Part shown: piece by piece, positions 1-64,000 of the stretch | How the letters are laid out: each line of letters begins with the position of its first letter | Numbering within the stretch: the first letter of the stretch is position 1 | DNA from: Thermoproteaceae archaeon | GTDB lineage: Archaea > Thermoproteota > Thermoprotei > Thermoproteales > Thermoproteaceae | Assembly (NCBI GenBank): GCA_020833025.1 | Contig: JAJHRB010000001.1 | Coordinates: forward strand, 6,943-70,942 | Direction of reading: 5' to 3' | DNA: 64,000 nt | Translations under genes and position numbers: made by a program | Notes under the pieces: generated by a model | The model's database searches: none | The model's input: the letters and a program-made list of their open reading frames with translations, nothing else | What the model was told of the DNA's origin: nothing

Positions 1-62
1 TTTCTCACGACGCTAGACACGTCCTTGCAGATAACCGAGCCGCCAATCTTGATTACCATCAT
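1..62 (-). CDS. argB: [LysW]-aminoadipate/glutamate kinase (LysZ/ArgB), 5' part only, runs off the window
   Basis: Manual translation MMVIKIGGSVICKDVSSVVR has the amino-acid kinase KxGG motif; ATGA overlap with the argC stop. Confidence 0.8.
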   Translation of the reverse strand, partial: MMVIKIGGSVICKDVSSVVR

Positions 63-1123
63 AGCGGCGCCACAGGTATCTGACTGAGACCCTCGCCCTC
101 GGGAAAGCCCATCACTATGTTAAATGCTTGCACTGCCTGTCCCGCGGCGCCACGCACCAAGTTGTCAATTGCCGCGAATGTTATTACTCTGCTCGTGCGC
201 GGGTCGAGCTCGAATCCAACGTCCGCGACGTTTGTCCCCAGTACGTACTTGACGTTAGGGTAGTGCGACAGACCGAGCCTGTCCCTCACTACTCTAACGA
301 ACTTGGCGTTGCCGTAAAGCGCCCTGTAGTATTTCCACATGTCGACCTCCGAGGGCAGTTTATCGACGAAAACGTGGCCTGTCGTGAATATCCCGCGTAC
401 CAGGTCTACCGCGTGCGGCGTGAACGCAACTCTCACCTTCCTGCCTGCGAGCAAGCTGAGCTCTTGCTCTATCTCGGCGATATGGCGGTGGCGGGCGGGT
501 TCGTAGGGTCTCACGACGTACGTTCTGTAGCTGTGCAGGTCCACCACGGACCCCTCGGCGCCCGCCCCGCTTGAGCCTATCTTCGCGTCAATGACTGGCG
601 GCACGGCGCCTATCAGCCCGAACTTCGCCAGCGGCGCGAGCATCAGCACCGACGCCGTGGCCATGCAGCCGGGCACTGCAATGAGTCTTGCATTGACGAG
701 CTCGTCTCTGTGCAGCTCCGGCAGGCCGTACACGGCTCTCTCGAGGAGGTCCGGGTACGGGTGCGGGCCCGGCCACCCGTACCACTCCACGTACGCGTTC
801 GGGTCCTTCAGCCTGAAGTCGGCGCTGAGGTCCACCACCGTGATGCCTGACTCGTAGAGCTTGGGGGTCCACTTGACAGACTCGCCGTGTGGCAGCGCCA
901 GAAAGGCGGCGTCTGCCTTCAGCGCGGCGTCTAGCGAGGGCTCCACAAACCTCAGCTGGGTGAAGCCGCGCAAATTTGGGTGCACCCTGTAGACGTACTC
1001 GCCCTTAAACCTTCTCGACGTAGCGCACACTACCTCAACGCCGCTGTGCTGCAGTAATACCCTAAGCAGCTCGCCTCCCACGAATCCCGACGCTCCTATA
1101 ATGCAGACCTTGACGACCTTCAT
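59..1123 (-). CDS. argC: [LysW]-aminoadipyl/glutamyl-phosphate reductase (LysY/ArgC)
   Basis: GASGFVG Rossmann motif, PGCMAT catalytic Cys, GSSGAG, DNLVRGAAGQA. Confidence 0.93.
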   Translation of the reverse strand: MKVVKVCIIGASGFVGGELLRVLLQHSGVEVVCATSRRFKGEYVYRVHPNLRGFTQLRFVEPSLDAALKADAAFLALPHGESVKWTPKLYESGITVVDLSADFRLKDPNAYVEWYGWPGPHPYPDLLERAVYGLPELHRDELVNARLIAVPGCMATASVLMLAPLAKFGLIGAVPPVIDAKIGSSGAGAEGSVVDLHSYRTYVVRPYEPARHRHIAEIEQELSLLAGRKVRVAFTPHAVDLVRGIFTTGHVFVDKLPSEVDMWKYYRALYGNAKFVRVVRDRLGLSHYPNVKYVLGTNVADVGFELDPRTSRVITFAAIDNLVRGAAGQAVQAFNIVMGFPEGEGLSQIPVAPL

Positions 1124-1793
1124 ACTAGCCCTGCGATGAGTTCTGCCTCCTCTCTACTCTCAACCGGCGGCACGGGGTCGATATCTATTACACGCATATC
1201 GCCATTGTAATCCCCTAGCGTCACTCTCGCGTAGAGGAGGCCCAGGTGCGAGAGCGCGTCCGCGACGAGCCCCCTGGCGCTATTGATCGTTGCGAAGACC
1301 GACAGCATTCTGCTTGGTCTCGGCGCGATGACTGTCACTCTCGCGAGGGGATTGCGCATGTAAGCGCGATGCTCGAGCACGCTTTTCGCGCCCTCCATGC
1401 TTGTCACCGGACCGTCTAAGTTCAGCCTCCACGCAGTCAGCAACAGCCACGGCCCCCTCATATCGACCTTTTCGAGCGAGGCGTCTGCGCATACAACCGC
1501 ATACGGCGGGCCGAACTTCGGGAGCCAGCTCAGCCTGTTGACGGCCAGTAGAGATGCCACTGGCGGGTTTATGCTGCGCTTTGCCAGAAGCCCGTAAGCC
1601 GCTGCCACGTACGGGTTCCTGATCCTCACTACTGCCGTGCCCGGAATGCTTCTGACGGGCATCTCTGTCACGTTCAGCGTCACTGCCCTGAGGCCCCTCC
1701 GCGCCAGCGACTCAACTATGAGCCGGTCGGAAACAGTCGGGGTGTCTGTGATGATATATACTGCATCGTCGCCGCCCGTGGCCCCTGATTCAT
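1120..1793 (-). CDS. LysX/ArgX (RimK-like) ATP-grasp-related protein, short and divergent; the promoter-proximal AUG at 1793 joins the ORF only via a -1 shift at 1785-1782
   Basis: The frame is open upstream of the tracked GTG (1683) and reads VYIITDTPTVSDRLIVESLARRGLRAVTLNV, which resembles a LysX N-terminus; C-terminal VIDIDPVP resembles the ATP-grasp ExN strand; first gene before argC/argB. Confidence 0.55.
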
Positions 1794-1812
1794 GGCGGGT
1801 CGAGGAGGCGCG

Positions 1813-1821
1813 CTTTATATA
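1813..1821 (-). promoter_or_regulatory. TATA box of the lysX-like/argC/argB unit
   Basis: TATATAAAG on the minus strand, about 19 nt before the AUG at 1793. Confidence 0.6.
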
Positions 1822-1849
1822 GGTTGTGCTATTGGCTTAGCGCGGCAAG

Positions 1850-1857
1850 TTTAAAAA
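1850..1857 (+). promoter_or_regulatory. TATA box of the thrC/aspartokinase unit
   Basis: TTTAAAAA about 22 nt before the AUG at 1878 (leaderless spacing). Confidence 0.65.
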
Positions 1858-1877
1858 AGACGGGGACCTAAAACATT

Positions 1878-3031
1878 ATGGACGTGCCATCGGGGACGGC
1901 GCGCCGTACCTGAAATGTGTACTGTGCGGAGCTAGATACGAGCAGAACTACAGGCTGTACACGTGCCCCAGGTGCGGAGGCCTTCTTGAGGTGACCATCC
2001 CGCACAAATACTGGAGCCCGCGGGGCAGAGGCATCTGGCGGTATGCATCAATGCTGCCGCTAGGGAGCGGCATCTCGCTGGGAGAGGGCGGCACTCCGCT
2101 GGTTGAGTCGAGTCTGAGTAGTAACCTCTACATTAAGTTTGAAGGGACTAATCCCACCGGGAGCTTTAAGGATAGAGGAATGGCCCTTGGCGTTACAGTT
2201 GCGAGGGAGAGCAGGGCCGAGAAGGTGATAGTCGCGTCCACAGGAAACACTGCGGCGTCTGCCGCAGCGTATGCCGCGAGGGCTGGGCTGAAGTGCTACG
2301 TGCTGCTGCCCCGGGGCAACGTCGCGCGCGGCAAGCTCATACAGGCAGCACTTCACGGCGCTGAGATAATTATGATTAACGGCTTTTTCGACACTGCTCT
2401 CAGGTACGTGCTCGAGCACGGCACCAAGTACGCATATCCGCTGAACAGTTTCAATCCGTGGAGGCTGGAAGGCCAGAAGACAATTGCATTTGAGATATAC
2501 GAGGAGCTTGGATGTCCAGATTACGTAATAGTGCCCGTTGGAAATGCAGGCAACATCTCTGCAATATGGAAGGGGTTTAGAGAGCTGGGAGAGCTCGGTC
2601 TCTGCAGAAAGCTTCCTAGAATGGTAGGCGTGCAGGCAGAGGGCGCGGCGCCGCTTGCCGTGGCGTGGCAGAGAGGTCTCAAGAGCCCGCTATTTGTTGA
2701 CAAGCCCAAGACAATAGCAAGTGCAATTAGAATAGGCAGGCCGATTAACTGGCCCAAGGCAATGGCGGCAGTAGAGCAGTCAGGCGGCCTCTTCATCGCG
2801 GTTTCCGACAGCGAGATTGCCGAGGCTCAGAGGCTTCTGGCATCTAGAGACGGCATCGGGGCGGAGCCGGCGGGGGCTGCCTCCGTTGCAGCCGCGCTGA
2901 GGCTCAAGGTGAGCGGCACTGTAGTGGCCGTCGTCACGGGGCACGCACTCAAGGACCCCGACGTTATCGAAATAAGCGTCAGGGAGATAAAAGATTCAAG
3001 AGAGCTCCTCCTACTGCTGGAGGGAGCGTGA
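1878..3031 (+). CDS. thrC: Threonine synthase; the AUG at 1878 joins the ORF via a -1 shift at 1892-1895
   Basis: NPTGSFKDRG PLP-lysine motif, ASTGNT, VPVGNAGN; the Zn-ribbon CVLC..CPRC lies in frame upstream of the tracked GTG at 1991 with no in-frame ATG/GTG/TTG before it. Confidence 0.93.
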
Positions 3032-4026
3032 AACCCGTCGTGAAGATAGGAGGCTCTCTCCTTAAGAGCGCCGAGGATTTCGTCAGAGCTGCCCGCTTCG
3101 TAGTCTCACAGAGAGAGCCGCCGGTCGTGGTAGTCTCGGCGATGAAGGGCGTCACAGATGCCTTGCTCGAGCTTGAGAAGTCCAGAAGCATTTCGATCTA
3201 CTACGAAATCGCGCGGAGGCACGCCTCTGTTGCTGAAGCACTCGGCGTGCTTGAAGCCACGAGAGCACCGCTCAAGGAGCTGAAAGACGCGCTGAAAATG
3301 CCGAGAGAGGCTTGGACGCGCGATTACTTCGCCTCATTCGGCGAGAGACTCTCCGCGATAATATTACACGCCGTGTTGAGGAGGCTTGGCACTCCCGCAA
3401 AGCTATTCACGGCTCCGCTGCTCACAGATGACAATTACGGAAATGCAGAACCGCTAGCGCTTGAGAGTGCAGACGAAATAGCGGAGCCAGGGACTGTGGC
3501 GGTCGTCACGGGGTATATAGGCAGGAGCAAAGAGGGGAGGTTCACTACTGTTGGGCGGGGTGGCAGTGATTACGTGGCCACCTTCATCGGCAGGGAAATA
3601 GGCTCAAGGAGAGTCTCGCTAATAACGGAGGCTCTCGGTGTGATGACCGCAGACCCCAGAGAGGTTGAGGGTGCAGAGCCGCTCCCGCTGCTCTCGATTT
3701 ACGAGGCCCTTGAGGCCGCAAAGCTTGGCGTCAAACACTTCCACCCGCGAACGTTCGTGCCGCTGCTGGATGCAGCAAGCACAGTAGTTGAAGTGAGAAG
3801 CTATGAAAGCCGCGGGACGCTCATTGGACACTTCTACCCGCCGCCTCCCTGCAAGGTTGTTATAAGGTGCGAGGGAGGTAGTTACATCATAGGGCTGGCG
3901 GCGTACGAGCTAACAAAGCTCGGCGGCGTTCTACTGAGCAGGTATGCCGTAAGGCTAAACATGGCGCCGCGAGACGCTCACGAGCTCTTCATCAGGCCGC
4001 ACCTCAAGACGCTCTTCAAGCGGTAA
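3028..4026 (+). CDS. lysC: Aspartokinase with a short C-terminus
   Basis: VVKIGGS, VVVSAMKGVTD, SFGERLSA, GRGGSDY, MTADPR; GTGA overlap with the thrC stop. Confidence 0.88.
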   Translation: MKPVVKIGGSLLKSAEDFVRAARFVVSQREPPVVVVSAMKGVTDALLELEKSRSISIYYEIARRHASVAEALGVLEATRAPLKELKDALKMPREAWTRDYFASFGERLSAIILHAVLRRLGTPAKLFTAPLLTDDNYGNAEPLALESADEIAEPGTVAVVTGYIGRSKEGRFTTVGRGGSDYVATFIGREIGSRRVSLITEALGVMTADPREVEGAEPLPLLSIYEALEAAKLGVKHFHPRTFVPLLDAASTVVEVRSYESRGTLIGHFYPPPPCKVVIRCEGGSYIIGLAAYELTKLGGVLLSRYAVRLNMAPRDAHELFIRPHLKTLFKR

Positions 4027-4159
4027 TCCCTGCCCCTCAGGACTGGGCTGCCGGCCTTCAGCAGCGGCCCGCAGTGCTCGCCCAGGCCGTTTCCAAAATC
4101 CCAGCCGGAGGGACCAGCAAGGGCGGGGCGAGGGCGCCTTCTCTGGGACGCGGGAGCGT

Positions 4160-4198
4160 CTGCCCTTTAGGGCGGGAGGGGGATTGGCGGGACGTCAG
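4160..4198 (+). mobile_element. Orphan IS200/IS605-type right-end hairpin remnant
   Basis: CTGCCC-TTTA-GGGCGG hairpin followed by GAGGGG and then GTCAG, similar to archaeal IS605 right ends; no adjacent tnpA/tnpB. Confidence 0.45.
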
Positions 4199-4275
4199 TT
4201 CGTGGGTTCCTCCTCACGGGTCAGAACTAAAGACCCTCGTCACCCGAGAGCTCGCGCGCCGCTCCAAAAATTCAC

Positions 4276-4644
4276 TCACGACGCCTCCATTTTTCTTAGC
4301 AGTCTGAGCCACGTGGCAATGGACTCTCCCCCGGCCACTAGCTTGCCTTTAATAAGTCTGTACTGGCTGACGGCGCCCTTTTTCACTAGATACGCTGCAA
4401 ACATGTTGACCAAGACTTTTGCCTGACCTCTCCTCACAAGACCCTTGATGTACTCACTAGGATAGTCTCTGGCGACAGGATTTCCCTTTTCGGCTGCCTC
4501 CTTAGCGCGCAGTGCCAGAAGCTTGACGCCAACCTCCTTGAGCCATGCCTCAAATTTATCCAGCTCATCGCGGAACTCTCTTGCTATTTCTGAGCCGAGA
4601 AACTGGCTCCAGTACTGCCTTAGCTCACTTAGCGCTGACTCCAC
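4276..4644 (-). CDS. Hypothetical helical protein, 122 aa
   Basis: GTG start about 20 nt after TTTAAAAG; protein-like composition. Confidence 0.75.
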   Translation of the reverse strand: MESALSELRQYWSQFLGSEIAREFRDELDKFEAWLKEVGVKLLALRAKEAAEKGNPVARDYPSEYIKGLVRRGQAKVLVNMFAAYLVKKGAVSQYRLIKGKLVAGGESIATWLRLLRKMEAS

Positions 4645-4775
4645 GCTTCTCTGTGCGCGCTACTTTTAAACTTTGGCACTTAACGTGGCTCAAGCGGTGC
4701 GGCTCGCAGCACGGGGCGTCGTGTTATTACGTAGGCCTCAAGCGGCTGCCACGCGGTCGCACGAACGCCTAGGAG

Positions 4776-5318
4776 CTAGAAAAAAGAAGCATAGTACCCC
4801 ACTGCAATTTTCCTCGCCGCCTCCGCGGCGCACGAGGGGCAGACAAGAGCCATGCCGTGTCTCTTTAGCGTCGAGCCGCATTTAGGACACCGCGAGAGAA
4901 TAACGCCATAAGTGGGCCCGCGTATTGAAACTATTAGCGGGGGGCCGTGAGCTGAGACGACCCTCGCCCTTATGTAATCGCCGATGCCGAGCCTCCCGTC
5001 AGCCAAGAAGTGAGGCAGAATACCTGTAAACTGATACTTCAAGTCCACGGGCCCTCGCTTGCCCTCAACGGCGAAGCACTTAAGCTGGTACGCCCTCTTG
5101 CCCTTGCCGGTGACCTGGCAGTAAACTACCGCGCCGGGTTGCGGCAGCGGCGGGTTCCTTACAGGTCTTACCACTGCTGTATGAGATTTATCGTCATAAA
5201 GTGCTACACAAAGCGTGCATGCAATGTACTTGTAGCCGGCATAGTATGCCGAGCCCCTCACATCGTACTCCTCTGCATACGCGACAATCTCACCCGGCGT
5301 GACTACTGCACGCTTCAC
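4776..5318 (-). CDS. csl4: Exosome RNA-binding subunit Csl4
   Basis: VVTPGE N-terminus, S1 domain (GDYIRARV), C-terminal CPKC..CPSC Zn ribbon; start placed by TATA spacing. Confidence 0.85.
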   Translation of the reverse strand: MKRAVVTPGEIVAYAEEYDVRGSAYYAGYKYIACTLCVALYDDKSHTAVVRPVRNPPLPQPGAVVYCQVTGKGKRAYQLKCFAVEGKRGPVDLKYQFTGILPHFLADGRLGIGDYIRARVVSAHGPPLIVSIRGPTYGVILSRCPKCGSTLKRHGMALVCPSCAAEAARKIAVGYYASFF

Positions 5319-5371
5319 GCACAGGCTTGCGCCCATAAGATTAAGCTTTTTACCGCGCCGTACTGTACCTC

Positions 5372-5983
5372 GTGCTTGTTGAGCTGTCATTTAAGTTCAG
5401 CAGCGCGAGTGAGGTCGAGAAATTCTTGTCATTTCTCGAGAGACACGTGAGGAATGTTCGATATTCCGTGAGCGCGCGTCTGACGCACGTTTACGTCCAG
5501 CTGCAGGGAGAAGGCAAGGAGCTTCAGGACGCAGTTGCGCTGGTGAAAATGCTCGCAGGTCTCGCGAGAGCTCGGCGCGCCGTTAGACGGGTGCCGCTGT
5601 TGGTACTGTTCAGAGACGCTGAGCTGGCAAGGCCTGTGCCGCCGGACGCGATAGCCGACGCGCTGACGTTATCCGGCATTCCGTCGAGAGTGCGTGGCAG
5701 CTTCCTCGAGACAGAGGCAGACTACGAGAAGGTCCTACAAGTGGCTGAGGAGCTTTCTAGGCTCTACAAGATCTCCGAGAGGTACCCGATAACGCCACAC
5801 GCAAAGAGAATTGTCGTGGTGCACGCGTATGCTACAGGCAAGCCGGTCGACGCGTCAATAGAGGAGCTAGTAAGTGCCGGGTTGCTAAATCGCGGCGCGG
5901 CTATCAGCCTTAGATACCCCATTGAGGAGACAAAGAGGCGCTTGCTCAGTGCTGCTAGCGTTAGGCAGGGGCGGTCGGCTTAG
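5372..5983 (+). CDS. DUF2067-like conserved crenarchaeal protein
   Basis: Position between csl4 and rpoL, length, LTLSG..S..RG motif. Confidence 0.6.
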   Translation: MLVELSFKFSSASEVEKFLSFLERHVRNVRYSVSARLTHVYVQLQGEGKELQDAVALVKMLAGLARARRAVRRVPLLVLFRDAELARPVPPDAIADALTLSGIPSRVRGSFLETEADYEKVLQVAEELSRLYKISERYPITPHAKRIVVVHAYATGKPVDASIEELVSAGLLNRGAAISLRYPIEETKRRLLSAASVRQGRSA

Positions 5984-6010
5984 TTTAAATACTGCCGCGT
6001 AGCCGCGTGC

Positions 6011-6304
6011 GTGCTTCAGCTTGAAATACTGAAACTTGACGACAAGTACTTGGAAATCAAGGCCCGGGGAGACACGTACACTCTATTCCCGCCTATCGTA
6101 GAGTATCTGTCTCGCGACCCGGACGTGGAGTACGTGCAGTTTGACGTTGACCACCCGCTACTCGAAAATGTACATTTTAAGGTAAAGGTTAGAAGCGGCA
6201 ATCCCCTTAAGGCCGTGGAGAGGGCCGTGAGGGCCATACTGCAGGATCTAGAGGAGCTCGAGAGAGGATTCCTCGCGGAGAGTCGCCAGGCCGGGAGCAT
6301 GTAG
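6011..6304 (+). CDS. rpoL: RNA polymerase subunit Rpo11 (L)
   Basis: GDTYTL..P, DHPL motif, size. Confidence 0.9.
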   Translation: MLQLEILKLDDKYLEIKARGDTYTLFPPIVEYLSRDPDVEYVQFDVDHPLLENVHFKVKVRSGNPLKAVERAVRAILQDLEELERGFLAESRQAGSM

Positions 6305-6325
6305 AGAGCCCCGGCCGCCGCCGTT

Positions 6326-6994
6326 ATGATGCGCCTAGTACTGGCAGAGGCCTCGCTCGAGCTCGTGCCGCCAGAAATACGGAGCCACCCAGCAATAATA
6401 GCCGATGCCAGGAGGCGGGGCAGGAGGCCGGAGGAGATGCTACTCGACCGGGCCCGGCACCATCCGGCAATGCTGGCACTTAAGGACTCTCTCAGGCGGG
6501 GGAGGCCGGACATAGTGCACCAGGCATTACTCGTGTTCCAGTATAGCCTCCTGAATAGGCGCGGGCTGGGCAGAGCATACGTCCACACGCGCGATGACTA
6601 CGTTATCGTGATCCAGCCGGAAACGAGAATGCCCCGGAATTACAATAATTTCATTGCATTAATCGAGCAACTCTACGCCATTGGCAGGGTCCCGCCCCGA
6701 GGGAAGCCTCTCATCGAGCTTCAGAGAAAGGCCCTGCAGTCGCTGCTCAGAGAGCTCGGAAACCGCTGGATCGTGCTTCACGAGAATGGCGTGAAGGTGT
6801 CTCTGGCTGAAATTGGCAAAGCGCTTCTGAGCTCTGTCGTCGTGATCGGCGGCTTTCCGCACGGAGACTTCTTAAATAAGTGGGTCATCGAAGCGGCCGA
6901 AGCCGTGTACAGGCTAGGCGACGAGGTCATGGATGCGGCGCAGGTGATCTGCAAGGCCGTCACTGCCGCAGAGACCGCCGCCGGCCTTCTCTAA
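6326..6994 (+). CDS. nep1: 16S rRNA pseudouridine N1-methyltransferase Nep1 (SPOUT)
   Basis: LAEASLELVP, RGRPDIVH, RMPRNY, IGGFPHGDF. Confidence 0.92.
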   Translation: MMRLVLAEASLELVPPEIRSHPAIIADARRRGRRPEEMLLDRARHHPAMLALKDSLRRGRPDIVHQALLVFQYSLLNRRGLGRAYVHTRDDYVIVIQPETRMPRNYNNFIALIEQLYAIGRVPPRGKPLIELQRKALQSLLRELGNRWIVLHENGVKVSLAEIGKALLSSVVVIGGFPHGDFLNKWVIEAAEAVYRLGDEVMDAAQVICKAVTAAETAAGLL

Positions 6995-7002
6995 CACTAG
7001 CC

Positions 7003-7782
7003 ATGTCCGTGGAATTCCTGGTATATCTGAAGCGGAAGGGGCGCTGGCAAGAGCTAGCGAGATATGTGGAGCAGATCGGTGTGCCGTGCGTTCTCGACGT
7101 GAGCCATCTCGACACGTCGCGCTCGCCGATAACAACTGCGGTGGAGATAGAAGATGCACTACTCGAGAGCAGAATTGACGCGCTGGCTCTGCCGAGAGTC
7201 GGCGTGAGCGAGCTCGACTGGTACATCATGCTGGCAGACGCACTTGGTACGACAAGGCTTGTAATACCACCTGCACCCACAATAGACGATATAGCTGCGG
7301 TGTATGACAGGGCTGTGGGACATGGTATGCACGTTAACTGGATTTACGGAATTCAGCCGCTTGCGAGCATAGACGACGTCGAGAGAGTGGCCCGCGAGGT
7401 GAGGCACACAGCGGCGAGAATAACGTACGACCCGGTCAAGGCGAGAGGCACGAAAGAGATTTACAAGACTATAGTAGCGCTGAGCGGGTACATAAGAGAA
7501 ATATATATGTCGAACAGACGCGGAGGGCGCAGCCCGCGCCTCCCGCCATTTGACCCCTCAGGCAGGGTAAACTTTGCTGAGATTATGCAAATATTGCACT
7601 TGATAGGCTGGGAGGGCAAGCTTACCATTAGGCAAGCTCCTGCGTACTTCAGCGAGCTGGAGGTTCAAATTAAAATAGGCATGGAGGTTCTCGAGAGCAC
7701 AAAAAGCTCCGGCGCCTCTAAAGTAGTGCGGAGACGGGTGTCGGCGATACTCGCCGAGCTTATGTCTCGAGGAGCTCCCTAA
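7003..7782 (+). CDS. Xylose-isomerase/AP-endonuclease-2-like TIM-barrel protein, divergent
   Basis: ATG at 7003; YDP, RLPPFDPSGRVNF and GWEGKLTI match this fold's C-terminal pattern. Confidence 0.55.
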   Translation: MSVEFLVYLKRKGRWQELARYVEQIGVPCVLDVSHLDTSRSPITTAVEIEDALLESRIDALALPRVGVSELDWYIMLADALGTTRLVIPPAPTIDDIAAVYDRAVGHGMHVNWIYGIQPLASIDDVERVAREVRHTAARITYDPVKARGTKEIYKTIVALSGYIREIYMSNRRGGRSPRLPPFDPSGRVNFAEIMQILHLIGWEGKLTIRQAPAYFSELEVQIKIGMEVLESTKSSGASKVVRRRVSAILAELMSRGAP

Positions 7783-7843
7783 GTCCACTTGAGCGCCGCG
7801 GCGGGCAGGCCCCGCGCGACTTGCACACATGTTCAGGACTCCG

Positions 7844-7946
7844 TGTCAGATCAGAGGTCCTATGTCAGAGATCCCGTGCCGGGGGGTCCTATGCGCAGGG
7901 GCACACACCCATTCATAGGACCTCTGGCACAGAACCTCTGACATAG
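7844..7946. repeat. Array of about 14-15 bp repeats (consensus TGYCAGAGGTCCTA): three direct and two inverted copies
   Basis: Perfect 13-bp inverted repeat 7852-7864/7914-7926 and 11-bp inverted repeat 7860-7870/7936-7946. Confidence 0.8.
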
Positions 7947-8006
7947 CATTCTTGACGCAAGAATCTGGAAATCCGGTTTCCCGTTCAGGCCTGCCGCCGC
8001 AGTGAC

Positions 8007-8475
8007 ATGAAAGCATACAGAATGCTCGCGCTGCGCTACGACGTCCTAGAGCTGCCGCCCGAGGCGCAGCAGAATTCCCGCAGTTACTCAAGGTCCTGGC
8101 AGAGTTCCGAGCGCGGGCCTCCGAGCAGGCCGAAAATGGCGGCAGAACGCAACTGCCAGAGAGAGGGGCCCAGCCGAGGCGTCTCGCAGAGAAATTTTGT
8201 CCACGCGTACAACGCGCTGGAGCGACTGAGAGGGCGCGTCATAAGGCGCGGCAAGAGGGACTTATCGAGGGTCTCGCAGGCGGCACGGAGTGCCGTGCGT
8301 TGAGGCGAGGCTCTACAGCACGGTGTGCCCGAAATGCGAGGCGAAAATGGTGGAGCTGCAGAACAAGCGAGCTGGGTGCATGAAATGCTGCCTCAAGACA
8401 AACCAAGAATGAAAGTGCCCATCATGTGGGCGGTGAAGAGATTTGGCGGGCTGCTCAAAACGGCTCAGGCCTAAA
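8007..8475 (+). pseudogene. tnpB: Degraded IS200/IS605 TnpB-like (Zn-ribbon) gene
   Basis: Pieces in different frames: MKAYRMLALRYDVLELPPEAQ, QLLKVLAEFR..LAEKF, VHAYNALERLRGR and STVCPKCEAKM..CMKC; frameshifts and a large internal deletion. Confidence 0.6.
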
Positions 8476-8836
8476 ACCACCTCTTTTTTCTTCGCCGTGC
8501 CGGATGCTTACTAGCCCGGCAGTTCTCGCAATCTCATGAAAGCACGGCCGAGAGAGCGCTCCCTGTCAGGCGTGGGGTCCCGCCCGGCAGCGCCGCCTAG
8601 CGAGCGGGGCTCCGGCCCCCGGAGTGCGGTAGGGGTTGAAAGGGGGCACGGACACTACTACCCCGGCTGGCAGAATTGCGCTATCGCGAAGTTTGCTCTG
8701 TTTTCTTATCGCTACGCGACTGTTTTACATTTCCTAGCAAGGCTACTTGAAATTTAACAGAGCACATGTGAGAAGATGTAACTGAGTAAGTTAACAATGT
8801 ACAAATTAATGGCCAAGTTTGACGAGAGGCTTGCAG

Positions 8837-8853
8837 TTAAAGTTAACTTTAAA
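8837..8853 (+). promoter_or_regulatory. Perfect 16-bp palindrome TTAAAGTTAACTTTAA overlapping the argG TATA box (TTTAAA, 8848-8853)
   Basis: Read directly from the sequence; about 22 nt before the AUG at 8875. Confidence 0.65.
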
Positions 8854-8874
8854 TTCATATTAACGAGAGCGAAC

Positions 8875-10091
8875 ATGGCGAGCAGCGCCTCGGGGCGAGC
8901 AGAATAGTACTTGCCTACTCGGGAGGTCTGGACACCACGGTAGCAATAAAGTGGCTAAGGGAGAAGTTCAATGCAGAGGTTTATACTGTCACTGTTGACG
9001 TCGGGCAGGAGGAGGACTTTGCAGAGATTGAGGAGAGGGCATACAAGGCAGGCGCAGTGCAGCACTTCTACATAGATGCAAAGAGAGAATTCGCCGAGGA
9101 ATACATATTTCGCTCTATTTTAATGAATGGAATGTATGAAGGGCTATACCCACTGGGGACCGCTCTGTCTAGGCCCCTAATAGCTAAGAGGGTTGTCGAG
9201 ATAGCCAGAAGGGTCGGAGCAGACGCAGTGGCGCACGGGTGCACCAGCAAGGGGAACGACCAGGTCAGGTTCGAGCTGACAATTAAGGCGCTCGCGCCTG
9301 ACCTGAAAATCATAGCGCCGGCGAGAGTGTGGGGCATGACGCGCGCTGAGGAGCTTGAGTACGCCAAGCGTCACGGACTGCCTGTGAGCGCCGAGCACAG
9401 GAAATTCAGCATTGACGACAATCTTTGGTCGAGGTCAGTAGAGGGGGGCCCGCTGGACGACCCGGCCGCGGAGCCCTCGGAAGAGGTCTTCAAGTGGACG
9501 GTCGCGCCAGAGAAGGCGCCAGACAAACCGACGTATCTGACGCTAGAATTTAGAGACGGGCTCCCAATTGCGATAAACGGCGAGAGAATGGACCCGCTCG
9601 CACTGGTGACCGCGCTTAACGGCATCGGCGGTGCAAACGGTATCGGCAGGATAGACCACATGGAGAGCAGGGTAGTGGGGCTTAAGAGCCGGGAGGTATA
9701 CGAGGCGCCAGCAGCCGTGATACTGTACCACGCGCACAGAGACCTCGAGAAGCTCGTGCTCACGCCGCGCGAGCTGAGATTTAAGCACGGGATTCTTGAC
9801 ACCACGTGGTCGGACCTAGTGTATCAGGGCCTGTGGGTCGAGCCGCTGCGCGTGGCGCTTGAGAGGGCAGCAGAGGAGATGGAGCGGTGGGTGACCGGCA
9901 CGGTGAGAGTAAAGCTCTACAAGGGCGCCCTCTGGATAGTGGGGAGGGAGTCGCCGTATAGTAGCTACAGCAGAGAGCTCGCCGACTACAATAGAGGGTG
10001 GTATCCGAGCGACGAGGAGGCCAGGGGATTCATTAAAATGTGGGGCCTCCACTCGCTGATCGCCATCAGGAGGCGCCGGCTGGCCGTCTAG
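8875..10091 (+). CDS. argG: Argininosuccinate synthase; the AUG at 8875 joins the ORF via a -1 shift at 8892-8895
   Basis: The essential [14 protein letters not shown]-loop lies in frame upstream of the tracked GTG at 9057 with no canonical in-frame start before it; [29 protein letters not shown]. Confidence 0.94.
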
Positions 10092-10345
10092 CCGGCGCGA
10101 AGAGGAAAGCACCAAAACTGGGCCGGGGAGGGAAAACAGGCGAGGTTTCAGTACCGCTGCCGGAGCGCAACTCGCGGCAACTGCCGCTAACACTCACGGC
10201 GATAATATAATGAGGGAATTGAGGGAGGGCGTTGCATGCCTCAAGAAGTCCGCGCGAAAGACGCCCCGGGCTTTCTGGCCCCGGAGGGCAGCGAGAGTGA
10301 GCGTGTCCTGCCACTCTCAAGCCTCGCTAGCTGTTTTAACTGTGG

Positions 10346-11563
10346 TCATGAGCGCGACCCCGAGCCCTCAAAGAAGTACAGCACAGCGGAAGGCCATGAC
10401 TTTGCTACTGGTGACACGTCGTCCACGCACCCTCCCACTATCTTGAGCGCCGCGAGCGCCATTAGGCCAATTCTGTGATCGCCGTGTGAGGGCAACACGA
10501 CGCCGCCTCTCCTGAGGGGCCCCCTCACGTGCAGTGTGCCGTCCTTGTACTCAGCATATGCGCCGAGCCTCCGCAGCACGTCGATGACAGAATTTATCCT
10601 GTCGCTCTCCTTAAACCGCAAGTGCTCCACCCCGCGGATTACTGAGAGGTCCTCTACCGTCGCGGCTGCCAGCGCCAGCGGCATGACTAAGTCAGTATTG
10701 TGCCTTAAATCTGCGTCAACTCCCCTGGCAAGCGCGCCGCTCACGCGCACGACGCCTCCTGCCTCGCTGATCCTGGCGCCCATTTTCTCCAGCGCCTCTA
10801 AGAGGGGCCTGTCGGTGCTGGCAACCGTGCACGCTATCTCCACGGTACCCCCAGTGGCGAGCGCCGCCACCGCGAGGAATGCTGCCAGGCTGAAGTCGCC
10901 AGGCACTTTAATGCTGCCGGGGCTTCTCAGCGTGCCGGAGACCTCCACGACGCTCCCCACGCTGACTCTCGCGCCAAAGGCCTTGAGAGCCTCGGCCGTC
11001 GCCTCGACAAAGCTCCAAGATCGCCTCTCGCCGAGGGGCTCCACGACTCCGCTTCCGCACAGCGCGGCGAGGTACATGAGGCCTGAGATGTATTGCGACG
11101 AGATGTCAGCCCTCACGCGCACGTGAAAGCTCTCGAGGCGCCTGCCCTCAACCACCACAAGGCCGGGCGCCCAGACGACTCTGGCAAGACCCCTCAAGGC
11201 GTCTACTAGCTCTCCGAGAGGTCTCTTTAGGAGAGTACCGCCGTATAGTATTGCAGTGATGCCTGGCACGCCTGTGTAAATGGCCGTGGACGCGCGCAGT
11301 ACGAACCCGCTCTCCATGACGCTAAAGGCTCTGAGGCGCTCCGGCTCTCTCCTATCAATCATCACGCTGGCTCCCTCCAGTCTCACGCTCGCCAGCGGTT
11401 TTACTGCCCTCAACGCTGCGATCACGTCATCGCTCAGCTCGACCCCGTCAATTATAGTCTCCCCGTCAGCAAGCGCGGCGGCAAGGATAAAACGCTGGGA
11501 GTACGGCTTCGACGGCGGCGCCGGGAATCTACCCCCGAGAGTGCCTCGCTCAATGCAGAACAT
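10346..11563 (-). CDS. aroA: 3-phosphoshikimate 1-carboxyvinyltransferase
   Basis: [32 protein letters not shown]. Confidence 0.92.
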
Positions 11564-12581
11564 GAACTACGTAGGAGGTGGCCCTTGCAACATCCTCAGG
11601 CCTGACCCTCTCCAGCACCCACCTCCCCAGCCTGACCACTAGCGGCATGTAGATGTACTCGCCGCGTCTCTTTTTGTCAAATTTTATCAGCGAGAGCGCG
11701 CCGGCAAGCTGCTCCCTCGACGCACGCGCCCGCGTTGGAAGCCCGAGCACCTCAAGCAGCGACCTCACGTCTGCAACAACGTCCTCGCGCAAGTAGCCCA
11801 GGTCGCGCGAGAGGTGGAGCTCTGCAACTATTCCGAGAGACACAGCCTCGCCGTGAAGGAGGCCCAGCACGCGCTCGAGAGCGTGTCCTACTGTGTGGCC
11901 TACATTCAGAACCTGCCTTATTCCCCTCTCCTCAAACTCGTCGATCTCAACCACTCTAGCCTTTATCTGAAGCGAGCGAAAAATTGCCGTCTCGAGCGCC
12001 CTCTCCTCCCGCCTCAGCAGCGCGTCCACGCCCTGCTTTATCCACGCGTAGAGCTCCTCGTCGAGCGCCACGCCATACTTCACCATTTCGGCAAACGCCG
12101 ACCGGTACGCCCTATCGGGCAGCGTGTCTAGCCATGACGTGTCGCAGAATATTAGCGAGGGCTGATAGAAGACGCCTATGAGGTTCTTGATGCTGCCGAC
12201 ATCGACCGCGCCCTTGCCTCCCAGTGCCGCGTCAATCATAGCGAGAAGCGTCGTGGGAACGCTCACGAGTCTAAGTCCCCTCATGTAGGTCCCAGCCGCA
12301 AAGGTAGCGACGTCGAGCAGCGCGCCCCCGCCCACGGCCACAAGGGCTGTTGACCTGTCGGCGCCTGCGCGCGCGAGAAATTCATATATCTTGAGCAGCG
12401 TGTCGAAACTCTTGACACCCTCGCCGCCCTTCAGTGCCAGCACGGGGACGCCGGGTATTGGCGGCCTGAGTCCCTCTTCGATTACCAGCACGGGTCTCTC
12501 TACCAGCTCTGAGTACGGGAGATCTCTCCCCACGACGACCTCGGTCATCCCGCGGCTATGTCTGTAAGCGAACCGCTTCAT
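11550..12581 (-). CDS. aroB: 3-dehydroquinate synthase
   Basis: [43 protein letters not shown]. Confidence 0.94.
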
Positions 12582-13522
12582 CGCAGTCTCACGAGCTCCT
12601 CGGCCCTCGCCGCCACGCTCTCTGGCGTGAGGCCGAAGTGGTGGTAAAGATCGGCAGGGCTCTTTGCGCTCCTGCCATAGGACTTGAGGCCCATGATGGC
12701 GATTTTCGTCGGCCTTGTCTGGGACAGATACTCGGCGACGGCGGAGCCGAAGCCGCCGTGAACCATGTGCTCCTCGACCGTGACAATAGCGCCGGCTTTG
12801 GTCGCGTATTTCTCCACCGTGGAGTAGTCGAGGGGCTTAACAGTGGGGAAGTGCACTACGGCGGCCGATATTCCCCGGTCTTTTAGCAGCTGTGCTGCGT
12901 CAATGGCGCACGGCAGCATGATGCCAGTTGTAAATATCGCAACATCGCTCCCCTCTCTGATAACATACGCCCTGCCCACCTCGAACTTGTCGTAGAGTGA
13001 ACAGGTAACCGGGACGTGAAAATCCCTCCCGACCCTTATGTAGGCAGGCCCCCTTATTGCTGCCGATGCCATGACCGCCCTGTATACCTCGCACGAGTCC
13101 GCCGGGACTATTATGGTGAAATTAGGGAGAACTCTAAAGAGTGCGACGTCCTCCAGCGCTTGGTGTGACGGGCCGTCGTACGCGTCAGAAAATCCTGCGT
13201 GAGTCCCAACGAGCCTGACGGGAAGCGCGAGCCTGTCAACGGCGTTTCTGGCCTGCTCCCAGCCCCTTGCTAGGAACGCCGCGAACGTCACGGCGTACGG
13301 CATAAAGCCGGCCAGCGCTAAGCCGGCGGCGATCCCGACCAGCGCCTGCTCCGCAATGCCAACGTTGAAGTATCTCTCCGGGTGTCTCTCAGCGAAGAGC
13401 CTGGCCCTTGTGGGCTCCCCCGTATCTGCGACGAGCACGACAACATCCCCCCTTAAATCTCCGAGATCCGCCAGCGCGCGCCCCAGCGCCTCCCGGGGCG
13501 TTAGCTCTTCTAGCCCCGACAT
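12578..13522 (-). CDS. tktC: Transketolase, C-terminal subunit
   Basis: [32 protein letters not shown]. Confidence 0.92.
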
Positions 13523-14342
13523 GCTAGAGACTGTGCGTACTGCAGGGCCTCGTCTCTCGATAGTCTCTGCCGGGGAGTTCCCTCGATGCCCGGCACTCCC
13601 CTCCCCCTCGCAGTTCTGGCAATAATCACTGCGGGTCTTGTGCTGCTCTCGGCCCTTTCAAGCGCCGAGACTATCTGCTCGTGGTCGTGCCCGTCGGTCT
13701 CGAGTACTTCAAAGCCGAGCGCTCTGAGCCTGCCCGGCAGGTCCCCCTTGCGCAGTACCTCCTCAACGCGCCCGTCGAGCTGTATGCCGTTGTAGTCCAC
13801 TATCGCGAGGAGATTAGTCAAGTTGTAGTGTGCCGCCGCGGCGAAGGACTCCCAGCTTAGCCCCTCGTCGAGCTCTCCGTCGCCAGTTATTAAGTACACG
13901 CGACCTCTGTTGCCCCTCAGCTTGAGGCCCAGGGAGAGGCCGACCGCCATGCTTATTCCCAGAGCCAGCGAACCTGAGTTGGGCACGTCGACAAACGGCG
14001 TGTCTGCCTCGGGGTGGTTCTGGAGGCGGCTGCCCAAGCTACCGGACTCCCTCAGCTCGTCGAGCGCTAGATAGCCCATTGCCGCGGCGAGCGCGTAAAT
14101 CGCGTGCACCGCGTGACCCTTAGACAGCACTAGGTAATTCCTGTTGCCCACGCCATTTGCTAGATTGAACTTCACTCTGCCAGTGCCGTAGAGCGCTACC
14201 AGTATGTCGAGCACCGAGAGAGACGACCCGAGGTGCATCCCGGGGTCGTAGCTCGCCATTAGGAGCAGGTATAGTCTCGCCCTGCACGCCAGCTCTCTCA
14301 GCTGCTGAACCCCGACCTCTCTAGTGCTGAGTACCCCTGCAT
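13510..14342 (-). CDS. tktN: Transketolase, N-terminal subunit; the AUG at 14342 joins the ORF via a -1 shift at 14337-14334 or 14313-14310
   Basis: HLGSSLS, LSKGHA, GSL..G, TPP motif GDGELDEG..N; the conserved first helix LRELACRARLYLLL is in frame upstream of ATG 14259 with no canonical start before it. Confidence 0.9.
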
Positions 14343-14434
14343 GGCCTGAAAGGGGGTCCGGTATTTAAGTAATCAGCACGTGCGCGCCACGCGCGCGGGT
14401 TTTTGTCCTTATAAGCAGACTAGGTAGCGGCCGC

Positions 14435-15415
14435 GTGGAGCGCTTGTTGAGAAACGTCGTGGAGGTAGTGACGCCCGAGGAGTTCTCCAGGCTGGGAGGC
14501 GGCGTGGCGTACCTCGGCTTCGAGCCGACCTGGCCAATACACGTTGGGTGGCTCGTGTGGGCTTTCAAGCTCGCAGAGCTCAAGGAAGCCGGCTTCGACG
14601 TGGTGCTGCTCGTCGCGACGTGGCATGCGTGGATAAATGACAAGGGGTCCGTGGAGGAGCTGAGGGAGCACGGCCGTAAAATAAAGTCATTTATCGAGAA
14701 AATTAGCAATTTCAAATATGTCAATAGCGACGACATTGTCAGCGACCCGAAGTACTGGGAGCTGGTGGTCAGGGTGGCGAAGGTGACCTCTCTGGCGAGA
14801 GTGAGGCGCGCGATACCAATAATGGGCAGGCAGGCCGAGGAGGTCATGCTCGACTTCTCGAAACTGCTGTACCCGGTCATGCAGGTCGCCGACATGCTCT
14901 ACCTTGGTGTCGACGTGGCGGTAGGGGGGCTCGACCAGCGTCGCGCTCACATGCTGGCAAGGGATGCGGCGGAGAGACTCGGCCTCAAGAAGCCGGTAGC
15001 CCTTCATGTGCCCGTGATCACCTCGCTCTCTGGCGTTGGGAGAATGGAGGGCATTCACGGAGAGCTTGACGAGATGTACGCAATGTACAAAATGAGCAAG
15101 TCGAGGCCGAGTAGCGCAATATTCGTCACGGACTCCGATGAGGAGATTCGCAAGAAGGTCTGGCTCGCGTACTGCCCGCCGAGGGAGACAAGGTTCAACC
15201 CTGTGTTTGAGATCGCAGCATACCTCCTCATCCCATACGCCGGGCCTCTCGAGGCAGGCGGGCGCCGCTACGAGGACCCGCGCGCGCTTGAGGGAGACTA
15301 CAGGAGCGGTGCCATCGATCCCAGGACTCTTAAGGAGGCCGTGGCGTCCGGCCTCATATCTTTATTCTCCAAGCTTAGGAGCTGCGCCGTTGGCAAGCCC
15401 GGCACAGCGGCATGA
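14435..15415 (+). CDS. tyrS: Tyrosine--tRNA ligase
   Basis: YLGFEPT, HVGW (HIGH-like), YPVMQVAD, GGLDQR, KMSKS. Confidence 0.95.
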   Translation: MERLLRNVVEVVTPEEFSRLGGGVAYLGFEPTWPIHVGWLVWAFKLAELKEAGFDVVLLVATWHAWINDKGSVEELREHGRKIKSFIEKISNFKYVNSDDIVSDPKYWELVVRVAKVTSLARVRRAIPIMGRQAEEVMLDFSKLLYPVMQVADMLYLGVDVAVGGLDQRRAHMLARDAAERLGLKKPVALHVPVITSLSGVGRMEGIHGELDEMYAMYKMSKSRPSSAIFVTDSDEEIRKKVWLAYCPPRETRFNPVFEIAAYLLIPYAGPLEAGGRRYEDPRALEGDYRSGAIDPRTLKEAVASGLISLFSKLRSCAVGKPGTAA

Positions 15416-15458
15416 TGCATTATAAGTTCAATAATGGTGTGCTACAATTCGCCACGAA

Positions 15459-16103
15459 ATGTTTAGATGCCAATCTAACTGTGCACTCTGCTGCAGAGTC
15501 AGCCCCGTGACCGTGCTGCCGCACGAAGTTTACGTGCTCCAGAGGCACGCGAGCGAGCTCGGCGTTAGAGCAGTTTTCACGCCTGCGTACAGAATTGCCG
15601 AGCTCAAGTCGGGCATGAGAATTGCCTTGAGCTACTTAATGCAGCTGGACGAGGAGGGAAAGTGTCCGTTCTTAATGGGCGTTAAGTGCGCAGTCCATGA
15701 CCTCTACAAGCCGCTGACGTGCCGTGCATTCCCCTACCTGCCGAGAGTAATAAAGTACGAGTTACTACCTCACTTGAGGGAGATAAGAATCAACGTCAAG
15801 TTTGTGATGTCAACGCTGTGTCCTGTCGTCAGAAGGGACCTCACGCCAGCCGCTGCCGCCATGATGTCTGACGTGAGCGTTGCCGCGGAGTATGCGCCAC
15901 ACGAGGTCAGGGCGGCTGTAGAGACCCTCAGAGGCAGGTATCTCTACGTTAAAATGCTTAACGAGCTCTGGAAGCGGGAAGTTGTCGAGCTTGACGAGGA
16001 GGGCAAGTATCTGTTCTTCCCCATAGTTAACGGCTTTGTGTTCCTGCGGCGCTTTTATCCAGACCTAACGCTGGACAAGCTCGTGCGAGCCCTCAGCGAG
16101 TAG
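15459..16103 (+). CDS. YkgJ-family cysteine-cluster (Zn/Fe-chelating) protein
   Basis: CQSNCALCC, CPFL..C, KPLTCRAFP. Confidence 0.8.
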   Translation: MFRCQSNCALCCRVSPVTVLPHEVYVLQRHASELGVRAVFTPAYRIAELKSGMRIALSYLMQLDEEGKCPFLMGVKCAVHDLYKPLTCRAFPYLPRVIKYELLPHLREIRINVKFVMSTLCPVVRRDLTPAAAAMMSDVSVAAEYAPHEVRAAVETLRGRYLYVKMLNELWKREVVELDEEGKYLFFPIVNGFVFLRRFYPDLTLDKLVRALSE

Positions 16104-16627
16104 AGGGACTCTTCACCATTCCGGCCTCACGCGCCACATCATTGACGGGCCGCCGGCTCCAGCAATCTGTGCCGTGAGCGCGGCGCGGCTTTTTAAGAGC
16201 TCCAGCACTGAGCGCACTCCTGACCGCTATGCAGCGGCGCCTCAAGAGCCGGCGGAGTGCTGCCCTCGCCAGGCCCCGCGGCAGCCCGGAATCCCGCCGT
16301 TTGAGATTTGGCAGAGAGCTCTCGGGCTGCTGGCTTGTAATAGATATTCTAGGCGGGGCGATGAGCGGGCAGGGGCGTGGAGCTCATTGCGCGACTTGCC
16401 GTGCAGTACAAGTGCCGGTCGTCGCAGACGTGCCGGAGGGCTCTCAATGAGAGGGCCCGGGCGGAGCAATAGCCGCCCCGCCGTAAGGAGGTCTCAATCC
16501 GGCATGCTGGAGCTGCAGGGCAGGCAGCTCAGGGTGCCCTCGCCGAATAACCGACCCGTTATACTAATCCGGATTAATATAATCCGGCCGGGGGCGCTGC
16601 CCGGGAGGCGGCCGGATTGAAATGGGC

Positions 16628-17803
16628 CTAGCTCGCGCCCCTTATTACCGCATCGACGTACTTCTTTCTCTCACTGTCGTATTCATCAGCAGCGTAGGGC
16701 TTTATCCTCGCTAGGATCTTCGGGAGGGCTGTGTACTCCAGCTCCTCAGGCGGCAGCCTGTGCGGCTGGAACGGGCCCATGCGGCGTATGTAATCCGCTA
16801 TCATTGCCGCCACGTGTCTCGTGTAATCAAAAGCAGGATCGTCAAACATGTCGACGGCTCCCTCTAGGTGGCCGTCGTGCAGCTGGAAGCCGAGGGCGCC
16901 TACCTTCGGCGGCCCGTCGAATCTCGTCATTTTTGGCCCTATGGCCATTCTCCTATCCGGGTCTATCAGCGCAAATCTTGCCGGCATTAACGGGCCTGCG
17001 TGGCTTCCGCGCATCCACCCGTGCACGAGGTGCGGGTGGGCGAACGCCTCTAGAATCTCGCCGACTGCCGGCAGTCCAGCCTGTGCCCTGGTTATCATGA
17101 CCGGGTCGTCCTTGCCGACGTACCTGCCGGCTATGAGTGAGAGTCTCTCGACGCTATTCACTGCCGCCACGAGCCCGTCCTTCCTGTAAACCCTCCTAAT
17201 GATGTACCTGCCCGTAGTACCCACGAGACCGAGCAGCGCGTAGGACTCCTCGGGCGTCTTCAGCAAGTACACCTTGTGCTCCTTCACATCCAAGACCTCG
17301 AACACGAAACCGTCGTGCATCGCCGGGTCTATTACAAGCCCAGCTGTGTTAAACGGGTCGGCGAATATCCGGTACAGCGGTAGGTTAAATGCGCCTGGCT
17401 CTGTCTTGTCGGCTGCAAAGGCAATTACGGGCTCACTAGGTCTTTCCTCTATTTCCATCTCGGCGACTTGCGGCCCCAGGCCGCGTATGTTACCTGAGAA
17501 GGCATCTTTAAGAAGATCCTGGCCTGCGCCGTACAGCTTGTACCTCTTGGCGACTTGCTCCGTGACCTCCTTAAACGTCTCCCACGCGAGTCCGTGAATC
17601 TCCGGGCTATCCTCGCCCTTTGTGTGCGTCATTAGCAGCGATATGTCGTCGCCGACGTTGAAGACGAAGTAATCAATTATGACCCCCCTCCTCTGCGCCT
17701 CCTTCAGCTTCGCGGCGGCGTACTCGAGCATTTTCGGGTGGACTTGCGCGTGCCCCGGAAACCCGCCGACGTCCGCCTTGATCAGCGACACCGTGACCTG
17801 CAT
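16628..17803 (-). CDS. fbp: Bifunctional fructose-1,6-bisphosphate aldolase/phosphatase (class V)
   Basis: KADVG, VGDD, YGAGQDLLKDAFSGN, GKDDP, GWMRGSH. Confidence 0.95.
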   Translation of the reverse strand: MQVTVSLIKADVGGFPGHAQVHPKMLEYAAAKLKEAQRRGVIIDYFVFNVGDDISLLMTHTKGEDSPEIHGLAWETFKEVTEQVAKRYKLYGAGQDLLKDAFSGNIRGLGPQVAEMEIEERPSEPVIAFAADKTEPGAFNLPLYRIFADPFNTAGLVIDPAMHDGFVFEVLDVKEHKVYLLKTPEESYALLGLVGTTGRYIIRRVYRKDGLVAAVNSVERLSLIAGRYVGKDDPVMITRAQAGLPAVGEILEAFAHPHLVHGWMRGSHAGPLMPARFALIDPDRRMAIGPKMTRFDGPPKVGALGFQLHDGHLEGAVDMFDDPAFDYTRHVAAMIADYIRRMGPFQPHRLPPEELEYTALPKILARIKPYAADEYDSERKKYVDAVIRGAS

Positions 17804-17898
17804 GTGCGGTTGCGGGCCGGGTTAGAAATATTTTGCTATTTGCTATATGGGCCTGGAGAGCCGGCGGCGACATTTAAAGCTGCCGAGTCGCCGGCGGG

Positions 17899-19242
17899 GT
17901 GGGCCTTCGCATTTACAGCTTATGCACGGCGTACAAGGACCTAACCGCGGGATCTCCCCGCGAGAGGGAGTTCCTCCAGCGCATCCTCACGCTTCTCGAC
18001 ACGCCGCGCCTCTGGTTTCACATATCGCCCGTTGAGGTGTTGTACTGGGAGGACGCAGGCGCCAGGCTTGAGGTCGGGGGCGAGGCCCTCGAGGGGCTCT
18101 CAATGCCGTACTCCAAACCGGCGTCGGTGGAGGGCAGGCTCGTCGCGCTGCGCGACAACGTGGAGGGCAATATCGTTGTAGAGAGACTGCCAGAGGACGT
18201 CGACGACGCCAAGTATATTGTCATAGAGGCAGCGCGCCGGGGCGCCGCCGCGGTGGTCTTTGCGGACGCGCCGCCGCGGAGGGTGGTCGTCACAGGCGAG
18301 CATGGCTTTAAGCTAGACGCTGCGCCGACGCCGATTTCCGTCGCGTGCATAGAGGGCGCCGATAGATATCTCGGCAAGCGCGCCAGGCTGGACGTGATGA
18401 CTAGGTCGAGGGTGACATACAGTTACAATCTCATTGCATTTAATTCATTTGAGGACACACCAATGATATCTGCGCACTGGGACCACTGGCTCACGGGCGC
18501 CGCGGATAACTGCGCCGGCGTTGAGGCCGCAATCACGGCGTTCATTGACCTCGTCTTAAGCGACGTGCCAATCGCACTGGGGCTCTTTACTGCAGAGGAG
18601 GGCGTGGCGCCGCATGTCCCGTCACTGTACTGGGCGTGGGGCTCGCTCAACTATCTCAGCAGGCGGGGGCCGACGCTTCTCGTGAACGTCGACGTTGTCG
18701 GCGTTGGGACCCCACGCATCTATGCCATGCCTTACTTGCACCACGCGCTGAGAGACCTGGCCCCGGTCGAGAGCCCAATACCCTACTTTGACAGCGTGCA
18801 CTACGAAATGTGGGGCATGCCGTCGCTGACGGTCTCCTCGCTGAGAGATGCATGGGGCATCTATCACAGCGCGCTGGACGTGCAAGCGTCTCTAGACAGC
18901 ATTATTCTGTCCGCGGAGCTGGCAAAGCGCGCAGCTAGAATCGAGCCGCGAGCGCCGCAAGTGAGTCTCGAAAAATACGGCCTTGCCAGAGTCGACGAGC
19001 CGTATCTAGCCTGGTCGCTCGTGTATAATTACCTGGTACTGTTCGAGGACTTCGCACACTCTGAAATTGTTTACACGGACGTATTTCAATTTTTAAAGAG
19101 CAAGGGGGGGAGGTACCGTAGAGTGGACCTGCTCGGAGGCCCCACGCTATGCTTGAATAACTGCGAGAGCGCACTTGATACTTATAGAGAGCTTGCACTG
19201 CTTGCGCTCTCCCGCGGGGCCCGCGGCCCTCGCGCAGCTTAG
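17899..19242 (+). CDS. M28-family metallopeptidase with a PA domain
   Basis: SAHWDHW, GAADNCAGV, AEEG, YHS..D. Confidence 0.8.
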   Translation: MGLRIYSLCTAYKDLTAGSPREREFLQRILTLLDTPRLWFHISPVEVLYWEDAGARLEVGGEALEGLSMPYSKPASVEGRLVALRDNVEGNIVVERLPEDVDDAKYIVIEAARRGAAAVVFADAPPRRVVVTGEHGFKLDAAPTPISVACIEGADRYLGKRARLDVMTRSRVTYSYNLIAFNSFEDTPMISAHWDHWLTGAADNCAGVEAAITAFIDLVLSDVPIALGLFTAEEGVAPHVPSLYWAWGSLNYLSRRGPTLLVNVDVVGVGTPRIYAMPYLHHALRDLAPVESPIPYFDSVHYEMWGMPSLTVSSLRDAWGIYHSALDVQASLDSIILSAELAKRAARIEPRAPQVSLEKYGLARVDEPYLAWSLVYNYLVLFEDFAHSEIVYTDVFQFLKSKGGRYRRVDLLGGPTLCLNNCESALDTYRELALLALSRGARGPRAA

Positions 19243-19709
19243 TGATTGAGCTCCTGCGGCCGCGCCTCGAGCACGCTCCTGAGGTAAGTTGACGACAGCC
19301 TGTTCCCGTACCCGTCTCGAACGGTTGATATCACTACGATATCCAGCGGCCTCATGCCTTGTCTCGCCCTTGCGTCGTTAATCTCGAAGGCCCTCGGGGC
19401 TGTCTCGACACTGACAACAATGGCATCGATTTGGTTGTCTGTCGCGGCAGGCCCGTAGGGATCGTCGAGCTCCACGTACGCGGCCTTCCTCTCTGGCGCT
19501 ATCAAGTCCATGAGACCTCTGACGCTCATGAGCCTGACGGTAAAGGGCCTAACCGCATATCGCTTTAAAGACGCCGCAAACCTGTCGCTCGTCACGCCGA
19601 CCCACACTCTCTCGCCAACTAGCGCCGCGGTTGCCAGCAGCTTTATGTGCCCCGAGTGCAGTGTGTCAAAGGTGCCGCCGACTGCCACACAGCGGAACCT
19701 CAGTCTCAT
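19239..19709 (-). CDS. coaD: Phosphopantetheine adenylyltransferase (archaeal type)
   Basis: GGTFDTLHSGH, DPYGP, VVSVET, LSSTYLR; start placed by TATA spacing. Confidence 0.88.
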   Translation of the reverse strand: MRLRFRCVAVGGTFDTLHSGHIKLLATAALVGERVWVGVTSDRFAASLKRYAVRPFTVRLMSVRGLMDLIAPERKAAYVELDDPYGPAATDNQIDAIVVSVETAPRAFEINDARARQGMRPLDIVVISTVRDGYGNRLSSTYLRSVLEARPQELNH

Positions 19710-19784
19710 GCGCGTTCTAGGCATGTGGCATAAAAGCTCGCCCCCAGCTGCCAATCTCAAATAATATCTTGCGAACACTCCCGC

Positions 19785-20429
19785 GTGAACACGCGCGCGC
19801 TAGAGAGACTCCTCTCCGAGAGCCCGCGCGCGCTCGATGCCAGGTACCGGCCCAGGGAGGTCATCTGCGAGCCGGTGCGCGCCCCGTTTGCAGTGCGTCT
19901 CGACGGCGTGAGCTTCGGCAAGAGGCTAAGAGACTTCGAGGCTCCCCGGAGTGCGTTCGTGCACGCCGCGCTTGTCGGCGCGGCGAGAGCTCTTGCCTCG
20001 ACTTATGGCGCTGAGATTGTTCACGTGGTGAGCGACGAGATAAACCTCGTGTTTCTCGCATCGGCGCCCTACGGCGGCAGAGCGGCTAAGGTCGTGAGCG
20101 TCCTCGCCGCGCACGCGTCAGCCGAGCTAACGGCAAAACTCGGCAGGCCTCTGTACTTCGATGGGAGGGCCCTCATGCTGGATGATGCTTGCGATGCTGC
20201 CAAGTATCTCATTTACCGGGCTAGAGTGGGGCTGAATAACTATGTAGTGAAGCTAGCCAGAATGTCCGGTCTCGTAAGCTCGCGCACTCCCAGGCTGGCA
20301 GAGCTGCTGGGCAGAGTGAAAATAGAGCGCGAGGACTTGGCCTGGGGCACGTTCATAGTTAAGGAGAGCGGGTATAGAGAGCATACCGATATTTGCGCCT
20401 TGGTGGCCCGTTTCTGCGGCTCATGCTAG
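19785..20429 (+). CDS. thg1: tRNA(His) guanylyltransferase Thg1-like protein
   Basis: VRLDG..F, VSDEIN, FDGR. Confidence 0.85.
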   Translation: MNTRALERLLSESPRALDARYRPREVICEPVRAPFAVRLDGVSFGKRLRDFEAPRSAFVHAALVGAARALASTYGAEIVHVVSDEINLVFLASAPYGGRAAKVVSVLAAHASAELTAKLGRPLYFDGRALMLDDACDAAKYLIYRARVGLNNYVVKLARMSGLVSSRTPRLAELLGRVKIEREDLAWGTFIVKESGYREHTDICALVARFCGSC

Positions 20430-20479
20430 GGTGCAGCTCAGCACGCCAGCGCGCCTTCTGCTCGGCTGGGATTGAGGTA

Positions 20480-21991
20480 TTACCTAAATTTCTCTTCGAG
20501 GTACCGCACTAGATACTCGGCGTTGTACGCCTCGCCGAAGCTACGCGCGAGAAGCTCCTTCGGCGCGTAAATGCTGCCCCACTTATGCACTTTCTCGCGT
20601 AGATACTCCCACAGCTGAGCGAAATTCCCTGACATCACAAGCTCCCCGACCCTTCCGTGTTTGTAGTATATCATTGCCGCGATGGCATTGCCTAGGGTGT
20701 ACGTGGGAAAGTAGCCGATGAGGCCGTTTGCCCAGTGAATGTCCTGCAGCACGCCCTCAGCGTCATTTCTCGGCCTAATGCCCAGGAGCCTCTCCATTTC
20801 ATAATTCCAGAGCTCTGGAAGTTGCGAGACCTTTATCTCGCCTGCCACCAGCATGCTTTCCAGCTTGTACCTCAGTAATACATGCAAGTTATAGGTCACC
20901 TCGTCGGACTCAACTCTGATGGGGTATGGCCTCACGGTATTGAAGTAATAAAATACGTCCTCTTCGGCGTAATCCGACATGAAGGGCAGGCACTCCCGCA
21001 GAACAGGCATTATAAGGGAGGCGAACTCGCGGCTCCTACCAACGAAATTCTCGACGAATCTTGACTGGCTCTCATGAAGCCCGAGAGAGTTAGGAGTCCC
21101 GACAGGCGTCATGAGCAAGGACTCATCAATGCCTAGACTGTAGAGCGCGTGGCCGTACTCATGAAGCGCTGAGAACAGCGTTTCTTTGAAGTTAACATCT
21201 CTATATCTCACGGTAATTCTTACATCGTAGCGCTGGGTGATTTCAATGCTAAAGGGGTGTGGCGACGTGTCTACTCTGAGCCTGTCCTTAGGGAGGCCGA
21301 GCATCTCGAGGGTCTTTACTACCAGCGCCTCTATCCTCTGCCTCTTGCACGGGACTCTCTCAAGCGGATGGCTTCTCGGCCAGCCCAGCGCCTCGAGCCT
21401 CCTCAGCAGCCCTTTAATGACGGGCTCCAGCGTGGAGAAAATCTGCTCGATGTCTCTGCGCGTGAGCCCCTCCTCGTACAAATCGAGTAGCGCGTCGTAG
21501 GGGTGCTCCTCGTAGCCGAGCCTCTCCGCGATAACTCTCGAGAGCTCGACTATTCTCTCTAGATGTGGCGCTAAGATTTCAAATCTTGATCTCTCCCTCG
21601 CCGCTCTCCACGCTACAGACGCCTCTGATGTTACTTTATTAAATTCTCTTATTACATCGGGAGGCACTCTCTGGAAATATTTTAATTCTCTACTTAGCAC
21701 TCTTATAATTCCTCTTTCGATATCTGTCAAGTCCTTTTCCTCCTTGGCGCGCTCGACGAGACGCACGAGCTTCTCGTCAAGCATAATCCGCTGGATTAAC
21801 TGCGCTATCTCTGCCCGCGCGATTGCGCGTCCCACGATCCCCTCACGCGGCATGTACGTCTCGAGGTCCCACTGCATTAGTGCCAGCGCGTGCTCCAGCG
21901 CCCAGATCGCTCGGTAGTGCTCGAGTATCTGCCTTACAGTCTCCGACCTTATGGCGGTGCTCTCTCGCCGCGGGGATGGCGCCGAAGTCAC
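20480..21991 (-). CDS. Carboxypeptidase, M32 (Taq/Pfu) family
   Basis: HEYGH zinc motif, HPF, HESQS, QDIHW, YFPTYTLG. Confidence 0.93.
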   Translation of the reverse strand: MTSAPSPRRESTAIRSETVRQILEHYRAIWALEHALALMQWDLETYMPREGIVGRAIARAEIAQLIQRIMLDEKLVRLVERAKEEKDLTDIERGIIRVLSRELKYFQRVPPDVIREFNKVTSEASVAWRAARERSRFEILAPHLERIVELSRVIAERLGYEEHPYDALLDLYEEGLTRRDIEQIFSTLEPVIKGLLRRLEALGWPRSHPLERVPCKRQRIEALVVKTLEMLGLPKDRLRVDTSPHPFSIEITQRYDVRITVRYRDVNFKETLFSALHEYGHALYSLGIDESLLMTPVGTPNSLGLHESQSRFVENFVGRSREFASLIMPVLRECLPFMSDYAEEDVFYYFNTVRPYPIRVESDEVTYNLHVLLRYKLESMLVAGEIKVSQLPELWNYEMERLLGIRPRNDAEGVLQDIHWANGLIGYFPTYTLGNAIAAMIYYKHGRVGELVMSGNFAQLWEYLREKVHKWGSIYAPKELLARSFGEAYNAEYLVRYLEEKFR

Positions 21992-22167
21992 GCCCTCCCG
22001 GCCTTGAGCCCTCCGAGGAGAGCCCTGACACTCGTGCCGCCAGTCAGCAGCCCTATCGCACCGCTGAGGACTGCTCCGGTGCCTGCCGGCATTTCAATCC
22101 TGGCCCGCAATTTCTCCCGCGTGCCCGGCCCGAGCTTAGTGACCTTGAGGCGTCCCTTACTAGTCAC
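21988..22167 (-). CDS. Candidate 59-aa small protein (basic N-terminus, Gly-rich hydrophobic C-terminus), below the ORF-track cutoff
   Basis: Manual translation MTSKGRLKVTKLGPGTREKLRARIEMPAGTGAVLSGAIGLLTGGTSVRALLGGLKAGRA; its stop overlaps the carboxypeptidase GTG (GTGA). Confidence 0.4.
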   Translation of the reverse strand: MTSKGRLKVTKLGPGTREKLRARIEMPAGTGAVLSGAIGLLTGGTSVRALLGGLKAGRA

Positions 22168-22258
22168 GCCAGTAGGTTAATGATACAAAAAGAGCAGGAC
22201 GGAGGCCGGCACAGCCGGCTCACGCAGCATCCTGCCGCGCACGTGCGGCTCAACTCGG

Positions 22259-24385
22259 CTAGTGGGGACGGCTTGAGAGCAGCTGGCGCGCCTGCTCGAC
22301 TATAGACTCGGCGAGTCTCTCGCCGAATCCGGGCAGGGATGCTATCTCGCGCGGGGATGCGGCCGCGACGTCCCTCAGCGTCCTGTAGCCAAAGTTGTGC
22401 AGCACTCTGGCCCTGACCCTGCCGATGCCTGCAAGCGACGTGACGAGCTCCAGCAACTCCTCTCTGACGCCGTACTTGACCCGCAGCGTCACGGTCCTGA
22501 GCCCGCGCTCGTGCTCCCTAAGGCCGAGCATTCCGGCGAGTCTCGACGCAGCGCCTCCCAGCCACTCAAAGAGGTCTATGTAAACGCGCAGGTCTCCCGG
22601 CGCGACGTCAAACTCCCTGAATATCTCATCCTCGTCCCCCTCCTCAATCCACGCCATCAGCATTGCAGCAGCTCTCACTACGTCCTCGAACTCCTCACCC
22701 GGCCAGGCCCCAAGCGCCGAGGCTATCTCCTCGGCTATTCTCTCATCTGCGGCGCCGCGCCTCACTCTGGGAAAGTCGGGCGCCGTGAGTACTATGTAGA
22801 GGTACGCCGGAGTGCTAGGCCTCTTGAGCGACCTAATCATGTTGATGTACCCGGCCGCGACCTCTGGATCCAGATAAAGCCTCGCGACGTGCCTCCCGAG
22901 CTCTGTTGCGTAGATCCTGCCCCCCTCGCGCCTTATGAAGCCCCACTTCTCCAGGCTCTCCACCGCTCTCGTTATCTCTGCCTTGAGCAGTGCGCGCCTG
23001 CCCCGCAATTTAAGCTGGTGAAAGCCGAGCGTGTTCGAGAAGAACGCGACAAGGTCCTCGACAAGCCCGGCATACCCCCCGCCCACTGCTCCCAGCACGT
23101 GCGACCTCAAGCACGGCTCGCTGAGTATGTGCGATTTCACGGGCTCCACGCCTCCCCTCACGTACCTCACCATGAGGTACTCGAGCTCCCTCCTGCTCCT
23201 CGCCACTATTACCGCCTCGCCGTAGGGATCGAGCCCGGGCCTCCCAGCGCGCCCCGCCATCTGCTTGTACTCGAGAACTGGTATCTCCTCGCGCCCGACC
23301 GCGGGATCGTACCTCTCGTGGCTGGCCACCACGACTCTACGCGCCGGCAGATTAACGCCGGCCGCCAGCGTTGTGGTGGCCACTACAACCTTTATGACTC
23401 CACGCCTGAAGCCCTCCTCTACGAGTCTCCTGACCTCAAGCTCCAGCCCAGCGTTGTGGAAGGCGACGCCCCTCCTGATGACCTCGGCGAGCTCCCTGCC
23501 TATAATCTTGCTGGACGACGCGCGCGCCACTTCCCCGGCGAGTCTGTGCGCCTCCGCAGCGTCGACGAGCCTAGAGGGGTGAGACGCGATGGCGCTTGCT
23601 ATCGCTCTGGCCAGCCGCACGGTTGATGGCCTGCTGTTCGTGAACACCAGCGCCTGCCCGCCGCCGAGCACGGCATCAAGCGCGAGGGCGACCTCAGCCT
23701 CGCCGCTCACGGCAACCCGCAGCCTTGTCCCGTCGGCGAAGACTATCTCGCCGTTGTGGTAAACGCCCTCTCTGAGGGGCACGGGCCTCCAGCTGGACGT
23801 CACGAGTGCCGCGCCCAGCCACTCTGCGACCTCGCCGGCATTTCCCACCGTGGCGCTCAGCCCGACGAACTGCGCGCGGAGTCTTAGGTGCTTCAGCTTT
23901 GCGACTATCGACTCCAGCACCGGCCCGCGCTTCGGGTCCCCGAGGTAGTGAACCTCATCGATTATCACCGCGCCGACCGAGCCGAGCCAGCCTGGCCTCT
24001 GCCTAAGCACGCTGTCGAGCTTTTCGTACGTCATTACAATCACTTCATACTCATCCAGCTTTCTGTCCTCGAAGCCGAAGTCCCCCGTGGACACACCAAC
24101 GCGCGCGAGTCCGCCGTAGTGAGAGAAGTGGACAAGCTTCTCGTACGCGAGAGCCTTGAGAGGCACCGCATAAATAGCCATTCCGCCCTCCAGCGCCGTC
24201 TTCACAGCCACTATCTCGGCAAGCAGCGACTTCCCTGACGCTGTCGCCGTGCACAGCACTATGCTCCTCCCGTTGAGAATTCCGGCCTTGACGGCCTCCT
24301 CCTGGGGCGGGAACAGCTTTCTAACGCCTCTCTGCCTTAGCGCGTCTACAAGCCTGGCGTCAAGCGGTAACTCCGAGACCTCCAT
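22259..24385 (-). CDS. hel308: SF2 Ski2-like DNA helicase Hel308/Hjm
   Basis: ATASGKS, DEVH, SAT, AFHNAGL, QMAGRAGRPG, C-terminal HhH. Confidence 0.93.
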   Translation of the reverse strand: MEVSELPLDARLVDALRQRGVRKLFPPQEEAVKAGILNGRSIVLCTATASGKSLLAEIVAVKTALEGGMAIYAVPLKALAYEKLVHFSHYGGLARVGVSTGDFGFEDRKLDEYEVIVMTYEKLDSVLRQRPGWLGSVGAVIIDEVHYLGDPKRGPVLESIVAKLKHLRLRAQFVGLSATVGNAGEVAEWLGAALVTSSWRPVPLREGVYHNGEIVFADGTRLRVAVSGEAEVALALDAVLGGGQALVFTNSRPSTVRLARAIASAIASHPSRLVDAAEAHRLAGEVARASSSKIIGRELAEVIRRGVAFHNAGLELEVRRLVEEGFRRGVIKVVVATTTLAAGVNLPARRVVVASHERYDPAVGREEIPVLEYKQMAGRAGRPGLDPYGEAVIVARSRRELEYLMVRYVRGGVEPVKSHILSEPCLRSHVLGAVGGGYAGLVEDLVAFFSNTLGFHQLKLRGRRALLKAEITRAVESLEKWGFIRREGGRIYATELGRHVARLYLDPEVAAGYINMIRSLKRPSTPAYLYIVLTAPDFPRVRRGAADERIAEEIASALGAWPGEEFEDVVRAAAMLMAWIEEGDEDEIFREFDVAPGDLRVYIDLFEWLGGAASRLAGMLGLREHERGLRTVTLRVKYGVREELLELVTSLAGIGRVRARVLHNFGYRTLRDVAAASPREIASLPGFGERLAESIVEQARQLLSSRPH

Positions 24386-24411
24386 GCCCGCAGCCGGCAG
24401 ACCCGGCGGGA

Positions 24412-24867
24412 TTACTCAATGATGAGGTCTGGCGTTGCGTACCACGCGAGGGCCCACCTGCCCTCAGCCCCCCTCACGAGAGCCACAACGCCCGAGTACC
24501 TGAACTTTATAATCTCCCTGGAGGGATCCCCGAGGAGCAAGAGCGAGGCCAGTCTGGAGAGGTGCGGCAGGTGCCCAACCAGCATCACGTCATCGAGAGT
24601 GGAGAGCCTCGACGCCCATATGCCTGGATCGTCACTAGGCCCCAGCCCCGTCTCCTCTCTCGCGCTGCACCTGAGATGCCTAGCAAAGATCTCGGCTGTT
24701 TGTCTGGCCCTGGCCCTCCCGCTGTGCACTATCTCGCGCACTCTAATGCCAGCACGCGCGAGGAACCTCGCTACTCTCTCGGTCTCGGCAGCGCCCTCTG
24801 GCGTCAGTCTCCTTTCCGGGTCCTCAGCCTCACTGTAGGCCTTGCCGTGCTGTGCCAGTAGTATCAC
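24412..24867 (-). CDS. SixA-like histidine phosphatase
   Basis: QHG(K)A, R.LT..G, SG..RA.QTA, VGHLPHL. Confidence 0.75.
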   Translation of the reverse strand: MILLAQHGKAYSEAEDPERRLTPEGAAETERVARFLARAGIRVREIVHSGRARARQTAEIFARHLRCSAREETGLGPSDDPGIWASRLSTLDDVMLVGHLPHLSRLASLLLLGDPSREIIKFRYSGVVALVRGAEGRWALAWYATPDLIIE

Positions 24868-24962
24868 AGACTCTCGCACGGGCGCATTTTAAGGCTTTGC
24901 CAAGCCTGCCGCAACTGACAGTTGAAAGAATTGCAGCTATATTAGCGCTTGCATCGAGGGGC

Positions 24963-25679
24963 GTGAGGAGAAGGAGGCTCGGGCAGCACTTCCTCCGCGA
25001 CAGATCGGTCGCGGAGTATATAGTGAGCCTGGTGCCGCCCGGCCTTGATGTCATAGAAATCGGGCCGGGCAGGGGGGCCCTGACGCTTCCCCTCGCGCGC
25101 AAGTCAAGGACTGTGTATGCGATAGAGGTCGACAGGAGGCTCGCAGAGACCCTCAGGATGCTCGCGCCGCAGAACGTCGTGGTGATAGAGGGAGACGCGC
25201 TTGAGGTCGAGTGGCCCCGGGCGGATTTCGCGACTTCTAACGTGCCATACTCCATAACGTCGCCGCTCCTGCTGAAGCTCGCAAGGCACAGGCTCCCGGC
25301 CGTGCTCACGGTCCAGCGCGAGGTGGCCGAGCGCCTCGCGGCGGGGCCCGGCGATGAGAACTACGGGAGGCTCACAGTGGCTGTTAGGTGCCATTATGAT
25401 GTCGAGATTCTGCGAATTCTGCCGCCGTGGGTCTTCGAGCCGCCCCCGAAGGTTTACTCCGCCGTGATCAGGCTCATGCCAAGAGAGCCGTGCGTTGACG
25501 ACTTTGACGGCTTTCAGAGCTTTACGGCGTGGCTCTTCTCGGCCAGGCGGAAGACGCTGAGGAGGCTGGGTCTCGCAGAATCAGAGAGAAGGGTGCATCA
25601 GCTCTCCTTGCGGGAGATCGCCGAGCTCTATGAGTCCGTGACGCGCGCGGCCGCGCCAGGGCGGCGGGGGGCGGCATAG
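24963..25679 (+). CDS. rsmA: 16S rRNA adenine dimethyltransferase KsgA/Dim1
   Basis: LGQHFL, EIGPGRG, NVPY, PPPKVYS. Confidence 0.92.
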   Translation: MRRRRLGQHFLRDRSVAEYIVSLVPPGLDVIEIGPGRGALTLPLARKSRTVYAIEVDRRLAETLRMLAPQNVVVIEGDALEVEWPRADFATSNVPYSITSPLLLKLARHRLPAVLTVQREVAERLAAGPGDENYGRLTVAVRCHYDVEILRILPPWVFEPPPKVYSAVIRLMPREPCVDDFDGFQSFTAWLFSARRKTLRRLGLAESERRVHQLSLREIAELYESVTRAAAPGRRGAA

Positions 25680-25691
25680 TGCGGCGCGGGC

Positions 25692-26555
25692 GTGCCGCTG
25701 CTAAAGCTCGTGTTCCTTGGCACCGGCGGCGCGGTTCCGAGGCCCGGGAGTGCGCTGCCAGCGATATACCTAGAGGACTGGCTCGGCAATAGAGTGCTGC
25801 TTGACGCAGGCGAGGGCGCTCAGTACAGGCTGCTGGAGGCTGGCGTGTCCCCCGCCTCGCTGACTCTCATCGCGGTGACCCACATGCACGAGGATCACGT
25901 GCTCGGCCTCCCTGGCACTCTGGCCACAGCGTCACTTTTCGGCGGCAGGCCGGTCGTGCTCGCGCCGAGATCTGCCCACGACGTGCTCAGGGGGCTTGGA
26001 GTCGAGGTGATGGAGCGATATGAGTCGCGCCGCTTCCGGGTCTCGTGCGTTCGGACGTGCCACACCATTGATGCATGCGGTTGGCTCCTTGAGTGGGATG
26101 CCGGCATTAAGTTCAGCCGCGATAAGATAGCGGAGCTCCCAAGGTGGGCCGTGGCGGCGCTGGCCAGGGGCGAGGCCGTCGAGGTGGGAGGCAGGGTCAT
26201 AAGGCAGGATGACGTGGTGGAGGGCCGCCAGAGGAGGTTCAAGCGCCTCCTGTACACTGGAGACACGGCCCCATGTCCGGAGGTGTGGAGCGCCGTCGGG
26301 GAGGTCGATGTGTTAATACACGAGGCGGCGTTCGCAGATGACGTGAGCCCGCGGAAGGCGCACAGAGAGGGGCACTCGACAATAGTCGACGCGGTAGAGG
26401 CCGCGAGGGCGCTCAGGGCCAGAGTGCTCGTGGTTACGCACGTAAGCGCGAGATATCCGGACAAGAGTAGACATAAAGCACTTGCCAGGGTGGTCAGGCC
26501 GCCGCCTTACGTCTACGTGCCTGACGACATGGACGCGCTCCTCATATCTCTCTGA
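25692..26555 (+). CDS. rnz: Ribonuclease Z
   Basis: FLGTGG..P, THMHEDH, GDT..C, HEA.F, GHST, THVS. Confidence 0.9.
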   Translation: MPLLKLVFLGTGGAVPRPGSALPAIYLEDWLGNRVLLDAGEGAQYRLLEAGVSPASLTLIAVTHMHEDHVLGLPGTLATASLFGGRPVVLAPRSAHDVLRGLGVEVMERYESRRFRVSCVRTCHTIDACGWLLEWDAGIKFSRDKIAELPRWAVAALARGEAVEVGGRVIRQDDVVEGRQRRFKRLLYTGDTAPCPEVWSAVGEVDVLIHEAAFADDVSPRKAHREGHSTIVDAVEAARALRARVLVVTHVSARYPDKSRHKALARVVRPPPYVYVPDDMDALLISL

Positions 26556-26557
26556 AC

Positions 26558-27310
26558 TCACACTCTGACTGCCACGTAAATTACCGTCGTGGAGAGGGGC
26601 GCCAGGCACTTCAGCACGTCAAACTTCTCAAAGAACTTCAGCCTGAAGCCCCTTTGCAGGAGTCTCGACGGGAGGGGCGGGAGCAAGTACACGGGCCTTG
26701 CCTCGACGAGCTTAAAACCGGCCCGTCTCATTGACGATACCACATGAAAGTATGAGTAGTAAGTGAACGGCACCTCTCTGCCGGAGAACTCCCACACTCC
26801 CCTGACGGCACCTCTGATGAGTGCCGCGAGCAGCTTACGCACTCCCTGGTATATCGCGTACTCGAAGAACATGTCGAGACACACCGCATTGTCGATATCA
26901 GCAATGAACACGCCGCCGCGCTTAAGCACGCAAGCAGCGGAAGTAAACGCGGCATCTGTGTCGGGCAGGTGGTTGTAGACGCTGCCAAGCGCCACCACCG
27001 CATCAAAGCTCTCGCACTTGAAGGGCAGCGACGCGGCGTCTCCTTGTATTCTCTCATCACACGGCTTGCACCTCTTCAGCGACGCGCATGATATATCAAG
27101 CGACGTGACGTGGGCGCCCCTGCGCCTCAGGTAGATGCTCCAGAACCCAGTCCCCGCCCCGACGTCAAGGACGCGCGTCCGCGGCTTTATATATGCATCC
27201 AGCACGTTGCCAATCTTCATGTACAGCGTCCTGTAGTACTCCGAGCCGAGATACAAGCTCTCGTAAAACAGCGCTATCGAGTCGTAATACTCCGCTACCC
27301 TATTCCTCAC
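26558..27310 (-). CDS. Class I SAM-dependent methyltransferase
   Basis: VLDVGAGTG motif I, GDA..LPF...FD. Confidence 0.85.
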   Translation of the reverse strand: MRNRVAEYYDSIALFYESLYLGSEYYRTLYMKIGNVLDAYIKPRTRVLDVGAGTGFWSIYLRRRGAHVTSLDISCASLKRCKPCDERIQGDAASLPFKCESFDAVVALGSVYNHLPDTDAAFTSAACVLKRGGVFIADIDNAVCLDMFFEYAIYQGVRKLLAALIRGAVRGVWEFSGREVPFTYYSYFHVVSSMRRAGFKLVEARPVYLLPPLPSRLLQRGFRLKFFEKFDVLKCLAPLSTTVIYVAVRV

Positions 27311-27312
27311 CG

Positions 27313-28866
27313 TTATCTCGGCTCGATCTTGAAGTCTACGGAAAACTTCTTCCTGAGCTTCTCGAGCTTTGCCGCGCTGCGCGAGAGAACTATATTAAGG
27401 TACTCCTCAGGCACTCTTATAACTACAAGCCCGTCGCGCTCCTCGATCCGTATTTCATGTGGCGGCACGTAGCGCTTCAGTGTAGATATCACCATGGAAC
27501 GAATCTTTCTCGACAGCGCCCCTAGCTCGGCCCTCCCCACTGGCACAATGAACGTCTCCTCGCCGAAAACGTAGATTTCATACTCCACCTCGTCGCTCAG
27601 GAAGTCCTTGACTAGTATTACCGGCCTCGCGAGATCCTCCTCCCTCATGCCGGCGGGCACCTTAACAACCATTGACAGCGCATACACCTTCCTAACCTCT
27701 CCCTCCCTCATGAAGATCACTGTGTCAATTATTGACGGTATCATGCCCAGCTCTACTCTCGTGATGAAGCGCTGGATGGCATCAATGGGCGACGTTGCGT
27801 GGACAACGCCGACCATGCCTATGCCCGCGAGTCTCAAGTCGACATAGAGTTGAAAGTCAGTATCATTTCTCATCTCATCGAATATTGTATAGTCGGGGCG
27901 CGAGAGCAGCAAGATGTCGTGTATCTCCTCAGGGGAGGCTGCGCTCTTGGACAGCTGGGTTATCGCGGGGCTCAGGACCATGTCTCTCGGCGATTCTATT
28001 GTCTTCACTATTTTGCCCTTGCTCAAGTAGAACTCCGCCAGAGCCTGGGCAAACGTCGTCTTGCCCGCGCCCGGCGCGCCTGCAATTAGTATACCCTCGG
28101 CGCTCTTCTCGAGACGCTCTATCACCTTGACATTGAGACCGTAGTCCTCAATCCTCCTCTTGAGTATTGGCCTCGTCGCCGTTATTTCGAGCCTCTCCGA
28201 CACTGGCGGGAACGTCACAACAATTCTATACTCCTTGTGCTGTAATATCAGCGAGTGCGGCCTCCTTATTTCAATCCTCGTCCTGGATTCCGGTCTCGAC
28301 GCCTCGGAGATCAGCTCCCGAGCTATCTCCTCGAGCTGTCTCCGCGTGACCGGCTCTTGGGACAGCTGCACGAGATGCCAGCTGCCTGGCCTGCCGATCT
28401 TCCCCATTGGCGGGAGACCCTCCTTGAGGTGGACTGACATGACGTCTGCGTTAAAGAACTTCTCGATTGTCAGCACGTCGCGCGGCCTCCCTAAGTACAG
28501 CACCTCAATGCCCTGAGCCAGCGCTGCGTCTCTGGCAAGCTCGTCGCTCGTGACGTAAGTGCAGTTGTTCTCTCTTGCGAACTGCCTCGCGCGGGACTCG
28601 ATGTCGGGAAGCTCCGGGCGCCCCCGCGCCTGCACGACCTCAACCCTCACGAAGTCCGAGAGCCCGAGCTTCTCGATCGCGCTGCGCAGCTCTCTCAACT
28701 CCTCCACGGCAATCAGGCCGATGCCGTCGCCCTGCCTAGCGAGCGAGACGAAGTGCTCGACCATCTCGGACAGGAGGAACACCGTGCCCCGTATCACGCC
28801 GCCGACAACTGCATCCTTGAGGCTCCCGTCGAGTATCGCGGAGCTGCCAGCCACATATTTGCTCAC
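27313..28866 (-). CDS. PINA-type PIN-domain/ATPase/KH protein
   Basis: N-terminal PIN-like domain, GAPGAGKTT, DEMR, GVVHA, C-terminal KH-like region; start placed by TATA spacing (track start 28890). Confidence 0.85.
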   Translation of the reverse strand: MSKYVAGSSAILDGSLKDAVVGGVIRGTVFLLSEMVEHFVSLARQGDGIGLIAVEELRELRSAIEKLGLSDFVRVEVVQARGRPELPDIESRARQFARENNCTYVTSDELARDAALAQGIEVLYLGRPRDVLTIEKFFNADVMSVHLKEGLPPMGKIGRPGSWHLVQLSQEPVTRRQLEEIARELISEASRPESRTRIEIRRPHSLILQHKEYRIVVTFPPVSERLEITATRPILKRRIEDYGLNVKVIERLEKSAEGILIAGAPGAGKTTFAQALAEFYLSKGKIVKTIESPRDMVLSPAITQLSKSAASPEEIHDILLLSRPDYTIFDEMRNDTDFQLYVDLRLAGIGMVGVVHATSPIDAIQRFITRVELGMIPSIIDTVIFMREGEVRKVYALSMVVKVPAGMREEDLARPVILVKDFLSDEVEYEIYVFGEETFIVPVGRAELGALSRKIRSMVISTLKRYVPPHEIRIEERDGLVVIRVPEEYLNIVLSRSAAKLEKLRKKFSVDFKIEPR

Positions 28867-28919
28867 CGGCCTCTTACGGCGCGAAGGCATTAAAAATCCT
28901 CAGCACCGCGTGCTCCCCT

Positions 28920-29098
28920 TCAGCTCCCGGCAGCCTGGGGCAGGGCCTCGGCTTGCCCAGCGCGTTAGCACGTACTGACGCGGCCCCGCGCCATTACTGG
29001 CGCGCTCGGGGCTTTGGCTGGTGGCACCCTCACTAGGCGGCGCCCGCCAGTGCCTCCGGCGACAGACTGACCGGGAGGGTTGCCGGCTGCGGTTTTTT
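28920..29098 (+). ncRNA. Candidate structured ncRNA of unknown class, about 180 nt
   Basis: TATA-like TTAAAAAT at 28890-28897, four nested or tandem hairpins with G.U pairs only on +, paired 5'/3' ends, T6 tract at about 29093-29098. Confidence 0.4.
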
Positions 29099-29118
29099 CA
29101 CTATTCCCTCCGCGCCGG

Positions 29119-29925
29119 TTAGACGCCAGCGCACTTCATCAGTTTCGCTACGTGGAGCAGCAGCCTGGAAACCTTAACGGCCGTAATGTCCGAGACGTCA
29201 TTGAGCGGTGAGAATTCCACAATATCAACGGCAATGGGCTTAAGGCTCAGTACTAAATCCGCGACTAGGCTCTCGAGCACCGAGTAGCTAATTCCGCCGG
29301 CCTCGGGCACACCAACTCCAGGGGCCTGTGAGGGGTCAAGAACGTCCACGTCAATGCTTACATAGACTCTACCAGATGCTGTAGATACGGCGTCGGCAAT
29401 GGCGTCGCGGCCGAAATTGCTGCCCTCCACGACAAAAAACCCAGCGCCGTTAGCGTACGTGTACTCCTCGTCGCCATAGGCTCTGACGCCCACGACGATG
29501 GCGTAAAACCCCAGTCTCTCGTGAGCCCTCCGGAGAAACGTCGCGTGCGATAGCTTCTGGCCTGGCGGCCACTCGTCCCGCAGGTCGAAGTGCGCGTCCA
29601 CGTGGACGTAGGTGTCGGGCCTTAGAGCCTCCAGCGCCGCGAGCGTTACTGTATGCTCGCCGCCGAGCATGATAAACGGCGTGCCTACTCCCTCGACGAA
29701 CCGCTTCAGCCTTGCCAGGTTCTCCTCCACCGCGCCGCGCAGCAGGTTAACGTCTCCCATGTCGCACAGCAGCCTCTCGGCGCTTCCGAGCAGCGTTGTC
29801 GGCTCAATGTACGGCATCACAAACCGCACTCTCTGGGGCGCAAATCTCGTGCCAGGCCTGAAGCTGACAGTGTCCTCCATGGGGGCTCCAAAGAGTTTCA
29901 CCTCCTGGTCCCTACATGTGCGCAT
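29119..29925 (-). CDS. speB: Agmatinase (ureohydrolase family)
   Basis: RPGTRFAP, GGEHTVT, DAHFD, HAT, SIDVDVLDP..APG. Confidence 0.9.
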   Translation of the reverse strand: MRTCRDQEVKLFGAPMEDTVSFRPGTRFAPQRVRFVMPYIEPTTLLGSAERLLCDMGDVNLLRGAVEENLARLKRFVEGVGTPFIMLGGEHTVTLAALEALRPDTYVHVDAHFDLRDEWPPGQKLSHATFLRRAHERLGFYAIVVGVRAYGDEEYTYANGAGFFVVEGSNFGRDAIADAVSTASGRVYVSIDVDVLDPSQAPGVGVPEAGGISYSVLESLVADLVLSLKPIAVDIVEFSPLNDVSDITAVKVSRLLLHVAKLMKCAGV

Positions 29926-30817
29926 GTATACATTGTTTCTCTGCACGTTTGCGCGCTTTGCGCTTGGGAATTATCTTTATGTCGACGTGTACTACTAGTG
30001 GGTGGAGTTTCATGACGCTCCTGATAATCCTAGACCTCAGTACGTGCAGCTGGCCCACCGTCATCTCGGGGCTCACCGCGATGAGGGCATACACCACGAG
30101 AAAGCTGCCGGCCCTTCTAATCTTTAGATTAAGCGGCTTGCCGATGCTCAGTAGCTTTTCGCGTATCTTTCCCTCCAGTGCCGGATCTCTGTACAACACG
30201 CCCAGAATCCCGTAAGTGGCATCTCTGCTAAGCCTTGCGAACTCATACAGCACGTAGCAGTACGCTGCAATCACCGCGATCATCTCGGCTGCGAAGAGCT
30301 TGAAGAAGTTGCTCGCGCAGACCGCCGCGGCGAAGCCGGCCGACAGGATGGTGTCGACCTTTGCGTGGAGGGCGTCTGCCTTGAGCACGGTGAGCTTTAG
30401 CGTTTGGTAGTTCCGGCGCTCCCACACATACATAGCATATGTCAGCGCGGCGCCGGCGAGAAAGAGCGGGGCAGCCCACAGCGGCGTTGGCGTGCCCTCC
30501 AGCCTAGTGGACGTGACGAGCATGTAGGTGTAAAAGCCCAGCACTGCAAGCACCGAGAGCAGCGTCACTAAGCTCTCAAGGCGGTAGACTTCCCACGGGA
30601 ATGAGCGGCCCCGCCTCGACGCGTAGTACAGCCCGAAGCCGGAGACATAGGCAATCGCGGCGTCCATGAAGCCGTGAAGCGCATCGCCAATTATGAGCAG
30701 GCTCTCGTACATGACGCCGAGCACCAGCTCAATAAGTGTGTACGCTAGCGAGATGGTGCCCATTATGAAGAGATAGAGAGACGCTATCCACAGTCTGATG
30801 TGCGGTCTCACACTCAA
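29912..30817 (-). CDS. Cation diffusion facilitator transporter
   Basis: DALHGFMD and DALHAKVD metal sites, six TM segments, C-terminal HVD. Confidence 0.85.
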   Translation of the reverse strand: MSVRPHIRLWIASLYLFIMGTISLAYTLIELVLGVMYESLLIIGDALHGFMDAAIAYVSGFGLYYASRRGRSFPWEVYRLESLVTLLSVLAVLGFYTYMLVTSTRLEGTPTPLWAAPLFLAGAALTYAMYVWERRNYQTLKLTVLKADALHAKVDTILSAGFAAAVCASNFFKLFAAEMIAVIAAYCYVLYEFARLSRDATYGILGVLYRDPALEGKIREKLLSIGKPLNLKIRRAGSFLVVYALIAVSPEMTVGQLHVLRSRIIRSVMKLHPLVVHVDIKIIPKRKARKRAEKQCIHAHM

Positions 30818-30948
30818 AGTTTACAATACAATGTTAATAAGCAGGATCCCGCGATGGCAGCCGGCCACTGCCGCGCGGCTCTGGCGCGTGCCTGGCCCCG
30901 CGAGACTACCTTGAAGCACATCTTAAATACGGCGCGACATGCAAACTA

Positions 30949-32706
30949 ATGCGCCGCGCCGAGCTGCTCGATGACATAATAAAGCGCCGCTTGATTTACT
31001 GGCCGTCGTTTGAGATTTACGGCGGGGTTGGCGGTTTTTACGACTACGGCCCTCTCGGAGCTCAGCTCAGGCGTAATATAATTGAGAAGTGGAGGAGCGT
31101 ATTCATTCTGCCATATCAGGATACCATAGTTGAAATTGAAACTCCCATCATAATGCCGGAGCCCGTCTTTAGGGCGTCAGGGCACCTGGATCACTTTACG
31201 GATTACGTTATAACGTGCACTAAGTGCGGCAGAAAGTACCGGGCAGATCACTTAGTGGAGGAGGAGCTTGCAAAGCGCAGACTCAAGGTCTCGGCCGAGG
31301 GCCTCCCGCCTGAATCTCTCCAGCAGCTGGTCGATGAATACAAAATTTCATGCCCGGCGTGCGGGGGCGCGCTAAACGGCGTCGAGACGTTCAACTTGCT
31401 CTTCAGGACAACGGTGGGGCCCTATAGCAACAGCACTGGCTACTTGAGACCAGAAACGGCTCAGGGAATTTTCGTGGCCTTCCCGCGAGTAGTGGAGTAC
31501 ATGAGGCGCAGGCTTCCGTTCGGGGTTGCCCAGATCGGGAGAGTCGCCAGGAACGAAATCTCGCCGAGAGGGGGTCTTATCAGGCTTCGGGAGTTCACGC
31601 AGATGGAAATAGAGCTCTTTTTCGACCCGCTGAGCCCCAAGTGCCCGTACTTCGCTGAGGTGGAGAATATCGAGGTGCCCGTGGTCCCCGAGGAGCTCGT
31701 CGCTAAGGGCCAGAGCGAGCCGCTGCTTCTAACTGCGCGCGAGATAGTAGAGAGGAATTACGCCAGCGAGTGGATGGCGTTCTTCATGGCGCTCTCGGTG
31801 AAGTTCCTCAGAGGGCTCGGCGTGCCGCTCGAGAGGCAGAAGTTCGTAGGCAAGCTTCCGCACGAGAGGGCCCACTACTCCTCCAAGTCTTACGATCAGG
31901 TAGTGCTGACGGAGCGCTTCGGCTGGATAGAGGTGTCCGGGCACGCGTACCGCGCTGATTATGACCTGTCGCGGCACAGCAAGTACAGCGGCTACGAGAT
32001 ATATCTAGAGAGGAGGCTCCCAGAGCCCAGAGAGGTTGAGGTCGCCAGAGTGTATCCCAATCCGGCCGCGATAAGGGAAAGGTATGGCGAGAGAATCGGC
32101 GAGGTTATAAAGGCAATTAAGGAGGGCGGGGATGTTATCGCCAGCGCGTTCAGGAGTGAGGCGGACAGGGTTAGCCTCGGCCCCTACGTGATAACCAGAG
32201 ACATGGTGTTCATAAAGGTTGAGAGAAAGAGAGTGGAGTTCGAGAAGTTCGTGCCTCACGTGGTCGAGCCGTCTTTCGGTCTCGACAGAGTCCTTTACGT
32301 AACGCTGGAATTAGCCGTGGCGGAGGAGGGGGGCAGAGTTTACCTCAAGCTCCCGCCGGATATAGCACCCGTTAATGCATGCATTCTGCCCATTGTGAGA
32401 CGCGCCGAGTATGTCGAAATAGGCAGCAGGTTAATGAGGGAGCTCGCGCGGGAGGGCTTTATAGTACTTTACGACGACGAGGGGACAATAGGCAGCAGGT
32501 ATGCAAGCTGCGACGAAATAGGGACGCCTGCAGCAATAACAATCGACGAGCGGACGCTTGTAGACGGCACAGTTACGGTCAGGGACCGCGACACAAGGAG
32601 GCAAGTGAGAGTGCGCATCAGCGACGTGGCCAAGTTCGTTGAGCTCGTAAGGCGGGGAGTTGGATTTGACAGCGCGGCAAAAGCGCTCGGCGCCGCGCCA
32701 GCATAG
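30949..32706 (+). CDS. glyS: Glycine--tRNA ligase
   Basis: YDYGPLG, LRPETAQG, RNEISPR..RLREFTQME, HVVEPSFG. Confidence 0.95.
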   Translation: MRRAELLDDIIKRRLIYWPSFEIYGGVGGFYDYGPLGAQLRRNIIEKWRSVFILPYQDTIVEIETPIIMPEPVFRASGHLDHFTDYVITCTKCGRKYRADHLVEEELAKRRLKVSAEGLPPESLQQLVDEYKISCPACGGALNGVETFNLLFRTTVGPYSNSTGYLRPETAQGIFVAFPRVVEYMRRRLPFGVAQIGRVARNEISPRGGLIRLREFTQMEIELFFDPLSPKCPYFAEVENIEVPVVPEELVAKGQSEPLLLTAREIVERNYASEWMAFFMALSVKFLRGLGVPLERQKFVGKLPHERAHYSSKSYDQVVLTERFGWIEVSGHAYRADYDLSRHSKYSGYEIYLERRLPEPREVEVARVYPNPAAIRERYGERIGEVIKAIKEGGDVIASAFRSEADRVSLGPYVITRDMVFIKVERKRVEFEKFVPHVVEPSFGLDRVLYVTLELAVAEEGGRVYLKLPPDIAPVNACILPIVRRAEYVEIGSRLMRELAREGFIVLYDDEGTIGSRYASCDEIGTPAAITIDERTLVDGTVTVRDRDTRRQVRVRISDVAKFVELVRRGVGFDSAAKALGAAPA

Positions 32707-32803
32707 TGGCGGTCTCGCGCGCCGGCGGGCGGCCCGGGCAGCAGGGGCGCACTCCCAAGACTCCCGCAGTTCGGTTTTTAAGAGCGGGCGTTCAGGAATT
32801 TCA

Positions 32804-33154
32804 ATGAGCGGAGCGGAGGTAGAGAGGGGGAGGAGACTGCTAGTGCCGTCATTCCTAACTCCGCAGCAAGAGCGAAAAGAGCCGAGGCGCGGCGAGCGGA
32901 GAGTGAGAGCCAGGGGAATCGAGGGAATTGACAGAGGGTTTGTGAGGATATCTGCCGAGCTCCACGAGGCTCTCGAGAGGCCCGCCGAAATTGAGATTGT
33001 CGTGCCAGGAGGCTCGACGCATACTAGGCGCGAGGCGTTCAAAGTAGTGGTAGATAGCAAGGTGCCGAGCAGCGAGATTCATATGAGCCGAGACGACATG
33101 CGAGCGCTAGGAGTTGCCGACAATACCGTCGTGACCGTCAGGAGGAAGCTATGA
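32804..33154 (+). CDS. Hypothetical protein with a probable double-psi-barrel-like C-terminus, coupled to endA
   Basis: ATG about 22 nt after TTTTAAG; ATGA overlap with endA. Confidence 0.65.
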
Positions 33155-33702
33155 TCGGCGTGCTGAGGGGTCTGGCCGTAATTGTTGATAATGTAGAGTA
33201 CGCTAGGAAGTTATACAAAGAGGGCTTTTACGGTAGATTTCTGGGCTACGATAAGATAAAGCTAGAGGATATAGATAAAATAAATACGCCGCTCATACTG
33301 TCTCTCTTCGAGGCGGTGTACTTAGCAGAAGGGGAAAGGCTAAAGGTTTTATCCGAAGACGGCATGGAAATACCACCAGAGAAGCTTATGCAAATAGGAA
33401 GGGAGAGAATTAAGGACTTCGAGGAGAAGTACAAAGTGTACAAGCACTTTCGCGACTTGGGCTATATTGTGAAAAGCGGCCTCAAATTCGGCGCGATGTT
33501 CTCCGTCTACGAGCGGGGGCCGGGTATTGATCATGCGCCTCTAGTCGTTGTATTCCTAGAGCCAGACAGGGGGATTTCCGCAATAGACATAACGCGAGGG
33601 GGTAGATTGAGTCACAGCGTGAGAAAGACGTTCACGCTGGCAACAGTTCTGAAACAAACAGGGGAAATAGTTCTGCTCGGCTTTACGTGGGCCAAGCTCT
33701 GA
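33151..33702 (+). CDS. endA: tRNA splicing endonuclease, catalytic subunit
   Basis: KSGLKFG, catalytic Y/H/K pattern, crenarchaeal loop [14 protein letters not shown]. Confidence 0.92.
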
Positions 33703-33842
33703 CCCCCTAGGGGCGCTTGGGCAATGCGTACATAATGCAGCGCGCCATCGCTCTGCACCCCCTCATGGAGTGGCCGCGAGCTCCTGCACAGAAGGGCGGG
33801 GCTTAAATATAGTGCCCTGAAGGGCAGGACCGTCGCGATGCG

Positions 33843-34238
33843 CTAATCGATCTTTACCTCTGCCGTCTCGCTGTATTCGCCGGCCTTTGCCACTGTAACT
33901 TGCAAAACGCCGTCCCTGTACACAGCCTTCGCGCTGTCTATTCTCAGTCTGAAGGGGAGCTCTACCCTTCTCGACACCGCGAAATTCGAGATTCTCTCCT
34001 GTCTGAGCGGCTTTGCCTGAGAGTCACGCTGGGGCGGCGATGCGGCAATCTCCACGGCTCGCTCGTAAACCCTCACCTTAATGCTCTCCTTTTTAAAGCC
34101 TGGCATGTCAATGTATATAGTCACGCCGTCTCCCGTGTCGTAAATATCGACATCAGGCATCCTCTCCGCCGTGCCGGCTTGCAGGCTGTAAAGCGCCTTC
34201 ATTCCCTCCTCGAGTCTCTTCAGCACGTCCATGCGCAC
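33843..34238 (-). CDS. Small heat-shock protein Hsp20
   Basis: DIYD, DMPG..KE, A.Y.DGVL. Confidence 0.9.
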   Translation of the reverse strand: MRMDVLKRLEEGMKALYSLQAGTAERMPDVDIYDTGDGVTIYIDMPGFKKESIKVRVYERAVEIAASPPQRDSQAKPLRQERISNFAVSRRVELPFRLRIDSAKAVYRDGVLQVTVAKAGEYSETAEVKID

Positions 34239-34315
34239 ATGCAGTGGCTGTGCTTATAATACCAAGGCACGGCTTCAGCAAAGGGCTAAAAACGCTCCAC
34301 GCCCCGGTGTTGCTG

Positions 34316-34540
34316 CTAGGAGTATTTTGGCTCGACGGTGCCTATAATCTTGCCGTGGGCGTTTATGGGAAACGAGCGGCCGCACTTAAGACAGCTTATC
34401 GTGAAGCCCATGCTATACCAGCTCTCGCCTATTTCGGTCTCAAATTTGTATTTACAGTGCGGGCACGTCACGAGCACTTTGAGCGTCCTCTCGAGCGTGC
34501 CCCCCGAGTATTCCCAATCCTCTGGAAATCCCTCGGCCAT
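34316..34540 (-). CDS. Small Zn-ribbon protein
   Basis: CPHC and CLKC; TATA-positioned ATG. Confidence 0.75.
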   Translation of the reverse strand: MAEGFPEDWEYSGGTLERTLKVLVTCPHCKYKFETEIGESWYSMGFTISCLKCGRSFPINAHGKIIGTVEPKYS

Positions 34541-34621
34541 GAGAGGTGGCGCCGGAGTCTCATATAAATATGTACCCGCGGGATTTGGGTAAATTTATAT
34601 GCCGCGCCGGCCCTTGATAGC

Positions 34622-34963
34622 ATGCCTACAATCAGGGGAGTTGTGGTATCTAAGCAGCTAGTTTACGACCCCACAGGGACTAGGTATATCAAAATCGACA
34701 TTATGGAGGAGAGAGAGATCCCGGGCCCCATTGCCACATTCCCGGCCCACGACGAGCGCGCAACGCACTTGGCGCGTGAGGTTGTGCCGATACTCACGCA
34801 GATTATCAAATCGTTGCCATTCGGCGGCGGCAAGATTCCAGTGCCTAGGCTGACTGCGTGGCTCACCGACGAGGAGGCCGAGGTGCTTGGCGACATCGAT
34901 GTGGGAGACACGGTCGTCATAAGCATTGAGGGCGGCGAGGTGAGAGTAAGGCGAGAGGGCTAG
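34622..34963 (+). CDS. rkd-1: Arcadin-1
   Basis: First gene of the Arcade cluster, directly before crenactin; size fits. Confidence 0.8.
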
Positions 34964-34999
34964 CCAGTGTGCCTGCCGGCGTGTACTAAAGTTATTTAG

Positions 35000-36954
<1,955 letters not shown>

Positions 36955-37200
36955 GAGCTGCGCGCCCAGCGCGCAAGGACCTTCTACCGGACCTCCTGCA
37001 GCAGCATATTAATGGACGTCAAAATATATACTCTGCGACAAGCCCCGTGCTTGTGAATACAATAATCGAGGAGCTCAGGAAGGTCTTCGGAAGCGGCGAC
37101 GAGGGAAGGCTTGCAGAGCGGCTGATCTTGGCATACAAGGACGGCGGCACGCGCGCTGTGAGGCTCGTGCTTCACGAATATCTCAAGACACTCGGCGTCA

Positions 37201-39579
37201 ATGTGGAGAGTAGAGAGAATTGAGATTGAGAACTTCAGGTCCTACAGAGGGAGGCATGTAATCCTGTCTGGCGATGTGAACATACTCTGGGGGCGCGTTG
37301 GCGCGGGCAAGACGAGCGTGCTCTACGCAATCGAGTACGCGCTCTTCGGCAGACAGCTCGAAGTGAAAGAGAGAGTTGCAAGGCTTGTGGACTTGATACA
37401 CAGCGGCGCCGATGAGATGAGAATTGCGCTCACGCTGCGCAGCGGCAGCAGCACGCTCTGCATAGAGAGGCAGCTCGCGCGCGGCGGCGAGAAATTAATC
37501 GTGAGGCACGGCGGCGAGGAGCTGAGGGGGGGCGAGGCCGAGAGCAGGCTGCTGGAACTCATCGGCGCCGATGAAGACGTATACGAGAGGCTCGTCTACA
37601 TATCTCACAGGACTCTGGAGGATTTCATTTACGGCACTGCGCGCAAGCGGTCCACCTCTGTCGACAGACTTTTCGGTATAGACATAGTGGACGGTGTTGT
37701 CAGGGTTATAGCCGCGTTCGAGCGGGCCCTGATAGAGCGCGCTGAAAATCTCAGGAGGCGGCTGTCGGCCTACGAGAAGTACAAGGAGGTAATAAGGAAG
37801 TATGGCGGCTACGCCGGTGCGGTCTCCAGGCTTAGCGAGCTTGATAAGGAGATCGCGGCCCTAAGGGAGAGGGAGCGCGAGCTCACAGTGATGCTGGACG
37901 AGCTGGCGCAGAGGCGGTCTGCGCACCTGTCAAGGCTCAAGGAGAGCGAGAGCATTCTCGTTGAGTACTACAAGGCGAAGTCAGAGCTAGAGGCCCTCGA
38001 GGCGGTCACTGGAGGCGAGGACGCGACTGCATCGACGTTTGAGAAAATCAGAGAGGCCATTAAGGAGGCTGTCGAAGAGTACGAGCACGCGCTCGGCCGC
38101 GAGCTCCTGGACAAGCTCACCAAGTCTCAGGATCTCGAGGCCCTATCGGCTGCGATGATGGAGGCGCACGACGCGCTCGCCAGACTGCTGAGAGACATGG
38201 AGGCACAGGTGTTGGAACTTCGAAAATTCCACGAGCAGTACGCAGCGAAGGCGAGGAGGCTCGAGAGCGAGATTGCGGACATGGAGGCAAGGCTGAGAAG
38301 GCTGGAGAGGGGCCACCAGCGGTTTAGGGAGCTGCAGAAGCAGTACGGACAGCTCGAGTCGGCAAAGGCTGCTCTGTTGGAGTGCAAGAGGAGATTCGAG
38401 GAGCTAGAGAGAGGCCTTGCGCTCTTCTCGGCGCTAAGGACGATCGCTCATTACATCACAGAGACAGGGCTGGAGAGGTGCCCGGTGTGCGGCTCGGCGC
38501 TTAGCAAAGACGCCATTGAGGCGCTCGCCAAGAGCGTAGACGAAAAATTCGGAGGCATGATACGCGAGGCGGAGAGATACAAGGAGAGGGCGAGGGAGCT
38601 AGAGAGGGCTATCGAGGAGATGGAAGCGCTAAATGCCGAAGTTCTGGAATACCTATCTGTGCGGTCGAGACTTGAGGAGCTGAGAGCGGAGAGAGACGAA
38701 ACAGTCAGGAGGGCAGTGCAGGCCGAGAAGGCGCTGCGAGAGCTTGAGAGAAAGGGAGAGAGGCTGAAGATGCTCCTCTCCAGAATTGACAAGCGGGCGC
38801 TCCTCGACGCGGTCGCGAGATACAGCAGGGCGGCTAGAATTAGAGAGCTGCGCAGGAGGCTTAGAGAGCTTGAGGACGCGTTGAGGCGCGCCGGTCTAAC
38901 GGGCGAGGCAATTGAAATCGACATGAGGTGGAGAGAGGCCATTGAGAGCCTAGAGAGAGTGACAAGCCGTCTGGCAGAGCTCTACAGAGAGAGAGCCCTT
39001 CTGGAGGATGTGACAAAAAGTGTTGGCGGAGAGGCGGAGGAGCTGAGGAAAGAGCTCGATGCGGCGCTCTACGCGTACAGCAAGCTGGAGGATATAAAGT
39101 CCAAGCTCATGCTTGTTAAGCTCCGCGCGCGGGAGAGACTCCTCGAGGCTGCGAAAAGCAAGCTGAATGAGGTGTTCCTGTCGCTCTATAGATACGGCGA
39201 CATAGTCAAGGTCGGCGCCGACCTCGAGGGCAGGAGGGGGTATTATGACTTTCACGCAATAGCGCCAAACGGCGAGCGGTACGGAATCGCGAAGCTTAGC
39301 GACGGGCAGAGGCTCTCCATCGCGCTCGCACTAGCGCTGGCGCTTAGATTTATTTCGAATGTGCAGCTGGGCTTTTTAATATTTGACGACCCAATACCGT
39401 ACATTGATGTCAATATACGCAAGGCATTTATTGAGCTAGTGAGGGGCCTTGCAGAGCAATATCAAGTATTCGTGGCAACGCAGTCTGAAGAGCTGGCGCG
39501 AGCACTGAGGGCCATCATGCCGCGCTCGAAATTATTCGCAGTGGTAAAGAACGGCAGCTCAGAAGTGAGAGAGGAATAA
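37201..39579 (+). CDS. rkd-4: Arcadin-4, SMC/Rad50-like ATPase
   Basis: GRVGAGKT Walker A, long coiled coil with CPVC hook, LSDGQ signature, FDDP. Confidence 0.85.
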   Translation: MWRVERIEIENFRSYRGRHVILSGDVNILWGRVGAGKTSVLYAIEYALFGRQLEVKERVARLVDLIHSGADEMRIALTLRSGSSTLCIERQLARGGEKLIVRHGGEELRGGEAESRLLELIGADEDVYERLVYISHRTLEDFIYGTARKRSTSVDRLFGIDIVDGVVRVIAAFERALIERAENLRRRLSAYEKYKEVIRKYGGYAGAVSRLSELDKEIAALRERERELTVMLDELAQRRSAHLSRLKESESILVEYYKAKSELEALEAVTGGEDATASTFEKIREAIKEAVEEYEHALGRELLDKLTKSQDLEALSAAMMEAHDALARLLRDMEAQVLELRKFHEQYAAKARRLESEIADMEARLRRLERGHQRFRELQKQYGQLESAKAALLECKRRFEELERGLALFSALRTIAHYITETGLERCPVCGSALSKDAIEALAKSVDEKFGGMIREAERYKERARELERAIEEMEALNAEVLEYLSVRSRLEELRAERDETVRRAVQAEKALRELERKGERLKMLLSRIDKRALLDAVARYSRAARIRELRRRLRELEDALRRAGLTGEAIEIDMRWREAIESLERVTSRLAELYRERALLEDVTKSVGGEAEELRKELDAALYAYSKLEDIKSKLMLVKLRARERLLEAAKSKLNEVFLSLYRYGDIVKVGADLEGRRGYYDFHAIAPNGERYGIAKLSDGQRLSIALALALALRFISNVQLGFLIFDDPIPYIDVNIRKAFIELVRGLAEQYQVFVATQSEELARALRAIMPRSKLFAVVKNGSSEVREE

Positions 39580-39770
39580 CCCGCGTCTCAGTCCCTGACC
39601 CCCTCCTCATGCCACTCAGACTGGTAAGTTCTCGTCACTAGCGCTGCCGGAGGGTGCCCGCATAAGTTTAAAACTAATGCAGGGGCACGACGGGGGCGAG
39701 GCCAGGCTGAGCGGAAAGCACTCAGTCCTACAACTAAGAAGTATATATACCTCGCGCGTGTCTTTCTCAC

Positions 39771-40769
39771 ATGACGTCCAAGAAGAAGAAACAGGAGGCA
39801 GAGGCGGCAGCGCAGGTTGCCGTGCAGGCGAGCCCAGAGCTAGATGTAGAGGAGCTAGAGGGCGTGGGGAGAGTCACCGGCGCGAGACTCAAGGAGAGAG
39901 GTTACTATACTGTGCACGACGTGGCGTTTGCATCAGTTAAAGAGCTTGCAGAGATCTTGGGGAACGAGGAGCGCGCGCAGCAGATCATTAACGCGGCCCG
40001 GAAAATGCTGGGCCTCAACGCATTCATAACAGCGCTTGAGGTGTACGATAGGAGGAAGAAGGTAAGGCGGATATCGACTGGCATAAAGGCTCTCGACGAG
40101 CTGCTAGGCGGCGGCATAGAGACAAAGGCCGTGACAGAAATTGCCGGCGAGTTCGGCTCCGGGAAGACACAGCTATGCCACCAGCTAGCGGTGATGGTGC
40201 AGCTGCCCGAGGACAGGGGCGGGCTCAACGCCAAGGCAATTTACATCGACACAGAAAACACGTTCAGGCCGGAGCGAATAGTTCAGATAGCCAAGGCTAG
40301 AGGACTGGATCCAGATGAGGCACTGCGCAACATACTCTACGCGAGAGCCTACAGCTCTGATCACCAGATGCTGCTGGTCGAGCAGGCAAAGTCCATGGTC
40401 AAGAGGCAGGGCGCGTCACTCCTAATTGTGGACTGCGTCATAGCGCACTTTAGAGCCGAGTACCCGGGCAGGGAGAATCTTGCAGAGAGACAGCAGAAGC
40501 TGAATAAACATGTCGCGGACCTGCTCAGAATAGCTGACGCGTACGACGTCGCCGTCGTGATAACAAACCAGGTCATGGCACAGCCTGATGTGTTCTTCGG
40601 CAACCCGCTGAGACCGGCGGGCGGCAATATTCTGGCTCACGGCGCGACGTACCGCATATGGCTCAGGAAGTCCAAGGAGAACATCAGGATAGCAAAGATT
40701 TTCGACAGCCCCTACCACCCAGAAGGAGAGGTCTCCTTCAGGATCACCGAGGAGGGCCTTGTCGATTAG
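39771..40769 (+). CDS. radA: DNA repair and recombination protein RadA, no intein
   Basis: [35 protein letters not shown]. Confidence 0.96.
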
Positions 40770-41371
40770 GTGTTCCGACCGCCGTGCATTAACAACAGCC
40801 AGTTGTACGCCGGCAGGAATTTAAAATTTGTCGTGACAAAGTCCCAGAACTTGCGGTAGATCTCGGCCGCTGGGTGCGACGATATTAACGCAAGCAGTCT
40901 AGCTGCCTCCGAGAAGCGGCCTGCAATAGCTAGACTCGCTGACACGTCAACGGCGAGAGTCCTCACGAGAGTGAGGGGGAGAGTCTCGCCCTCGATTATC
41001 TGGGCACGCGCGCGCTCGACTACGAGCTCCGGGCTCGCTCTCGCGACTATCGAGTCGACAAGGCGCTTGAGCATGGCAAGCGAGAGCTCGTAGGCGAGCT
41101 CGTCGGCCTTCACGCCGCTCGGCACGGCCCAGACTTCTATTAACTCCGGCTCCGTCACCGCGCGGGCGGTTGCAGCCTCTCTCATTATTGCGTAGTCGTT
41201 GGGCGGTAGTGACACCTTGAGTATTATCATGTCGCCAATTTCTAGCTTTGTCCGGTCAGCGCCCACTATCACAACATCAATAGGCGCTGGCCCGACGAGC
41301 TCTATACTTCTTTCAATTCTCTTTAGGGTCTCCTCTCTCACTTCGGCGGTAATAATGAAGTCGGCACTCAT
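40766..41371 (-). CDS. Hypothetical protein
   Basis: 201-aa ORF with ATG and protein-like composition. Confidence 0.7.
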
Positions 41372-41424
41372 GACTTCACCTGACCTCCTGAGGTTAATGT
41401 TTTATATGCGAAATAAAGGGCCGC

Positions 41425-43035
41425 GTGGGCGCGCCAAAATTTGACGTGATTATCACGACAGATCGCTCCATGATGTCGAACTACCACCACAAGGAGTTTC
41501 TCGGGTTTGGCACAACAGGGCCCGTGTTCGTAGAGCTGCCGCTCGGGCTCTCGGAAGTATTTCACTCCTTTCTGTTTGCCCCTAAGGTGAAGACCGACAG
41601 GTGGGGGAGGCCTCTTGAGGCGCCGTACGGGATGAGAAAAATCGAGGCAAAACTGCTAGATGCCGGCATCAACGCGGCAGTGATAGACCCCAGCCACGTC
41701 CACAAGCACATACCGCGCGCTAAGGTGCTCATGTTGAGCCACCACGACTACTTCGGTCTTAACCCTCCAAGCAGCACTTGGGGCGTGATTCTCAATAGAG
41801 AGCCGATGAATGCCATGTTCTTCAGGAGGTTCATGGAGAGAATCGCGCCGCTGGTTAAGAGAGCCAAGGCGGAGAACGGGCTCAGAGTGATAGCCGGGGG
41901 GCCGGCAGCGTGGCAATGGCTTTACTTCCCCGAGCTTATAGAGAGGTGGGGCGTAGATACAATATTCGACGGCGAGGGCGAGAGACACATCGTGTCGCTT
42001 GTGAAAATGGCACTGGAGGGGGAGCCGCTCCCGAAGTACTTGTACGTCGGCGCCGACGAAGCCCCCAGCCTCTCTGAAATCTCGACGATTAAGTACCCGA
42101 GCATAAACGGGCTCGTAGAGATAGGCAGAGGCTGCCCCAGACGCTGCGCGTTCTGCCCCGTGACATTACGCCCCCTACGATGGTACCCGCTTAGCAAAAT
42201 TGAGGAGGAGATTAAAGTGAACGTACAGGCAGGGGTCGTAGACGGCATACTGCATGCGGAGGACGTGCCTCTCTACGGCTCCAGCGGCATCGTGCTGGAC
42301 CCCGAGAAAGTAATAGCTCTGCATAAGCTGGCCAAACGTTACTACCGCAGGGTAGGGTGGAGCCACACGGCGCTGGCCACGGTGTACCACGGAGAGAAGA
42401 AGATGGGGCGTCTCTTCACAAAGCTGGCTGAGATCCTGCTTGACGAGGATCAAGAGTGGTGGGGGGCCCAGGTGGGCCTTGAGACTGGGTCTGTGCGCCT
42501 GATTAAGAGGTTCATGCCGGGGAAGGTAGCGCCGTACCGGATCGAGCAGTGGAGGGAGATAGTCGTGGAGGCTGCTGCTATAATGCACGAAATCAGGCTG
42601 ATACCCGCGCTTACAATAATAGTAGGGCTGCCAGAGGAGCGGCCGGAGGATGTCATTGAGACCATCGAGCTGGTGGAGCAGCTCAGGCCGTACAGGAGCT
42701 TAATCGTGCCGCTCTTCTACGTGCCCATGAGCCACGTTACGAGCGGGAAGACCGGGTGGCTTGACAGGCTGAACCTGTACCCAGAGCACCTCGACCTGTT
42801 AAAGCTCGTCGCGAGACACTCGATACACTGGGCCCGGGATATAGTTAACAGGTTTTACCTGCGGGGGATGCGCTACGCTCTTGTGAGATTTTTAATAAAT
42901 TATTTCATTAACTATGTCGAGAGGAAGTTGAATGAGATAGAAGATGTCGTGGAGAGCTACAAGGAGAGGCTAAAGCAGTTCAGAGAATCCGCTAGGAGAG
43001 AGATCCTACTGTTTTCGGACATTAAGTGCCGTTAA
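41425..43035 (+). CDS. B12-binding-type radical SAM protein
   Basis: GRGCPRRCAFC, IAGGPAA, GEGE, GLETGS. Confidence 0.88.
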   Translation: MGAPKFDVIITTDRSMMSNYHHKEFLGFGTTGPVFVELPLGLSEVFHSFLFAPKVKTDRWGRPLEAPYGMRKIEAKLLDAGINAAVIDPSHVHKHIPRAKVLMLSHHDYFGLNPPSSTWGVILNREPMNAMFFRRFMERIAPLVKRAKAENGLRVIAGGPAAWQWLYFPELIERWGVDTIFDGEGERHIVSLVKMALEGEPLPKYLYVGADEAPSLSEISTIKYPSINGLVEIGRGCPRRCAFCPVTLRPLRWYPLSKIEEEIKVNVQAGVVDGILHAEDVPLYGSSGIVLDPEKVIALHKLAKRYYRRVGWSHTALATVYHGEKKMGRLFTKLAEILLDEDQEWWGAQVGLETGSVRLIKRFMPGKVAPYRIEQWREIVVEAAAIMHEIRLIPALTIIVGLPEERPEDVIETIELVEQLRPYRSLIVPLFYVPMSHVTSGKTGWLDRLNLYPEHLDLLKLVARHSIHWARDIVNRFYLRGMRYALVRFLINYFINYVERKLNEIEDVVESYKERLKQFRESARREILLFSDIKCR

Positions 43036-43498
43036 GTGCAAAGCCTAGAAGCCTGCCGCGCAGCGAGCCCCTCACGTCGACAAGCGAGCCCGCGCGAGCG
43101 AAACCCAGCACTGCAGCCAAAATGCAAGCTGTGCCGCACTGCACGCAGCACGAAAGCGGGACTTCCTTGTCGCACTCAACCTCGCCGTGCTTGCAAACAA
43201 GCTCCTCGATGAGCTTCCAGGCCTTCCTCAATAGACTCTCGCGCGGGACTTGAAGCTCGAGCGCTAGAGATGTTGTAATACCGTAAATGTCAGTAATGTA
43301 GAGTATCGACTTGACGCCGAGGCGCGAGGCGAGCGACGACATACACGGCAGAGTCCTCCTCTCCAGCCTGCCGCCGCAAAGCCGGTATATTTCCTTAAAC
43401 CGCTTTAGCGCTTCGGCGTCTGCCTCGACATACGCTAACAGCCCGCTTCTCCAGTCAACAAGCGCGACTCCCCTGCACGCATATCCGTCAGCGTGCAC
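43022..43498 (-). CDS. Hypothetical Cys-rich protein, start uncertain
   Basis: The in-frame GTG at 43498 abuts the TATA box; the TATA-positioned ATG at 43482 is out of frame. Confidence 0.65.
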   Translation of the reverse strand: MHADGYACRGVALVDWRSGLLAYVEADAEALKRFKEIYRLCGGRLERRTLPCMSSLASRLGVKSILYITDIYGITTSLALELQVPRESLLRKAWKLIEELVCKHGEVECDKEVPLSCCVQCGTACILAAVLGFARAGSLVDVRGSLRGRLLGFALNGT

Positions 43499-43529
43499 GA
43501 TTTATATGTTGCCGCAGGGCTTAAGCGGC

Positions 43530-43839
43530 GTGGCGACGGTGTGTCTCGCGTGCGCAGAGCACGAATATGCCAGACCGTCGGCCGCGGTGCGGTGCACTAT
43601 CTGCGGGGCCGAGGTCGGCTGGAGGAATGTGATATCCCATTACGTGGAACACGGCAAGAGGGACGGGGATGGCGTCGCGTGCACTATATGCAATGAGCGA
43701 GTAAGCCCGGCGATTACAGGCAGCACGTGAGGGGGCACTTTGTGGTGAGGCGCGAGTCTTACTACACGCGCGGCGTCTGCGGGAGAAGCTTTATTGTTGT
43801 CAAATCGCTTATTGTGCGCAAATGAGATCGCACGAATGA
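43530..43839 (+). pseudogene. Multi-zinc-finger (C2H2-like) gene broken by two frameshifts
   Basis: CLAC, CTIC..H..H and CTIC in frame 0; continues as DYRQHVRGHF..VCGRSF in the -1 frame after 43708; a second shift near 43820 gives MRSHE* overlapping the carS ATG. Confidence 0.55.
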
Positions 43840-44333
43840 TAGACATAGTCGGCTTCCTGCTTCTCATTTGGCCCCCTTATGTTGCCAACGGCTCTGCCGT
43901 TCTGGCCAGCAAGCTTAAGTGGCGCCACCCCGTGGACTTTGGCAGGACGCTTCCAGACGGTAGGCGGGTTTTTGGAGACGGCAAGACTTACGAGGGGCTC
44001 CTGATCGGGATCTCTGCCGGCACGCTGGTGGGCTACCTGCCTAACATTGCATGCCCGCGTCTAGCGCTTCATGATGCCTTAATTCTGTCGGCGGCGGCAA
44101 TGCTGGGAGACCTGCTCGGCGCCTTCATAAAGCGCCGCCTCTGCATGCCCCGGGGGTACCCCGCTGTTCCCCTCGACCAGCTCGACTTCATACTCACGTC
44201 GCTGCTGGTGTACAGCATATACGCCGACGTGCCACTGGAGTTCATAGCCGCAGCAGCAGTAATAACGCCGCTCATGCACCGCGCAACCAACCGCATAGCA
44301 CATCTAGTGGGACTGAAGGGCGAGCCGTGGTAG
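43836..44333 (+). CDS. carS: CDP-archaeol synthase
   Basis: ANGSAV, PVDFG, FGDGKTYEG, GDLLGAFIKRR, LDQLDF. Confidence 0.9.
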   Translation: MIDIVGFLLLIWPPYVANGSAVLASKLKWRHPVDFGRTLPDGRRVFGDGKTYEGLLIGISAGTLVGYLPNIACPRLALHDALILSAAAMLGDLLGAFIKRRLCMPRGYPAVPLDQLDFILTSLLVYSIYADVPLEFIAAAAVITPLMHRATNRIAHLVGLKGEPW

Positions 44334-44371
44334 GGACTGAATATTTTAATAGTGCCGCCATGCACTAATCC

Positions 44372-44662
44372 ATGTACATTGTTATCGGCGACAGGCTAAC
44401 GGTGGCGCTATTCAAGTTAATGGGGTTTGAGGGCACTGTCATGGAGGATCCGAAGGAGGCGCTCGCGTTCATGGCCAAGGGAATCGAAACTTATGATATT
44501 ATCTTCATTGCGTCCAAAGTCGCAAAGCCAATACGGAGGGAACTCGACGACATCAGACTCAAGAACCCGCGCAAGTTTATAGTGGAGATCCCGAGCGTAG
44601 AGGAGAGCATCGAGCGCGAGGTTAACTACCTCTGGCTCGTCAGACAGGTTCTCGGCGGCTGA
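44372..44662 (+). CDS. atpF: A/V-type ATP synthase subunit F
   Basis: VIGD..TV..FKLMG, P.FIVEIP. Confidence 0.85.
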   Translation: MYIVIGDRLTVALFKLMGFEGTVMEDPKEALAFMAKGIETYDIIFIASKVAKPIRRELDDIRLKNPRKFIVEIPSVEESIEREVNYLWLVRQVLGG

Positions 44663-44693
44663 ACTCTTTTTAAGTGGGCAGATAGCACCCTTC

Positions 44694-45269
44694 ATGTCCT
44701 CGCTCTTTGCGAGCCTGGTGAGCAGCAAAATAAACGAGCTCGAGGAGTTGAAGAAAAACATTCCAGTCGAGATCGAGACGAGACTCAAGCGGGAGGCCCA
44801 CGCAGTGTTGTCGAAATTCTCTGAGAAAATTTCAAGCGTAGAGAGCGAGGTCGCTCTCGAGCGAGAGCGCTTGCTTTTCGAGGCGTTAATCCGGTCGAGA
44901 GAGGTAGTTGCGGAGACGTACGAACAGATGCTCAGAGACTTAATAGAGGCTGTGTACAGCGAGATAGACAAGCTTAGGGGGTCGGAGAGGTACGCGAGAC
45001 TGCTAGCGAGACTTCTTGAAAGCTCGCTCAAGTACGTACAGTCGAGGGACGTCGTGATATATGTCTCGCCGAGGGACAGAGGTGTTGTGGAGGCCGTTGC
45101 GAGAAACATGGGCATTACCGGCATCGTAGCCGAGAGGGACATCAGGGGCGGCATCATAGTTGCCTCTAAAGACGGCTCGATCATGGTCGACTACTCAATT
45201 GAAACGCTCCTCTCAAACATGATGGAAGACTTAAAACATCTAGTATACGCGGAGGTACATGAGCGGTAG
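44694..45269 (+). CDS. atpE: A/V-type ATP synthase subunit E
   Basis: Helical N-terminus, IRGGIIV..DG..VDYS. Confidence 0.82.
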   Translation: MSSLFASLVSSKINELEELKKNIPVEIETRLKREAHAVLSKFSEKISSVESEVALERERLLFEALIRSREVVAETYEQMLRDLIEAVYSEIDKLRGSERYARLLARLLESSLKYVQSRDVVIYVSPRDRGVVEAVARNMGITGIVAERDIRGGIIVASKDGSIMVDYSIETLLSNMMEDLKHLVYAEVHER

Positions 45270-47064
45270 TGGAGTCGGCAAGATAGAATACATCTCTGGC
45301 CCCGTCATCAAAGCAGACCTTCCCGGCGCTAAGCTTTACGAGCTCGTCTTCGTCGGCGAGCTTAAGCTGTTCGGCGAGGTTGTCAGAATACAGGGAGACA
45401 AAGTATTCGTTCAGGTCTACGAGGACACCACCGGTCTCAGGCCGGGCGAGCCGGTCATAAGGACCGGCGAGCCGCTCAGCGCGTGGCTCGGGCCGACGAT
45501 AATGGGCAAGATTTACGACGGGGTGCAGAGGCCTCTCAAGTTCATCGAGGAGATATTCAAGAGGCCGTTCGTGGCACGAGGCATAGGGTATGACAAGGCG
45601 CCGCCGCTCGACTTGAACGCAGAGTTCGAGTTCATGCCAGACGTGAAGCCGGGCGAGGAGGTCTGGCCAGGCGACATCCTGGGCCACGTCAAGGAGACAG
45701 AGCTGACCACACACTACGTAATGTACCCGCCGCTGCCGGGCAACACGCCAGGCGTTGTCGAGTGGATTGCCGAGGGCAAGCATAGGGTTGACGACGTCAT
45801 AGCCAGGGTCAGAACAAAGCACGGAGTGGTGGAGGTCAAGATGTGGCACAAGTGGCCCGTTAGAAAGCCGAGGCCCTTCAGGGAGAAGCTCCCGCCGACG
45901 GAGCCTCTAATTACAGGCCAGCGGGTCATTGAAACCATGTTCCCGGTAGCCAGGGGAGGCACTGCCTCGGTTCCCGGCCCCTTCGGCACCGGCAAGACGG
46001 TTCTTCTCAGGGCGCTGTTCCTGTTCGCGCAGGCCAGGATAATCGTGCCAGTGCTCTGCGGCGAGCGCGGCAACGAGGCTGCCGACGCGCTGCACACGCT
46101 GCTGAAGCTTAAGGACGTCGCGACCGGCAGATCGCTCCTGGAGAGGACTATAATTATCGTCAACACGTCTAACATGCCCGTGGCCGCGAGGGAGGCGTCA
46201 GTCTACATGGGCGTAACGATTGCCGAGTACTTCAGAGATCAGGGCTACGACGTTCTCCTGACGGCGGACTCGACGTCGCGCTGGGCCGAGGCCATGAGGG
46301 AGGTCGCGCTGCGTATAGGCGAGATGCCGTCAGAGGAGGGCTTCCCGGCTTACCTGCCGACCAGGATTGCCGAGTTCTACGAGCGCGCCGGCCGCGTGAG
46401 GGTTCTAGGCAAGAAAGAGCGCGTCGGCTCCGTCACGATATGCGCCTCCGTAAGCCCGCCCGGCGGCGACTTCACAGAGCCGGTCACGTCGCACACCCTC
46501 AGGTTCGTGGGCACGTTCTGGCCGCTGTCCGCGAAGCTCGCCTACGCGAGGCACTACCCCGCAATAGACTGGCTCCTCGCGTTCTCGCGCTACGTCGACA
46601 CGGTCGAGGTGTGGTGGTCCGCGAACGTATCGCCGGAGTGGAAGAAAATACGGGACGAGTTCCAGTCTCTGCTGGTCAAGGAGGCCGAGCTCGCAGAGAT
46701 CGTCAGGATCCTCGGCACAGAGGCGCTGAGCGAGTACGAGAAGCACATAATGAACGCTGCCTATCTGATCAGGGAGGGCTTCCTGAAGCAGGACGCATAC
46801 AACCCAGTAGACACGCCGTGTTCGCCCCTCAAGAACTTCCTACTCGCCAAGGCTATCCACACGTTCTACGAGGAGGGCTTGAAGGCCGTTGAAGCCGGAG
46901 TTCCGGCGTCGGTGCTCAGAGAGCTCGAGACCGTTAAGCGCTTGCCGAGGCTCAGAATGGAGGTGACCAACGAGGCAGCCAAGGAGGAGATAACGAAATT
47001 CATCGAGAAGATGGTCGAGGAGATCCGGGCCGCGGTGGCCAAATACGCTGGCAGGAAGGTATAG
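45259..47064 (+). CDS. atpA: A/V-type ATP synthase subunit A, no intein
   Basis: GPFGTGKT, CGERGNE, ADSTSRWAEA, VSPPGGDF. Confidence 0.95.
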   Translation: MSGSGVGKIEYISGPVIKADLPGAKLYELVFVGELKLFGEVVRIQGDKVFVQVYEDTTGLRPGEPVIRTGEPLSAWLGPTIMGKIYDGVQRPLKFIEEIFKRPFVARGIGYDKAPPLDLNAEFEFMPDVKPGEEVWPGDILGHVKETELTTHYVMYPPLPGNTPGVVEWIAEGKHRVDDVIARVRTKHGVVEVKMWHKWPVRKPRPFREKLPPTEPLITGQRVIETMFPVARGGTASVPGPFGTGKTVLLRALFLFAQARIIVPVLCGERGNEAADALHTLLKLKDVATGRSLLERTIIIVNTSNMPVAAREASVYMGVTIAEYFRDQGYDVLLTADSTSRWAEAMREVALRIGEMPSEEGFPAYLPTRIAEFYERAGRVRVLGKKERVGSVTICASVSPPGGDFTEPVTSHTLRFVGTFWPLSAKLAYARHYPAIDWLLAFSRYVDTVEVWWSANVSPEWKKIRDEFQSLLVKEAELAEIVRILGTEALSEYEKHIMNAAYLIREGFLKQDAYNPVDTPCSPLKNFLLAKAIHTFYEEGLKAVEAGVPASVLRELETVKRLPRLRMEVTNEAAKEEITKFIEKMVEEIRAAVAKYAGRKV

Positions 47065-47117
47065 GCCAGCCGGCTCCAGCAGATTTTTTATAAACTAAGC
47101 TGGAGATCTCTTTCTCT

Positions 47118-47345
47118 GTGGGCAGAATAGTCATTGGCGTTAAGGACGTTTCTGTCATACCCAGAGAGCAGGCAAAGGAGCTCCTCAAGAAGCTGAGACT
47201 GAAGCCGTGGCAACTCCCCTGGATCAGAGCCAGCGACCCCCTTGTTAAGTATGCCGGCGCGAGGCCCGGAGATATACTGAAAATAGTCGAGGAGTTCCCG
47301 ACGGCCGAGGAGGTAGTGTGTTACCGCCTCGTCGTGCCGGGATAG
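47118..47345 (+). CDS. rpoH: RNA polymerase subunit Rpo5 (H)
   Basis: QLPWI..SDP, GDILKI, YRLVV. Confidence 0.9.
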   Translation: MGRIVIGVKDVSVIPREQAKELLKKLRLKPWQLPWIRASDPLVKYAGARPGDILKIVEEFPTAEEVVCYRLVVPG

Positions 47346-47351
47346 GCAGCC

Positions 47352-50300
47352 ATGCCAGAGCTCTCTCTACTCCCGGTAATCAAGAGCTCGCGAGAGGAGG
47401 AGTTCCCGACTAGTGACGACAGGTGGGCCCTAGTCGAGAGGTTGATTAAAGACCGGGGCCTCGTATATCACCAGATAAAGTCATTCAACGATTTTCTTGA
47501 AAGGAAGCTGCATAAAATAATAGAGGAGTTCAAGGTTATTGAGACAGAGATAAAGGGGCTCAGAATAATCCTTGAGAGAATTGAAGTAGAGTGGCCCAGA
47601 ATAAAGGAGAGCGACGGCTCCGAGTCGCTCATATTCCCGATGGAGGCAAGGCTTCGCAACGCGACTTACGCCGCGCCGATGAAACTTGTTGCAACTCTAT
47701 ATGTTGACGACGAGCCCTATATCACTGACAAGTTCTACATTGGTGATCTGCCAATAATGGTTAAGTCTAAGAGGTGTAACTTGACGAGACTCAAGCCAGA
47801 GGAGTACGTTAAGAAATTTGAGGACCCAGAAGACTTTGGCGGCTACTTCATAATTAACGGCAGCGAGCGAGTGGTAATATCTCAAGAGGACCTGGTTACG
47901 GACAGGCCGATTTATGATGAGGGTGACAGGCCATCTGTTAAGTACATCGCAAAGGTTGCCTCGACAGGCATAGGCTACAGGAGCACGGTAACAGTAGAAC
48001 TGCACAGAGACGGCATTATTTACGTCATACTGTCAGCAATACCCGTGAGAATTCCGTTCCCGATCTACATGAAGGCCTTGGGCCTTGCGACAGACGAGGA
48101 AATAGTCAGAGCGGTGTCGGACGACCCCGAGATACAAAAGGAGCTCCTGCCGTCTCTAGTGATCGCGAGCCAGCTGGCCGCGACCCAGGAGGACGCGCTG
48201 GACTACATAGGCGGCAAGGTTGCCGTGGGGCAGCCCAGGCCCGTGAGAGTTGAGAGGGCCCTTCAGATGCTGGATAAATACTTCCTGCCGCATCTGGGCA
48301 CGACGGCGACAGACGAGAAAAAGCAACAGGAGATCCGGCTGAGGAAGGCCCTCATGCTCGGGCAGATAGTCAAGGGGCTTGTGGAGCTGCAGCTCGGCAG
48401 GAGAAAACCTGATGACAAGGACCATGTGGCAAATAAGAGGGTGAGGCTCGTTGGCGACTTGATAGCGCAGCTCTTCAGGACAGTATTCAAGCAGTTCTTG
48501 CAAGAGCTAAGGAGCCAGCTTGAGAAGTACTACGCCAGAGGGAGGATACCGCACCTGCAGACAATAGCAAGACCGGACATCATAACCGAGAGAATAAGGC
48601 AGGCGCTGGCCACCGGGAACTGGGTCGGCGGCAAGACCGGCGTCTCGCAGCTGCTCGACAGGACTGACTACCTCTCGACGCTTAGTTATCTCAGGCGGGT
48701 GGTCTCGTCGCTGTCCAGAGCCCAGCCGCACTTTGAGGCGCGCGACCTCCACCCGACGCAGTGGGGCAGGCTGTGTGCCGTCGAGACTCCCGAGGGCCAG
48801 AACGTGGGCCTAGTGAAGAACCTGGCCTTGCTGGCTGAGGTGACGGGCGGAATTGACGAGGAGGAGGTAGAGCAGTTACTGTACAGCCTCAAGGTCGTGC
48901 CAATACTGAGGGCGAGAGAGAAGGGCGTGCGCGGCGCCGAGGTGTACCTCAACGGGAGGTTGATAGGCATTCACACAAATCCCGAGGAGCTTGTGAATAC
49001 AGTGCGGAGCCTCAGAAGGCAGGGGAAGATAAGCTACGAGATCAATATCGCCTACCTTAACAACGCGGTGTGCGTGAACTGTGATGGAGGGCGCCTCAGG
49101 AGGCCTCTTCTCGTCGTTGAGAGTGGAAAGCTCAAGCTGACGGAGGAGGTAGTCGAGAGAGTGAGACGCGGCGAGCTCAGCTGGGACGACCTAGTAAAGA
49201 TGGGCGTTATTGAGTATCTCGACGCGGACGAGGAGGAGAACGCGAGAATAGCAGTAGACCCCCGCGGAGATCTTAGCGGCTACACGCACGTAGAGATAAT
49301 ACCGTCTGCTATACTCGGCGCCGTGGCGTCAATCATACCGTACCTAGAGCACAACCAGTCGCCGCGCAATCAGTACGAGGCGGCCATGGCAAAGCAGTCG
49401 CTGGGCCTGCCGCAGCTTAACTTCCTCTACAAGCTCGACCCGAGAGGCCACATGCTCTACTACCCGGAGAGGCCTATAGTCACCACGCGCGGGCTGGAGC
49501 TTATTGGCCTCTCAAGAAGGCCGGCGGGCCAGAACGCTGTGGTGGCGCTTCTAGCCCTTGCCGGCTACGGCATGGAGGATGCCGTTATCCTGAACAGGGC
49601 AGCTGTTGAGCGCGGCATGATGCGCTCCGTGTTCTACAGGACCTACGAGACCGAGGAGCAGAAGTATCCGGGCGGCGAGGAGGACAGAATAGAAATACCT
49701 GATAGCTCTGTCAAGGGCTACAGAGGGCCCGAGGCATACAGCCACCTAGACGAGGACGGAATTGCACCGCCCGAGGTTTATGTGAGCAGCGGCGAGGTGA
49801 TTATAGGCAAGACGTCGCCGCCGAGATTCTACACGACGCTTGAGGCCGAGCGCATCATAAAGGAGAGGCGGGACTCGTCCGTCGCCGTGAGGCGCGGCGA
49901 GAGAGGCATTGTCGACAAGGTCGTCATAACTGAGTCGCAGGAGGGCAACAGACTTGTGAAGGTGAGACTGAGGGAGCTTAGAATTCCCGAACTGGGGGAC
50001 AAGTTTGCATCACGCCACGGGCAGAAGGGCGTTGCCGGAATGCTGCTGAGGCACGAAGACATGCCGTTCACTGAGAGCGGCACAGTGCCTGACATCATAG
50101 TGAACCCACACGCACTGCCGTCGCGCATGACGGTTGGCCAGCTTCTGGAGAGCATGGCGGGGAAGGTCGGCGCCCTGATGGGCGCGCTTGTTGACGCGAC
50201 GCCGTTTGAGGGCATTAAGGAGGACGAGCTGAGAAGGCTCCTGCTGAAGCTCGGCTACAGATGGGACGGGAAGGAGGTCATGTATAGCGGCATGACCGGC

Positions 50301-50735
50301 GAGAAACTCGTTGCCGATGTGTTCATAGGCATTGTGTACTACCAGAAGCTGCACCACATGGTTGCTGATAAGATTCACGCAAGGGCGAGGGGGCCCGTGC
50401 AGATCCTCACTAGACAGCCGACTGAGGGGCGCTCGCGCGAGGGCGGGCTTAGACTCGGCGAGATGGAAAGGGACGTCTTCATAGCGCATGGAGCCTCTGC
50501 GCTGCTTTACGAGAGGCTCGTGGAGTCCAGCGACAAGTACGCGATGTACGTTTGCGAGCTCTGCGGGCTTCCCGCTTATCTGGACGCGAGGATCAATAGG
50601 CCGAGGTGTCCCATTCACGGCGATGCGGGTCAGTTCGCCAGAGTTATAGTGCCCTATGCATTCAAGCTCTTGCTGCAGGAGCTCATTGCGCTTGGCATAT
50701 ATCCCAGGCTGGAATTAACGGAAGTACTGGAGTAG
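47352..50735 (+). CDS. rpoB: RNA polymerase subunit Rpo2 (B), unsplit
   Basis: GDKFASRHGQKG, RQPTEGRSREGGLRLGEMERD, ETPEG. Confidence 0.97.
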   Translation: MPELSLLPVIKSSREEEFPTSDDRWALVERLIKDRGLVYHQIKSFNDFLERKLHKIIEEFKVIETEIKGLRIILERIEVEWPRIKESDGSESLIFPMEARLRNATYAAPMKLVATLYVDDEPYITDKFYIGDLPIMVKSKRCNLTRLKPEEYVKKFEDPEDFGGYFIINGSERVVISQEDLVTDRPIYDEGDRPSVKYIAKVASTGIGYRSTVTVELHRDGIIYVILSAIPVRIPFPIYMKALGLATDEEIVRAVSDDPEIQKELLPSLVIASQLAATQEDALDYIGGKVAVGQPRPVRVERALQMLDKYFLPHLGTTATDEKKQQEIRLRKALMLGQIVKGLVELQLGRRKPDDKDHVANKRVRLVGDLIAQLFRTVFKQFLQELRSQLEKYYARGRIPHLQTIARPDIITERIRQALATGNWVGGKTGVSQLLDRTDYLSTLSYLRRVVSSLSRAQPHFEARDLHPTQWGRLCAVETPEGQNVGLVKNLALLAEVTGGIDEEEVEQLLYSLKVVPILRAREKGVRGAEVYLNGRLIGIHTNPEELVNTVRSLRRQGKISYEINIAYLNNAVCVNCDGGRLRRPLLVVESGKLKLTEEVVERVRRGELSWDDLVKMGVIEYLDADEEENARIAVDPRGDLSGYTHVEIIPSAILGAVASIIPYLEHNQSPRNQYEAAMAKQSLGLPQLNFLYKLDPRGHMLYYPERPIVTTRGLELIGLSRRPAGQNAVVALLALAGYGMEDAVILNRAAVERGMMRSVFYRTYETEEQKYPGGEEDRIEIPDSSVKGYRGPEAYSHLDEDGIAPPEVYVSSGEVIIGKTSPPRFYTTLEAERIIKERRDSSVAVRRGERGIVDKVVITESQEGNRLVKVRLRELRIPELGDKFASRHGQKGVAGMLLRHEDMPFTESGTVPDIIVNPHALPSRMTVGQLLESMAGKVGALMGALVDATPFEGIKEDELRRLLLKLGYRWDGKEVMYSGMTGEKLVADVFIGIVYYQKLHHMVADKIHARARGPVQILTRQPTEGRSREGGLRLGEMERDVFIAHGASALLYERLVESSDKYAMYVCELCGLPAYLDARINRPRCPIHGDAGQFARVIVPYAFKLLLQELIALGIYPRLELTEVLE

Positions 50736-50850
50736 AAGGCAGTATGTCGCTAAATTCCAGCCGGCGGCCCTCGCGTACCGGGAGGGCGCCCAAAAAGGGC
50801 TGGGGGGTCGTTCTGCTAGAGGCTTTTTATACTGATGCGCAAAGAGATTG

Positions 50851-53514
50851 GTGTCGCTCGCTGAGAGCGTAGAGACAGTGCCACTCAAAGCCATCAAGTC
50901 AGCTAAATTCGGGCTGCTCAGCCCAGAGATAGTGAGAAAATACGCAATCATGGAAATTACGACATCAGAGGTCTACGACGAGGGAGGCCTGCCCGTGAGG
51001 GGTGGTATTACTGACAGAAGGCTCGGCGTTGCCGAACCCGGGGCGCGCTGCGAGACGTGCGGGCACGCTTACGACACGTGTCCCGGACACTTCGGTTATA
51101 TAGAGCTTGTCAAGCCCGTAATTCACGTCGGGTTTGCCCGCATGATTTATGACATACTCAGGGCCACGTGCCCAAACTGCGGGCGCATAATGTTGAGAAA
51201 TGACGAGATAAAGCGATACAGAGAGAGGCTAGCTAGGCTCAGGCAGAGGTGGAGGCTCCTTGCACTCAACCTCCACGAGAAAATACGCAAGAAGGCCTCC
51301 GAGAGAGCAGTATGCCCGCACTGCGGGCATAAGAAGAATAAGATGAAGTTCGAGCGACCGTACTACTTTTACGAGGAGACAGAGGGCGGCGCGCTAGTAA
51401 AGCTAGATCCAGAGACTCTGAGAGAGAGACTCGCCAAAGTCCCCGGGGAGGACCTAGAGCTGCTGGGCATAGACCCGGCAGTCGCCAGGCCCGAGTGGGC
51501 AATACTGCGGCTGCTGCCAGTCCCGCCGCCGCACGTGAGACCATCAATACAGCTTGAAAGTGGCGTGAGGTCAGAGGATGACTTGACGCACAAGCTCGTG
51601 GACATTATACGGATGAATGAGAAGCTGAAAATGGCGATAGAAACTGGCGCTCCTACGAACGTCATTGAGAGCCTGTGGGACCTGCTGCAGTATCACGTCG
51701 CGACGTACTTTGACAACGAGCTGCCCGGCGTACCCGTGGCTAAGCATCGCAGCGGGAGGCCCCTAAAGGGCCTGGCGCAGAGACTTAAGGGCAAGGAGGG
51801 GAGGTTCCGCGGCTCGCTCTCCGGCAAGCGCGTGAACTTCTCGGCCCGCACCGTAATAAGCCCGGACCCGAACATCAGCATAAATGAGGTGGGCGTGCCC
51901 TACGAGATTGCAAAGATTGTGACCGTGCCCGAGAGGGTGACCGAGTGGAATATTGACTTTCTGCGGGAGCTCGTGATTAGGGGGCCTGACGTGTGGCCAG
52001 GCGCCAATTACGTGATAACACCAGAGGGGAGGAGAATTGACTTGAGATACGTGAAGGACAGGAAGGCGCTTGCCGAGCGGCTGGCACCCGGCTGGGTCGT
52101 TGAGAGACACCTGATAGACGGGGACGTCGTGCTCTTCAACAGGCAGCCAAGTCTCCATAGGGTGTCAATGATGGGACACATTGTCAAGGTGCTGCCCGGC
52201 AGGACTTTCAGGCTTCACCTGTCAGTATGCCCGCCTTACAATGCTGACTTTGACGGGGACGAGATGAATCTCCACGCCCCTCAGACTGAAGAGGCAAGGG
52301 CGGAGGCGAGGACGCTCATGCTGGTGGAGAAGCAGATAATAACCCCGCGCTACGGCGGCTCCATAATCGGGGCGAGGCAGGACTACATCATAGGTGCCTA
52401 CCTGCTGTCGCATAAGAGCACGTTTATCACAAAGAGGGAGCTGGCATATCTCCTAGGCGCCGGGATGTCAGCAGAGGACCCGCCTGAGCCGGCAATATTG
52501 CACCCTGTAGAGCTGTGGACGGGCAAACAAGTTATCTCTCACTTCCTCCCGAGGGACTTAACTTGGGTGCAGCCCACGGCGTTTAAGAGCAAGTGTCAAG
52601 ACGCGTTCAGGTGCGACAGGGACGAGTGGATTATTGTAATTAATGGCGAGCTCGTTAAGGGAGTTCTTGACAAGAAGTCCATCGGCGCGGAGCAGATCGG
52701 CTCCCTATGGCACAGAATCGCAAGGGACTACTCACCAGAGGTTGCGAGGCGGTGGCTCGACTCGTCGCTGCGGGTGTTTTTGAGGTTCCTGGACTTGCAC
52801 GGCTTCTCTCTCGGAATGGACTCGCTGCACTTGCCGCGGGAGGCGTATGAGGAGATAGATAGAATTGTAAAGAGCGGCATTGAGAAGGCCTACGAGCTGC
52901 TGAACGACTACAGGAGTGGGCGTCTTGAGGCGATGCCCGGCCTCACGGTTCACGAGACATTCGAGAATAGAATTGCCGAAATTCTCTCGAAGGTGCGCGA
53001 GGAGGCCGCCTACGTCGTGGAGAGGTACCTCGCGAAGAACTCGGAGGGCTACCTAATGGCCAAGACTGGGGCCCGGGGCAGTATCATAAATATCGTGCAA
53101 ATGGTCGCAGTTCTGGGCCAGCAGACTATTAGAGGCGAGCGCATCAGGCGGGGCTTCAGGACACGCACGCTGCCGCACTTTCCCGCTGACGACATAGGCC
53201 CGCACGCCGGCGGCTTCGTGCAAGGCGCCTTCAAGTTTGGGCTCTCGCCGATTGAGTATTTCTTCCACGCAGCTGCAGGCAGAGACGGCCTCATTGACAC
53301 GGCAGTGCGCACGGCCCAGTCTGGCTACATGCAGAGGCGCCTAATAAACGCGCTGCAAGATATCTACGTGGCGTACGACGGCACGGTGAGATTCGGCGGC
53401 ACGCTGCTATTGCAGCCACTCTATGGCGGGGATGGAGTTGACGTCAGCCGCTCTGACCACGGTAAGATTATTGACATGGGCGTGTTAAGGCTGGCCGCGA
53501 GGGTCGGGACATGA
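50851..53514 (+). CDS. rpoA1: RNA polymerase subunit Rpo1N (A')
   Basis: YNADFDGDEMN, CPGHFG, NRQPSLH. Confidence 0.97.
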   Translation: MSLAESVETVPLKAIKSAKFGLLSPEIVRKYAIMEITTSEVYDEGGLPVRGGITDRRLGVAEPGARCETCGHAYDTCPGHFGYIELVKPVIHVGFARMIYDILRATCPNCGRIMLRNDEIKRYRERLARLRQRWRLLALNLHEKIRKKASERAVCPHCGHKKNKMKFERPYYFYEETEGGALVKLDPETLRERLAKVPGEDLELLGIDPAVARPEWAILRLLPVPPPHVRPSIQLESGVRSEDDLTHKLVDIIRMNEKLKMAIETGAPTNVIESLWDLLQYHVATYFDNELPGVPVAKHRSGRPLKGLAQRLKGKEGRFRGSLSGKRVNFSARTVISPDPNISINEVGVPYEIAKIVTVPERVTEWNIDFLRELVIRGPDVWPGANYVITPEGRRIDLRYVKDRKALAERLAPGWVVERHLIDGDVVLFNRQPSLHRVSMMGHIVKVLPGRTFRLHLSVCPPYNADFDGDEMNLHAPQTEEARAEARTLMLVEKQIITPRYGGSIIGARQDYIIGAYLLSHKSTFITKRELAYLLGAGMSAEDPPEPAILHPVELWTGKQVISHFLPRDLTWVQPTAFKSKCQDAFRCDRDEWIIVINGELVKGVLDKKSIGAEQIGSLWHRIARDYSPEVARRWLDSSLRVFLRFLDLHGFSLGMDSLHLPREAYEEIDRIVKSGIEKAYELLNDYRSGRLEAMPGLTVHETFENRIAEILSKVREEAAYVVERYLAKNSEGYLMAKTGARGSIINIVQMVAVLGQQTIRGERIRRGFRTRTLPHFPADDIGPHAGGFVQGAFKFGLSPIEYFFHAAAGRDGLIDTAVRTAQSGYMQRRLINALQDIYVAYDGTVRFGGTLLLQPLYGGDGVDVSRSDHGKIIDMGVLRLAARVGT

Positions 53515-54650
53515 TGTCGAGACAGGAGCTGCTGGCTAAGCTCTTGAACTTACTGCCGAAGCCGCTCTACAGGGAGCTCGAGAGCGCAATACGCGACCTA
53601 AGCGATGAGAAAGCGCTGCAGCTTGTGTACCGCGTTCTAAAGTCCTACATCTCGTCGCTCATAGATCCCGGCGAGGCCATCGGAATAGTCACGGCGCAGT
53701 CAATCGGAGAGCCCAGCACGCAGATGGTCCTCCGGTCTTTCCACTACGCGGGTCTCAAGGAGTTCTCGATGGCCAAGGGCCTGCCGAGAATGGTAGAGAT
53801 CGTCGACGCCAGGAGGGCGCCCTCGATACCGCTGATGTACGTCTACCTCAAGCCGCCGCACAACAAGAGTAGAGATGCGGCGGAGTCTGTCGCGAAAAAG
53901 ATACAGCAAGTGACTGTGAATGCCGTCGCGAGGGAGGTAGACGTCGATTACCTAGCAGGCACTATTACCATAACACTGGACTCAGAGCAATTGAAATACC
54001 GCGGCTTGAGCGTAGAAGACGTCAGAAGGGCCGTGAGCAAGATTCGGGGGAGAGACTTGAGCGTGGCGGTGCAAGATTGCAGTATCACGATAATGCTGAA
54101 CACGCCGGATATACTGAAGCTCAGAAAGGTTCGCGACAAGGTTCTTAACACAAGAATCTCAGGCATAAGGGGAGTAAAGAAGGTCGTGATACAGTATGAC
54201 TCGACAAATAATGAGTGGTTCATAATCACGGAGGGCACGAATCTTGAGGCAGTGCTGCAGCTTGAGGAAGTCGACAAGACCAGAACTTACAGTAACAACC
54301 TGCACGAGGTTGAGGAGGTTCTGGGCATCGAGGCCGCGAAGGCACTAATTGCGAGAGAGATAAAGCGCGTCCTCGACGAGCAGGGGCTTGACGTCGATAT
54401 TAGGCACATGTACCTGGTGGCTGATGCAATGACGTGGTCAGGCAGGGTGAGGCCCATCGGGCGCCACGGCGTCGTGAGGGCCAAGGAGTCGCCGCTCGCG
54501 CGCGCTGCGTTTGAGGTAACCGTCAAGACACTGCTCGAGGCAGCAATGAGGGGAGAGCCCGAGCACTTCAAGGGCGTCGTGGAGAGCATAATAGCGGGGA
54601 AGTACACACCCATAGGCACCGGCATGGTGCGCCTGCTGATGCAGCTATAA
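53511..54650 (+). CDS. rpoA2: RNA polymerase subunit Rpo1C (A'')
   Basis: AQSIGEPSTQM, GLPRMVEI, RAAFE. Confidence 0.95.
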   Translation: MMSRQELLAKLLNLLPKPLYRELESAIRDLSDEKALQLVYRVLKSYISSLIDPGEAIGIVTAQSIGEPSTQMVLRSFHYAGLKEFSMAKGLPRMVEIVDARRAPSIPLMYVYLKPPHNKSRDAAESVAKKIQQVTVNAVAREVDVDYLAGTITITLDSEQLKYRGLSVEDVRRAVSKIRGRDLSVAVQDCSITIMLNTPDILKLRKVRDKVLNTRISGIRGVKKVVIQYDSTNNEWFIITEGTNLEAVLQLEEVDKTRTYSNNLHEVEEVLGIEAAKALIAREIKRVLDEQGLDVDIRHMYLVADAMTWSGRVRPIGRHGVVRAKESPLARAAFEVTVKTLLEAAMRGEPEHFKGVVESIIAGKYTPIGTGMVRLLMQL

Positions 54651-54681
54651 CTTTAATTAGGGGCGCGAAAACTTGCGTGCT

Positions 54682-54990
54682 ATGATTGACATAGGCAGGG
54701 AGCTCCAGGTCGCAATGTCGACAGGCAGGGTGGCAATAGGATTTAAGGAGGCGAAAAAGGCGCTCTTGACCGGCTCCCCGAAGCTTGTGATAATAGCTGC
54801 AAACGCTCCCAAGTGGGCGCGCGACGACATCGAGCACTACGCCAGGCTCGCCGGGGTTCCTGTGTTTATCTTCCCGGGCTCCAGCATTGAGCTCGGCGCC
54901 GCCGCGAAGAGGCCGCACAAGATAATGGCCATGGCAGTTATGGACCCAGGGCAGAGCGAGATCCTAAAGCTGGTTGAGCGTCATGCCTGA
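54682..54990 (+). CDS. rpl30e: 50S ribosomal protein L30e
   Basis: TG.V.IG, IIAAN.P, ELG. Confidence 0.92.
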
Positions 54991-55417
54991 GATAAGGCTA
55001 ACCGAGGAGGAGATCCGATTCGCAACGCTCTTCGAGAGCGTAACTGGCGTGACGCCGCTCGACGTCATTCTCGACAGCGAGTACTCCAGGGTCATTTACG
55101 TGGTGCCAAAAAACCAGGCCGCGATGGCCGTGGGGCGCGGCGGCTCTAATGTAAAGCTTCTCAGGCAGGTTATTGGGAGGGACGTGGAGGTGGTGGAGAC
55201 CGGGGACACGCCGGAGGAGCTCATCAAGAACAGCCTCTACCCCGCGAGAGTTATCATGGTGAAAGTCGTCAAGGCGCCGTCCGGCACGAAGACTGCTATT
55301 GCGACAGTGGCTTCTGGGGACAAGGGCATAGCCATAGGCAGGAACGGGCGCAACATAGCAAGGGCGCGCCTGCTGGCAAAACGATACTATGACATTGACA
55401 AGATAGTGCTCACGTGA
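54983..55417 (+). CDS. nusA: Archaeal NusA-like KH protein
   Basis: AVGRGG.NV and [11 protein letters not shown] motifs. Confidence 0.92.
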
Positions 55418-55459
55418 GCGCCTGTGCTAAGGCTTTTATACGCTGGGAGCGGCACTGCC

Positions 55460-55903
55460 GTGCCCGGCAAGAAGTCGCCTAGCGGTTTGTTTGCGGGCGG
55501 CAGGATCAAGAGGAAGAGACAGAAATTCAGATGGAGCGATATAAACTACAAGCGGAGGATGCTCGGCCTTGTCGAGAAATACGACCCGCTGGAGGGCGCG
55601 CCGATGGCGCGGGGCATTGTGCTCGAGAAGGTAGGCGTCGAGGCGAGGAAGCCAAACGCCGCCGTTAGGAAGTGCGTTAGGGTTCAGCTGGTTAAGAATG
55701 GCAAGGTGGTCACGGCCTTCGTGCCGCTTGACGGCAGTCTGAATTACATCAATGAGCACGACGAGGTGATAATTGAGCGCATAGGCGGGCCTGAGGGGAG
55801 GTCGCTCGGCGACATTCCCGGCGTGAGATTCAAAGTGACTAAAGTGAATGGAATTTCTCTCTACGCGATCTGGAGGGGCAAAAAGCAGAAACCCACCAGG
55901 TAG
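55460..55903 (+). CDS. rps12: 30S ribosomal protein S12
   Basis: [25 protein letters not shown]. Confidence 0.96.
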
Positions 55904-55918
55904 GGGTCGCTCGCAGTA

Positions 55919-56704
55919 ATGCCGGCGGTCAAAGTCGTAGAGAAGACTCCCCTGTTCTTGAAGGCAATAGTGGACGGCGTTAGCCCATCGCTCGTTAACG
56001 CGCTCAGAAGGGTCATCATCGCAGAGCTTCCTGCACTCGCAATAGACACTGTGATCGTGATAACAAACACCTCGGCCATGTATGACGAAATGCTGGCACA
56101 CAGACTCGCGCTAATTCCGCTGACAACGCCGCTTCACGCGCTCCCGTCAATTGAGGACTGCGAGACGGGAGTAGTGGACCCCTCTGAGTGCACTGTCAGA
56201 CTGACGCTAAACGTCACAGCTAGCGATGACGTGATGGTCTACTCCGGGCACTTAGTCTCCGACAGGCCGGACGTGGCCCCGGTCTACAAGGAGGTTCCCA
56301 TTGTGAAGCTCGTCAAGGGGCAAAGCATAGTGCTAGAGGCCTACGCAAGGCTCGGGCGAGCGAGAGATCACGCAAAGTGGCAAGCAGCCCTTGCGAGTTA
56401 CTACTACTACCCAAGAGTTGTAATCAAGGACGATAGGTGCAGGGAAATTTGCAAGGATATATGCAAGAACCTCGAAGACCCGCTGGAGTGCACATTCAAC
56501 AGGGCGTGGGCGTGCAAAGATATATGCGGCGACGGGCTGGTAGTCGAGTGGGACAAGTACAAGTATGTCTTCTGGATTGAGTCATTCGGAAACTACGACA
56601 TTGATACAGTATTGAGAGAGACGTTTAGTATCATCAAGAAAAAGATGTCCAGATTTCTGGAGACTTTAATGCAGAGGGCGGCGGACTACTCTCAGGGCAA
56701 GTGA
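55919..56704 (+). CDS. rpoD: RNA polymerase subunit Rpo3 (D)
   Basis: NALRR, NTS.MYDE.LAHRLALIP, HAKW, Cys-rich domain. Confidence 0.94.
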   Translation: MPAVKVVEKTPLFLKAIVDGVSPSLVNALRRVIIAELPALAIDTVIVITNTSAMYDEMLAHRLALIPLTTPLHALPSIEDCETGVVDPSECTVRLTLNVTASDDVMVYSGHLVSDRPDVAPVYKEVPIVKLVKGQSIVLEAYARLGRARDHAKWQAALASYYYYPRVVIKDDRCREICKDICKNLEDPLECTFNRAWACKDICGDGLVVEWDKYKYVFWIESFGNYDIDTVLRETFSIIKKKMSRFLETLMQRAADYSQGK

Positions 56705-56745
56705 GAGGCACCTAAGCCTTTAAAGCATGCCCAGAGCCGGCAGGC

Positions 56746-57120
56746 ATGCCGCCCAATCCAACCGGCCCCACCAACAGGCAGCTGAGGATGCTGACTAGAT
56801 TCCTGCGGAAGGCAGCGGCACTAAACTCTGCTAGAATCTGGAGCGCCGTTGCTGATCTGCTCGAGAGACCCGGCAGGCGGAGAGTTGTGGTCAACGTCGG
56901 CAAGCTTGAGAAGCTATCTTATGTCAAAGATGGCGACAGTGTTGTAATACCAGGCAAGCTTCTGGGCGGGGGTGTGCTTAGGAAGAGAGTTACCGTCGCG
57001 GCGTACAAGGTCTCGAAGAGCGCTGTACAGAAGGTTCTCGAGGCGGGCGGCGAGGTGCTGACAATTCCGGAGGTAATCCGCAGGAGCCCGAAGGGCAGCG
57101 GCGTCAAGATAGTCATATGA
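56746..57120 (+). CDS. rpl18e: 50S ribosomal protein L18e
   Basis: VNVGKL, VIPGKLLG. Confidence 0.93.
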   Translation: MPPNPTGPTNRQLRMLTRFLRKAAALNSARIWSAVADLLERPGRRRVVVNVGKLEKLSYVKDGDSVVIPGKLLGGGVLRKRVTVAAYKVSKSAVQKVLEAGGEVLTIPEVIRRSPKGSGVKIVI

Positions 57121-57734
57121 GTGCCGCGACGGCAAGCGCGCAGGCGCCGAGCGTGACAAGAGTACCTCTGGACATCTCGCAGCTGCCCGAGAGAGGCGAG
57201 ATAGTAATAGACGGCGCGGGGCATGTGGCGGGGAGGCTTGCGACTTACATCGTCAGGGTATTGCTAAGCAAGCCAGAGCTCTGGGTTTACGTGATAAACG
57301 CAGAGAAAATAGTAATAACGGGATGCAGCAGAGTGGTAACCCTCTGGTTCGCGAGGAAGATAAGTGAGTGGCGCACTCACTACAACCCGGAGAAGGCGGG
57401 GCCTAAGATTCCAAGAAGGCCGGACCGCGTCTTCAAGAGAATTGTAAGAGGGATGCTCCCCAGGAAGCAGTGGAGGGGGCTCTGGGCCCTCAAGAGACTT
57501 AGAGTATACATGTCAGTGCCGCTCGCACTCATGCAGCGGAGGCGCCTTGTGATTTACGAGATTCCCGAGGCTAAGCTAAGAGCTAAGCCCATGCTGAAGT
57601 ACACCACCCTCGAGGAGGTGTGGCGGCTGCTCGAGCCGCTGGCGTGGGAGAGGTGGAGGCGCGCGAGAGAGTTGTGGGAGCGCAAGACCGCCCAGCTGCT
57701 GGCGAGTAAGACCGGCGCCCCGGGCTCGCAGTGA
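57117..57734 (+). CDS. rpl13: 50S ribosomal protein L13
   Basis: IDGAG..AGRLA, NAEK, P.RP..FKR.VRGMLP. Confidence 0.92.
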   Translation: MSAATASAQAPSVTRVPLDISQLPERGEIVIDGAGHVAGRLATYIVRVLLSKPELWVYVINAEKIVITGCSRVVTLWFARKISEWRTHYNPEKAGPKIPRRPDRVFKRIVRGMLPRKQWRGLWALKRLRVYMSVPLALMQRRRLVIYEIPEAKLRAKPMLKYTTLEEVWRLLEPLAWERWRRARELWERKTAQLLASKTGAPGSQ

Positions 57735-57778
57735 GCCTGCAGGTAAGTTTTTAACAGCGCTCGTCACTCGCCTGAGCG

Positions 57779-58219
57779 ATGAGCCTGCGCGTCCTAGGAG
57801 TCGAGGTGCTACGAGAGGCGCCCAGAGTTGTAGTGTCGGTGGGCAAGAAGAAGACGGCAATTGCAAAAGCAGTCATCAGAGCGGGGGTGGGGCGCGTCAG
57901 GATTAACAGATACCCGCTCGAGCTGTGGCCCGTTGAGGTAGCCCGGCTCAAGATGATAGAGCCGCTAATCCTGGCCGGGGAGCTCGCGAGAAAGGTTGAC
58001 ATAGACATTGAAGTGTCGGGCGGCGGCTTCATGGGCCAGGCAACCGCCGTGAGAATAGCAATTGCAAGGGGTCTCGTTGCATACTTCCAGAGCCAGGAAC
58101 TAGAGGAGCTTTATGAGAAGTACGACCCCTATGTGCTTAGGGGAGACCCGCGGCGCGCGGAGCCCAAGAAGCCCGGTCTCAAGCACGCCAGAAGCAAAAG
58201 ACAGAAGGCGTACAGATGA
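57779..58219 (+). CDS. rps9: 30S ribosomal protein S9
   Basis: [27 protein letters not shown]-type C-terminus. Confidence 0.94.
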
Positions 58220-58416
58220 TAATCCCGGTCCGGTGTTTCACTTGCGGCAGGCCACTCGGGCACCTTTATGCTGTCTTTAAACAGCGCGTACTGGCGGGTG
58301 AGAGCCCGGGTAACGTGCTCGACAGCCTGGGACTCACGAGATATTGCTGCAGGCGGACGCTAATGGCACACGTTGAGTGGATCGACGACGTCTTAGCGTA
58401 CGAGAGACGGGAGTAG
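58216..58416 (+). CDS. rpoN: RNA polymerase subunit Rpo10 (N)
   Basis: [17 protein letters not shown]. Confidence 0.95.
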
Positions 58417-58512
58417 GGCCCGCGGCGCAGTCCCTGAGCTCTTTGGGCCTCGCCAGGGGGCTGCTGCGACCGCGCGAGACCGTCTCGCGCGGCAGGCTCA
58501 GCGCCGCCGGCC
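58417..58512 (+). other. Long GC-rich stem-loop between rpoN and the Sm gene
   Basis: GCGGCGC/GCGCCGC and CTGAGC/GCTCAG outer stems plus an 11-bp inverted repeat 58470-58480/58482-58492. Confidence 0.55.
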
Positions 58513-58564
58513 GGGCAGCGGGGCGGGAGAGCAACTTTATATTGGCTCCGGCTCTCGTCGTAAC

Positions 58565-58825
58565 ATGTCGAGGACGGCGCAGCAGATTAGAATGCCGTCT
58601 CCAATAAAGTCACTCGTGAAGATGCTGAATAAGGAAGTCGTGGCGAGACTCAAGGGCGGTGTCGCTGTTAAAGGAGTACTGACGGCCTACGATAACTGCA
58701 TGAATCTCGTGCTTGACGACGCAACGGAGCTTGGCGAGACAGGAGAACCGGTGGCGCGCCACGGCAGAATAGTGATCCGAGGGTCTCAAGTCGTCTATAT
58801 TTCATCGCTTGACGCCACAGCATGA
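58565..58825 (+). CDS. Sm-like archaeal protein (SmAP/Lsm)
   Basis: G.L..YD..MNLVL, IRGSQV. Confidence 0.9.
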   Translation: MSRTAQQIRMPSPIKSLVKMLNKEVVARLKGGVAVKGVLTAYDNCMNLVLDDATELGETGEPVARHGRIVIRGSQVVYISSLDATA

Positions 58826-60027
58826 TCATTGTCAGCAGGCTAGAGGCCGTACCAACGGTAAAAAAACAAGTTGAGGTGGTGGAGCGGAAGGGGCAGGGCC
58901 ACCCCGATTACATCGCCGATGGGATTTCCGAGTATGCCAGCCGGTATCTCTCGATGTATTACCTCAAGCAGTTTGGGGTCATTCTGCATCACAACATCGA
59001 CAAGACGTTAATTGTCGGCGGGCAGTCAGCTCCGCGCTTTGGCGGTGGCGAGATCCTCCGGCCAATTTACATACTGATGTCAGGCAGGGCCACGTACGAA
59101 GTAAGGACAAAGGAGGGCACCGTGAAAGTGCCCATAGGGCCTATTGTAATCAAGGCCGCCAGAGACTGGATAAAGCAGTACTTCAGATTCCTCGATCCTG
59201 ACGTGCATGTGGTGATCGATTACAGGATAGGGCAGGGGTCTGCAGATCTCGTGGGCATATACGAGCTAGGCATGGGCAGGGTGCCCTTGGCAAATGACAC
59301 ATCCGTTGGCGTTGGCTTCGCGCCTCTGACGCCGCTGGAGGAACTCGTCTACAAGACGGAGCGGGTGCTCAACTCGCGAGACTTCAAGGCGAGGTTCCCA
59401 GAGGTCGGAGAGGACGTTAAAGTCATGGGCATGCGCGTGGGGAGGGACGTGAAGCTAATAGTGGCTGCTGCAATGATAAGCCACCTCGTCAAGGACAGAG
59501 ACCACTACCTGTCGGTGAAGGAGGGGGTGAAGCGCGCAGTCGAGGACCTCGCGTCAAAAATAGCGCCAGACTACAACGTCAGCGTGACCGTAAACGCGGC
59601 GGACAGGCCGGAGCACGGGATATTCTACCTAACAGTCACAGGCACGTCGGCTGAGCACGGCGATGACGGCATGACCGGCAGGGGCAATAGGGCTAACGGA
59701 CTGATAACGCCGACGAGGTACATGTCGCTAGAGGCCGCCGCAGGGAAGAATCCTGTCAGCCACGTCGGCAAGATCTACAACGCGCTGGCCCAGAGGATTG
59801 CAAGCAGGGTGTACCAGCAGGTGAAAGACGCGCACGAGGTATATGTAAAGATAGTCTCACAGATAGGGAGGCCGATAAGCGAGCCCGAGCTCCTCAGCGT
59901 AGAGATAGTAGGTGGCGAGCTCACTAGCGACACCAAGAGAGAGGCCGAGGCCATTGCGGCTGAGGAGCTGGGTAGGATTACGCAGCTCACCGAGAGCTTA
60001 TTGCGGGGGGAGATTTCCGTGTTCTGA
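58822..60027 (+). CDS. mat: S-adenosylmethionine synthetase (archaeal type)
   Basis: [38 protein letters not shown]. Confidence 0.95.
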
Positions 60028-60030
60028 CTC

Positions 60031-61797
60031 TCAGCCGCCCAGAAGACCTCTCCTGTACTCCTCAATCACCCTCCTCAGGTCAACGACACGCTCCCCGCTC
60101 CCCACCCGCTTCTTCAGAACTTCCGTCAGCTCTCTGACGGCATGTGCGTCCACGACGTAAAACTCGCCGAGTTGGAGCCGCGCGACCTGCCGCAGGGGAA
60201 CGCCTGACACTCCCCGAGCCACGGCCTCCTCGATGGTCTCTACATTCTTGCAGATTGAGCCGTAAGGCTCGCTCCCGTTACAATTAACAAGTTCCGACGC
60301 GTGAATTATGCGGTATTTAGTGCCGTAGTTGATAAGAATTTCGATCAGCGCCCTCTTGAGGCGCTCTATCTCTGCATCTCTCTCGCTCAGTGCGCGTGCC
60401 AGCGACTCCGCCCGCATTTGCAGCTCCCTGTACTTTACGTCGCGCCACCTCTCGTCCTCGAGGAGTCTCCGCAATTGCGCGTACTCTGCGCGCAGAGCGT
60501 CTAGCTCTTTGCGCAGCTGCTGGTTCTCGTACTCCAGCGCCCTGACGCGCGATAGAAGGCCCTCGTCAGCCGCGGCACGCGGCCTCTCAACGGTGACGCG
60601 CACAATGCGCACCTCCCGGCTCTCGCGCCTCTTAATCGCCTCGGAGACAGCTTGCGCCACTGAGAGCCCGCGGACTATGAGAGCCTTGGCGTACTCAAGC
60701 TCGCCTGGCTCAAGCACGCTCCCGAACTCTCTCTCCAGGCGCTCGAACTTCTGCCTGTGCTCCTGATACGCCCTGTACGCTGCGGCGAGCGCGTCGCGCT
60801 CGTGCGACGTTCTCACTTGAACGCCCAGCCTCTCTACTAGCCGCGCCTTCTCCTCCGTTGTCAAGTCTCGCGATGGCGTGTAGAGCGCCGCCCCGCACAT
60901 GGCAGCGAGCTTCCTCACGAATTCAGGCGCCTCGCTGACGTCGGTCGCGATCATTACCGGAATGCCCCACTGGTGCACGTACCTTATAATGTCGCCGCGG
61001 GAGAGGCCCCTGCGAGCGACAGTGTCGAGAACCTCGCCGCTGAGAGTAAGCACGGCGATACCTGTAACAGCGCCGGGGTCCACCCCAACTATTAAATGGC
61101 ACTCGCGGACTGGGCCCCTGCTGCCTCTGGCCGGCGTCGAGTAAATAACGGCTGAGACGTCAATGCTCCGCATTGGTCTCACGTACCTTCTCACGACCTC
61201 CTTGCCTGCATAAACGACGAACTTGGCTGAAGTGATCTCGCCGGACTCCTTGCGGATGAAGAGGTCGTAGTCAAGCCCCGCGCTCTTCAGCTTTGCCTCT
61301 ATCCTCGCCGCTATCGATCTTATCCTGTGGCTGACGTTCCTCACGAAGCGATTGTGACTCATACCGCCCGCCGCGGGCGATATTTTCCTGTACACCAGGA
61401 TCACGGTCTCCTCCTCGAACAGCCTGACGGCAGTGCCGGCACCGCGCGCGGCGAGCGCGGCCAGATACTCTGCGGTCTCAGGCGGCTCAAGGCGGCTCCG
61501 GAACACGCCGAAGTGCTCGCCCACCAGCTCCTCAAGGCGCCTGTAGCCGCGTTCGTCTCTCGTCACCTCGACGACTGACACGTCGTAGGGAAGGCGGGCC
61601 AGCGCCCCTAGTATTGCCCTGCCGCTCGCTAGCAGCTCGCTCATGCTGTCTACCGCAATGACCTTGACCCTGTATCTCTTGAGGAGCCGCAGAATCGCGC
61701 GCGCGTCAGAGACGCCCCGCTCGACTACAGTACCATTGTCCAGAACGGCGTAGGCGAAGGAGCCGCCCGGCGCGGCGTCGAGACCCAGTATTGCCAT
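60031..61797 (-). CDS. DUF460 protein (RNase H-like folds plus coiled coil)
   Basis: IVGVDPG..TG, IATDV..P, HERDALAAA, long coiled coil. Confidence 0.8.
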   Translation of the reverse strand: MAILGLDAAPGGSFAYAVLDNGTVVERGVSDARAILRLLKRYRVKVIAVDSMSELLASGRAILGALARLPYDVSVVEVTRDERGYRRLEELVGEHFGVFRSRLEPPETAEYLAALAARGAGTAVRLFEEETVILVYRKISPAAGGMSHNRFVRNVSHRIRSIAARIEAKLKSAGLDYDLFIRKESGEITSAKFVVYAGKEVVRRYVRPMRSIDVSAVIYSTPARGSRGPVRECHLIVGVDPGAVTGIAVLTLSGEVLDTVARRGLSRGDIIRYVHQWGIPVMIATDVSEAPEFVRKLAAMCGAALYTPSRDLTTEEKARLVERLGVQVRTSHERDALAAAYRAYQEHRQKFERLEREFGSVLEPGELEYAKALIVRGLSVAQAVSEAIKRRESREVRIVRVTVERPRAAADEGLLSRVRALEYENQQLRKELDALRAEYAQLRRLLEDERWRDVKYRELQMRAESLARALSERDAEIERLKRALIEILINYGTKYRIIHASELVNCNGSEPYGSICKNVETIEEAVARGVSGVPLRQVARLQLGEFYVVDAHAVRELTEVLKKRVGSGERVVDLRRVIEEYRRGLLGG

Positions 61798-62726
61798 TAA
61801 ACGCCCCGCCTGAAGAGGTACTTGTTCATTTCCGCAATGAAGTCTCTGGCAGCGCTGCCGCCCTCCTCTGCCGCCCTCATAACCTCACTCACGGGCAGCT
61901 CAACGCCTCTCTTCCTGAAGTAGCTCGCGATGTTATTGATGTCGCGCAGCAGAAGCCCTGCCGCGTTCTGGTGCCACACAGGCACCCACTGGGGCCAGTC
62001 AATGACGTAGCCGCGCTCGCCGACAATGACATTGTACGGGGACAGGTCTCCGTGTATTATGCCGGCGCGAAGCGCCGCCAGGAGGGTTGTCACAATGTCG
62101 TCGGCTATTCTCTTAAAGTCGCCGTCCGCCAGGCGGTGCAGCTCAACGCCGTTAATATATGACATGACAACGACATGCCTATTGTACGCGAGCGGCTCTG
62201 GCACGATCCCGCCCGCGTCGAAAATCTTCCTGAGAGCAAAGTACTCTGCAAGCGCAGAGAGTCTCGTCTCGTAAACCTGCTTTAGGTGCCTGAATTTGCG
62301 CACTCTGGACCTGAACGCCTTATCGTACCGGAACGCCGACGCGCCGCCTCTGTAAAACTTCAGGGCAACTTTGAAGCCGGACGGCATCTCGCCGGCGTAG
62401 ACGGCGGCCTCCTTGCCGACGCCAATGGGCGTTGGCGAGACTCTGACCACTCTCTGTCTGGCGCGCAGCGTGTGAAGAGCAAGAACGTCGTAGCCCGCCG
62501 CAGTGATCCTCCAGCCCAAATAGGCAGAGTGGCTCCGTCTCAGCAGCCCCAGAGCGTGCATCCTCCTAATGCTCTGCGCCACCTCCTCCCTCCTGCACCT
62601 ACTCCACCTCTCAATCAGCTCCTGCGGCACGTACTCGTAGTACTTGTGGCCCGCCTCGATCACTCTGAGAGTCCTAAGGTCCCTCTTTGTCAGCTTGCCG
62701 TAGGCCTCGACGACGTTTACAATCAC
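61797..62726 (-). CDS. rio2: RIO2-type Ser/Thr kinase
   Basis: N-terminal wHTH, IGVGKEA.V, IHGDLSPYNV, IDWPQW. Confidence 0.9.
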   Translation of the reverse strand: MIVNVVEAYGKLTKRDLRTLRVIEAGHKYYEYVPQELIERWSRCRREEVAQSIRRMHALGLLRRSHSAYLGWRITAAGYDVLALHTLRARQRVVRVSPTPIGVGKEAAVYAGEMPSGFKVALKFYRGGASAFRYDKAFRSRVRKFRHLKQVYETRLSALAEYFALRKIFDAGGIVPEPLAYNRHVVVMSYINGVELHRLADGDFKRIADDIVTTLLAALRAGIIHGDLSPYNVIVGERGYVIDWPQWVPVWHQNAAGLLLRDINNIASYFRKRGVELPVSEVMRAAEEGGSAARDFIAEMNKYLFRRGV

Positions 62727-62760
62727 TATGCACTAAAACGGCAGCACGGACTTAAACGTT

Positions 62761-63180
62761 ATGAGGAGAGTAGTAACGCTAATTTCAAGAGAGCAGGCCG
62801 TGACCGGCCACAGGTTCCGCGTGGTCGCGGTCCCCGCAGAGTGCAGGGCGTGCAAGCTTTACTCCGTGTGCATGGGCAGGCTGGCGCCAGGTCTCACGTA
62901 CAGGATAGTCAGTGTGAGGCAGTCAATGGGCCAGAGGTGCAGGATCTCCGGCAGCGAGATGGTTCCCGTTGTCGTCGAGCCGTGCCCGCTCGTCGGGCTT
63001 GTCCCGGCTCACAAGGCGCTCGAGGGGGTTATTGTCACGTTTGAGGGGGAGTGTGCAGGGTGCGAAGGGTGCCCCCTCGACGTGGTGAAGCCGGGCGCGA
63101 AGATAAAGATTCTCAAGCTGCTCGGGAGGGTTGAGTGCCGCGGGAGGCCCTTTGCCGTTGTTGAATTTTACGTCTTATGA
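62761..63180 (+). CDS. UPF0179 family protein
   Basis: VTLI, C..C.L..C.G.L, C..CP pattern. Confidence 0.8.
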   Translation: MRRVVTLISREQAVTGHRFRVVAVPAECRACKLYSVCMGRLAPGLTYRIVSVRQSMGQRCRISGSEMVPVVVEPCPLVGLVPAHKALEGVIVTFEGECAGCEGCPLDVVKPGAKIKILKLLGRVECRGRPFAVVEFYVL

Positions 63181-63367
63181 GCGCCCTCACCCTGAGGATT
63201 AAGTAGTGCAGCGGCCTCTCAAGACCCCTCTCCCTGGCCTCCTTGACTGTATCCCTCAGCGCGGCCTTCGCCTCCTCAACCCTGCCCTCTCGGGCCAGCC
63301 TCTCTGCCTCCCTCAGGCGCACGATCAATCTTGCCGCGGCTTCTGCCAGCTCTCCGGCCTCGGCCAC
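63113..63367 (-). CDS. Small hypothetical helical protein
   Basis: GTG at 63367 fits TATA spacing; amphipathic helices; overlaps the UPF0179 3' end. Confidence 0.55.
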   Translation of the reverse strand: MAEAGELAEAAARLIVRLREAERLAREGRVEEAKAALRDTVKEARERGLERPLHYLILRVRALIRRKIQQRQRASRGTQPSRAA

Positions 63368-63587
63368 GCGGCCATCGCCGCAGCGCATTTTAAGCTTTTA
63401 ACCCCGCCAGCGCCTTCGCGGCGTGCGCGGGCTCTACAGAGGCATTGACATGCCCGGAGGTCTCTGGCACGCCTGCGGACCCGCAGACGGCCTCAGAGGG
63501 CGCCCAGCAGCGACTGGGCGGCCCGCCGCCGCGCTGACAAGGCGCGAGCGCCGGAAGGGGACCAAAGAATGCTGAAGGCGCTAGGCA

Positions 63588-64000
63588 ATGGATAGGGCTG
63601 CCGTTTACATCAGGAACCTTGAGGGCGCGCTGAATACCCTGGTGCTCAAGGACAGAGCGTGCAAGCACGTCGTGGACCTCGTGCGCGCGTACCTCAAGGA
63701 TTCCAAGTACTACTACTCAGTCGGTGACATTGAGACCGCAATAGCTACCGCGTCTTACGCGGAGGGACTGCTGGACGCCCTGAGATTAATAGGCGCCGCG
63801 AGCTTTGAGTGGAGGAGGCCCAGCGAGATAAAGAACGTGAGATCAGTCATGGTCGCCGGGACGTTTGAGATACTGCACCCCGGCCATCTCGCCTACCTCA
63901 GAGAGGCATGGAAGCTGGGCTACGTCACTGCAGTCGTGTCGTCGGACGAGAACGCGGCGAGGTTCAAGGGGCGTAAAATTGCAATCCCGCAGAGCCAGAG
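63588..64000 (+). CDS. DUF357 fused to a RibL-like cytidylyltransferase, 3' truncated by the window
   Basis: Manual translation: AYLKDSKYY..GD..A...YAEGLLDALR (DUF357), then VAGTFEILHPGH (HxGH). Confidence 0.8.
   Translation, partial: MDRAAVYIRNLEGALNTLVLKDRACKHVVDLVRAYLKDSKYYYSVGDIETAIATASYAEGLLDALRLIGAASFEWRRPSEIKNVRSVMVAGTFEILHPGHLAYLREAWKLGYVTAVVSSDENAARFKGRKIAIPQSQ

Follow-up and report, generated by a model that had tools for sequence, protein, structure and literature searches.

Leader-peptide attenuation in bacteria (trpL, thrL, pheL, hisL, ilvL, leuL) is among the closest described parallels to the archaeal leaders reported here, sharing with them a short leader whose codons include those for the amino acid under control, multivalent leaders for branched pathways and, if our reading is correct, a sensor that is the ribosome itself awaiting a scarce aminoacyl-tRNA. 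Escherichia coli thrL carries Thr and Ile codons, the same pair that occurs, in the form of sites, in Pyrobaculum thrC. Attenuation, however, works through runs of codons and through hairpins that form either a terminator or an antiterminator, whereas the leaders described below have one cognate codon per slippery site and no conserved RNA structure (in thrC), their output would be a change of reading frame that joins the leader N-terminus to the enzyme, and their host is an archaeon with leaderless mRNAs. T-box riboswitches of Firmicutes follow the same regulon logic, with biosynthesis and synthetase genes answering to the charging of their own tRNA, but in them a folded leader RNA itself binds the uncharged tRNA; here the ribosome would do the sensing, and neither a structure (thrC) nor an Rfam match (positions 1-16000) was found.

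Programmed frameshifting offers a second set of parallels. In prfB (release factor 2) and antizyme, an early shift at a slippery P-site codon is likewise needed for the full-length product, at a rate set by slow A-site decoding, which closes a feedback loop. These shifts go in the +1 direction, respond to a stop codon (RF2) or to polyamines, rely on an SD-like element or pseudoknot as stimulator and control a single gene, as against the -1 direction, sense-codon signal and regulon proposed here. In Saccharolobus solfataricus, fucA1 has a classical heptamer site in mid-gene and is not known to be linked to amino-acid supply. Its -1 frameshift, likewise ribosomal and crenarchaeal, concerns a single glycosidase gene, joining two ORFs into one enzyme, and up to 2021 no other -1 case had been reported from Archaea (PMC1616953, PMC8211752). 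Frameshifting at hungry codons is familiar as an error or a laboratory effect, with a few incidental cases, unlike the conserved, regulon-wide switch considered here, which would be the sole route to the enzyme. For its leftward (-1) form, the passage on the subject in PMC8211752 (citing Gallant and Lindsley 1992) states that no downstream stimulator is needed, an independence that our candidate sites would share. The preliminary description of this DNA knew of no comparable system, and a literature search found no published account; if true, this would be an undescribed means of turning on a pathway whose product is in short supply, with operons translatable only by slippage.

Out-of-frame leaders in four biosynthetic operons

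The window, meaning the whole 64,000-nt stretch of DNA analysed, comes from a hot-spring archaeon, a Pyrobaculum. Sequence inspection finds four amino-acid biosynthesis operons in it, headed by lysX-like, thrC, argG and tktN genes, that carry an out-of-frame leader (Table 1). The leader ATGs lie 26-28 nt from a TATA box, a spacing in agreement with the leaderless signature of the genome itself (A/T enrichment at -29 to -22), and in all four operons the enzyme reading frame is -1 relative to this ATG. None of the four enzymes has a canonical in-frame start near its N-terminus; the first one in thrC lies already past the conserved zinc ribbon, and that of argG deep within the enzyme. Ordinary in-frame starts stand behind TATA boxes in the same window at the genes for GlyRS, TyrRS, ATP synthase A, crenactin and arcadin-4, as well as at probable RNA polymerase subunit genes. 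The preliminary description had given coordinates for the four leaders, all correct when checked in the sequence, and its accounts of leaderless-type spacing and of missing enzyme starts hold for every one of them; its claim that the ribosomal, RNAP, ATPase and synthetase genes start normally is borne out for GlyRS, TyrRS and ATP synthase A and for the probable RNA polymerase subunits.

NCBIfam confirms thrC, argG, both transketolase halves, aroB, aroA, argC and aspartate kinase, and the genes of the aromatic operon are linked through overlapping stops and starts. Sequence searches of Pfam, NCBIfam and PDB gave no match for the lysX-like protein. Foldseek hits to its AlphaFold model (pLDDT 71.8) were best for ArgX/LysX ATP-grasp enzymes (TM 0.70, E 1e-9), to which the product, as modelled, appears closest.

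Table 1. Positions in the window of the leaders, candidate slip sites and downstream genes
Operon	Feature	Coordinates	Strand	Remarks
LysX/ArgX-like	TATA box TATATAAA	1814..1821	-	28 nt upstream of leader ATG
LysX/ArgX-like	Leader ORF	1716..1793	-	ATG AAT CAG GGG CCA ... TAG; 25 codons; 0 frame; ATG 1793-1791, CAG GGG CCA 1787-1779, end 1716
LysX/ArgX-like	Candidate slip site	1779..1785	-	G_GGG 1785-1782, then 0-frame CCA (Pro) 1781-1779
LysX/ArgX-like	Divergent, putatively LysX/ArgX-like ATP-grasp protein	1120..1785	-	-1 frame; open 1836-1120; first canonical in-frame start 1683
LysX/ArgX-like	argC/lysY	59..1123	-	TIGR01850, 399.7 bits; own ATG overlaps upstream stop (ATGA)
thrC	TATA box TTTAAAAAA	1850..1858	+	28 nt upstream of leader ATG
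thrC	Leader ORF	1878..1913	+	ATG GAC GTG CCA TCG GGG ACG GCG CGC CGT ACC TGA; peptide MDVPSGTARRT*; TCG GGG ACG 1890-1898
thrC	Candidate slip site	1892..1898	+	G_GGG 1892-1895, then 0-frame ACG (Thr)
thrC	Threonine synthase with N-terminal zinc ribbon	1892..3031	+	-1 frame; first canonical start GTG 1991
thrC	Aspartate kinase	3028-4026	+	GTG overlaps thrC stop (GTGA)
argG	TATA box TTTAAATT	8848..8855	+	27 nt upstream of leader ATG
argG	Leader ORF	8875..8907	+	ATG GCG AGC AGC GCC TCG GGG CGA GCA GAA TAG; TCG GGG CGA 8890-8898
argG	Candidate slip site	8892..8898	+	G_GGG 8892-8895, then 0-frame CGA (Arg)
argG	Argininosuccinate synthase	8892..10091	+	-1 frame; first canonical in-frame start 9057
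Aromatic (tktN)	TATA box TTAAATA	14362..14368	-	26 nt upstream of leader ATG
Aromatic (tktN)	Leader ORF	14298..14342	-	ATG CAG GGG TAC TCA GCA CTA GAG AGG TCG GGG TTC AGC AGC TGA; ATG 14342-14340, stop 14300-14298
Aromatic (tktN)	First candidate slip site	14331..14337	-	CAG GGG TAC; G_GGG, then TAC (Tyr)
Aromatic (tktN)	Second candidate slip site	14307..14313	-	TCG GGG TTC; G_GGG, then TTC (Phe)
Aromatic (tktN)	Whole operon	10346..14337	-	-1 frame of leader
Aromatic (tktN)	Transketolase N half	to 13510	-	
Aromatic (tktN)	Transketolase C half	12578-13522	-	
Aromatic (tktN)	aroB	11550-12581	-	
Aromatic (tktN)	aroA	10346-11563	-	

Conservation and codon choice across genomes

The out-of-frame ATG, the G_GGG run and the codon that follows it recur in Pyrobaculum and a sister genus, in 17-23 other genomes that include the finished ones of the cultured strains P. 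islandicum, P. neutrophilum and P. oguniense. Orthologous 5' ends show out-of-frame ATG, G_GGG and cognate codon in 22/22 genomes for thrC and 22/22 for argG, and the layout is kept in 23/23 for the aromatic operon and in 21/22 for the lysX-like gene, across the two genera. Within a few bases of the ATG, stop codons close the enzyme frame (8 nt past the ATG for argG in most species), and 16-19 of about 22 species per gene have no canonical start ahead of the conserved protein core. The TATA box TTTATATA of the LysX/ArgX-like operon keeps its position in all relatives, and the thrC slip site TCGGGGAC is invariant across 22 genomes. Conservation of this kind, with synonymous variation at the hungry codon, had been anticipated in the preliminary description, and the relatives' genomes strengthen the case well past what a single sequence allowed.

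Selection acts on the leader frame, judging from three features of these alignments: hungry codons change only synonymously, by substitutions (TAC/TAT, TTT/TTC, ACA/ACG, ATT/ATC) that alter the enzyme-frame residue; the codon preceding GGG is freely variable, yet always ends in G; and the Pro and Lys sites of the LysX/ArgX-like leader are permuted in order between genera with the set retained. In the relatives, three G_GGG sites stand in the aromatic leader, with Tyr, Trp and Phe codons next to them, and three in the LysX/ArgX-like leader, before Pro, Lys and Arg codons; the thrC leader of twelve relatives has an additional upstream G_GGG ATT (Ile). Multi-site leaders hold exactly the end-product set of branched pathways. 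The Pro site first described for the LysX-type operon is confirmed here as CCA, but the Pro-only pattern is local; we assume that the window's single Pro site is tied to the pathway through the conversion of ornithine to proline. Meanwhile, a second family keeps the -1 layout and the Arg (argG) or Thr (thrC) codon with G_GGA, G_GAA or A_AAC as the slippery codon.

A function-blind scan of the whole genome returned 18 such leaders. Sixteen of them stand before genes for amino-acid biosynthesis or for aminoacyl-tRNA synthetases: ilvB, leuA, homocitrate synthase, citramalate synthase, carA, a PLP enzyme with a Cys codon, trpE, trpD, a TrpB-like gene, pheA, TrpRS, IleRS and the four window genes. 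A second TrpB-like gene has the same site but no clear TATA box. Of the 16 amino-acid leaders, 15 contain the cognate codon, against 1.08 expected (P = 4.5e-21), and none of 1e6 permutations scored as high. Both the claim that the codon pattern exceeds chance and the prediction of leaders in other pathways, now found for Leu, Ile, Lys, Arg, Cys, Trp and Phe genes and for TrpRS, were upheld, the former by a very wide margin. As a control, G_GGG was present in 15/27 start-less genes needing a -1 shift, versus GGG_G in 0/19 of those needing +1 (P = 5e-5). Two groups of genes leave room for ordinary initiation: an ordinary GTG start is possible for the Trp and Cys leader genes, since the -1 frame reads GTG directly after the site, and ileS is ambiguous, since an additional in-frame ATG lies 7 nt upstream in twelve relatives, and one in the sister genus overlaps the leader stop (TGATG).

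Proposed slippage switch and competing explanations

We consider it probable that these leaders act on leaderless mRNAs as an attenuation-like switch, based on -1 slippage of P-site tRNA-Gly next to a hungry codon, an interpretation that withstood each test run against it. The 5'-terminal AUG would open the short leader in the wrong frame for the enzyme and, two to eleven codons in, would bring peptidyl-tRNA-Gly onto a GGG preceded by G, with a codon for the pathway end product in the A site. Fast reading of that codon would keep the leader frame, ending at a stop after 3-25 codons without enzyme. Scarcity of the cognate aminoacyl-tRNA would leave the A site empty, and tRNA-Gly could re-pair one base back, from GGG to GGG; the new A-site codon, always GNN, would then be read and the full enzyme made, the downstream genes being translated after it by way of overlapping stops and starts. 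A leader with several sites would serve a branched pathway as an OR gate (Tyr/Trp/Phe, Pro/Lys/Arg, Ile/Thr). That the slip is ribosomal, and that starvation raises its rate, we infer from this arrangement.

A leader peptide could also sense the amino acid by pausing at the cognate codon without any frameshift, the enzyme starting at a non-canonical codon or by re-initiation past the leader stop, with mRNA stability or access affected. Cognate codons in a short leader are indeed the hallmark of attenuation, and both the GTG just past the site in Trp and Cys genes and the TGATG overlap of sister-genus ileS suit such a scheme. It is nevertheless very unlikely, as most species have no ATG, GTG or TTG in the enzyme frame from its upstream stop to the core, be it in thrC, argG, the aromatic operon or the lysX-like operon, no alternative RNA structures were found in thrC, and the strict G ahead of GGG, in a codon whose first two bases vary, would have no role.

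Highly improbable, too, is transcriptional slippage, in which RNA polymerase would add one G at G4 to give a G5 mRNA with the ATG in frame and no ribosomal shift. It would yield an identical protein and account for the conserved G run, but it leaves the pathway-product codon after the run (15/16) unexplained, and G_GAA, G_GGA and A_AAC in the second family are non-homopolymeric with the same cognate codon. Known slippage-prone runs for RNA polymerase are, moreover, far longer than four Gs. We see very little chance for a constitutive -1 slip of fixed rate that sets low expression or adds N-terminal residues without sensing; the conserved frame layout and slippery site agree with it, whereas the match of the next codon to the pathway product, the three-site Tyr/Trp/Phe and Pro/Lys/Arg leaders and the restriction to amino-acid genes would have no reason. 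Homopolymer errors or true frameshift mutations in decaying genes, conceivable in a metagenome-like draft of 126 contigs, have virtually no likelihood, given that more than 20 other genomes, some of them single-contig assemblies of cultured strains, share these G4 runs and frames, and that the enzyme frames are intact and conserved over their full length, with breaks confined to the first 2-11 codons and no internal stops. Finished genomes that were sequenced independently show the same runs, which excludes G5 misread as G4.

For ribosomal slippage itself, the RNA context is in keeping with a one-tRNA event that needs no structure, as for hungry codons (PMC8211752): downstream of the thrC site no conserved structure was found (consensus -1.3 kcal/mol, no covariation), and no Rfam family matched in 1-16000 of the window. 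The G_GGG motif alone is not strongly slippery, because 376 ordinary leaderless genes do not avoid it within their first 12 codons (0.75% vs 0.74% per codon), nor are rare codons avoided after in-frame G_GGG (20.4% vs 19.1%, P = 0.14). An extra determinant must therefore matter, be it closeness to the 5' end, starvation depth or a further factor. Where the hungry codon is invariant (CGA, CCA, AAA), it is a rare synonym (2%, 9% and 17%), CGA being the rarest Arg codon and always the one at the argG site; several others, CTC, ACG, TAC and TTC, are common in this genome. The genome has a gene for tRNA-Gly(CCC). Outside the order, argG opens with a plain in-frame ATG, and the in-frame variants of ileS, argG and thrC found in a few species have an N-terminus about as long as the predicted shift products.

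Out-of-frame leaders in the window and in relatives

The preliminary description placed a short, out-of-frame leader ORF at the head of four amino-acid biosynthetic units, and a second reading of the window sequence confirmed all four, both in position and in layout (table below). Each leader ATG lies 26-28 nt 3' of an A/T-rich box, in agreement with the genome's own leaderless signature, in which A/T is enriched at -29 to -22 relative to start codons. At every one, two overlapping ORFs are found, the leader in frame 0 and the enzyme in frame -1 with its first canonical start far inside the protein, and the leader ORF overlaps the enzyme coding sequence itself. All four contain NNG GGG, which includes the putative slip site G_GGG, followed in the leader frame by a codon for an end product of the pathway (the cognate, or "hungry," codon). 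Ordinary in-frame starts behind TATA boxes occur in the same window at GlyRS, TyrRS, ATP synthase A, crenactin, and arcadin-4. NCBIfam confirmed threonine synthase, argininosuccinate synthase, both transketolase halves, aroB, aroA, argC, and aspartate kinase, and the 3' genes overlap their predecessors through ATGA, GTGA, and ATGA.

Leaders and neighboring features, in window positions
Feature	Position (strand)	Leader ORF	Site and following codon	First ATG/GTG/TTG in enzyme frame
lysX-like gene	1120-1785 (-); leader ATG 1793-1791	25 codons	CAG GGG CCA	1683
thrC		11 codons	TCG GGG ACG	1991
argG		10 codons	TCG GGG CGA	9057
tktN (transketolase/aromatic operon)		14 codons	CAG GGG TAC and TCG GGG TTC	14259
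argG 5' region	8500-8875
GC-rich stretch before argG	about 8560-8650
36-codon ORF in the argG leader frame	from 8797
Transketolase C half, start	13500-13525 (-)		ATG TCG GGG CTA (in frame)
TyrRS	14409-15415 (+)
Crenactin and arcadin-4	35000-39579 (+)

We compared the 5' ends of orthologues from 40 related genomes, an alignment that the preliminary description had called for, and found the out-of-frame ATG, G_GGG, and the cognate codon kept in the window's genus, Pyrobaculum, and in a sister genus of the same family. In these two genera, thrC reads ATG, 1-5 codons, TCG GGG ACR, with the enzyme in -1, in 22/22 genomes, twelve relatives carrying an extra G_GGG ATT (Ile) site ahead of the Thr site, and argG reads NCG GGG CGA, likewise in 22/22. 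In most Pyrobaculum, the argG leader ATG lies inside the end of lysW, whose stop codon shuts the ArgG frame 8 nt past the ATG, so that the five-codon window holding G_GGG is the only entry into ArgG. The aromatic-operon leader of relatives reads ATG .. CAG GGG TAY .. TCG GGG TGG .. GAG GGG TTT .. stop (Tyr site in 23/23, Trp in 20/23, Phe in 17/23), the Tyr and Phe sites being kept in the window. The lysX-like leader has Pro, Lys, and Arg sites in Pyrobaculum (CTG GGG CCA GAG GGG AAA GTG GGG CGA) and an identical set in changed order in the sister genus (GGG AAA .. GGG CCA .. GGG CGA); the window's leader keeps the Pro site alone, and this codon fits the pathway only if proline is made from ornithine.

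Synonymous swaps (TAC/TAT, TTT/TTC, ACA/ACG, and ATT/ATC) alter the enzyme-frame residue and leave the leader-frame amino acid unchanged, and the codon preceding GGG varies widely (TCG, CAG, GAG, CTG, GTG, CCG, GCG, ACG, AAG, ATG), its final base invariably being G. Together, these patterns show that selection acts on G_GGG plus the cognate codon in the leader frame. Sequencing error or pseudogene formation, which a 126-contig draft might invite, is ruled out by the comparative data: the same leaders recur in many genomes, several of them single-contig, with P. islandicum, P. neutrophilum, and P. oguniense among the genomes, and a shared homopolymer error is thus not credible.

The second family of the order was covered for argG in eight genomes from three genera, the layout of argG and thrC being read from alignments. 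Its argG start codon lies 27-28 nt after a TTATTAA box, in a frame needing a -1 shift, and the leader start codon is sometimes GTG. One genus reads CTG GGA CGA, another CTG GAA CGA CGT TGA, and the third NTA AAC CGG, giving three different re-pairable P-site codons with an Arg codon next in each, while thrC reads ATG GAA ACC/ACA with the enzyme in -1. The slippery codons are thus G_GGA, G_GAA, and A_AAC, with the cognate Arg/Thr codon and the -1 layout kept (loci L025-L030, L057, L060, and L151-L156). Within the window's own family, a third genus starts thrC and argG in frame in the ordinary way, and outside the order argG begins with a plain in-frame ATG.

The lysX-like protein has no sequence match in Pfam, NCBIfam, or PDB. 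Its AlphaFold model is of medium confidence (pLDDT 71.8), and the best Foldseek matches of that model are ArgX (3VPC) and LysX ATP-grasp enzymes (TM 0.70, E 1e-9); since the likeness lies in predicted structure only, the label appears to hold at the level of fold. The lysX-like product falls about 60 residues short of LysX, and its gene, the first of the argC operon, adjoins argC/lysY. Given this fold and length, it is possibly a LysW ligase in reduced form. In public Pyrobaculum records it is annotated as "hypothetical," with N-termini of 148 to 230 residues and starts differing by up to 80 residues.

Genome-wide scan for leaders

The preliminary description had also proposed a search of the other biosynthetic operons, and a scan of a crude gene set of the window's genome, by structure alone, found 18 leaders, 16 of which head amino-acid genes. 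The scan required a TATA-like box correctly spaced from an ATG, a leader ORF no longer than 40 codons with G_GGG among its first 12, and a long coding ORF in frame -1; genes were named by NCBIfam, Pfam, or by eye. The codon after G_GGG is CTC in ilvB and 2-isopropylmalate synthase, AAA in homocitrate synthase, ATC in citramalate synthase and IleRS, CGA in carA, TGT in a PLP enzyme, TTT in prephenate dehydratase, and TGG in trpE, trpD, a TrpB-like gene, and TrpRS; the four window leaders make up the rest of the 16. A second TrpB-like gene, with no clear TATA box, has the same TCG GGG TGG site.

The first site carries a cognate codon in 15 of the 16 amino-acid leaders versus 1.08 expected (P = 4.5e-21), a match reached by 0 of 1e6 permutations. 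As a control, G_GGG was found in 15/27 start-less genes needing a -1 shift and GGG_G in 0/19 needing +1 (P = 5e-5). Start-less candidates devoid of GGGG (DAHP synthase, ribosomal protein P0, a GltB-like and a MiaB-like gene, and others) proved to have ordinary starts.

The ilvB leader (contig C116+ 10478) reads ATG CCG GGA GTA TCT TCG GGG CTC, in which G_GGA followed by Val precedes G_GGG followed by Leu, suggesting that G_GGA may also be a slip site in this genus.

Proposed slippage and its alternatives

Only the tetramer G_GGG, in the P site, can re-pair: NNG GGG allows perfect pairing one base upstream at every site in the two genera, and the A-site codons (ACG, CGA, TAC, TTC, CCA, and others) cannot re-pair in -1, so that the sites are not classical tandem-slippage heptamers. 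A slip would always bring a GNN codon into the A site. The genome has a tRNA-Gly(CCC) gene; as the ARAGORN census misses tRNAs in this intron-rich lineage (13-18 found), tRNA gene counts were left out. RNAalifold on 21 thrC leaders gave no conserved downstream stimulatory or terminator/antiterminator structure (-1.29 kcal/mol, no compensatory pairs), and window positions 1-16000 had no match to a known RNA family or riboswitch in Rfam at the gathering threshold. Slippage of one tRNA, free of such structure and with the A site vacant, is what has been described as "hungry" slippage (reviewed in PMC8211752).

Two known systems resemble this layout in part. Canonical programmed -1 frameshifting shares the overlapping 0 and -1 ORFs, but it uses an X_XXY_YYZ heptamer, which the window leaders do not have, and a downstream stimulator, of which there is none in the thrC leaders. 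Leader-peptide transcription attenuation shares the short leader with codons for the regulated amino acid before biosynthetic genes, whereas its terminator/antiterminator structures have no conserved counterpart here, as seen in thrC.

Among the hungry codons, the invariant CGA, CCA, and AAA are little-used synonyms in this genome (2%, 9%, and 17%), which would make them sensitive sensors; with TGT added, the rare group spans 2-17%, and CTC, ACG, TAC, and TTC are common. Sites fall at codons 2-7, with one at codon 11, so the ribosome would still be near the 5' end of a leaderless mRNA. Depletion of G_GGG early in ordinary genes, and of rare codons after it, was expected but not found. This lack of avoidance implies that the motif alone cannot be strongly slippery, and the slip may additionally require 5'-end proximity or deep starvation.

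At the Trp and Cys leaders, the -1 frame reads GTG directly after the site, which may itself serve as an ordinary start. The ileS case (contig C50, minus strand, in the window's genome; loci L121-L133) is ambiguous owing to in-frame ATGs in relatives. In many Pyrobaculum, two ATGs stand 7 nt apart, an in-frame one upstream and the leader one (ATG GGG ATY), behind two overlapping TATA-like boxes also about 7 nt apart, which may represent a constitutive and a starvation-gated promoter. Two species have a plain in-frame ATG alone, and in the sister genus the ileS ATG overlaps the leader stop. Initiation of ArgG at non-canonical in-frame codons was rejected, as the ATA, GTA, ATC, and ATT codons near its N-terminus vary like ordinary coding positions, none being conserved as a start. 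A G-quadruplex formed by the G runs was also rejected as a general account, since thrC and argG each have just one run.

Proposed translational control

As far as sequence comparison goes, the earlier reading of these leaders as hungry-codon -1 switches is supported, and we infer the step from a conserved slippery site plus cognate codon to a starvation-induced frameshift. No equivalent of bacterial attenuation or T-box control is known in Archaea for matching amino-acid synthesis to tRNA charging. We lean slightly toward a regulon-wide translational sensor in the Thermoproteales, an archaeal counterpart of attenuation and T-boxes gating the genes of at least 11 amino acids. In such a scheme, -1 slippage before a hungry codon, only a few codons into the message, would gate leaderless mRNAs for Thr, Ile, Leu, Lys, Arg, Pro, Cys, Trp, Tyr, Phe, and probably Val, together with those of some aminoacyl-tRNA synthetases. 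Leaders with several sites would serve as OR gates for the end products that a branched pathway makes, and lineages could exchange one slippery codon for another (G_GGG, G_GGA, G_GAA, A_AAC), the cognate hungry codon being what selection keeps. Among synthetases, the device may be present in only some, namely TrpRS and perhaps IleRS.

If this is true, a hyperthermophilic lineage achieves such matching through the reading frame of the ribosome itself, on mRNAs that lack a 5' leader able to fold into a riboswitch or attenuator, and a single codon swap should redirect the sensor to another amino acid. Hungry-codon frameshifting, known chiefly as an error of translation, would gain a natural and essential physiological use. 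Full-text literature searches and a 2021 review of archaeal recoding (PMC8211752) yielded no prior description of such leaders, and that review gives fucA1 as the only -1 frameshift reported in Archaea, a single case to which a large set of recoding events would be added. On this reading, genes headed by these leaders are mis-annotated in public records, with inconsistent N-termini, an error that gene callers and pseudogene filters will go on repeating.

Several further features were observed. TyrRS, transcribed away from the aromatic-operon leader at a distance of about 90 nt, starts at an ordinary leaderless GTG and lacks a Tyr-sensing leader. Unlike in most relatives, lysW is absent before argG in the window, where the preceding 350 nt hold a GC-rich stretch and, in the leader frame, an ORF of 36 codons, with no Rfam match. 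The start of the transketolase C half shows the same hexamer as the leaders, probably by coincidence, since a -1 slip there enters no useful frame. Crenactin and arcadin-4 (NCBIfam, 704 and 929 bits) adjoin one another and are cytoskeleton genes typical of Pyrobaculum. Finally, at contig C19+ 17616, a perfect TATA box is followed by a 25-codon Lys/Glu-rich ORF (MSAKKEKKEAKEAKKEAKKEEKKKK, then a stop), whose -1 frame holds an ORF of 146 codons.

Follow-up and report, generated by a model that had tools for sequence, protein, structure and literature searches.

Within the window, a stretch of 64,000 nucleotides from a hot-spring Thermoproteaceae archaeon that belongs to Pyrobaculum, we examined the head of an operon encoding enzymes of the lysine/arginine (LysW) trunk pathway. 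The operon has the gene order X'-Y-Z-W both in this genome and in its relatives, and its first gene, here called lysX-prime, encodes a divergent ATP-grasp protein. The features of this region, in the order in which they lie upstream to downstream relative to the operon, are as follows.

1878–1913, plus strand: divergent thrC leader, ATG GAC GTG CCA TCG GGG ACG, from the sequence and the genome census.
1814–1821, minus strand: TATA box TATATAAA, at -28 to -21 relative to the A of the ATG.
1791–1793, minus strand: predicted leaderless start codon ATG, 0 frame, out of frame with the enzyme.
1716–1793, minus strand: 0-frame leader ORF of 25 codons with its stop codon TAG at 1716–1718, the predicted product in the absence of a slip.
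1782–1785, minus strand: candidate slip site G GGG (CA-G GGG), with a GGG that is readable in both registers.
1779–1781, minus strand: candidate sensor codon CCA (Pro) in the 0-frame A site; GCC (Ala) would occupy the A site after a slip.
1776–1778, minus strand: CGG (Arg) following CCA, unconserved and probably outside the sensor.
1120–1785, minus strand: main ORF, -1 frame, encoding the 221-aa divergent ATP-grasp protein (lysX-prime), stop codon TGA at 1120–1122.
1681–1683, minus strand: GTG, the earliest canonical in-frame start and the usual choice of gene callers.
1120–1123, minus strand: ATGA, in which the stop codon of lysX-prime overlaps the start codon of lysY, read from the sequence; probable translational coupling.
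59–1123, minus strand: lysY/argC (reductase), TIGR01850 at 400 bits, with Pfam semialdehyde dehydrogenase domains.
59–62, minus strand: overlap of the lysY stop and the lysZ start.
1–62, minus strand: start of lysZ ([LysW]-aminoadipate/[LysW]-glutamate kinase), which continues beyond the window to C61:6222; NF010662 at 263 bits.
C61:5981–6163: lysW, after lysZ, with its own TATA box; 62% identity by tblastn, and a product ending in EDFGE.

As originally predicted, the minus-strand ORF at 1716–1793 reads ATG AAT CAG GGG CCA CGG and onward to TAG, giving MNQGPRAATMQYISSQTPRLFPTGS, and a conceptual -1 slip on the G GGG at 1785–1782 gives MNQG-ATGGDDAVYIITD... The enzyme thus lies in the -1 frame relative to the ATG. 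Its own frame is open upstream as far as a TAA at 1839–1837 and contains no usable start codon, GTG 1683 being the earliest canonical one. The thrC leader on the opposite strand has the same design as that of lysX-prime, and the thrC promoter lies within the common intergenic region.

One account of this arrangement would involve no recoding. Translation of the enzyme would begin in frame at a non-canonical codon or farther downstream (for example ACG, ATC or GTG 1683) and the ATG frame would be a short upstream ORF, either regulatory or incidental. Gene callers do choose GTG 1683 and similar starts, and the orthologs are annotated with lengths of 148 to 230 amino acids, all labelled 'hypothetical'. 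However, the 34 residues upstream of GTG 1683 are conserved, display the codon periodicity of the main frame, and make up beta1-alpha1-beta2 in a confidently modelled ATP-grasp fold, so that a start at this codon would remove these elements from the fold. Homologs that have no frameshift begin at the equivalent of residue ~8. GTG 1683, which had been raised as an alternative start, is therefore not the real N-terminus. P. islandicum and one metagenome-assembled genome also have a GTG in frame within a few bases on the 5' side of the ATG, but such upstream starts lack conservation, and several are located inside or beside the TATA box and hence upstream of the transcript. Leaderless mRNAs initiate at a 5' AUG, which also argues against an independent start, and translation of this kind leaves unexplained the invariant units of G GGG plus one codon that are described below. 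We consider expression without recoding to be quite unlikely.

A frame defect within a homopolymer, in a genome that is a 126-contig metagenome assembly, might instead stem from faulty sequencing or assembly, from decay of the gene to a pseudogene, or from DNA-level phase variation in the G run. The G run, however, shows no indel across four independent metagenome assemblies that come from two studies and have 47–260x depth, and complete genomes of relatives have the identical layout. No genome examined has five G residues at the slip run, and purifying selection acts on the gene, whose codon periodicity is correct. All 18 Pyrobaculum genomes, complete ones included, and all five genomes of the sister genus keep the out-of-frame ATG unchanged. 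The out-of-frame layout is confirmed as real DNA; the reading as error, pseudogene or phase variation is largely refuted, and we regard it as extremely improbable.

The position of the TATA box coincides with the AT-rich peak at -28 to -21 among 580 ordinary genes of this genome that begin with ATG, and an aligned TTTATATAG box is kept in relatives. The predicted mRNA is evidently leaderless, beginning at or adjoining ATG 1793. RNA contigs from P. aerophilum start at +3 to +24, where the A of the orthologous ATG is +1, and none covers the promoter; these contigs are assembled and come from a relative, and as such give approximate 5' ends and drop minority variants. The same contigs bear on a correction at the RNA level, in which polymerase stutter or editing would add one G to some transcripts and ribosomes would stay in frame. 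One added G restores the frame exactly, and the G run at +9 to +12 lies near the transcript start, a location at which bacteria are known to carry out reiterative transcription (pyrG, pyrBI). Homopolymer instability has also been reported for P. aerophilum. Nevertheless, the P. aerophilum contigs carry no insertion, with two of the G runs crossed in all four sequencing runs and the first in two, although contigs hide minority forms. A run of four bases is short for polymerase slippage. Moreover, correction of the transcript predicts that the codon after the G run should be unconstrained, whereas the observed codons do not vary and agree with the pathway. We therefore judge it very unlikely that the frame is restored in the RNA.

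The slip motif is not significant by its frequency. The sequence ATGNNNCAGGGG occurs once, where 0.48 occurrences are expected, and CAGGGG occurs 37 times against an expectation of 37.6. In contrast, a genome-wide search for the GGGG/-1 layout accompanied by a TATA box returned 18 matches, compared with one to seven in controls. The significance of the layout thus comes from the assemblies that agree without an indel, the invariant ATG, the position of the TATA box and this genome-wide enrichment, and not from the frequency of the motif.

Comparison with 17 relatives reveals where the leader is constrained. Column identity is 0.96 in the leader and 0.83 downstream of it. The codon before each GGG always has G as its third base and is variable in its first two, and the 0-frame stop codon is found in the same aligned position in most relatives. 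Between the ATG and the enzyme, the only elements evidently conserved in these alignments are the G GGG run and the codon immediately after it. In the leaders of relatives, 'G GGG' occurs in frame at three sites, and the codons that come next are CCA (Pro), AAA (Lys) and CGA (Arg), respectively. The ATG, every GGG, and the CCA, AAA and CGA codons are invariant across the 17 relatives with two exceptions: one genome has GGA at site 1 and one has lost site 2 by deletion, and both keep their other sites. In every one of the 18 Pyrobaculum orthologs CCA comes directly after the first GGGG, so this codon is not variable. Leaders of the sister genus carry the same three codons in a permuted order (AAA, CCA, CGA), with CCA present in all five. 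Because permutation alters the peptide encoded in the enzyme frame, selection acts on the identity of the 0-frame codons. The genome studied here has the Pro site only; it has no Lys or Arg site, although the operon serves both of these amino acids. The proposal that proline rather than lysine is sensed consequently holds for this genome and fails for its relatives, in which Pro, Lys and Arg sites stand in tandem.

The original prediction also pointed to the Arg codon CGG that follows CCA. A role for CGG as a second (Arg) sensor was rejected: relatives have GAG at this position, and the tRNA-Pro on CCA would not be able to re-pair in the -1 register on GCC. We separately considered a G-quadruplex, since the ATG of relatives is surrounded by four G runs, and set the idea aside because a single G run is present in this genome and in other gated genes.

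Several features of codon usage are relevant to how the leader might be read. CCA is the rarest Pro codon in this genome (10% of Pro codons, 5.5 per 1000), and CCA, AAA and CGA, which make up 10%, 18% and 3% of their families, respectively, all count as minor codons. A tRNA-Gly(CCC) gene is present among those found by ARAGORN, whose tRNA set is incomplete in this intron-rich genome. Minor codons would be expected if the -1 shift were constitutive, such that a slow codon after GGGG sets a fixed efficiency, the shift is required for expression and supply is not sensed. Slow A-site codons are a standard stimulator at known frameshift sites such as those of Ty1 and prfB.

A constitutive shift does not, however, account for what is seen elsewhere in the genome. 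At 12 other amino-acid gene sites, whose functions were confirmed by NCBIfam, the codon after the slip site matches the pathway, a joint result with a chance probability of ~1e-13. These sites are found at leuA (CTC), homocitrate synthase (AAA), carA (CGA), ileS (ATC), trpE (TGG), thrC (ACG), argG (CGA), tkt/aro (TAC and TTC), cimA (ATC), trpB2 (TGG) and ilvB (CTC). Three further census matches (C24+13537, C65+23951 and C109+1015) appear to be non-coding noise and were left out of the count. Furthermore, not every sensor codon in the census is rare: ACG, CTC, TAC and TTC are common codons, which a shift set by slow decoding leaves unexplained. The same is true of the retention of Pro, Lys and Arg codons in permuted order across two genera. 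We therefore view a shift of fixed efficiency as unlikely, though it is the competing explanation that deserves the most weight.

The protein encoded by lysX-prime has an ortholog in each of the other 17 Pyrobaculum genomes (56–63% identity). Its sequence of 221 amino acids has no match in searches of Pfam, NCBIfam or PDB sequences, and it is absent from the TIGR02144 (LysX_arch) matches of this genome at E<=0.01. An AF2 model with a pLDDT of 88 has the ATP-grasp fold. The best Foldseek matches of this model are ArgX (3vpb), LysX/ArgX (5k2m) and LysX (3vpd), with E values of 1e-11 to 1e-10 and TMq of 0.73–0.81; these are the ligases of S. tokodaii, T. kodakarensis and T. thermophilus. Like these ligases, lysX-prime occupies the X position beside lysY, lysZ and lysW. 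However, it is approximately 60 residues shorter, shares ~14% identity with them and is missed by the sequence models of the family, TIGR02144 and the Pfam ATP-grasp/RimK models. The gene is LysX/ArgX-like in fold and operon position, although it is not a canonical LysX. A true LysX is encoded elsewhere in 17 of 18 genomes, and for this reason the LysX/ArgX-type role of lysX-prime is putative. Most relatives also carry an ArgX-like paralog after carB besides the canonical LysX, and the canonical lysX genes of P. aerophilum and P. calidifontis have the leader ATG GGG AAA.

A connection between this operon and proline had been suggested by analogy with Thermococcus, in which ornithine feeds proline synthesis. 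The organism here is a Pyrobaculum, and the gene content of this genus makes a route from the LysW pathway to proline plausible. Both proA and proB are absent from all 18 genomes, and a proC-like gene is found in 16 of them; the proC-like match falls below the NCBIfam cut-off (121 versus 197 bits). With proA and proB missing, the glutamate-semialdehyde/ornithine skeleton for the proC-like enzyme would be available only via LysZ and LysY, and proline accordingly belongs in the set of sensed amino acids. The expected lysW is present. The ornithine cyclodeaminase family, also anticipated, is found in 17 of the 18 Pyrobaculum genomes, though not in this assembly. In addition, the proC genes of all 11 relatives examined have an invariant leader, ATG CGT CCC CCA, which employs the same CCA codon and places the enzyme in +1; a Pro leader is lacking at the proC of this genome. 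Overall, the earlier interpretation of the locus is partly supported.

We propose that an amino-acid-responsive -1 ribosomal frameshift gate heads the LysW trunk operon (lysX-prime, lysY and lysZ), which on the comparative evidence we consider probable, if well short of certain. A ribosome would initiate at the 5' AUG and read AAU and CAG, which places GGG in the P site and the rare CCA in the A site. When Pro-tRNA(UGG) is ample, CCA would be decoded and translation would continue in the 0 frame to TAG 1716, yielding a 25-aa peptide and no enzyme. When Pro-tRNA is scarce, the A site would remain empty and peptidyl-tRNA-Gly could slip one base back onto an identical GGG. GCC (Ala) would then be read and lysX-prime made. 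Translation of lysY and lysZ would follow via the ATGA stop/start overlaps, and these genes may be gated through coupling. The trans-frame N-terminal peptide expected in this lineage is MNQGATGGDDAVYIITDTPTVSDR. In relatives, the expected peptides are MDLGAR... from site 1, MDLGPEGESGAIY... from site 2 and MDLGPEGKVGAIY... from site 3. The ancestral leader, represented by other Pyrobaculum and by the sister genus, would act through its CCA, AAA and CGA sites as an OR gate for shortage of Pro, Lys or Arg, and the genome studied here would retain the Pro input alone of the ancestral three. The slip site consists of a four-base run only, and we found no downstream stimulatory structure: the predicted fold of 1694–1793 has an energy of -29.5 kcal/mol, compared with a mean of -30.6 for shuffled sequences (z = +0.32). 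Other observations that weigh against the gate are the common codons among the census sensors, the lack of Lys and Arg inputs in this genome and its proC without a Pro leader.

A more general proposal, whose truth we judge to be about evenly balanced, is that Pyrobaculum and Thermoproteus control much of their amino acid biosynthesis by a translational 'codon code'. A leaderless AUG would keep the first gene of each pathway out of frame, and a one-base tRNA slip would give access to it only when the codon for the pathway product is hungry. Under this proposal lysX-prime would carry a multi-input OR gate that has been rewired by adding, permuting and deleting units, proline would be made via the LysW trunk, and expression of proC would depend on a +1 slip on CCC CCA, the mirror image of the -1 gate.

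To our knowledge, the means by which amino acid synthesis is matched to supply are poorly understood in most archaea. Our literature searches recovered no published description of a frameshift gate of this type, nor any archaeal leader-peptide control of such a kind or counterpart of bacterial attenuation or the T-box. The findings point to an apparently undescribed way of sensing amino acid supply. If correct, a whole clade uses a sensor that is a few codons long, is free of RNA structure and reads aminoacyl-tRNA supply directly at the ribosome, properties suited to leaderless mRNAs near boiling. The lysX-prime leader would be its most informative member, since its modular units (three inputs that can be permuted or lost) reveal the design and it ties proline synthesis to the LysW carrier-protein pathway. 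Genes of this type would also be systematically mis-annotated, and gene finders and metabolic reconstructions for Thermoproteales would need a recoding rule.

The candidate gate shares features with several known systems. The only -1 frameshift firmly shown in Archaea, according to PMC8037382, is that of the fucA1 alpha-L-fucosidase of S. solfataricus (PMC1616953, PMC8037382), another member of the Crenarchaeota in which a -1 shift is needed for the full-length protein. There, a classical A-AAA-AAT heptamer is located mid-gene and has no tie to amino acid supply. Classical -1 frameshifting employs an X XXY YYZ heptamer, whereas CAG GGG CCA allows only the P-site tRNA to re-pair; a hairpin or pseudoknot 5–9 nucleotides downstream, as found in classical cases, was not detected.

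The attenuation leaders trpL, hisL, thrL, leuL and ilvL are likewise short ORFs that head amino acid operons and contain codons for the regulating amino acid or acids. The leader examined here is an ORF of 25 codons with CCA at codon 5, and the CCA, AAA and CGA codons of relatives resemble the multiple inputs of ilvL-type leaders. In contrast to attenuation, this leader overlaps the enzyme ORF and its predicted output is a change in reading frame rather than in transcription. No terminator or antiterminator structures beyond those of shuffled sequences were found in the leader region, which overlaps coding sequence.

As in prfB (+1 at UGA, sensing RF2) and antizyme (+1, sensing polyamines), full-length product would be made only after a frameshift whose efficiency is set by how abundant the output of the pathway is, which would result in negative feedback. 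The proposed gate differs in its -1 direction and in its signal, a sense codon and aminoacyl-tRNA rather than a stop codon and release factor or polyamines. It also has no Shine-Dalgarno or pseudoknot stimulator, and is multi-input, with three sites in relatives.

The closest parallel is the leftward (-1) frameshifting at hungry codons in E. coli, as described in the account of Gallant and Lindsley (1992) cited in PMC8211752, where a single P-site tRNA slips beside an empty A site. In both cases one peptidyl-tRNA would re-pair one base back on identical bases while the A-site codon awaits a scarce aminoacyl-tRNA, and neither a heptamer nor a downstream structure is required. The P-site GGG of the lysX-prime leader is cognate in both the 0 and the -1 registers. 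The E. coli shift is an error under artificial starvation, whereas the shift proposed here would be a conserved and obligatory step in making biosynthetic enzymes. It would take place 3–10 codons into a leaderless archaeal mRNA, at a hungry codon that specifies the product of the pathway.

A 25-codon ORF on the minus strand (1716-1793), opened by ATG 1793, precedes lysX-prime, the divergent ATP-grasp gene that heads the LysW operon. It reads ATG AAT CAG GGG CCA CGG and onward to TAG, exactly as in the original prediction. A long ORF in the -1 frame follows; it is open back to a TAA at 1839-1837, and GTG 1683 is its first ATG, GTG or TTG. Reading one G of the run at 1785-1782 twice joins the two frames as MNQG-ATGGDDAVYIITD... 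The slip motif by itself is unremarkable, with one occurrence of the bare motif ATGNNNCAGGGG (0.48 expected) and 37 of CAGGGG (37.6 expected), and the argument therefore rests on context and comparison; leader layout, conservation, the pattern of constraint, leaderless spacing and a codon-product rule are the parts demonstrated.

Sequencing error, a pseudogene or phase variation is excluded as the source of the frame change. The assembly consists of 126 contigs (1.56 Mb, 58% GC), and contigs from four hot-spring metagenome runs of two studies, at depths of 47-260, carry a few SNPs in 1600-2000, none of them within 1779-1793, and no inserted or deleted base. In addition, the out-of-frame ATG is shared by all 17 other Pyrobaculum genomes, several of which are complete. 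Strain-level SNPs between the 2020 and 2023 metagenomes fall at 1725, 1755, 1773 and 1903, leaving the TATA box, ATG, GGGG and CCA untouched; the SNP at 1903 affects the thrC leader, in its 0-frame portion beyond the thrC sensor codon.

The leader ATG lies at or next to the 5' end of the lysX-prime message. A TATA box, TATATAAA, is located at -28 to -21 counted from the A of ATG 1793, the same position as the AT-rich peak of 580 ordinary ATG-started genes in this genome. In P. aerophilum, where the orthologous ATG occupies locus positions 1493-1495, RNA-seq contigs from four runs begin at 1495, 1501, 1511 and 1516 and leave the promoter uncovered. As assembled contigs from a relative, these data place the 5' end approximately and would overlook minority RNA forms.

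Comparison of relatives reveals a modular leader. The Pyrobaculum consensus, ATG GAT CTG GGG CCA GAG GGG AAA GTG GGG CGA, contains three in-frame units of the form xxG GGG; the codons after them are, in order, CCA (Pro), AAA (Lys) and CGA (Arg). By column counts, the ATG, the GGG codons, CCA, AAA and CGA are invariant apart from two genomes, one with GGA at the first site and one lacking the second, both of which keep their remaining sites. The codon preceding each GGG always ends in G, and its first two bases vary (CTG, CAG, GTG, TCG; GTG, CCG, ATG). In five genomes of a sister genus, which we take to be Thermoproteus, the leader is ATG .. .. xxG GGG AAA xxG GGG CCA (..) xxG GGG CGA. The same three codons occur in another order and the enzyme-frame peptide differs, which argues that selection acts on the slip run and the identity of the following 0-frame codon, not on the protein. 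Independent non-canonical initiation of the enzyme would leave these invariant units unexplained. Transcriptional slippage at the G run is disfavoured, except perhaps at a low level: the codon after the run is constrained, and the P. aerophilum contigs, which would miss minority forms, contain no extra G in the leader G runs.

The leader of the genome under study retains the first unit only (GGG CCA), with CGG GCG GCG ACG in place of the Lys and Arg units; by parsimony, this single-input form appears derived. The CCA that was predicted to carry the signal is invariant, and the CGG (Arg) also noted after it is not conserved in relatives. In many relatives (L003, L004, L006, L011-L013 and L018, among other loci in the leader alignment A2), the interval from the TATA box to the leader ATG also holds ATGTGGGGGG or GTGGGGG, 5-15 nt before the ATG. 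Counting the three GGGG runs of the leader, that amounts to four G tracts, potential G-quadruplex material; the genome under study lacks the feature.

The true N-terminus of lysX-prime is upstream of GTG 1683, the alternative start that had been considered. Alignments with orthologs begin at residue 1 of the -1-frame translation, and enzyme-frame conservation in the 45 nt past the leader is 0.85, 0.94 and 0.71 by codon position. Residues 9-38 form beta1-alpha1-beta2 in an AlphaFold model (pLDDT >90), and in other Thermoproteales genera the homologs have canonical starts at a position matching residue ~8 (GTG GCT AAA CTC CTC... and ATG AGG GTT GCG ATA GTC TAT GAC). The named relatives of the protein are all from Pyrobaculum (Pisl_0275, Pogu_1392 and P. 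neutrophilum) and annotated as hypothetical. Their annotated lengths span 148-230 aa, a sign that gene callers differ on the start. A second copy in another Pyrobaculum genome (G002, C1:1204728-1205288), 8 kb from the first, is probably a pseudogene, with an N-terminal truncation and an internal TAG.

Searches of Pfam, NCBIfam and PDB sequences gave no match to the protein. The model, built with 21 orthologs in the input, is confident (pLDDT 88), and the structures that match it best are those of ArgX of S. tokodaii, LysX/ArgX of T. kodakarensis and LysX of T. thermophilus (query TM ~0.8, ~14% identity). The label lysX-like thus holds for fold and synteny, with ligase activity putative, but a canonical LysX (TIGR02144, above cut-off) is found elsewhere in 17 of 18 genus genomes. 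In P. aerophilum (L038:~295-310) and P. calidifontis (L040), canonical lysX itself starts ATG GGG AAA with the enzyme in -1; here the G of the start codon is part of the slip run and the sensor is a Lys codon.

A census of the genome under study required an ATG, xxG GGG within 15 codons, a -1 ORF of 100 codons or more without an in-frame start, and a TATA box. It returned 18 matches for GGGG/-1 against 1-7 for other run and direction combinations, and removal of duplicates and three non-coding-looking matches left 13 loci.

Loci with a GGGG/-1 leader: gene, codon after GGGG, amino acid
isopropylmalate synthase: CTC, Leu
homocitrate synthase: AAA, Lys
carA: CGA, Arg
ileS: ATC, Ile
trpE: TGG, Trp
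thrC: ACG, Thr
argG: CGA, Arg
transketolase (aro operon): TAC and TTC, Tyr and Phe
citramalate synthase: ATC, Ile
TrpB-like enzyme: TGG, Trp
ilvB: CTC, Leu
pyridoxal-phosphate enzyme unnamed by NCBIfam: TGT, Cys
lysX-prime: CCA, Pro

The whole set consists of amino-acid biosynthesis genes plus one aminoacyl-tRNA synthetase, and at every locus the product is matched by the codon behind GGGG; leaving out lysX-prime, the 12 matches in genes of known function have a joint chance of ~1e-13. A constitutive frameshift tuned by slow codons is compatible with the lysX-prime leader considered alone; however, it is at odds with this rule. The shortest leader, ATG GGG ATC TGA, belongs to ileS (979 aa, contig C50, minus strand): the G of ATG lies within the slip run, an Ile codon serves as sensor and the next codon is a stop, so the scheme extends to at least one aminoacyl-tRNA synthetase.

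The reading of the lysX-prime leader with most support is slippage of one P-site tRNA at a hungry codon. When the A-site CCA (1779-1781) is unfilled, peptidyl-tRNA-Gly on GGG would re-pair on the overlapping GGG, after which GCC would be read and the enzyme frame entered. Without the slip, translation would stop at TAG 1716, and lysY and lysZ, reliant on ATGA overlaps, would lose coupling. We infer that the shift is made by ribosomes rather than by RNA polymerase, that its rate depends on Pro-tRNA, and that expression of lysY and lysZ follows that of lysX-prime. A tRNA-Gly(CCC) gene is present, and CCA, AAA and CGA are little used within their codon families (10%, 18% and 3%). No downstream RNA structure was detected at the slip site (z = +0.32).

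The genes downstream of lysX-prime are lysY/argC (TIGR01850) and lysZ (NF010662, [LysW]-aminoadipate/[LysW]-glutamate kinase), each joined by an ATGA stop/start overlap. The lysW sought by the original prediction follows lysZ just beyond the window (C61:5981-6222 region, minus strand); it encodes a protein 62% identical to P. neutrophilum LysW and ending in EDFGE. The ~58 nt between lysZ and lysW contain a TATA box, TTTTTAAATATA, at leaderless spacing, which suggests a separate lysW promoter that the lysX-prime leader would not gate.

A link between this operon and proline is plausible from the gene content of the genus. No real match to proA (TIGR00407) exists in the 18 genomes (none in 15, weak 18-bit partial matches in three), and proB (TIGR01027) has only weak matches, to other kinases, whereas each of the 14 control genomes gives scores with both models. 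A full-length proC-like gene occurs in 16 of 18 genomes (~120 bits, below the equivalog cut-off), and an ornithine cyclodeaminase-family gene in 17 of 18. Both proline routes would begin from ornithine or glutamate semialdehyde, which would be suppliable only via the LysZ and LysY steps. In the genome under study, the proC-like gene is present at this sub-cut-off score, but the ornithine cyclodeaminase-family gene was not found in the 94%-complete assembly. Neither were canonical LysX and, after carB (C46:12427-15510 and downstream), the ArgX-like paralog that overlaps the carB stop in 17 of 18 genus genomes; either genome reduction or assembly gaps would account for these absences. In all 11 relatives examined (L031:1479-1520, L032, L033, L042-L049), the proC leader is invariant: it reads ATG CGT CCC CCA, is spaced as in a leaderless message, and has the enzyme frame at +1. 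The arrangement resembles a Pro-sensing +1 slip on a run of C that waits for the same CCA codon as lysX-prime, mirroring the GGGG/-1 sites. In the genome under study, proC (C45:~300-1012) has no such leader, and its start seems to be a leaderless GTG.

Full-text literature searches found no description of a comparable system. A 2021 review of archaeal recoding mentions neither Pyrobaculum nor Thermoproteus, and a 2021 paper (PMC8037382) gives fucA1 as the only firmly shown -1 frameshift in Archaea. The parts of the proposed lysX-prime gate are already known, namely hungry-codon slippage, autoregulatory frameshifts such as those of prfB and antizyme, and leader-peptide sensing; what appears new is their combination, deployment across a regulon and the modular three-input lysX-prime form.

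Follow-up and report, generated by a model that had tools for sequence, protein, structure and literature searches.

In bacterial prfB, translation of a short 0-frame ORF stops early if the ribosome does not shift by +1 at a slippery P-site codon. Slow decoding in the A site triggers this shift, and with the decoder being limited by the gene's own product the outcome is negative feedback; the shift occurs on CUU U, a protein factor reads the codon sensed, which is a stop codon, and stimulation comes from a Shine-Dalgarno sequence upstream. A leftward shift takes place at hungry codons in E. coli, where the A site stands empty, the P-site tRNA re-pairs upstream and no structure is needed (PMC8211752, PMC5009743). 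This -1 slippage is established as an aminoacyl-tRNA-limited regime (Gallant and Lindsley 1992; PMC8211752), the E. coli case being a one-tRNA regime on dnaX mRNA (Gallant and Lindsley 1992; reviewed in PMC8211752 and PMC5009743). It has so far been encountered as a starvation error or in laboratory constructs, and the natural extent of hungry-codon frameshifting has been called unclear (PMC5009743).

In attenuation of the thrL, trpL, hisL and ilvL type, a 5' leader ORF containing codons for the product senses charged tRNA through ribosome speed, by way of terminator/antiterminator hairpins and runs of codons. The T-box riboswitches of Firmicutes head biosynthesis as well as aminoacyl-tRNA synthetase genes and carry one "specifier" codon each, with the T-box RNA binding uncharged tRNA and controlling transcription termination or initiation. 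Among the Archaea, fucA1 of Saccharolobus solfataricus needs a -1 frameshift for its full-length enzyme. Its site is reportedly the heptamer A AAA AAT, located in the middle of the gene and followed by a putative structure. The case concerns a single gene and has no link to a cognate codon. It is the only -1 programmed ribosomal frameshift reported in Archaea according to a 2021 account (PMC8211752). In mycobacteria, cysteine-responsive leaderless short ORFs have been described as cognate-codon leaders that attenuate biosynthetic operons; these are polycysteine ORFs acting on operonic genes, and no frameshift is mentioned in the abstract (bioRxiv 10.1101/834739).

The threonine synthase (thrC) locus of a hot-spring archaeon of the Thermoproteaceae resembles each of these systems in part. 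We put the probability at about 80% that thrC is expressed via a conserved programmed -1 ribosomal frameshift which doubles as a threonine sensor, a reading that rests on sequence comparison. Unlike prfB, the shift would be -1 on G GGG, the sensed element would be a sense codon and its aminoacyl-tRNA, no stimulator was found, and the mRNA is leaderless and archaeal. Whereas hungry-codon shifting has been a matter of error or construct, here it would be a selected, conserved device heading many genes. In contrast to attenuation, there is a single codon per site, the reading frame would itself be the read-out and the leader would become the N-terminus of the enzyme; in contrast to T-boxes, no such RNA structure is present and sensing would take place in the A site. 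A threonine-linked frameshift had already been proposed in the initial annotation of this DNA and is supported here, although there is no direct evidence of the shifted protein. No published description of such a system was found in full-text literature with thin coverage of subscription journals, and an earlier report is possible; a 2016 recoding review contains no Thermoproteales case.

Frame layout and conservation at thrC

The window, meaning the whole stretch of 64,000 nucleotides that was analyzed, comes from a 126-contig metagenome-assembled genome (MAG; GCA_020833025.1, contig JAJHRB010000001.1, positions 6,943 to 70,942). Its features, together with the related sites found elsewhere, are collected in Table 1. 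The leader, from ATG 1878, reads ATG GAC GTG CCA TCG GGG ACG GCG CGC CGT ACC TGA, with a G4 run at 1892-1895 followed directly by ACG, just as initially annotated, and has Thr at codons 7 and 11 of its 11 codons. Following TAG 1838-1840, the -1 frame stays open from position 1841 up to the thrC stop at 3031, and translates around the slip site as ..AIGDGAPYLKCVLCGARYEQNYRLYTCPRCGG.. (also given as ...GDGAPYLKCVLCGARYEQNYRLYTCPRCGG...). It contains no ATG, GTG or TTG until GTG 1991, which already lies past the Zn ribbon. The TATA-like box 28 nt 5' of ATG 1878 implies a leaderless mRNA starting at or next to the AUG, a type of mRNA first described in Pyrobaculum aerophilum (PMC6028130). The predicted trans-frame product is MDVPSG-DGAPYLKC..., 384 aa in length, with MDVPSGDGAPYLK as the N-terminal peptide; in the Pyrobaculum genome taken as P. 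aerophilum the peptide expected is MAGISGDDVR, and for ThrC of T. tenax it is MPSGDNK. The start GTG of a downstream amino-acid-kinase gene overlaps the thrC stop as GTGA. We infer that this gene is probably co-regulated with thrC via translational coupling, such that the switch gates both.

Table 1. Features of the thrC region and putative slip sites in the MAG and in T. tenax (positions are those of the window)
Feature	Genome	Positions	Strand	Detail
0-frame leader ORF MDVPSGTARRT*	MAG	1878-1913	+	leaderless AUG 1878-1880, stop TGA 1911-1913
thrC body, -1 frame	MAG	1895-3031	+	GAC 1895 to TGA 3029-3031
Putative slip site	MAG	1890-1895	+	E-site UCG (1890-1892), P-site GGG (1893-1895); conserved in 24 genomes
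Putative 0-frame A-site Thr "sensor" codon, thrC	MAG	1896-1898	+	ACG after GGG, Thr; Thr codon kept in relatives
TATA-like box TTTAAAAAA, thrC promoter	MAG	1850-1858	+	AT-only 8-mer starting 28 nt upstream of ATG 1878
Palindrome ACGGCGCGCCGT, 12 nt	MAG	1896-1907	.	present, not part of the mechanism
N-terminal Zn ribbon CVLC...CPRC	MAG	1916-1975	+	coding in -1 frame, no upstream in-frame start codon
Amino-acid-kinase gene, aspartokinase-like	MAG	3028-4026	+	ORF coordinates; Pfam AA_kinase E = 6e-35
lysX-like/argC operon leader, divergent from thrC	MAG	1716-1793	-	ATG AAT CAG GGG CCA..., Pro
argG	MAG	8875-8907	+	leader ATG GCG AGC AGC GCC TCG GGG CGA.., CGA Arg
tktN/aro operon leader	MAG	14298-14342	-	CAG GGG TAC (Tyr) and TCG GGG TTC (Phe)
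Isopropylmalate synthase (IPMS)	MAG			CTC Leu after GGG
Homocitrate synthase	MAG			AAA Lys after GGG
Citramalate synthase	MAG			ATC Ile after GGG
carA	MAG			CGA Arg after GGG
trpE	MAG			TGG Trp after GGG
Two trpB2	MAG			TGG Trp after GGG
cysK/M-like PLP enzyme	MAG			TGT Cys after GGG
ilvB	MAG			CTC Leu after GGG
pheA-like	MAG			TTT Phe after GGG; assigned by eye from N-terminal motif, without family search
IleRS	MAG			ATC Ile after GGG; assigned by eye, without family search
thrC	T. tenax			TCG GGG ACA
argG	T. tenax			TCG GGG CGA
trpE	T. tenax			TCG GGG TGG
TrpRS	T. tenax			ATG GGG TGG
CysRS	T. tenax			TCG GGG TGT
IleRS	T. tenax			CAG GGG ATC
aroD-chorismate mutase	T. tenax			ATG GGG TAT (Tyr)
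ilvB, three tandem sites	T. tenax			TCG GGG GTT, TCG GGG CTC, GAG GGG ATC (Val, Leu, Ile)
lysX-like operon, three tandem sites	T. tenax			GCG GGG AAA, GCG GGG CCA, GCG GGG CGA (Lys, Pro, Arg)

The claim that a -1 shift recovers the Zn-ribbon N-terminus of ThrC holds on two grounds, family models and the mode of evolution. The trans-frame product scores 264.9 bits against the TIGR00260 thrC model (cutoff 167.1) and contains the SFKDRG PLP-lysine motif (PLP fold type II). Alignments to NF004170 and NF006050 begin at residue 12 of this product, the Zn ribbon, which therefore belongs to the ThrC family. In the Zn-ribbon block, pairwise codon differences in the ThrC frame comprise 2583 synonymous vs. 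1888 non-synonymous, and those in the other two frames 416/4031 and 523/3832; a synonymous excess in the ThrC frame only means that the ribbon is translated in that frame. The gene body is under purifying selection.

Conservation was assessed in 22 Pyrobaculum/Thermoproteus genomes and two extra Thermoproteus genomes, about 10 of the 24 being single-contig and complete. All 24 have a wrong-frame ATG (+1 relative to thrC), 1-3 further codons and TCG GGG ACR, and in all 24 the orthologous 0-frame leader runs for 9-14 codons to its stop. A TATA-equivalent box starts at -26 to -28 in 19/22 orthologous thrC loci; the upstream in-frame starts that some genomes have are located 5' of this box. TCGGGG does not vary in any of the 24 genomes, nor does the 8-mer TCGGGGAC, although the latter spans three synonymous positions of the ThrC frame. 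With all 28 third positions being variable in the adjacent 28-codon Zn-ribbon block, the invariance of TCGGGGAC points to a motif constrained at the nucleotide level. The distance from ATG to TCG is 6, 9 or 12 nt and that from GAC to the first Cys 15, 18, 21, 24 or 27 nt; all length changes being multiples of 3, this fits a start at the ATG and a crossing into the ThrC frame at the motif. As a side observation, GGAGGGGAT, a candidate for an upstream stimulator of the Shine-Dalgarno kind, was seen by eye in many Pyrobaculum leaders; the window and several relatives lack it.

With a 126-contig MAG as the source and homopolymer runs being prone to error, one might suspect a pseudogene or a fault of sequencing or assembly. 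This can be excluded, however, by cross-genome conservation: the layout is identical in 24 genomes, around 10 of them complete, and the gene body is under purifying selection. The G run is G4 and not G5 in every assembly, the complete genomes included, as the initial annotation had read it, albeit from assemblies and not from raw reads.

That annotation had also named lack of conservation of the Thr codon as a ground for refutation, but a Thr codon next to the slip codon is retained beyond the two genera. Of the 22 genomes, 16 have ACA and 6 have ACG as the codon that follows GGG in the 0 frame, and both extra Thermoproteus genomes have ACA. In a sister family (6/6 genomes) the leader reads ATG GAA ACN or ..CTG GAA ACA (M-E-T...); there the ThrC frame has no stop from the beginning of the leader onwards, and 2/6 genomes lack any in-frame start. 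Leaders in other families of the class, likewise lacking an in-frame start, are ATG AAA TTG GGA ACA, ATG GGC TTG GAT ACA, GTG ATA AAA CTG GAC ACG and ATG GAA ACA TAG, and TTG GAA ACA was read by eye in a MAG labelled Desulfurococcales. The putative slip codon varies (GGG, GGA, GAA or GAY, always preceded by G) and a Thr codon always comes next, barring exceptions. One genus, represented by two MAGs, has a different leader with no Thr codon following a slip site, along with a GTG in the ThrC frame that overlaps the stop of the leader; several further lineages have thrC with an ordinary in-frame start. Taken alone, the conservation of the Thr codon in thrC is weak evidence of threonine sensing, since the Asp codon GAC that is read after the shift already fixes part of it; the more distant lineages are more informative.

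These variants also bear on whether the frame is fixed by RNA or DNA rather than by the ribosome, either through a polymerase that adds a G in the G4 run or through G4/G5 phase variation. Inserting one base into the run would yield an identical protein, runs of at least three identical bases are inherent to most slip sites, and one metagenome contig carries G5. However, G4 is very short for polymerase slippage and the "off" length is uniform in 24/24 assemblies. In lineages with G|GAC or G|GAT the run is just two bases, so neither polymerase slippage nor phase variation can work there, and neither provides a reason for a cognate codon to come next. The G5 contig had been considered as a metagenome ThrC with a continuous N-terminus and was rejected: it has a second extra G, and with two added the gene is still out of frame with the ATG. 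Its extra Gs are suspected to be homopolymer sequencing errors (the platform is unverified). We consider a frame fixed in this way very unlikely.

We think it equally hard to credit that translation of ThrC begins in frame at a non-canonical codon such as CUG 1910, and that the short ORF is an ordinary leader peptide modulating initiation. CTG 1910 overlaps the leader stop in the window (CTGA), the corresponding Leu position is ATG in one relative and TTG in two, and the exceptional genus has its overlapping GTG. Yet CUG 1910, which the initial annotation had weighed as a start, is not conserved as one: the Leu position is CTC, CTT, CTA or TTA in 16/22 genomes, and no other near-cognate start is conserved. 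Furthermore, the stretch leading from slip site to first Cys is free of stops and, although it has changed in length (15-27 nt) at least four times, has stayed in frame. This start is also hard to reconcile with the leaders of IleRS, TrpRS and others, which have only 3-6 codons, the enzyme frame opening right at the AUG.

Cognate codons after putative slip sites in other genes

Across the whole MAG, the scan retained sites at which an ATG positioned at TATA spacing opens a short ORF in the 0 frame, NNG GGG occurs among the first codons, and the -1 frame holds an ORF of 100 aa or more that lacks an in-frame start upstream; which codon occupied the A site played no part in it. The identities of the recovered genes were checked with NCBIfam and Pfam, and the identical scan was applied to the complete T. 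tenax genome. The same device is predicted to head about 15 amino-acid biosynthesis or aminoacyl-tRNA synthetase genes in each of these genomes. One of them, the lysX-like/argC leader divergent from thrC, likewise needs a -1 shift, and the first gene of the tktN/aro operon has a Transketolase_N domain. Slip sites lie at leader codons 2-11, with TCG as the E-site codon at 15/29 sites in the two genomes. A scan of these two genomes generalized to other G|GNN slip codons returned only noise. Aragorn detected only 18 tRNAs in the MAG, and no argument from tRNA abundance was drawn.

A genome-wide rule emerges, by which the codon following each slip site corresponds to the product of the gene behind it. 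In the MAG a cognate codon follows GGG at 13/14 sites (Pro being scored as a mismatch), with 0.99 expected from base composition (P = 1.8e-16); in T. tenax the figure is 12/13, with 1.38 expected (P = 9e-13), giving 25/27 for both genomes pooled. In neither genome did any of 100,000 permutations of the labels yield counts as high as those observed. The cognate amino-acid sets were assigned after the fact and are textbook end products. Paralogous enzymes provide an internal control: the codon is one for Leu in isopropylmalate synthase, for Lys in homocitrate synthase and for Ile in citramalate synthase. In the sister family, argG leaders read CTG GGA CGA, CTG GAA CGA CGT or TTA AAC CGG, such that Arg follows differing slip codons; trpE is uninformative there, not being the first gene in its operon. 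Since the GAC (Asp) overlap constrains ACN in thrC, this genome-wide codon rule outweighs the conservation of the Thr codon, and it is because the codon matches the product of the headed gene across the genome that the case for threonine sensing is strengthened.

It could be argued that the -1 recoding is real and required but constitutive, setting a fixed low level of expression with no response to threonine. Frame layout and conservation do prove only a need for recoding, and no experiment shows regulation. A constitutive shift, however, leaves unexplained both the match between codon and pathway at 25/27 sites and the Leu, Lys and Ile codons on the three paralogous synthases, and we regard it as unlikely. 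The threonine dependence of the shift is itself inferred, from the cognate-codon rule only.

Proposed mechanism and its limits

The threonine-sensing frameshift may work as follows. Translation would start at AUG 1878 of a leaderless mRNA and arrive at codon 6 with peptidyl-tRNA-Gly on GGG (1893-1895) and ACG (Thr) in the A site. Where Thr-tRNA is plentiful, ACG would be decoded, the 0 frame kept and translation terminated after 11 codons at UGA 1911, and no ThrC would be made. Where Thr-tRNA is scarce, the A site would stay empty and tRNA-Gly would slip back by one base to G1892-G1894, with perfect pairing. GAC (Asp) would then enter the A site and translation would go on as MDVPSG-DGAPYLKCVLCG... 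through ThrC, and coupling at the GTGA overlap would extend it into the downstream amino-acid kinase. ThrC synthesis would be subject to negative feedback similar to that of prfB, except that the shift would be to -1 and the codons involved would be sense codons.

The architecture typical of prfB and antizyme is present, in that the 0-frame ORF ends early and the full-length product needs a shift. The site, (A/T) TCG GGG A, does not meet the X XXY YYZ pattern of a slippery heptamer, and only the P-site G GGG can re-pair. Re-pairing is perfect at G GGG; at G GGA, G GAA and G GAY the first-position pairing is kept, with a G.U at the second position in the case of G GAA and G GAY. No hairpin or pseudoknot stable at 90 C was found in the 60 nt 3' of the site in the window or in 14/22 orthologues, and this lack of a conserved 3' structure fits single-tRNA "hungry" slippage. 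The initial annotation had suggested pausing at a self-complementary element after the slip site; the palindrome does exist, but the role in pausing finds no support, as no relative has the palindrome and no structure is stable at 90 C. Neither a terminator-like site between 1600 and 2100 nor alternative terminator/antiterminator structures were detected, and the leader overlaps the enzyme coding sequence.

Two points count against the proposed mechanism. The sensor consists of one codon only, unlike the codon runs of bacterial leaders, and NNG-GGG pairs, which if slippery should be rare within genes, are not avoided inside long ORFs, with 2115 observed vs. 2368 expected in the MAG and 2702 vs. 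2180 in T. tenax. Being common internally, these pairs imply either that efficient slippage needs an unidentified factor or that slippage occurs at a low level everywhere. Features that might restrict it include closeness to the 5' end, a nascent chain that is still short and UCG in the E site; alternatively, if slippage is weak everywhere, its effect may matter only where it is the sole route to a protein. Comparison of genomes shows how the frames are laid out and that this arrangement is conserved, as are the slip motif and the Thr codon after it, and also shows the rule linking codon to pathway across the genome; the ribosomal nature of the shift, its response to tRNA charging, its efficiency and its restriction to the first codons are inferred, there being no peptide, ribosome-profiling, reporter or RNA data.

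Amino-acid sensing in Thermoproteaceae

Overall, thrC appears to be a member of a general and previously undescribed amino-acid-sensing frameshift system. It is probable that Thermoproteaceae, and in variant form other Thermoprotei, use a genome-wide "frameshift attenuator" code in which a slippery G|GNN and a cognate codon are placed at the 5' ends of leaderless mRNAs. As part of this reading, tandem sites would act as OR gates, for Val/Leu/Ile on ilvB and Lys/Pro/Arg on the lysX-like operon; the T. tenax ilvB leader thereby parallels multivalent attenuation.

Public Pyrobaculum/Thermoproteus ThrC records range from 325 to 403 aa with inconsistent starts. Among seven such sequences inspected, four start inside or after the Zn ribbon and two at upstream in-frame codons (one of these through the promoter), and none of the seven has the trans-frame N-terminus. 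Misannotated starts probably affect every gene of the set.

If the reading is correct, this system, with thrC as one conserved member, would stand next to attenuation and T-boxes as a third general way of sensing amino acids. It would also be the first case in which hungry-codon frameshifting serves regulation in nature. Hungry-codon frameshifting would gain a physiological role, and the archaeal cases of -1 frameshifting would go from one to dozens. An element of about 9 nt, consisting of slip codon and sensor codon, would be a complete sensor without RNA structure or protein regulator, and is small enough to serve as a sensor in synthetic biology. Such a device would suit organisms that have leaderless mRNAs and grow at close to 100 C, a temperature that melts RNA hairpins, and would explain how these Crenarchaeota control their amino-acid biosynthesis and aminoacyl-tRNA synthetase genes.

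Context of the proposed slip site and annotation of thrC

The NNG-GGG codon pair, which contains the same tetranucleotide as the proposed slip site, is not avoided within long ORFs across the whole genomes of the Thermoproteaceae MAG (G000; observed/expected 0.89) and the genome taken as T. tenax (G024; 1.24), leaving the 5'-proximal specificity of the inferred slippage unexplained. At the leader sites themselves a strong preference is seen for UCG as the E-site codon (15/29).

Among public ThrC records from Pyrobaculum and Thermoproteus (P0002, P0003, P0005, P0007, P0009, P0021, and P0028), some annotated starts (MFAPNY.., MCGAEY.., MWRYASM.., and MVGDIYW..) fall inside or after the Zn ribbon, and others are assigned to upstream in-frame codons, for example an upstream TTG read across the TATA box (403 aa). 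Between the two P. islandicum ThrC records there is a difference of 72 residues. A Pyrobaculum-like metagenomic thrC locus (L180) has been called as an unbroken 385-aa ORF from GTG, and compared with its relatives its leader carries G5 plus one further extra G, with the enzyme frame still out of phase with the ATG. We suspect that these extra Gs are homopolymer sequencing errors, the sequencing platform not being established.

Leader variants in other lineages

The argG leaders of the sister family place other slip sites before the Arg codon (loci L128, L129, L131, L133-L135, and L136-L138), the variants being CTG GGA CGA, CTG GAA CGA CGT and, from a GTG start, TTA AAC CGG. The argG leader of one sister-family genome contains T TTA AAC, a slippery heptamer of the classic coronavirus type. 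In genus g2, the thrC (L023, L024) and argG (L124, L126) leaders lack a cognate codon after a slip site and consist of a short leader whose stop overlaps an in-frame enzyme start, either as ..GGA CCG TGA with a GTG start or as ATG GGA TGA with an ATG start. These may represent a termination-reinitiation variant, or the switch may have been lost. In Thermoprotei archaeon KM4324-16 (L157/L169) the leader is tandemly duplicated (GAGCGTGATGAA..) approximately 60 nt upstream of thrC, which provides an upstream in-frame ATG while the unit ATG AAA TTG GGA ACA is retained; in this genome the need for a frameshift may recently have been bypassed.

Range of genes and codons

Three tandem sites precede ilvB in T. 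tenax, each with a different branched-chain codon, TCG GGG GTT (Val), TCG GGG CTC (Leu), and GAG GGG ATC (Ile), and the IlvB frame would be entered from all three, an arrangement that looks like an OR gate. The ilvB leader of the MAG has the Leu site only. The same device, each time with the gene's own codon, is found on the aminoacyl-tRNA synthetase genes for IleRS, TrpRS, and CysRS (an example leader being ATG GGG ATC TGA), and the set of genes carrying it therefore resembles a T-box regulon.

Coordinates of leaders and proposed slip sites
Feature	Sequence	Position	Strand	Remark
thrC leader, Pyrobaculum-like	JGI metagenome 2028778003 contig (L180)	401-440		reads TCGGGGGACAGG
Aminoacyl-tRNA synthetase site	G000, contig C50	9365	-	
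Aminoacyl-tRNA synthetase site	T. tenax G024	206398	+	
Aminoacyl-tRNA synthetase site	T. tenax G024	744687	+	
Aminoacyl-tRNA synthetase site	T. tenax G024	192498	-	
ilvB leader	T. tenax G024	121185-121247	+	three tandem slip sites (L037)
argC/argB operon leader	window	1716-1793	-	Pro codon at site
argC/argB operon leader	T. tenax G024	112398-112466	+	Lys, Pro, and Arg codons (L036)

The argC/argB (lysY/lysZ-type) operon is headed by a 224-aa protein with no match in Pfam or NCBIfam. The codons found in its leaders in the window and in T. tenax suggest that this operon also feeds proline synthesis, perhaps via ornithine.

Follow-up and report, generated by a model that had tools for sequence, protein, structure and literature searches.

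The argininosuccinate synthase gene (argG) of a hot-spring Thermoproteaceae archaeon is preceded by a short out-of-frame leader, which quite probably acts as an arginine-sensing -1 frameshift switch and belongs to a Thermoproteaceae regulon of leaders with the same layout. The stretch of DNA analysed here (the window; 64,000 nucleotides, GCA_020833025.1 JAJHRB010000001.1:6943-70942) comes from a 126-contig MAG of the genus Pyrobaculum. An earlier note made on this DNA had read the head of argG as a slip site with an arginine codon directly behind it, and this reading is supported by the comparison of the locus with its orthologs and with other amino acid genes.

The argG Locus and Its Leader

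The leader ORF occupies positions 8875-8907 of the plus strand and reads in the 0 frame ATG GCG AGC AGC GCC TCG GGG CGA GCA GAA TAG, that is, 11 codons for a 10-residue product, exactly as the earlier note had given it; every argG locus of Pyrobaculum and Thermoproteus has an equivalent. Counted from the leader ATG at 8875, the ArgG frame is -1; it is open from 8853, immediately after the TAA at 8850-8852, up to the TAG at 10089-10091. Throughout this open region no ATG, GTG or TTG occurs in the ArgG frame upstream of the PP-loop (AYSGGLDTT, 8913-8939, plus strand), which is the ATP-binding motif of the enzyme. The first canonical in-frame start is the GTG at 9057-9059 of the plus strand, from which a 344-aa protein devoid of the PP-loop would be produced, and exactly this truncated product was given by a gene caller for P0002, a 99%-identical sequence in a public collection.

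The G run at 8892-8895 (plus strand) forms the slip site G_GGG, at which the P-site GGG 8893-8895 can re-pair at GGG 8892-8894. It is followed by CGA (8896-8898, plus strand), the 0-frame A-site codon and proposed sensor; the claim that this is the only Arg codon of the leader was borne out by the sequence. In translation a -1 shift at G_GGG joins the leader residues to the ArgG frame (8892-10091, plus strand, from the slip-site GGG to the TAG), and the PP-loop, accessible only after such a shift, is included, so the earlier claim that a shift at this point restores the motif in an otherwise startless frame also stood. This architecture of frames is read directly from the DNA. The product is identified as argininosuccinate synthase by the presence of the PP-loop and by homologs, which bear the name argininosuccinate synthase and contain the Pfam domains PF00764 and PF20979; within the genus the related ArgG sequences are 74-80% identical with zero internal stops.

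A TATA-like promoter box TTTAAATT lies at 8848-8855 of the plus strand, the end of its 7-mer being 20 nt from the leader ATG. Among 147 leaders collected from relatives the distance between the AT-rich box and the leader ATG forms a sharp peak at 18-22 nt (101 leaders). In archaeal leaderless genes the promoter box is located about 22-26 nt from the start, and Pyrobaculum aerophilum is the organism where leaderless transcription was first described (PMC6028130). Because the observed spacing is as expected for archaeal leaderless transcripts, the argG mRNA most likely begins at ATG 8875 as a leaderless transcript; with such an mRNA start ATT 8853 and ATT 8859 would be excluded as start codons, and the out-of-frame ATG would be the initiation codon.

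The fold of 8875-8964 has an energy of -23.1 kcal/mol and z = +0.96 against shuffled sequences, with no stimulatory element downstream, which is in keeping with a P-site hungry-codon slip. No terminator or antiterminator hairpins were found in the leader, which overlaps the enzyme ORF with no intervening RNA and no significant structure. The 7-mer TCGGGGC shows no excess in the window (11 found versus 13.6 expected), and it is the position, the phase and the cross-species invariance of the slip motif, not its raw frequency, that lie beyond chance.

The argG Leader in Related Genomes

The ortholog alignment proposed in the earlier note was carried out and revealed that the Arg codon is kept after the slip site, the unit C GGGG CGA being invariant in 22/22 argG loci of Pyrobaculum and Thermoproteus, several of them from finished genomes. 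The invariance of the site is a direct observation, and the flanks vary: the loci differ in the codons ahead of the site, in leader length (GGG is preceded by 3-6 codons) and in genomic context, and no conserved sequence was seen flanking the slip site in the 22 loci.

In 16/17 Pyrobaculum genomes the enzyme frame is startless and the +1 frame has an ATG, then 1-5 codons and (T/A)CG GGG CGA; in 15 of them lysW, the gene upstream, ends in the enzyme frame with a stop one codon before GGG. In most Pyrobaculum the argG leader ATG lies inside the 3' end of lysW, while Thermoproteus and the window have a stand-alone promoter. The stand-alone, leaderless argG of Thermoproteus consists of a TATA box and then ATG CCN TCG GGG CGA AGA TAA (MPSGRR*). 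Since argG in the window is split from lysW and has a promoter of its own but keeps the leader, the leader travels with the gene.

In the sister family argG has no in-frame canonical start in 7/9 genomes, and out-of-frame leaders are present with other slip codons: ATG GAT AAC CTG GGA CGA in Caldivirga (G_GGA CGA) and TTA AAC CGG in Vulcanisaeta (A_AAC CGG). An Arg codon follows in both, and therefore it has been retained despite the change of the slip codon. The argG genes of Desulfurococcales, Sulfolobales and Pyrodictiaceae have an ordinary start, MRVVLAYSGG.

In P. oguniense argG, as well as in ileS of most relatives, an extra in-frame ATG is found 7 nt upstream of the leader ATG. A mere 12-14 nt separates this codon from the TATA box, and it probably lies outside the transcript.

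Arginine Codon and Other Genes of the Arginine Pathway

CGA is the rarest Arg codon of the genome (2.6 per 1000 codons, 3% of Arg). Genes for tRNA-Gly(CCC) and tRNA-Arg(UCG) were detected, so that G_GGG offers GGG in both frames to a glycine tRNA encoded in the same genome, as a slippery sequence should.

The same G_GGG CGA arrangement is present in carA, an unrelated gene of the arginine pathway. In 19/19 genomes of the Pyrobaculum family carA carries NNG GGG CGA preceded by a TATA box, an ATG and 1-3 variable codons, and the codon before GGG may be AAG, GTG, TTG, CAG or AGG; outside this family carA begins at a canonical start and lacks such a slip site. The leader of the lysX-like/argC/argB operon (1716-1793, minus strand) reads ATG AAT CAG GGG CCA (Pro) in the window, while in relatives it contains Pro, Lys and Arg sites (GGG CCA, GGG AAA and GGG CGA), whose order is permuted between Pyrobaculum and Thermoproteus. 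Among the 327 GGGGCGA sites listed genome-wide no further recognisable Arg-pathway leader was noted.

Codon-Pathway Correspondence in Other Amino Acid Genes

The same layout with a matching codon is located ahead of at least 15 other amino acid genes. Two further examples lie in the window, both with equivalents in the leaders of relatives. The thrC leader (1878-1913, plus strand; slip site 1892-1895) reads ATG GAC GTG CCA TCG GGG ACG, with Thr as the codon behind the slip site, and the tktN leader at the head of the aro operon (14298-14342, minus strand) reads ATG CAG GGG TAC ... TCG GGG TTC, with Tyr and Phe. The UCG GGG context of argG recurs, just as the earlier note had claimed, in the thrC leader and in the second tktN site (14313-14310, minus strand).

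In this genome the codons found behind the slip site are CGA for carA, AAA for a homocitrate synthase (HCS) with a C-terminal regulatory domain, CTC for a LeuA-like synthase and for ilvB, ATC for a citramalate-synthase-like enzyme, TTT for pheA, ACG for thrC, TAC and TTC for tktN/aro, and TGT (Cys) for a PALP (cysteine-synthase-like) enzyme. The genes trpE, trpD and two copies of trpB have TCG GGG TGG each, and aminoacyl-tRNA synthetases are represented by IleRS (ATG GGG ATC TGA) and TrpRS (ATG GGG TGG). Every verified case is an amino acid biosynthesis or aminoacyl-tRNA synthetase gene, and all leaders share just one element: G_GGG, phased as NNG GGG, with the cognate codon directly behind it.

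This match of codon to pathway, which is seen directly in the sequences, holds in relatives. Their HCS leaders have AAA in 26/26 cases, pheA leaders TTT or TTC in 15/15, and ileS leaders ATT or ATC in 12/14. Leaders of pathways with several end products contain several units: in Pyrobaculum thrC GGG ACA or GGG ACG is found in 17/17, with a preceding GGG ATT (Ile) in 12; the aro-operon (tktN) leader of relatives contains GGG TAY, GGG TGG and GGG TTY (Tyr, Trp and Phe), for example MSQGYLLSGWKEGFQN*; and the ilvB leader contains GGG GTA, GGG CTY and GGG ATT (Val, Leu and Ile). The swaps ACA/ACG, ATT/ATC, TTT/TTC, TAC/TAT and CTC/CTT are synonymous in the 0 frame and keep its amino acid, while the residue in the enzyme frame is altered. 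With amino acid frequencies as the null, 16 cognate matches would arise by chance with a probability of about 1e-23, which becomes 6e-20 when trpD and trpB are left out.

The gene set was obtained by a whole-genome scan and subsequent filtering by homology and TATA box. The raw genome counts of a start followed by GGGG and a long -1 ORF showed no enrichment (30 versus 25-32 in CCCC or +1 controls), and only the filtering isolated the true set, because GC-rich DNA contains many spurious ORFs. Scan hits in UvrD-like, M42 peptidase, CLP1-like, TnpB, Rad50 and QueE genes were dropped, being gene-internal or having ordinary starts.

Proposed Mechanism

According to the proposed model ribosomes would initiate in the 0 frame at ATG 8875 of the leaderless argG mRNA and after seven codons would hold peptidyl-tRNA-Gly(CCC) on GGG 8893-8895 in the P site, with the rare CGA next to be read in the A site. 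Given ample Arg-tRNA(UCG), CGA would be decoded and translation would stop at the TAG three codons further on, so that a 10-residue peptide but no enzyme would be made. A shortage of charged Arg-tRNA would leave the A site empty, and the P-site tRNA could move back by one base onto the identical GGG 8892-8894, after which GCG (Ala) would enter the A site and the ribosome would proceed in the ArgG frame. The argG leader would thus be a translational arginine sensor which supplies more argininosuccinate synthase at arginine shortage and closes a negative feedback loop. We infer a ribosomal slip that takes place in the P site and depends on how much charged tRNA is available, and an arginine dependence of argG of this kind is suggested by the agreement of the codon with its pathway.

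The same reasoning can be extended to a regulon across the Thermoproteaceae, where each amino acid pathway, with at least IleRS and TrpRS in addition, would use G_GGG followed by the codons of its own products. It is likely that Pyrobaculum and Thermoproteus run such a "frameshift attenuator" regulon, in which G_GGG plus one codon per end product on leaderless mRNAs makes a -1 switch operated by charged-tRNA shortage and in which the argG CGA is the arginine sensor; Vulcanisaeta and Caldivirga probably do so with other slippery codons.

Some data concern the strength of the site itself. Within ordinary genes of this genome in-frame NNG GGG CGA is not avoided (6 observed versus 6.2 expected), and NNG GGG in genes (2037 versus 2194 expected) is less depleted than the other phases and shows no specific avoidance. 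Since the motif is tolerated in genes, it cannot be very shifty alone, and either 5'-proximity or starvation must matter. In E. coli the tetramer G_GG.G is not shift-prone in the A-site mode (PMC4066793). The essential ileS and trpS genes are in the set and would depend on recoding, and therefore a substantial basal rate would be required.

Alternative Explanations

The absence of a canonical start in the enzyme frame could also be explained with no frameshift at all, if GGGG served as a Shine-Dalgarno-like (SD-like) element and ArgG started at a downstream non-canonical codon of its own frame, namely AUA 8904. This has a precedent in E. coli, where G_GG.G constructs gave a signal that was explained by SD-like initiation from an AUA in the -1 frame, 7 nt downstream (PMC4066793), and ATA 8904 sits 8 nt past GGGG; some start-like codon is found 4-12 nt past GGGG in 17/22 argG loci, and ArgG of Pyrobaculum and Thermoproteus is entered at NCBI with the beginnings MGASK.., MAYSGG.., MALAYSGG.. 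or MNRVV.., so that non-canonical starts have been assigned and public annotation pipelines implicitly follow this model. However, 6/22 argG orthologs have GTA or GTC in place of the AUA, and the annotated starts differ among species, so initiation at AUA 8904, which the earlier note had named as the alternative that would overturn its reading, fails in the alignment. In thrC a start-like codon stands 4-12 nt past GGGG in just 2/17 loci, and in none of the families is its position fixed. The SD-like model also leaves unexplained why an out-of-frame ATG is present at leaderless distance from the TATA box, why the codon of the pathway product always follows GGGG out of frame (p about 1e-20), and why multi-product pathways have several in-phase units of G_GGG and codon, which makes this model improbable. 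Somewhat better placed, though still unlikely, is a real frame change with no arginine sensor, in which a constitutive low-level -1 shift or insertion of a G into G4 by RNA polymerase would set low expression. Ribosomal slippage and G insertion into mRNA yield an identical shifted product, and the lack of a stimulatory structure is allowed by this explanation too; but it gives no reason for a pathway-cognate next 0-frame codon in 16 genes and about 25 genomes, for one unit per end product in the aromatic, branched-chain and Lys/Arg/Pro leaders, or for the use of the rarest Arg codon in Arg leaders. Besides, transcriptional slippage needs runs of about 7 or more A/T, and G4 is short for it.

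The remaining explanations hardly deserve credence. A homopolymer error of assembly or sequencing (a true G5), or a decaying pseudogene, might be suspected in a 126-contig MAG, where a single extra G would fuse both frames. Yet G4 and the two-frame layout recur in 22 independently assembled genomes, including the finished single-contig P. oguniense TE7 and Pyrobaculum sp. WP30, the other genes of the set (at least 15) show this layout too, and the ArgG frame is intact with the within-genus identity given above, which speaks against a pseudogene; because the argG layout is conserved across species, assembly error is excluded. Just as scant is the probability of a mini-intron or a ribosomal hop that takes out the 17 nt separating the direct repeats GGCGAGCAG (8877-8885 and 8894-8902). 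The copies of the 9-nt repeat are 17 nt apart here and 14 nt apart in most Pyrobaculum, each a length of the form 3n+2, and removal of the inter-repeat 17 nt would yield a typical ArgG N-terminus; but the Thermoproteus leaders, of the form quoted above, have no repeat of the GGCGAGCAG type, and the first copy in most Pyrobaculum is the conserved C-terminus of lysW (..DYGE*), and on these two grounds excision and hopping were rejected. In addition, there is no conserved bulge-helix-bulge-like structure, the CGCC/GGCG hairpin being specific to the window, and the other leaders of the regulon have no repeats. The arginine-sensing -1 switch is thus the reading preferred here.

Relation to Known Systems

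Among known systems the proposed argG switch comes nearest to hungry-codon slippage in mechanism, to prfB in autoregulation and to leader-peptide attenuation in logic. Hungry-codon leftward (-1) frameshifting in E. coli reportedly goes back to the work of Gallant and Lindsley in 1992. [quoted passage not shown] As proposed for argG, re-pairing occurs one base back on a slippery P-site codon as the A site awaits a scarce aminoacyl-tRNA, and no stimulatory RNA is involved; however, it is a laboratory or error phenomenon of imposed starvation and is known neither as an evolved switch of biosynthetic genes nor in archaea. The prfB gene (RF2) has in common with argG a short early 0-frame ORF, slow A-site decoding that reports a shortage, a P-site slip and a homeostatic loop, but there the shift goes to +1 at CUU_U with the help of an SD-like stimulator upstream that it requires, what is sensed is a stop codon and RF2, and a single gene is concerned rather than a regulon.

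Leader-peptide attenuation of enterobacteria (trpL, thrL, ilvL, pheL, hisL) likewise employs a leader ORF with codons of the end product and pausing at hungry codons. The pathway codon in a short ORF that characterizes attenuators is present in the argG leader, as in the 16 genes where the rule holds, and the multi-product logic is also the same, with Thr plus Ile for thr, Ile, Val and Leu for ilv, and aromatic codons for aromatic operons. The difference is that attenuators use runs of codons and have terminator/antiterminator folding as the output, whereas leaders of the argG type have no hairpins, one codon per amino acid and a change of frame. T-boxes of Firmicutes follow a similar regulon logic, placing synthetase and biosynthesis genes under the charging state of the cognate tRNA, but in this case a structured leader RNA binds the uncharged tRNA and controls transcription termination with no ribosome or frameshift.

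Two other recoding systems are comparable in part. In yeast Ty1 (CUU AGG C) a rare A-site Arg codon read by a low-abundance tRNA-Arg causes a pause and a P-site slip, but the shift is +1 and in a retrotransposon sets the ratio of Gag to Gag-Pol and not a metabolic feedback. The fucA1 gene of Saccharolobus solfataricus was as of 2021 the only archaeal -1 frameshift reported (PMC8211752); it is also an archaeal cellular gene expressed via -1 ribosomal frameshifting, but here the heptamer A_AAA_AAT in the middle of the gene joins two enzyme halves, with no amino-acid-specific A-site codon and no regulon.

The 2016 Atkins review contains no Pyrobaculum case, and a search of the literature on Pyrobaculum or archaeal frameshifting, hungry codons and attenuation, with subscription-only papers outside its scope, returned nothing on this system. 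Public annotations of ArgG have inconsistent non-canonical starts or truncations, and therefore the recoding has not been recognised. As no paper on it was found, the family of amino-acid-sensing frameshift leaders appears to be undescribed so far.

Biological Significance

Little has been described of how Crenarchaeota regulate amino acid biosynthesis, and they are not known to have T-boxes or classical attenuators. Crenarchaeal mRNAs are mostly leaderless and consequently have no 5' UTR for riboswitches. A one-codon sensor within the first codons would explain how leaderless mRNAs can be under metabolite-responsive control.

If confirmed, these leaders would represent a natural, conserved use of hungry-codon frameshifting, with about 16 parallel sites per genome and different sensor codons, well suited to ribosome profiling and reporters. 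Confirmation would also mean that in each genome of Pyrobaculum and Thermoproteus the annotation of dozens of core metabolic genes, which at present have arbitrary non-canonical starts or truncated products, is corrected, and it would provide synthetic biology of thermophiles with a tiny, portable switch that responds to amino acids. For the Thermoproteaceae themselves such a regulon, if true, would be the translational counterpart of bacterial attenuation and T-boxes.

The argG Start in Related Archaea

Among nine genomes of the sister family Vulcanisaeta/Caldivirga (5′ regions L262-L270, which also cover a third genus) a canonical in-frame argG start is absent in seven, and a leader in the +1 frame places an arginine codon behind another, potentially slippery codon. 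The Caldivirga leader reads CTG GGA CGA, with the arginine codon CGA after GGA, and that of Vulcanisaeta reads TTA AAC CGG, and also GGA AAC CCA, with CGG following AAC, while the third genus carries ATG GAT AAT CTG GAA CGA CGT TGA, where an in-frame TTG is overlapped via TTGA.

The public entries for Pyrobaculum and Thermoproteus ArgG (P0003-P0013, P0024) disagree at the N-terminus, which is given as MGASK.., MAYSGG.., MALAYSGG.., MNRVVLAYSGG.., or MGRIALAYSGG.., or is lost in a 341-aa truncation; these differing non-canonical starts are forced by annotation pipelines onto one shared architecture. Two MAGs labelled Desulfurococcales and Pyrodictiaceae (L136 and L137) possibly represent another unusual start arrangement of argG: in L136 a canonical start was not found within 20 codons, and in L137 the nearest one is found upstream of the anchor, at a distance of 21 codons.

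In Pyrobaculum ileS (L081-L089) and in P. oguniense argG (L007/L124) two ATGs stand 7 nt apart in different frames (e.g., gATGtctaATGGGGATT). The upstream ATG is in the frame of the enzyme, but the TATA box is only 12-14 nt away from it, while the downstream ATG has the leaderless distance from TATA and opens the G_GGG leader. The frameshift could be bypassed at these loci via the choice of transcription start.

The thrC Upstream ORF

Sister-family thrC is preceded by a short conserved upstream ORF, ATG GAA ACC CAG G... (5′ regions L069-L074, L079), with products such as METQEIEN* and METQA*, which contains threonine and isoleucine codons and ends at, or overlaps with, the canonical thrC ATG (GCATGA). 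This ORF may be a different leader-peptide device. The GGAAACCCAG of these thrC 5′ regions also recurs in this family's argG leaders.

Sequence Setting of argG in the Window

Two copies of the direct repeat GGCGAGCAG (8877-8885 and 8894-8902) enclose 17 nt around the argG slip site, where CGCC (8886-8889) and GGCG (8894-8897) form a potential 4-bp hairpin with the loop TCGG; in Thermoproteus neither the repeat nor the hairpin is conserved. For most Pyrobaculum, the lysX operon ends with lysW and, directly after it, argG, and the lysW C-terminal GGC GAG TAA is the first copy of the repeat. The argG of the window has moved to the other strand, some 7 kb away from lysX-argC-argB, and has its own TATA box, and the region upstream of it (8007-8860) is without a convincing gene.

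Leaders Elsewhere in the Genome

Outside the window, a 345-aa PALP-family (cysteine-synthase-like) enzyme on contig C74 (0-based position 3099, + strand) has TATA and ATG CTG GGG TGT upstream, and this TGT leader extends to cysteine the rule that the slip site is followed by a codon for the pathway's own amino acid. Minimal leaders were found for IleRS (ATG GGG ATC TGA) and TrpRS (ATG GGG TGG), encoded on contigs C50 and C31, and the IleRS of this genome has no canonical in-frame start anywhere. Such minimal leaders would imply that each synthetase is autoregulated according to how fully its own tRNA is charged.
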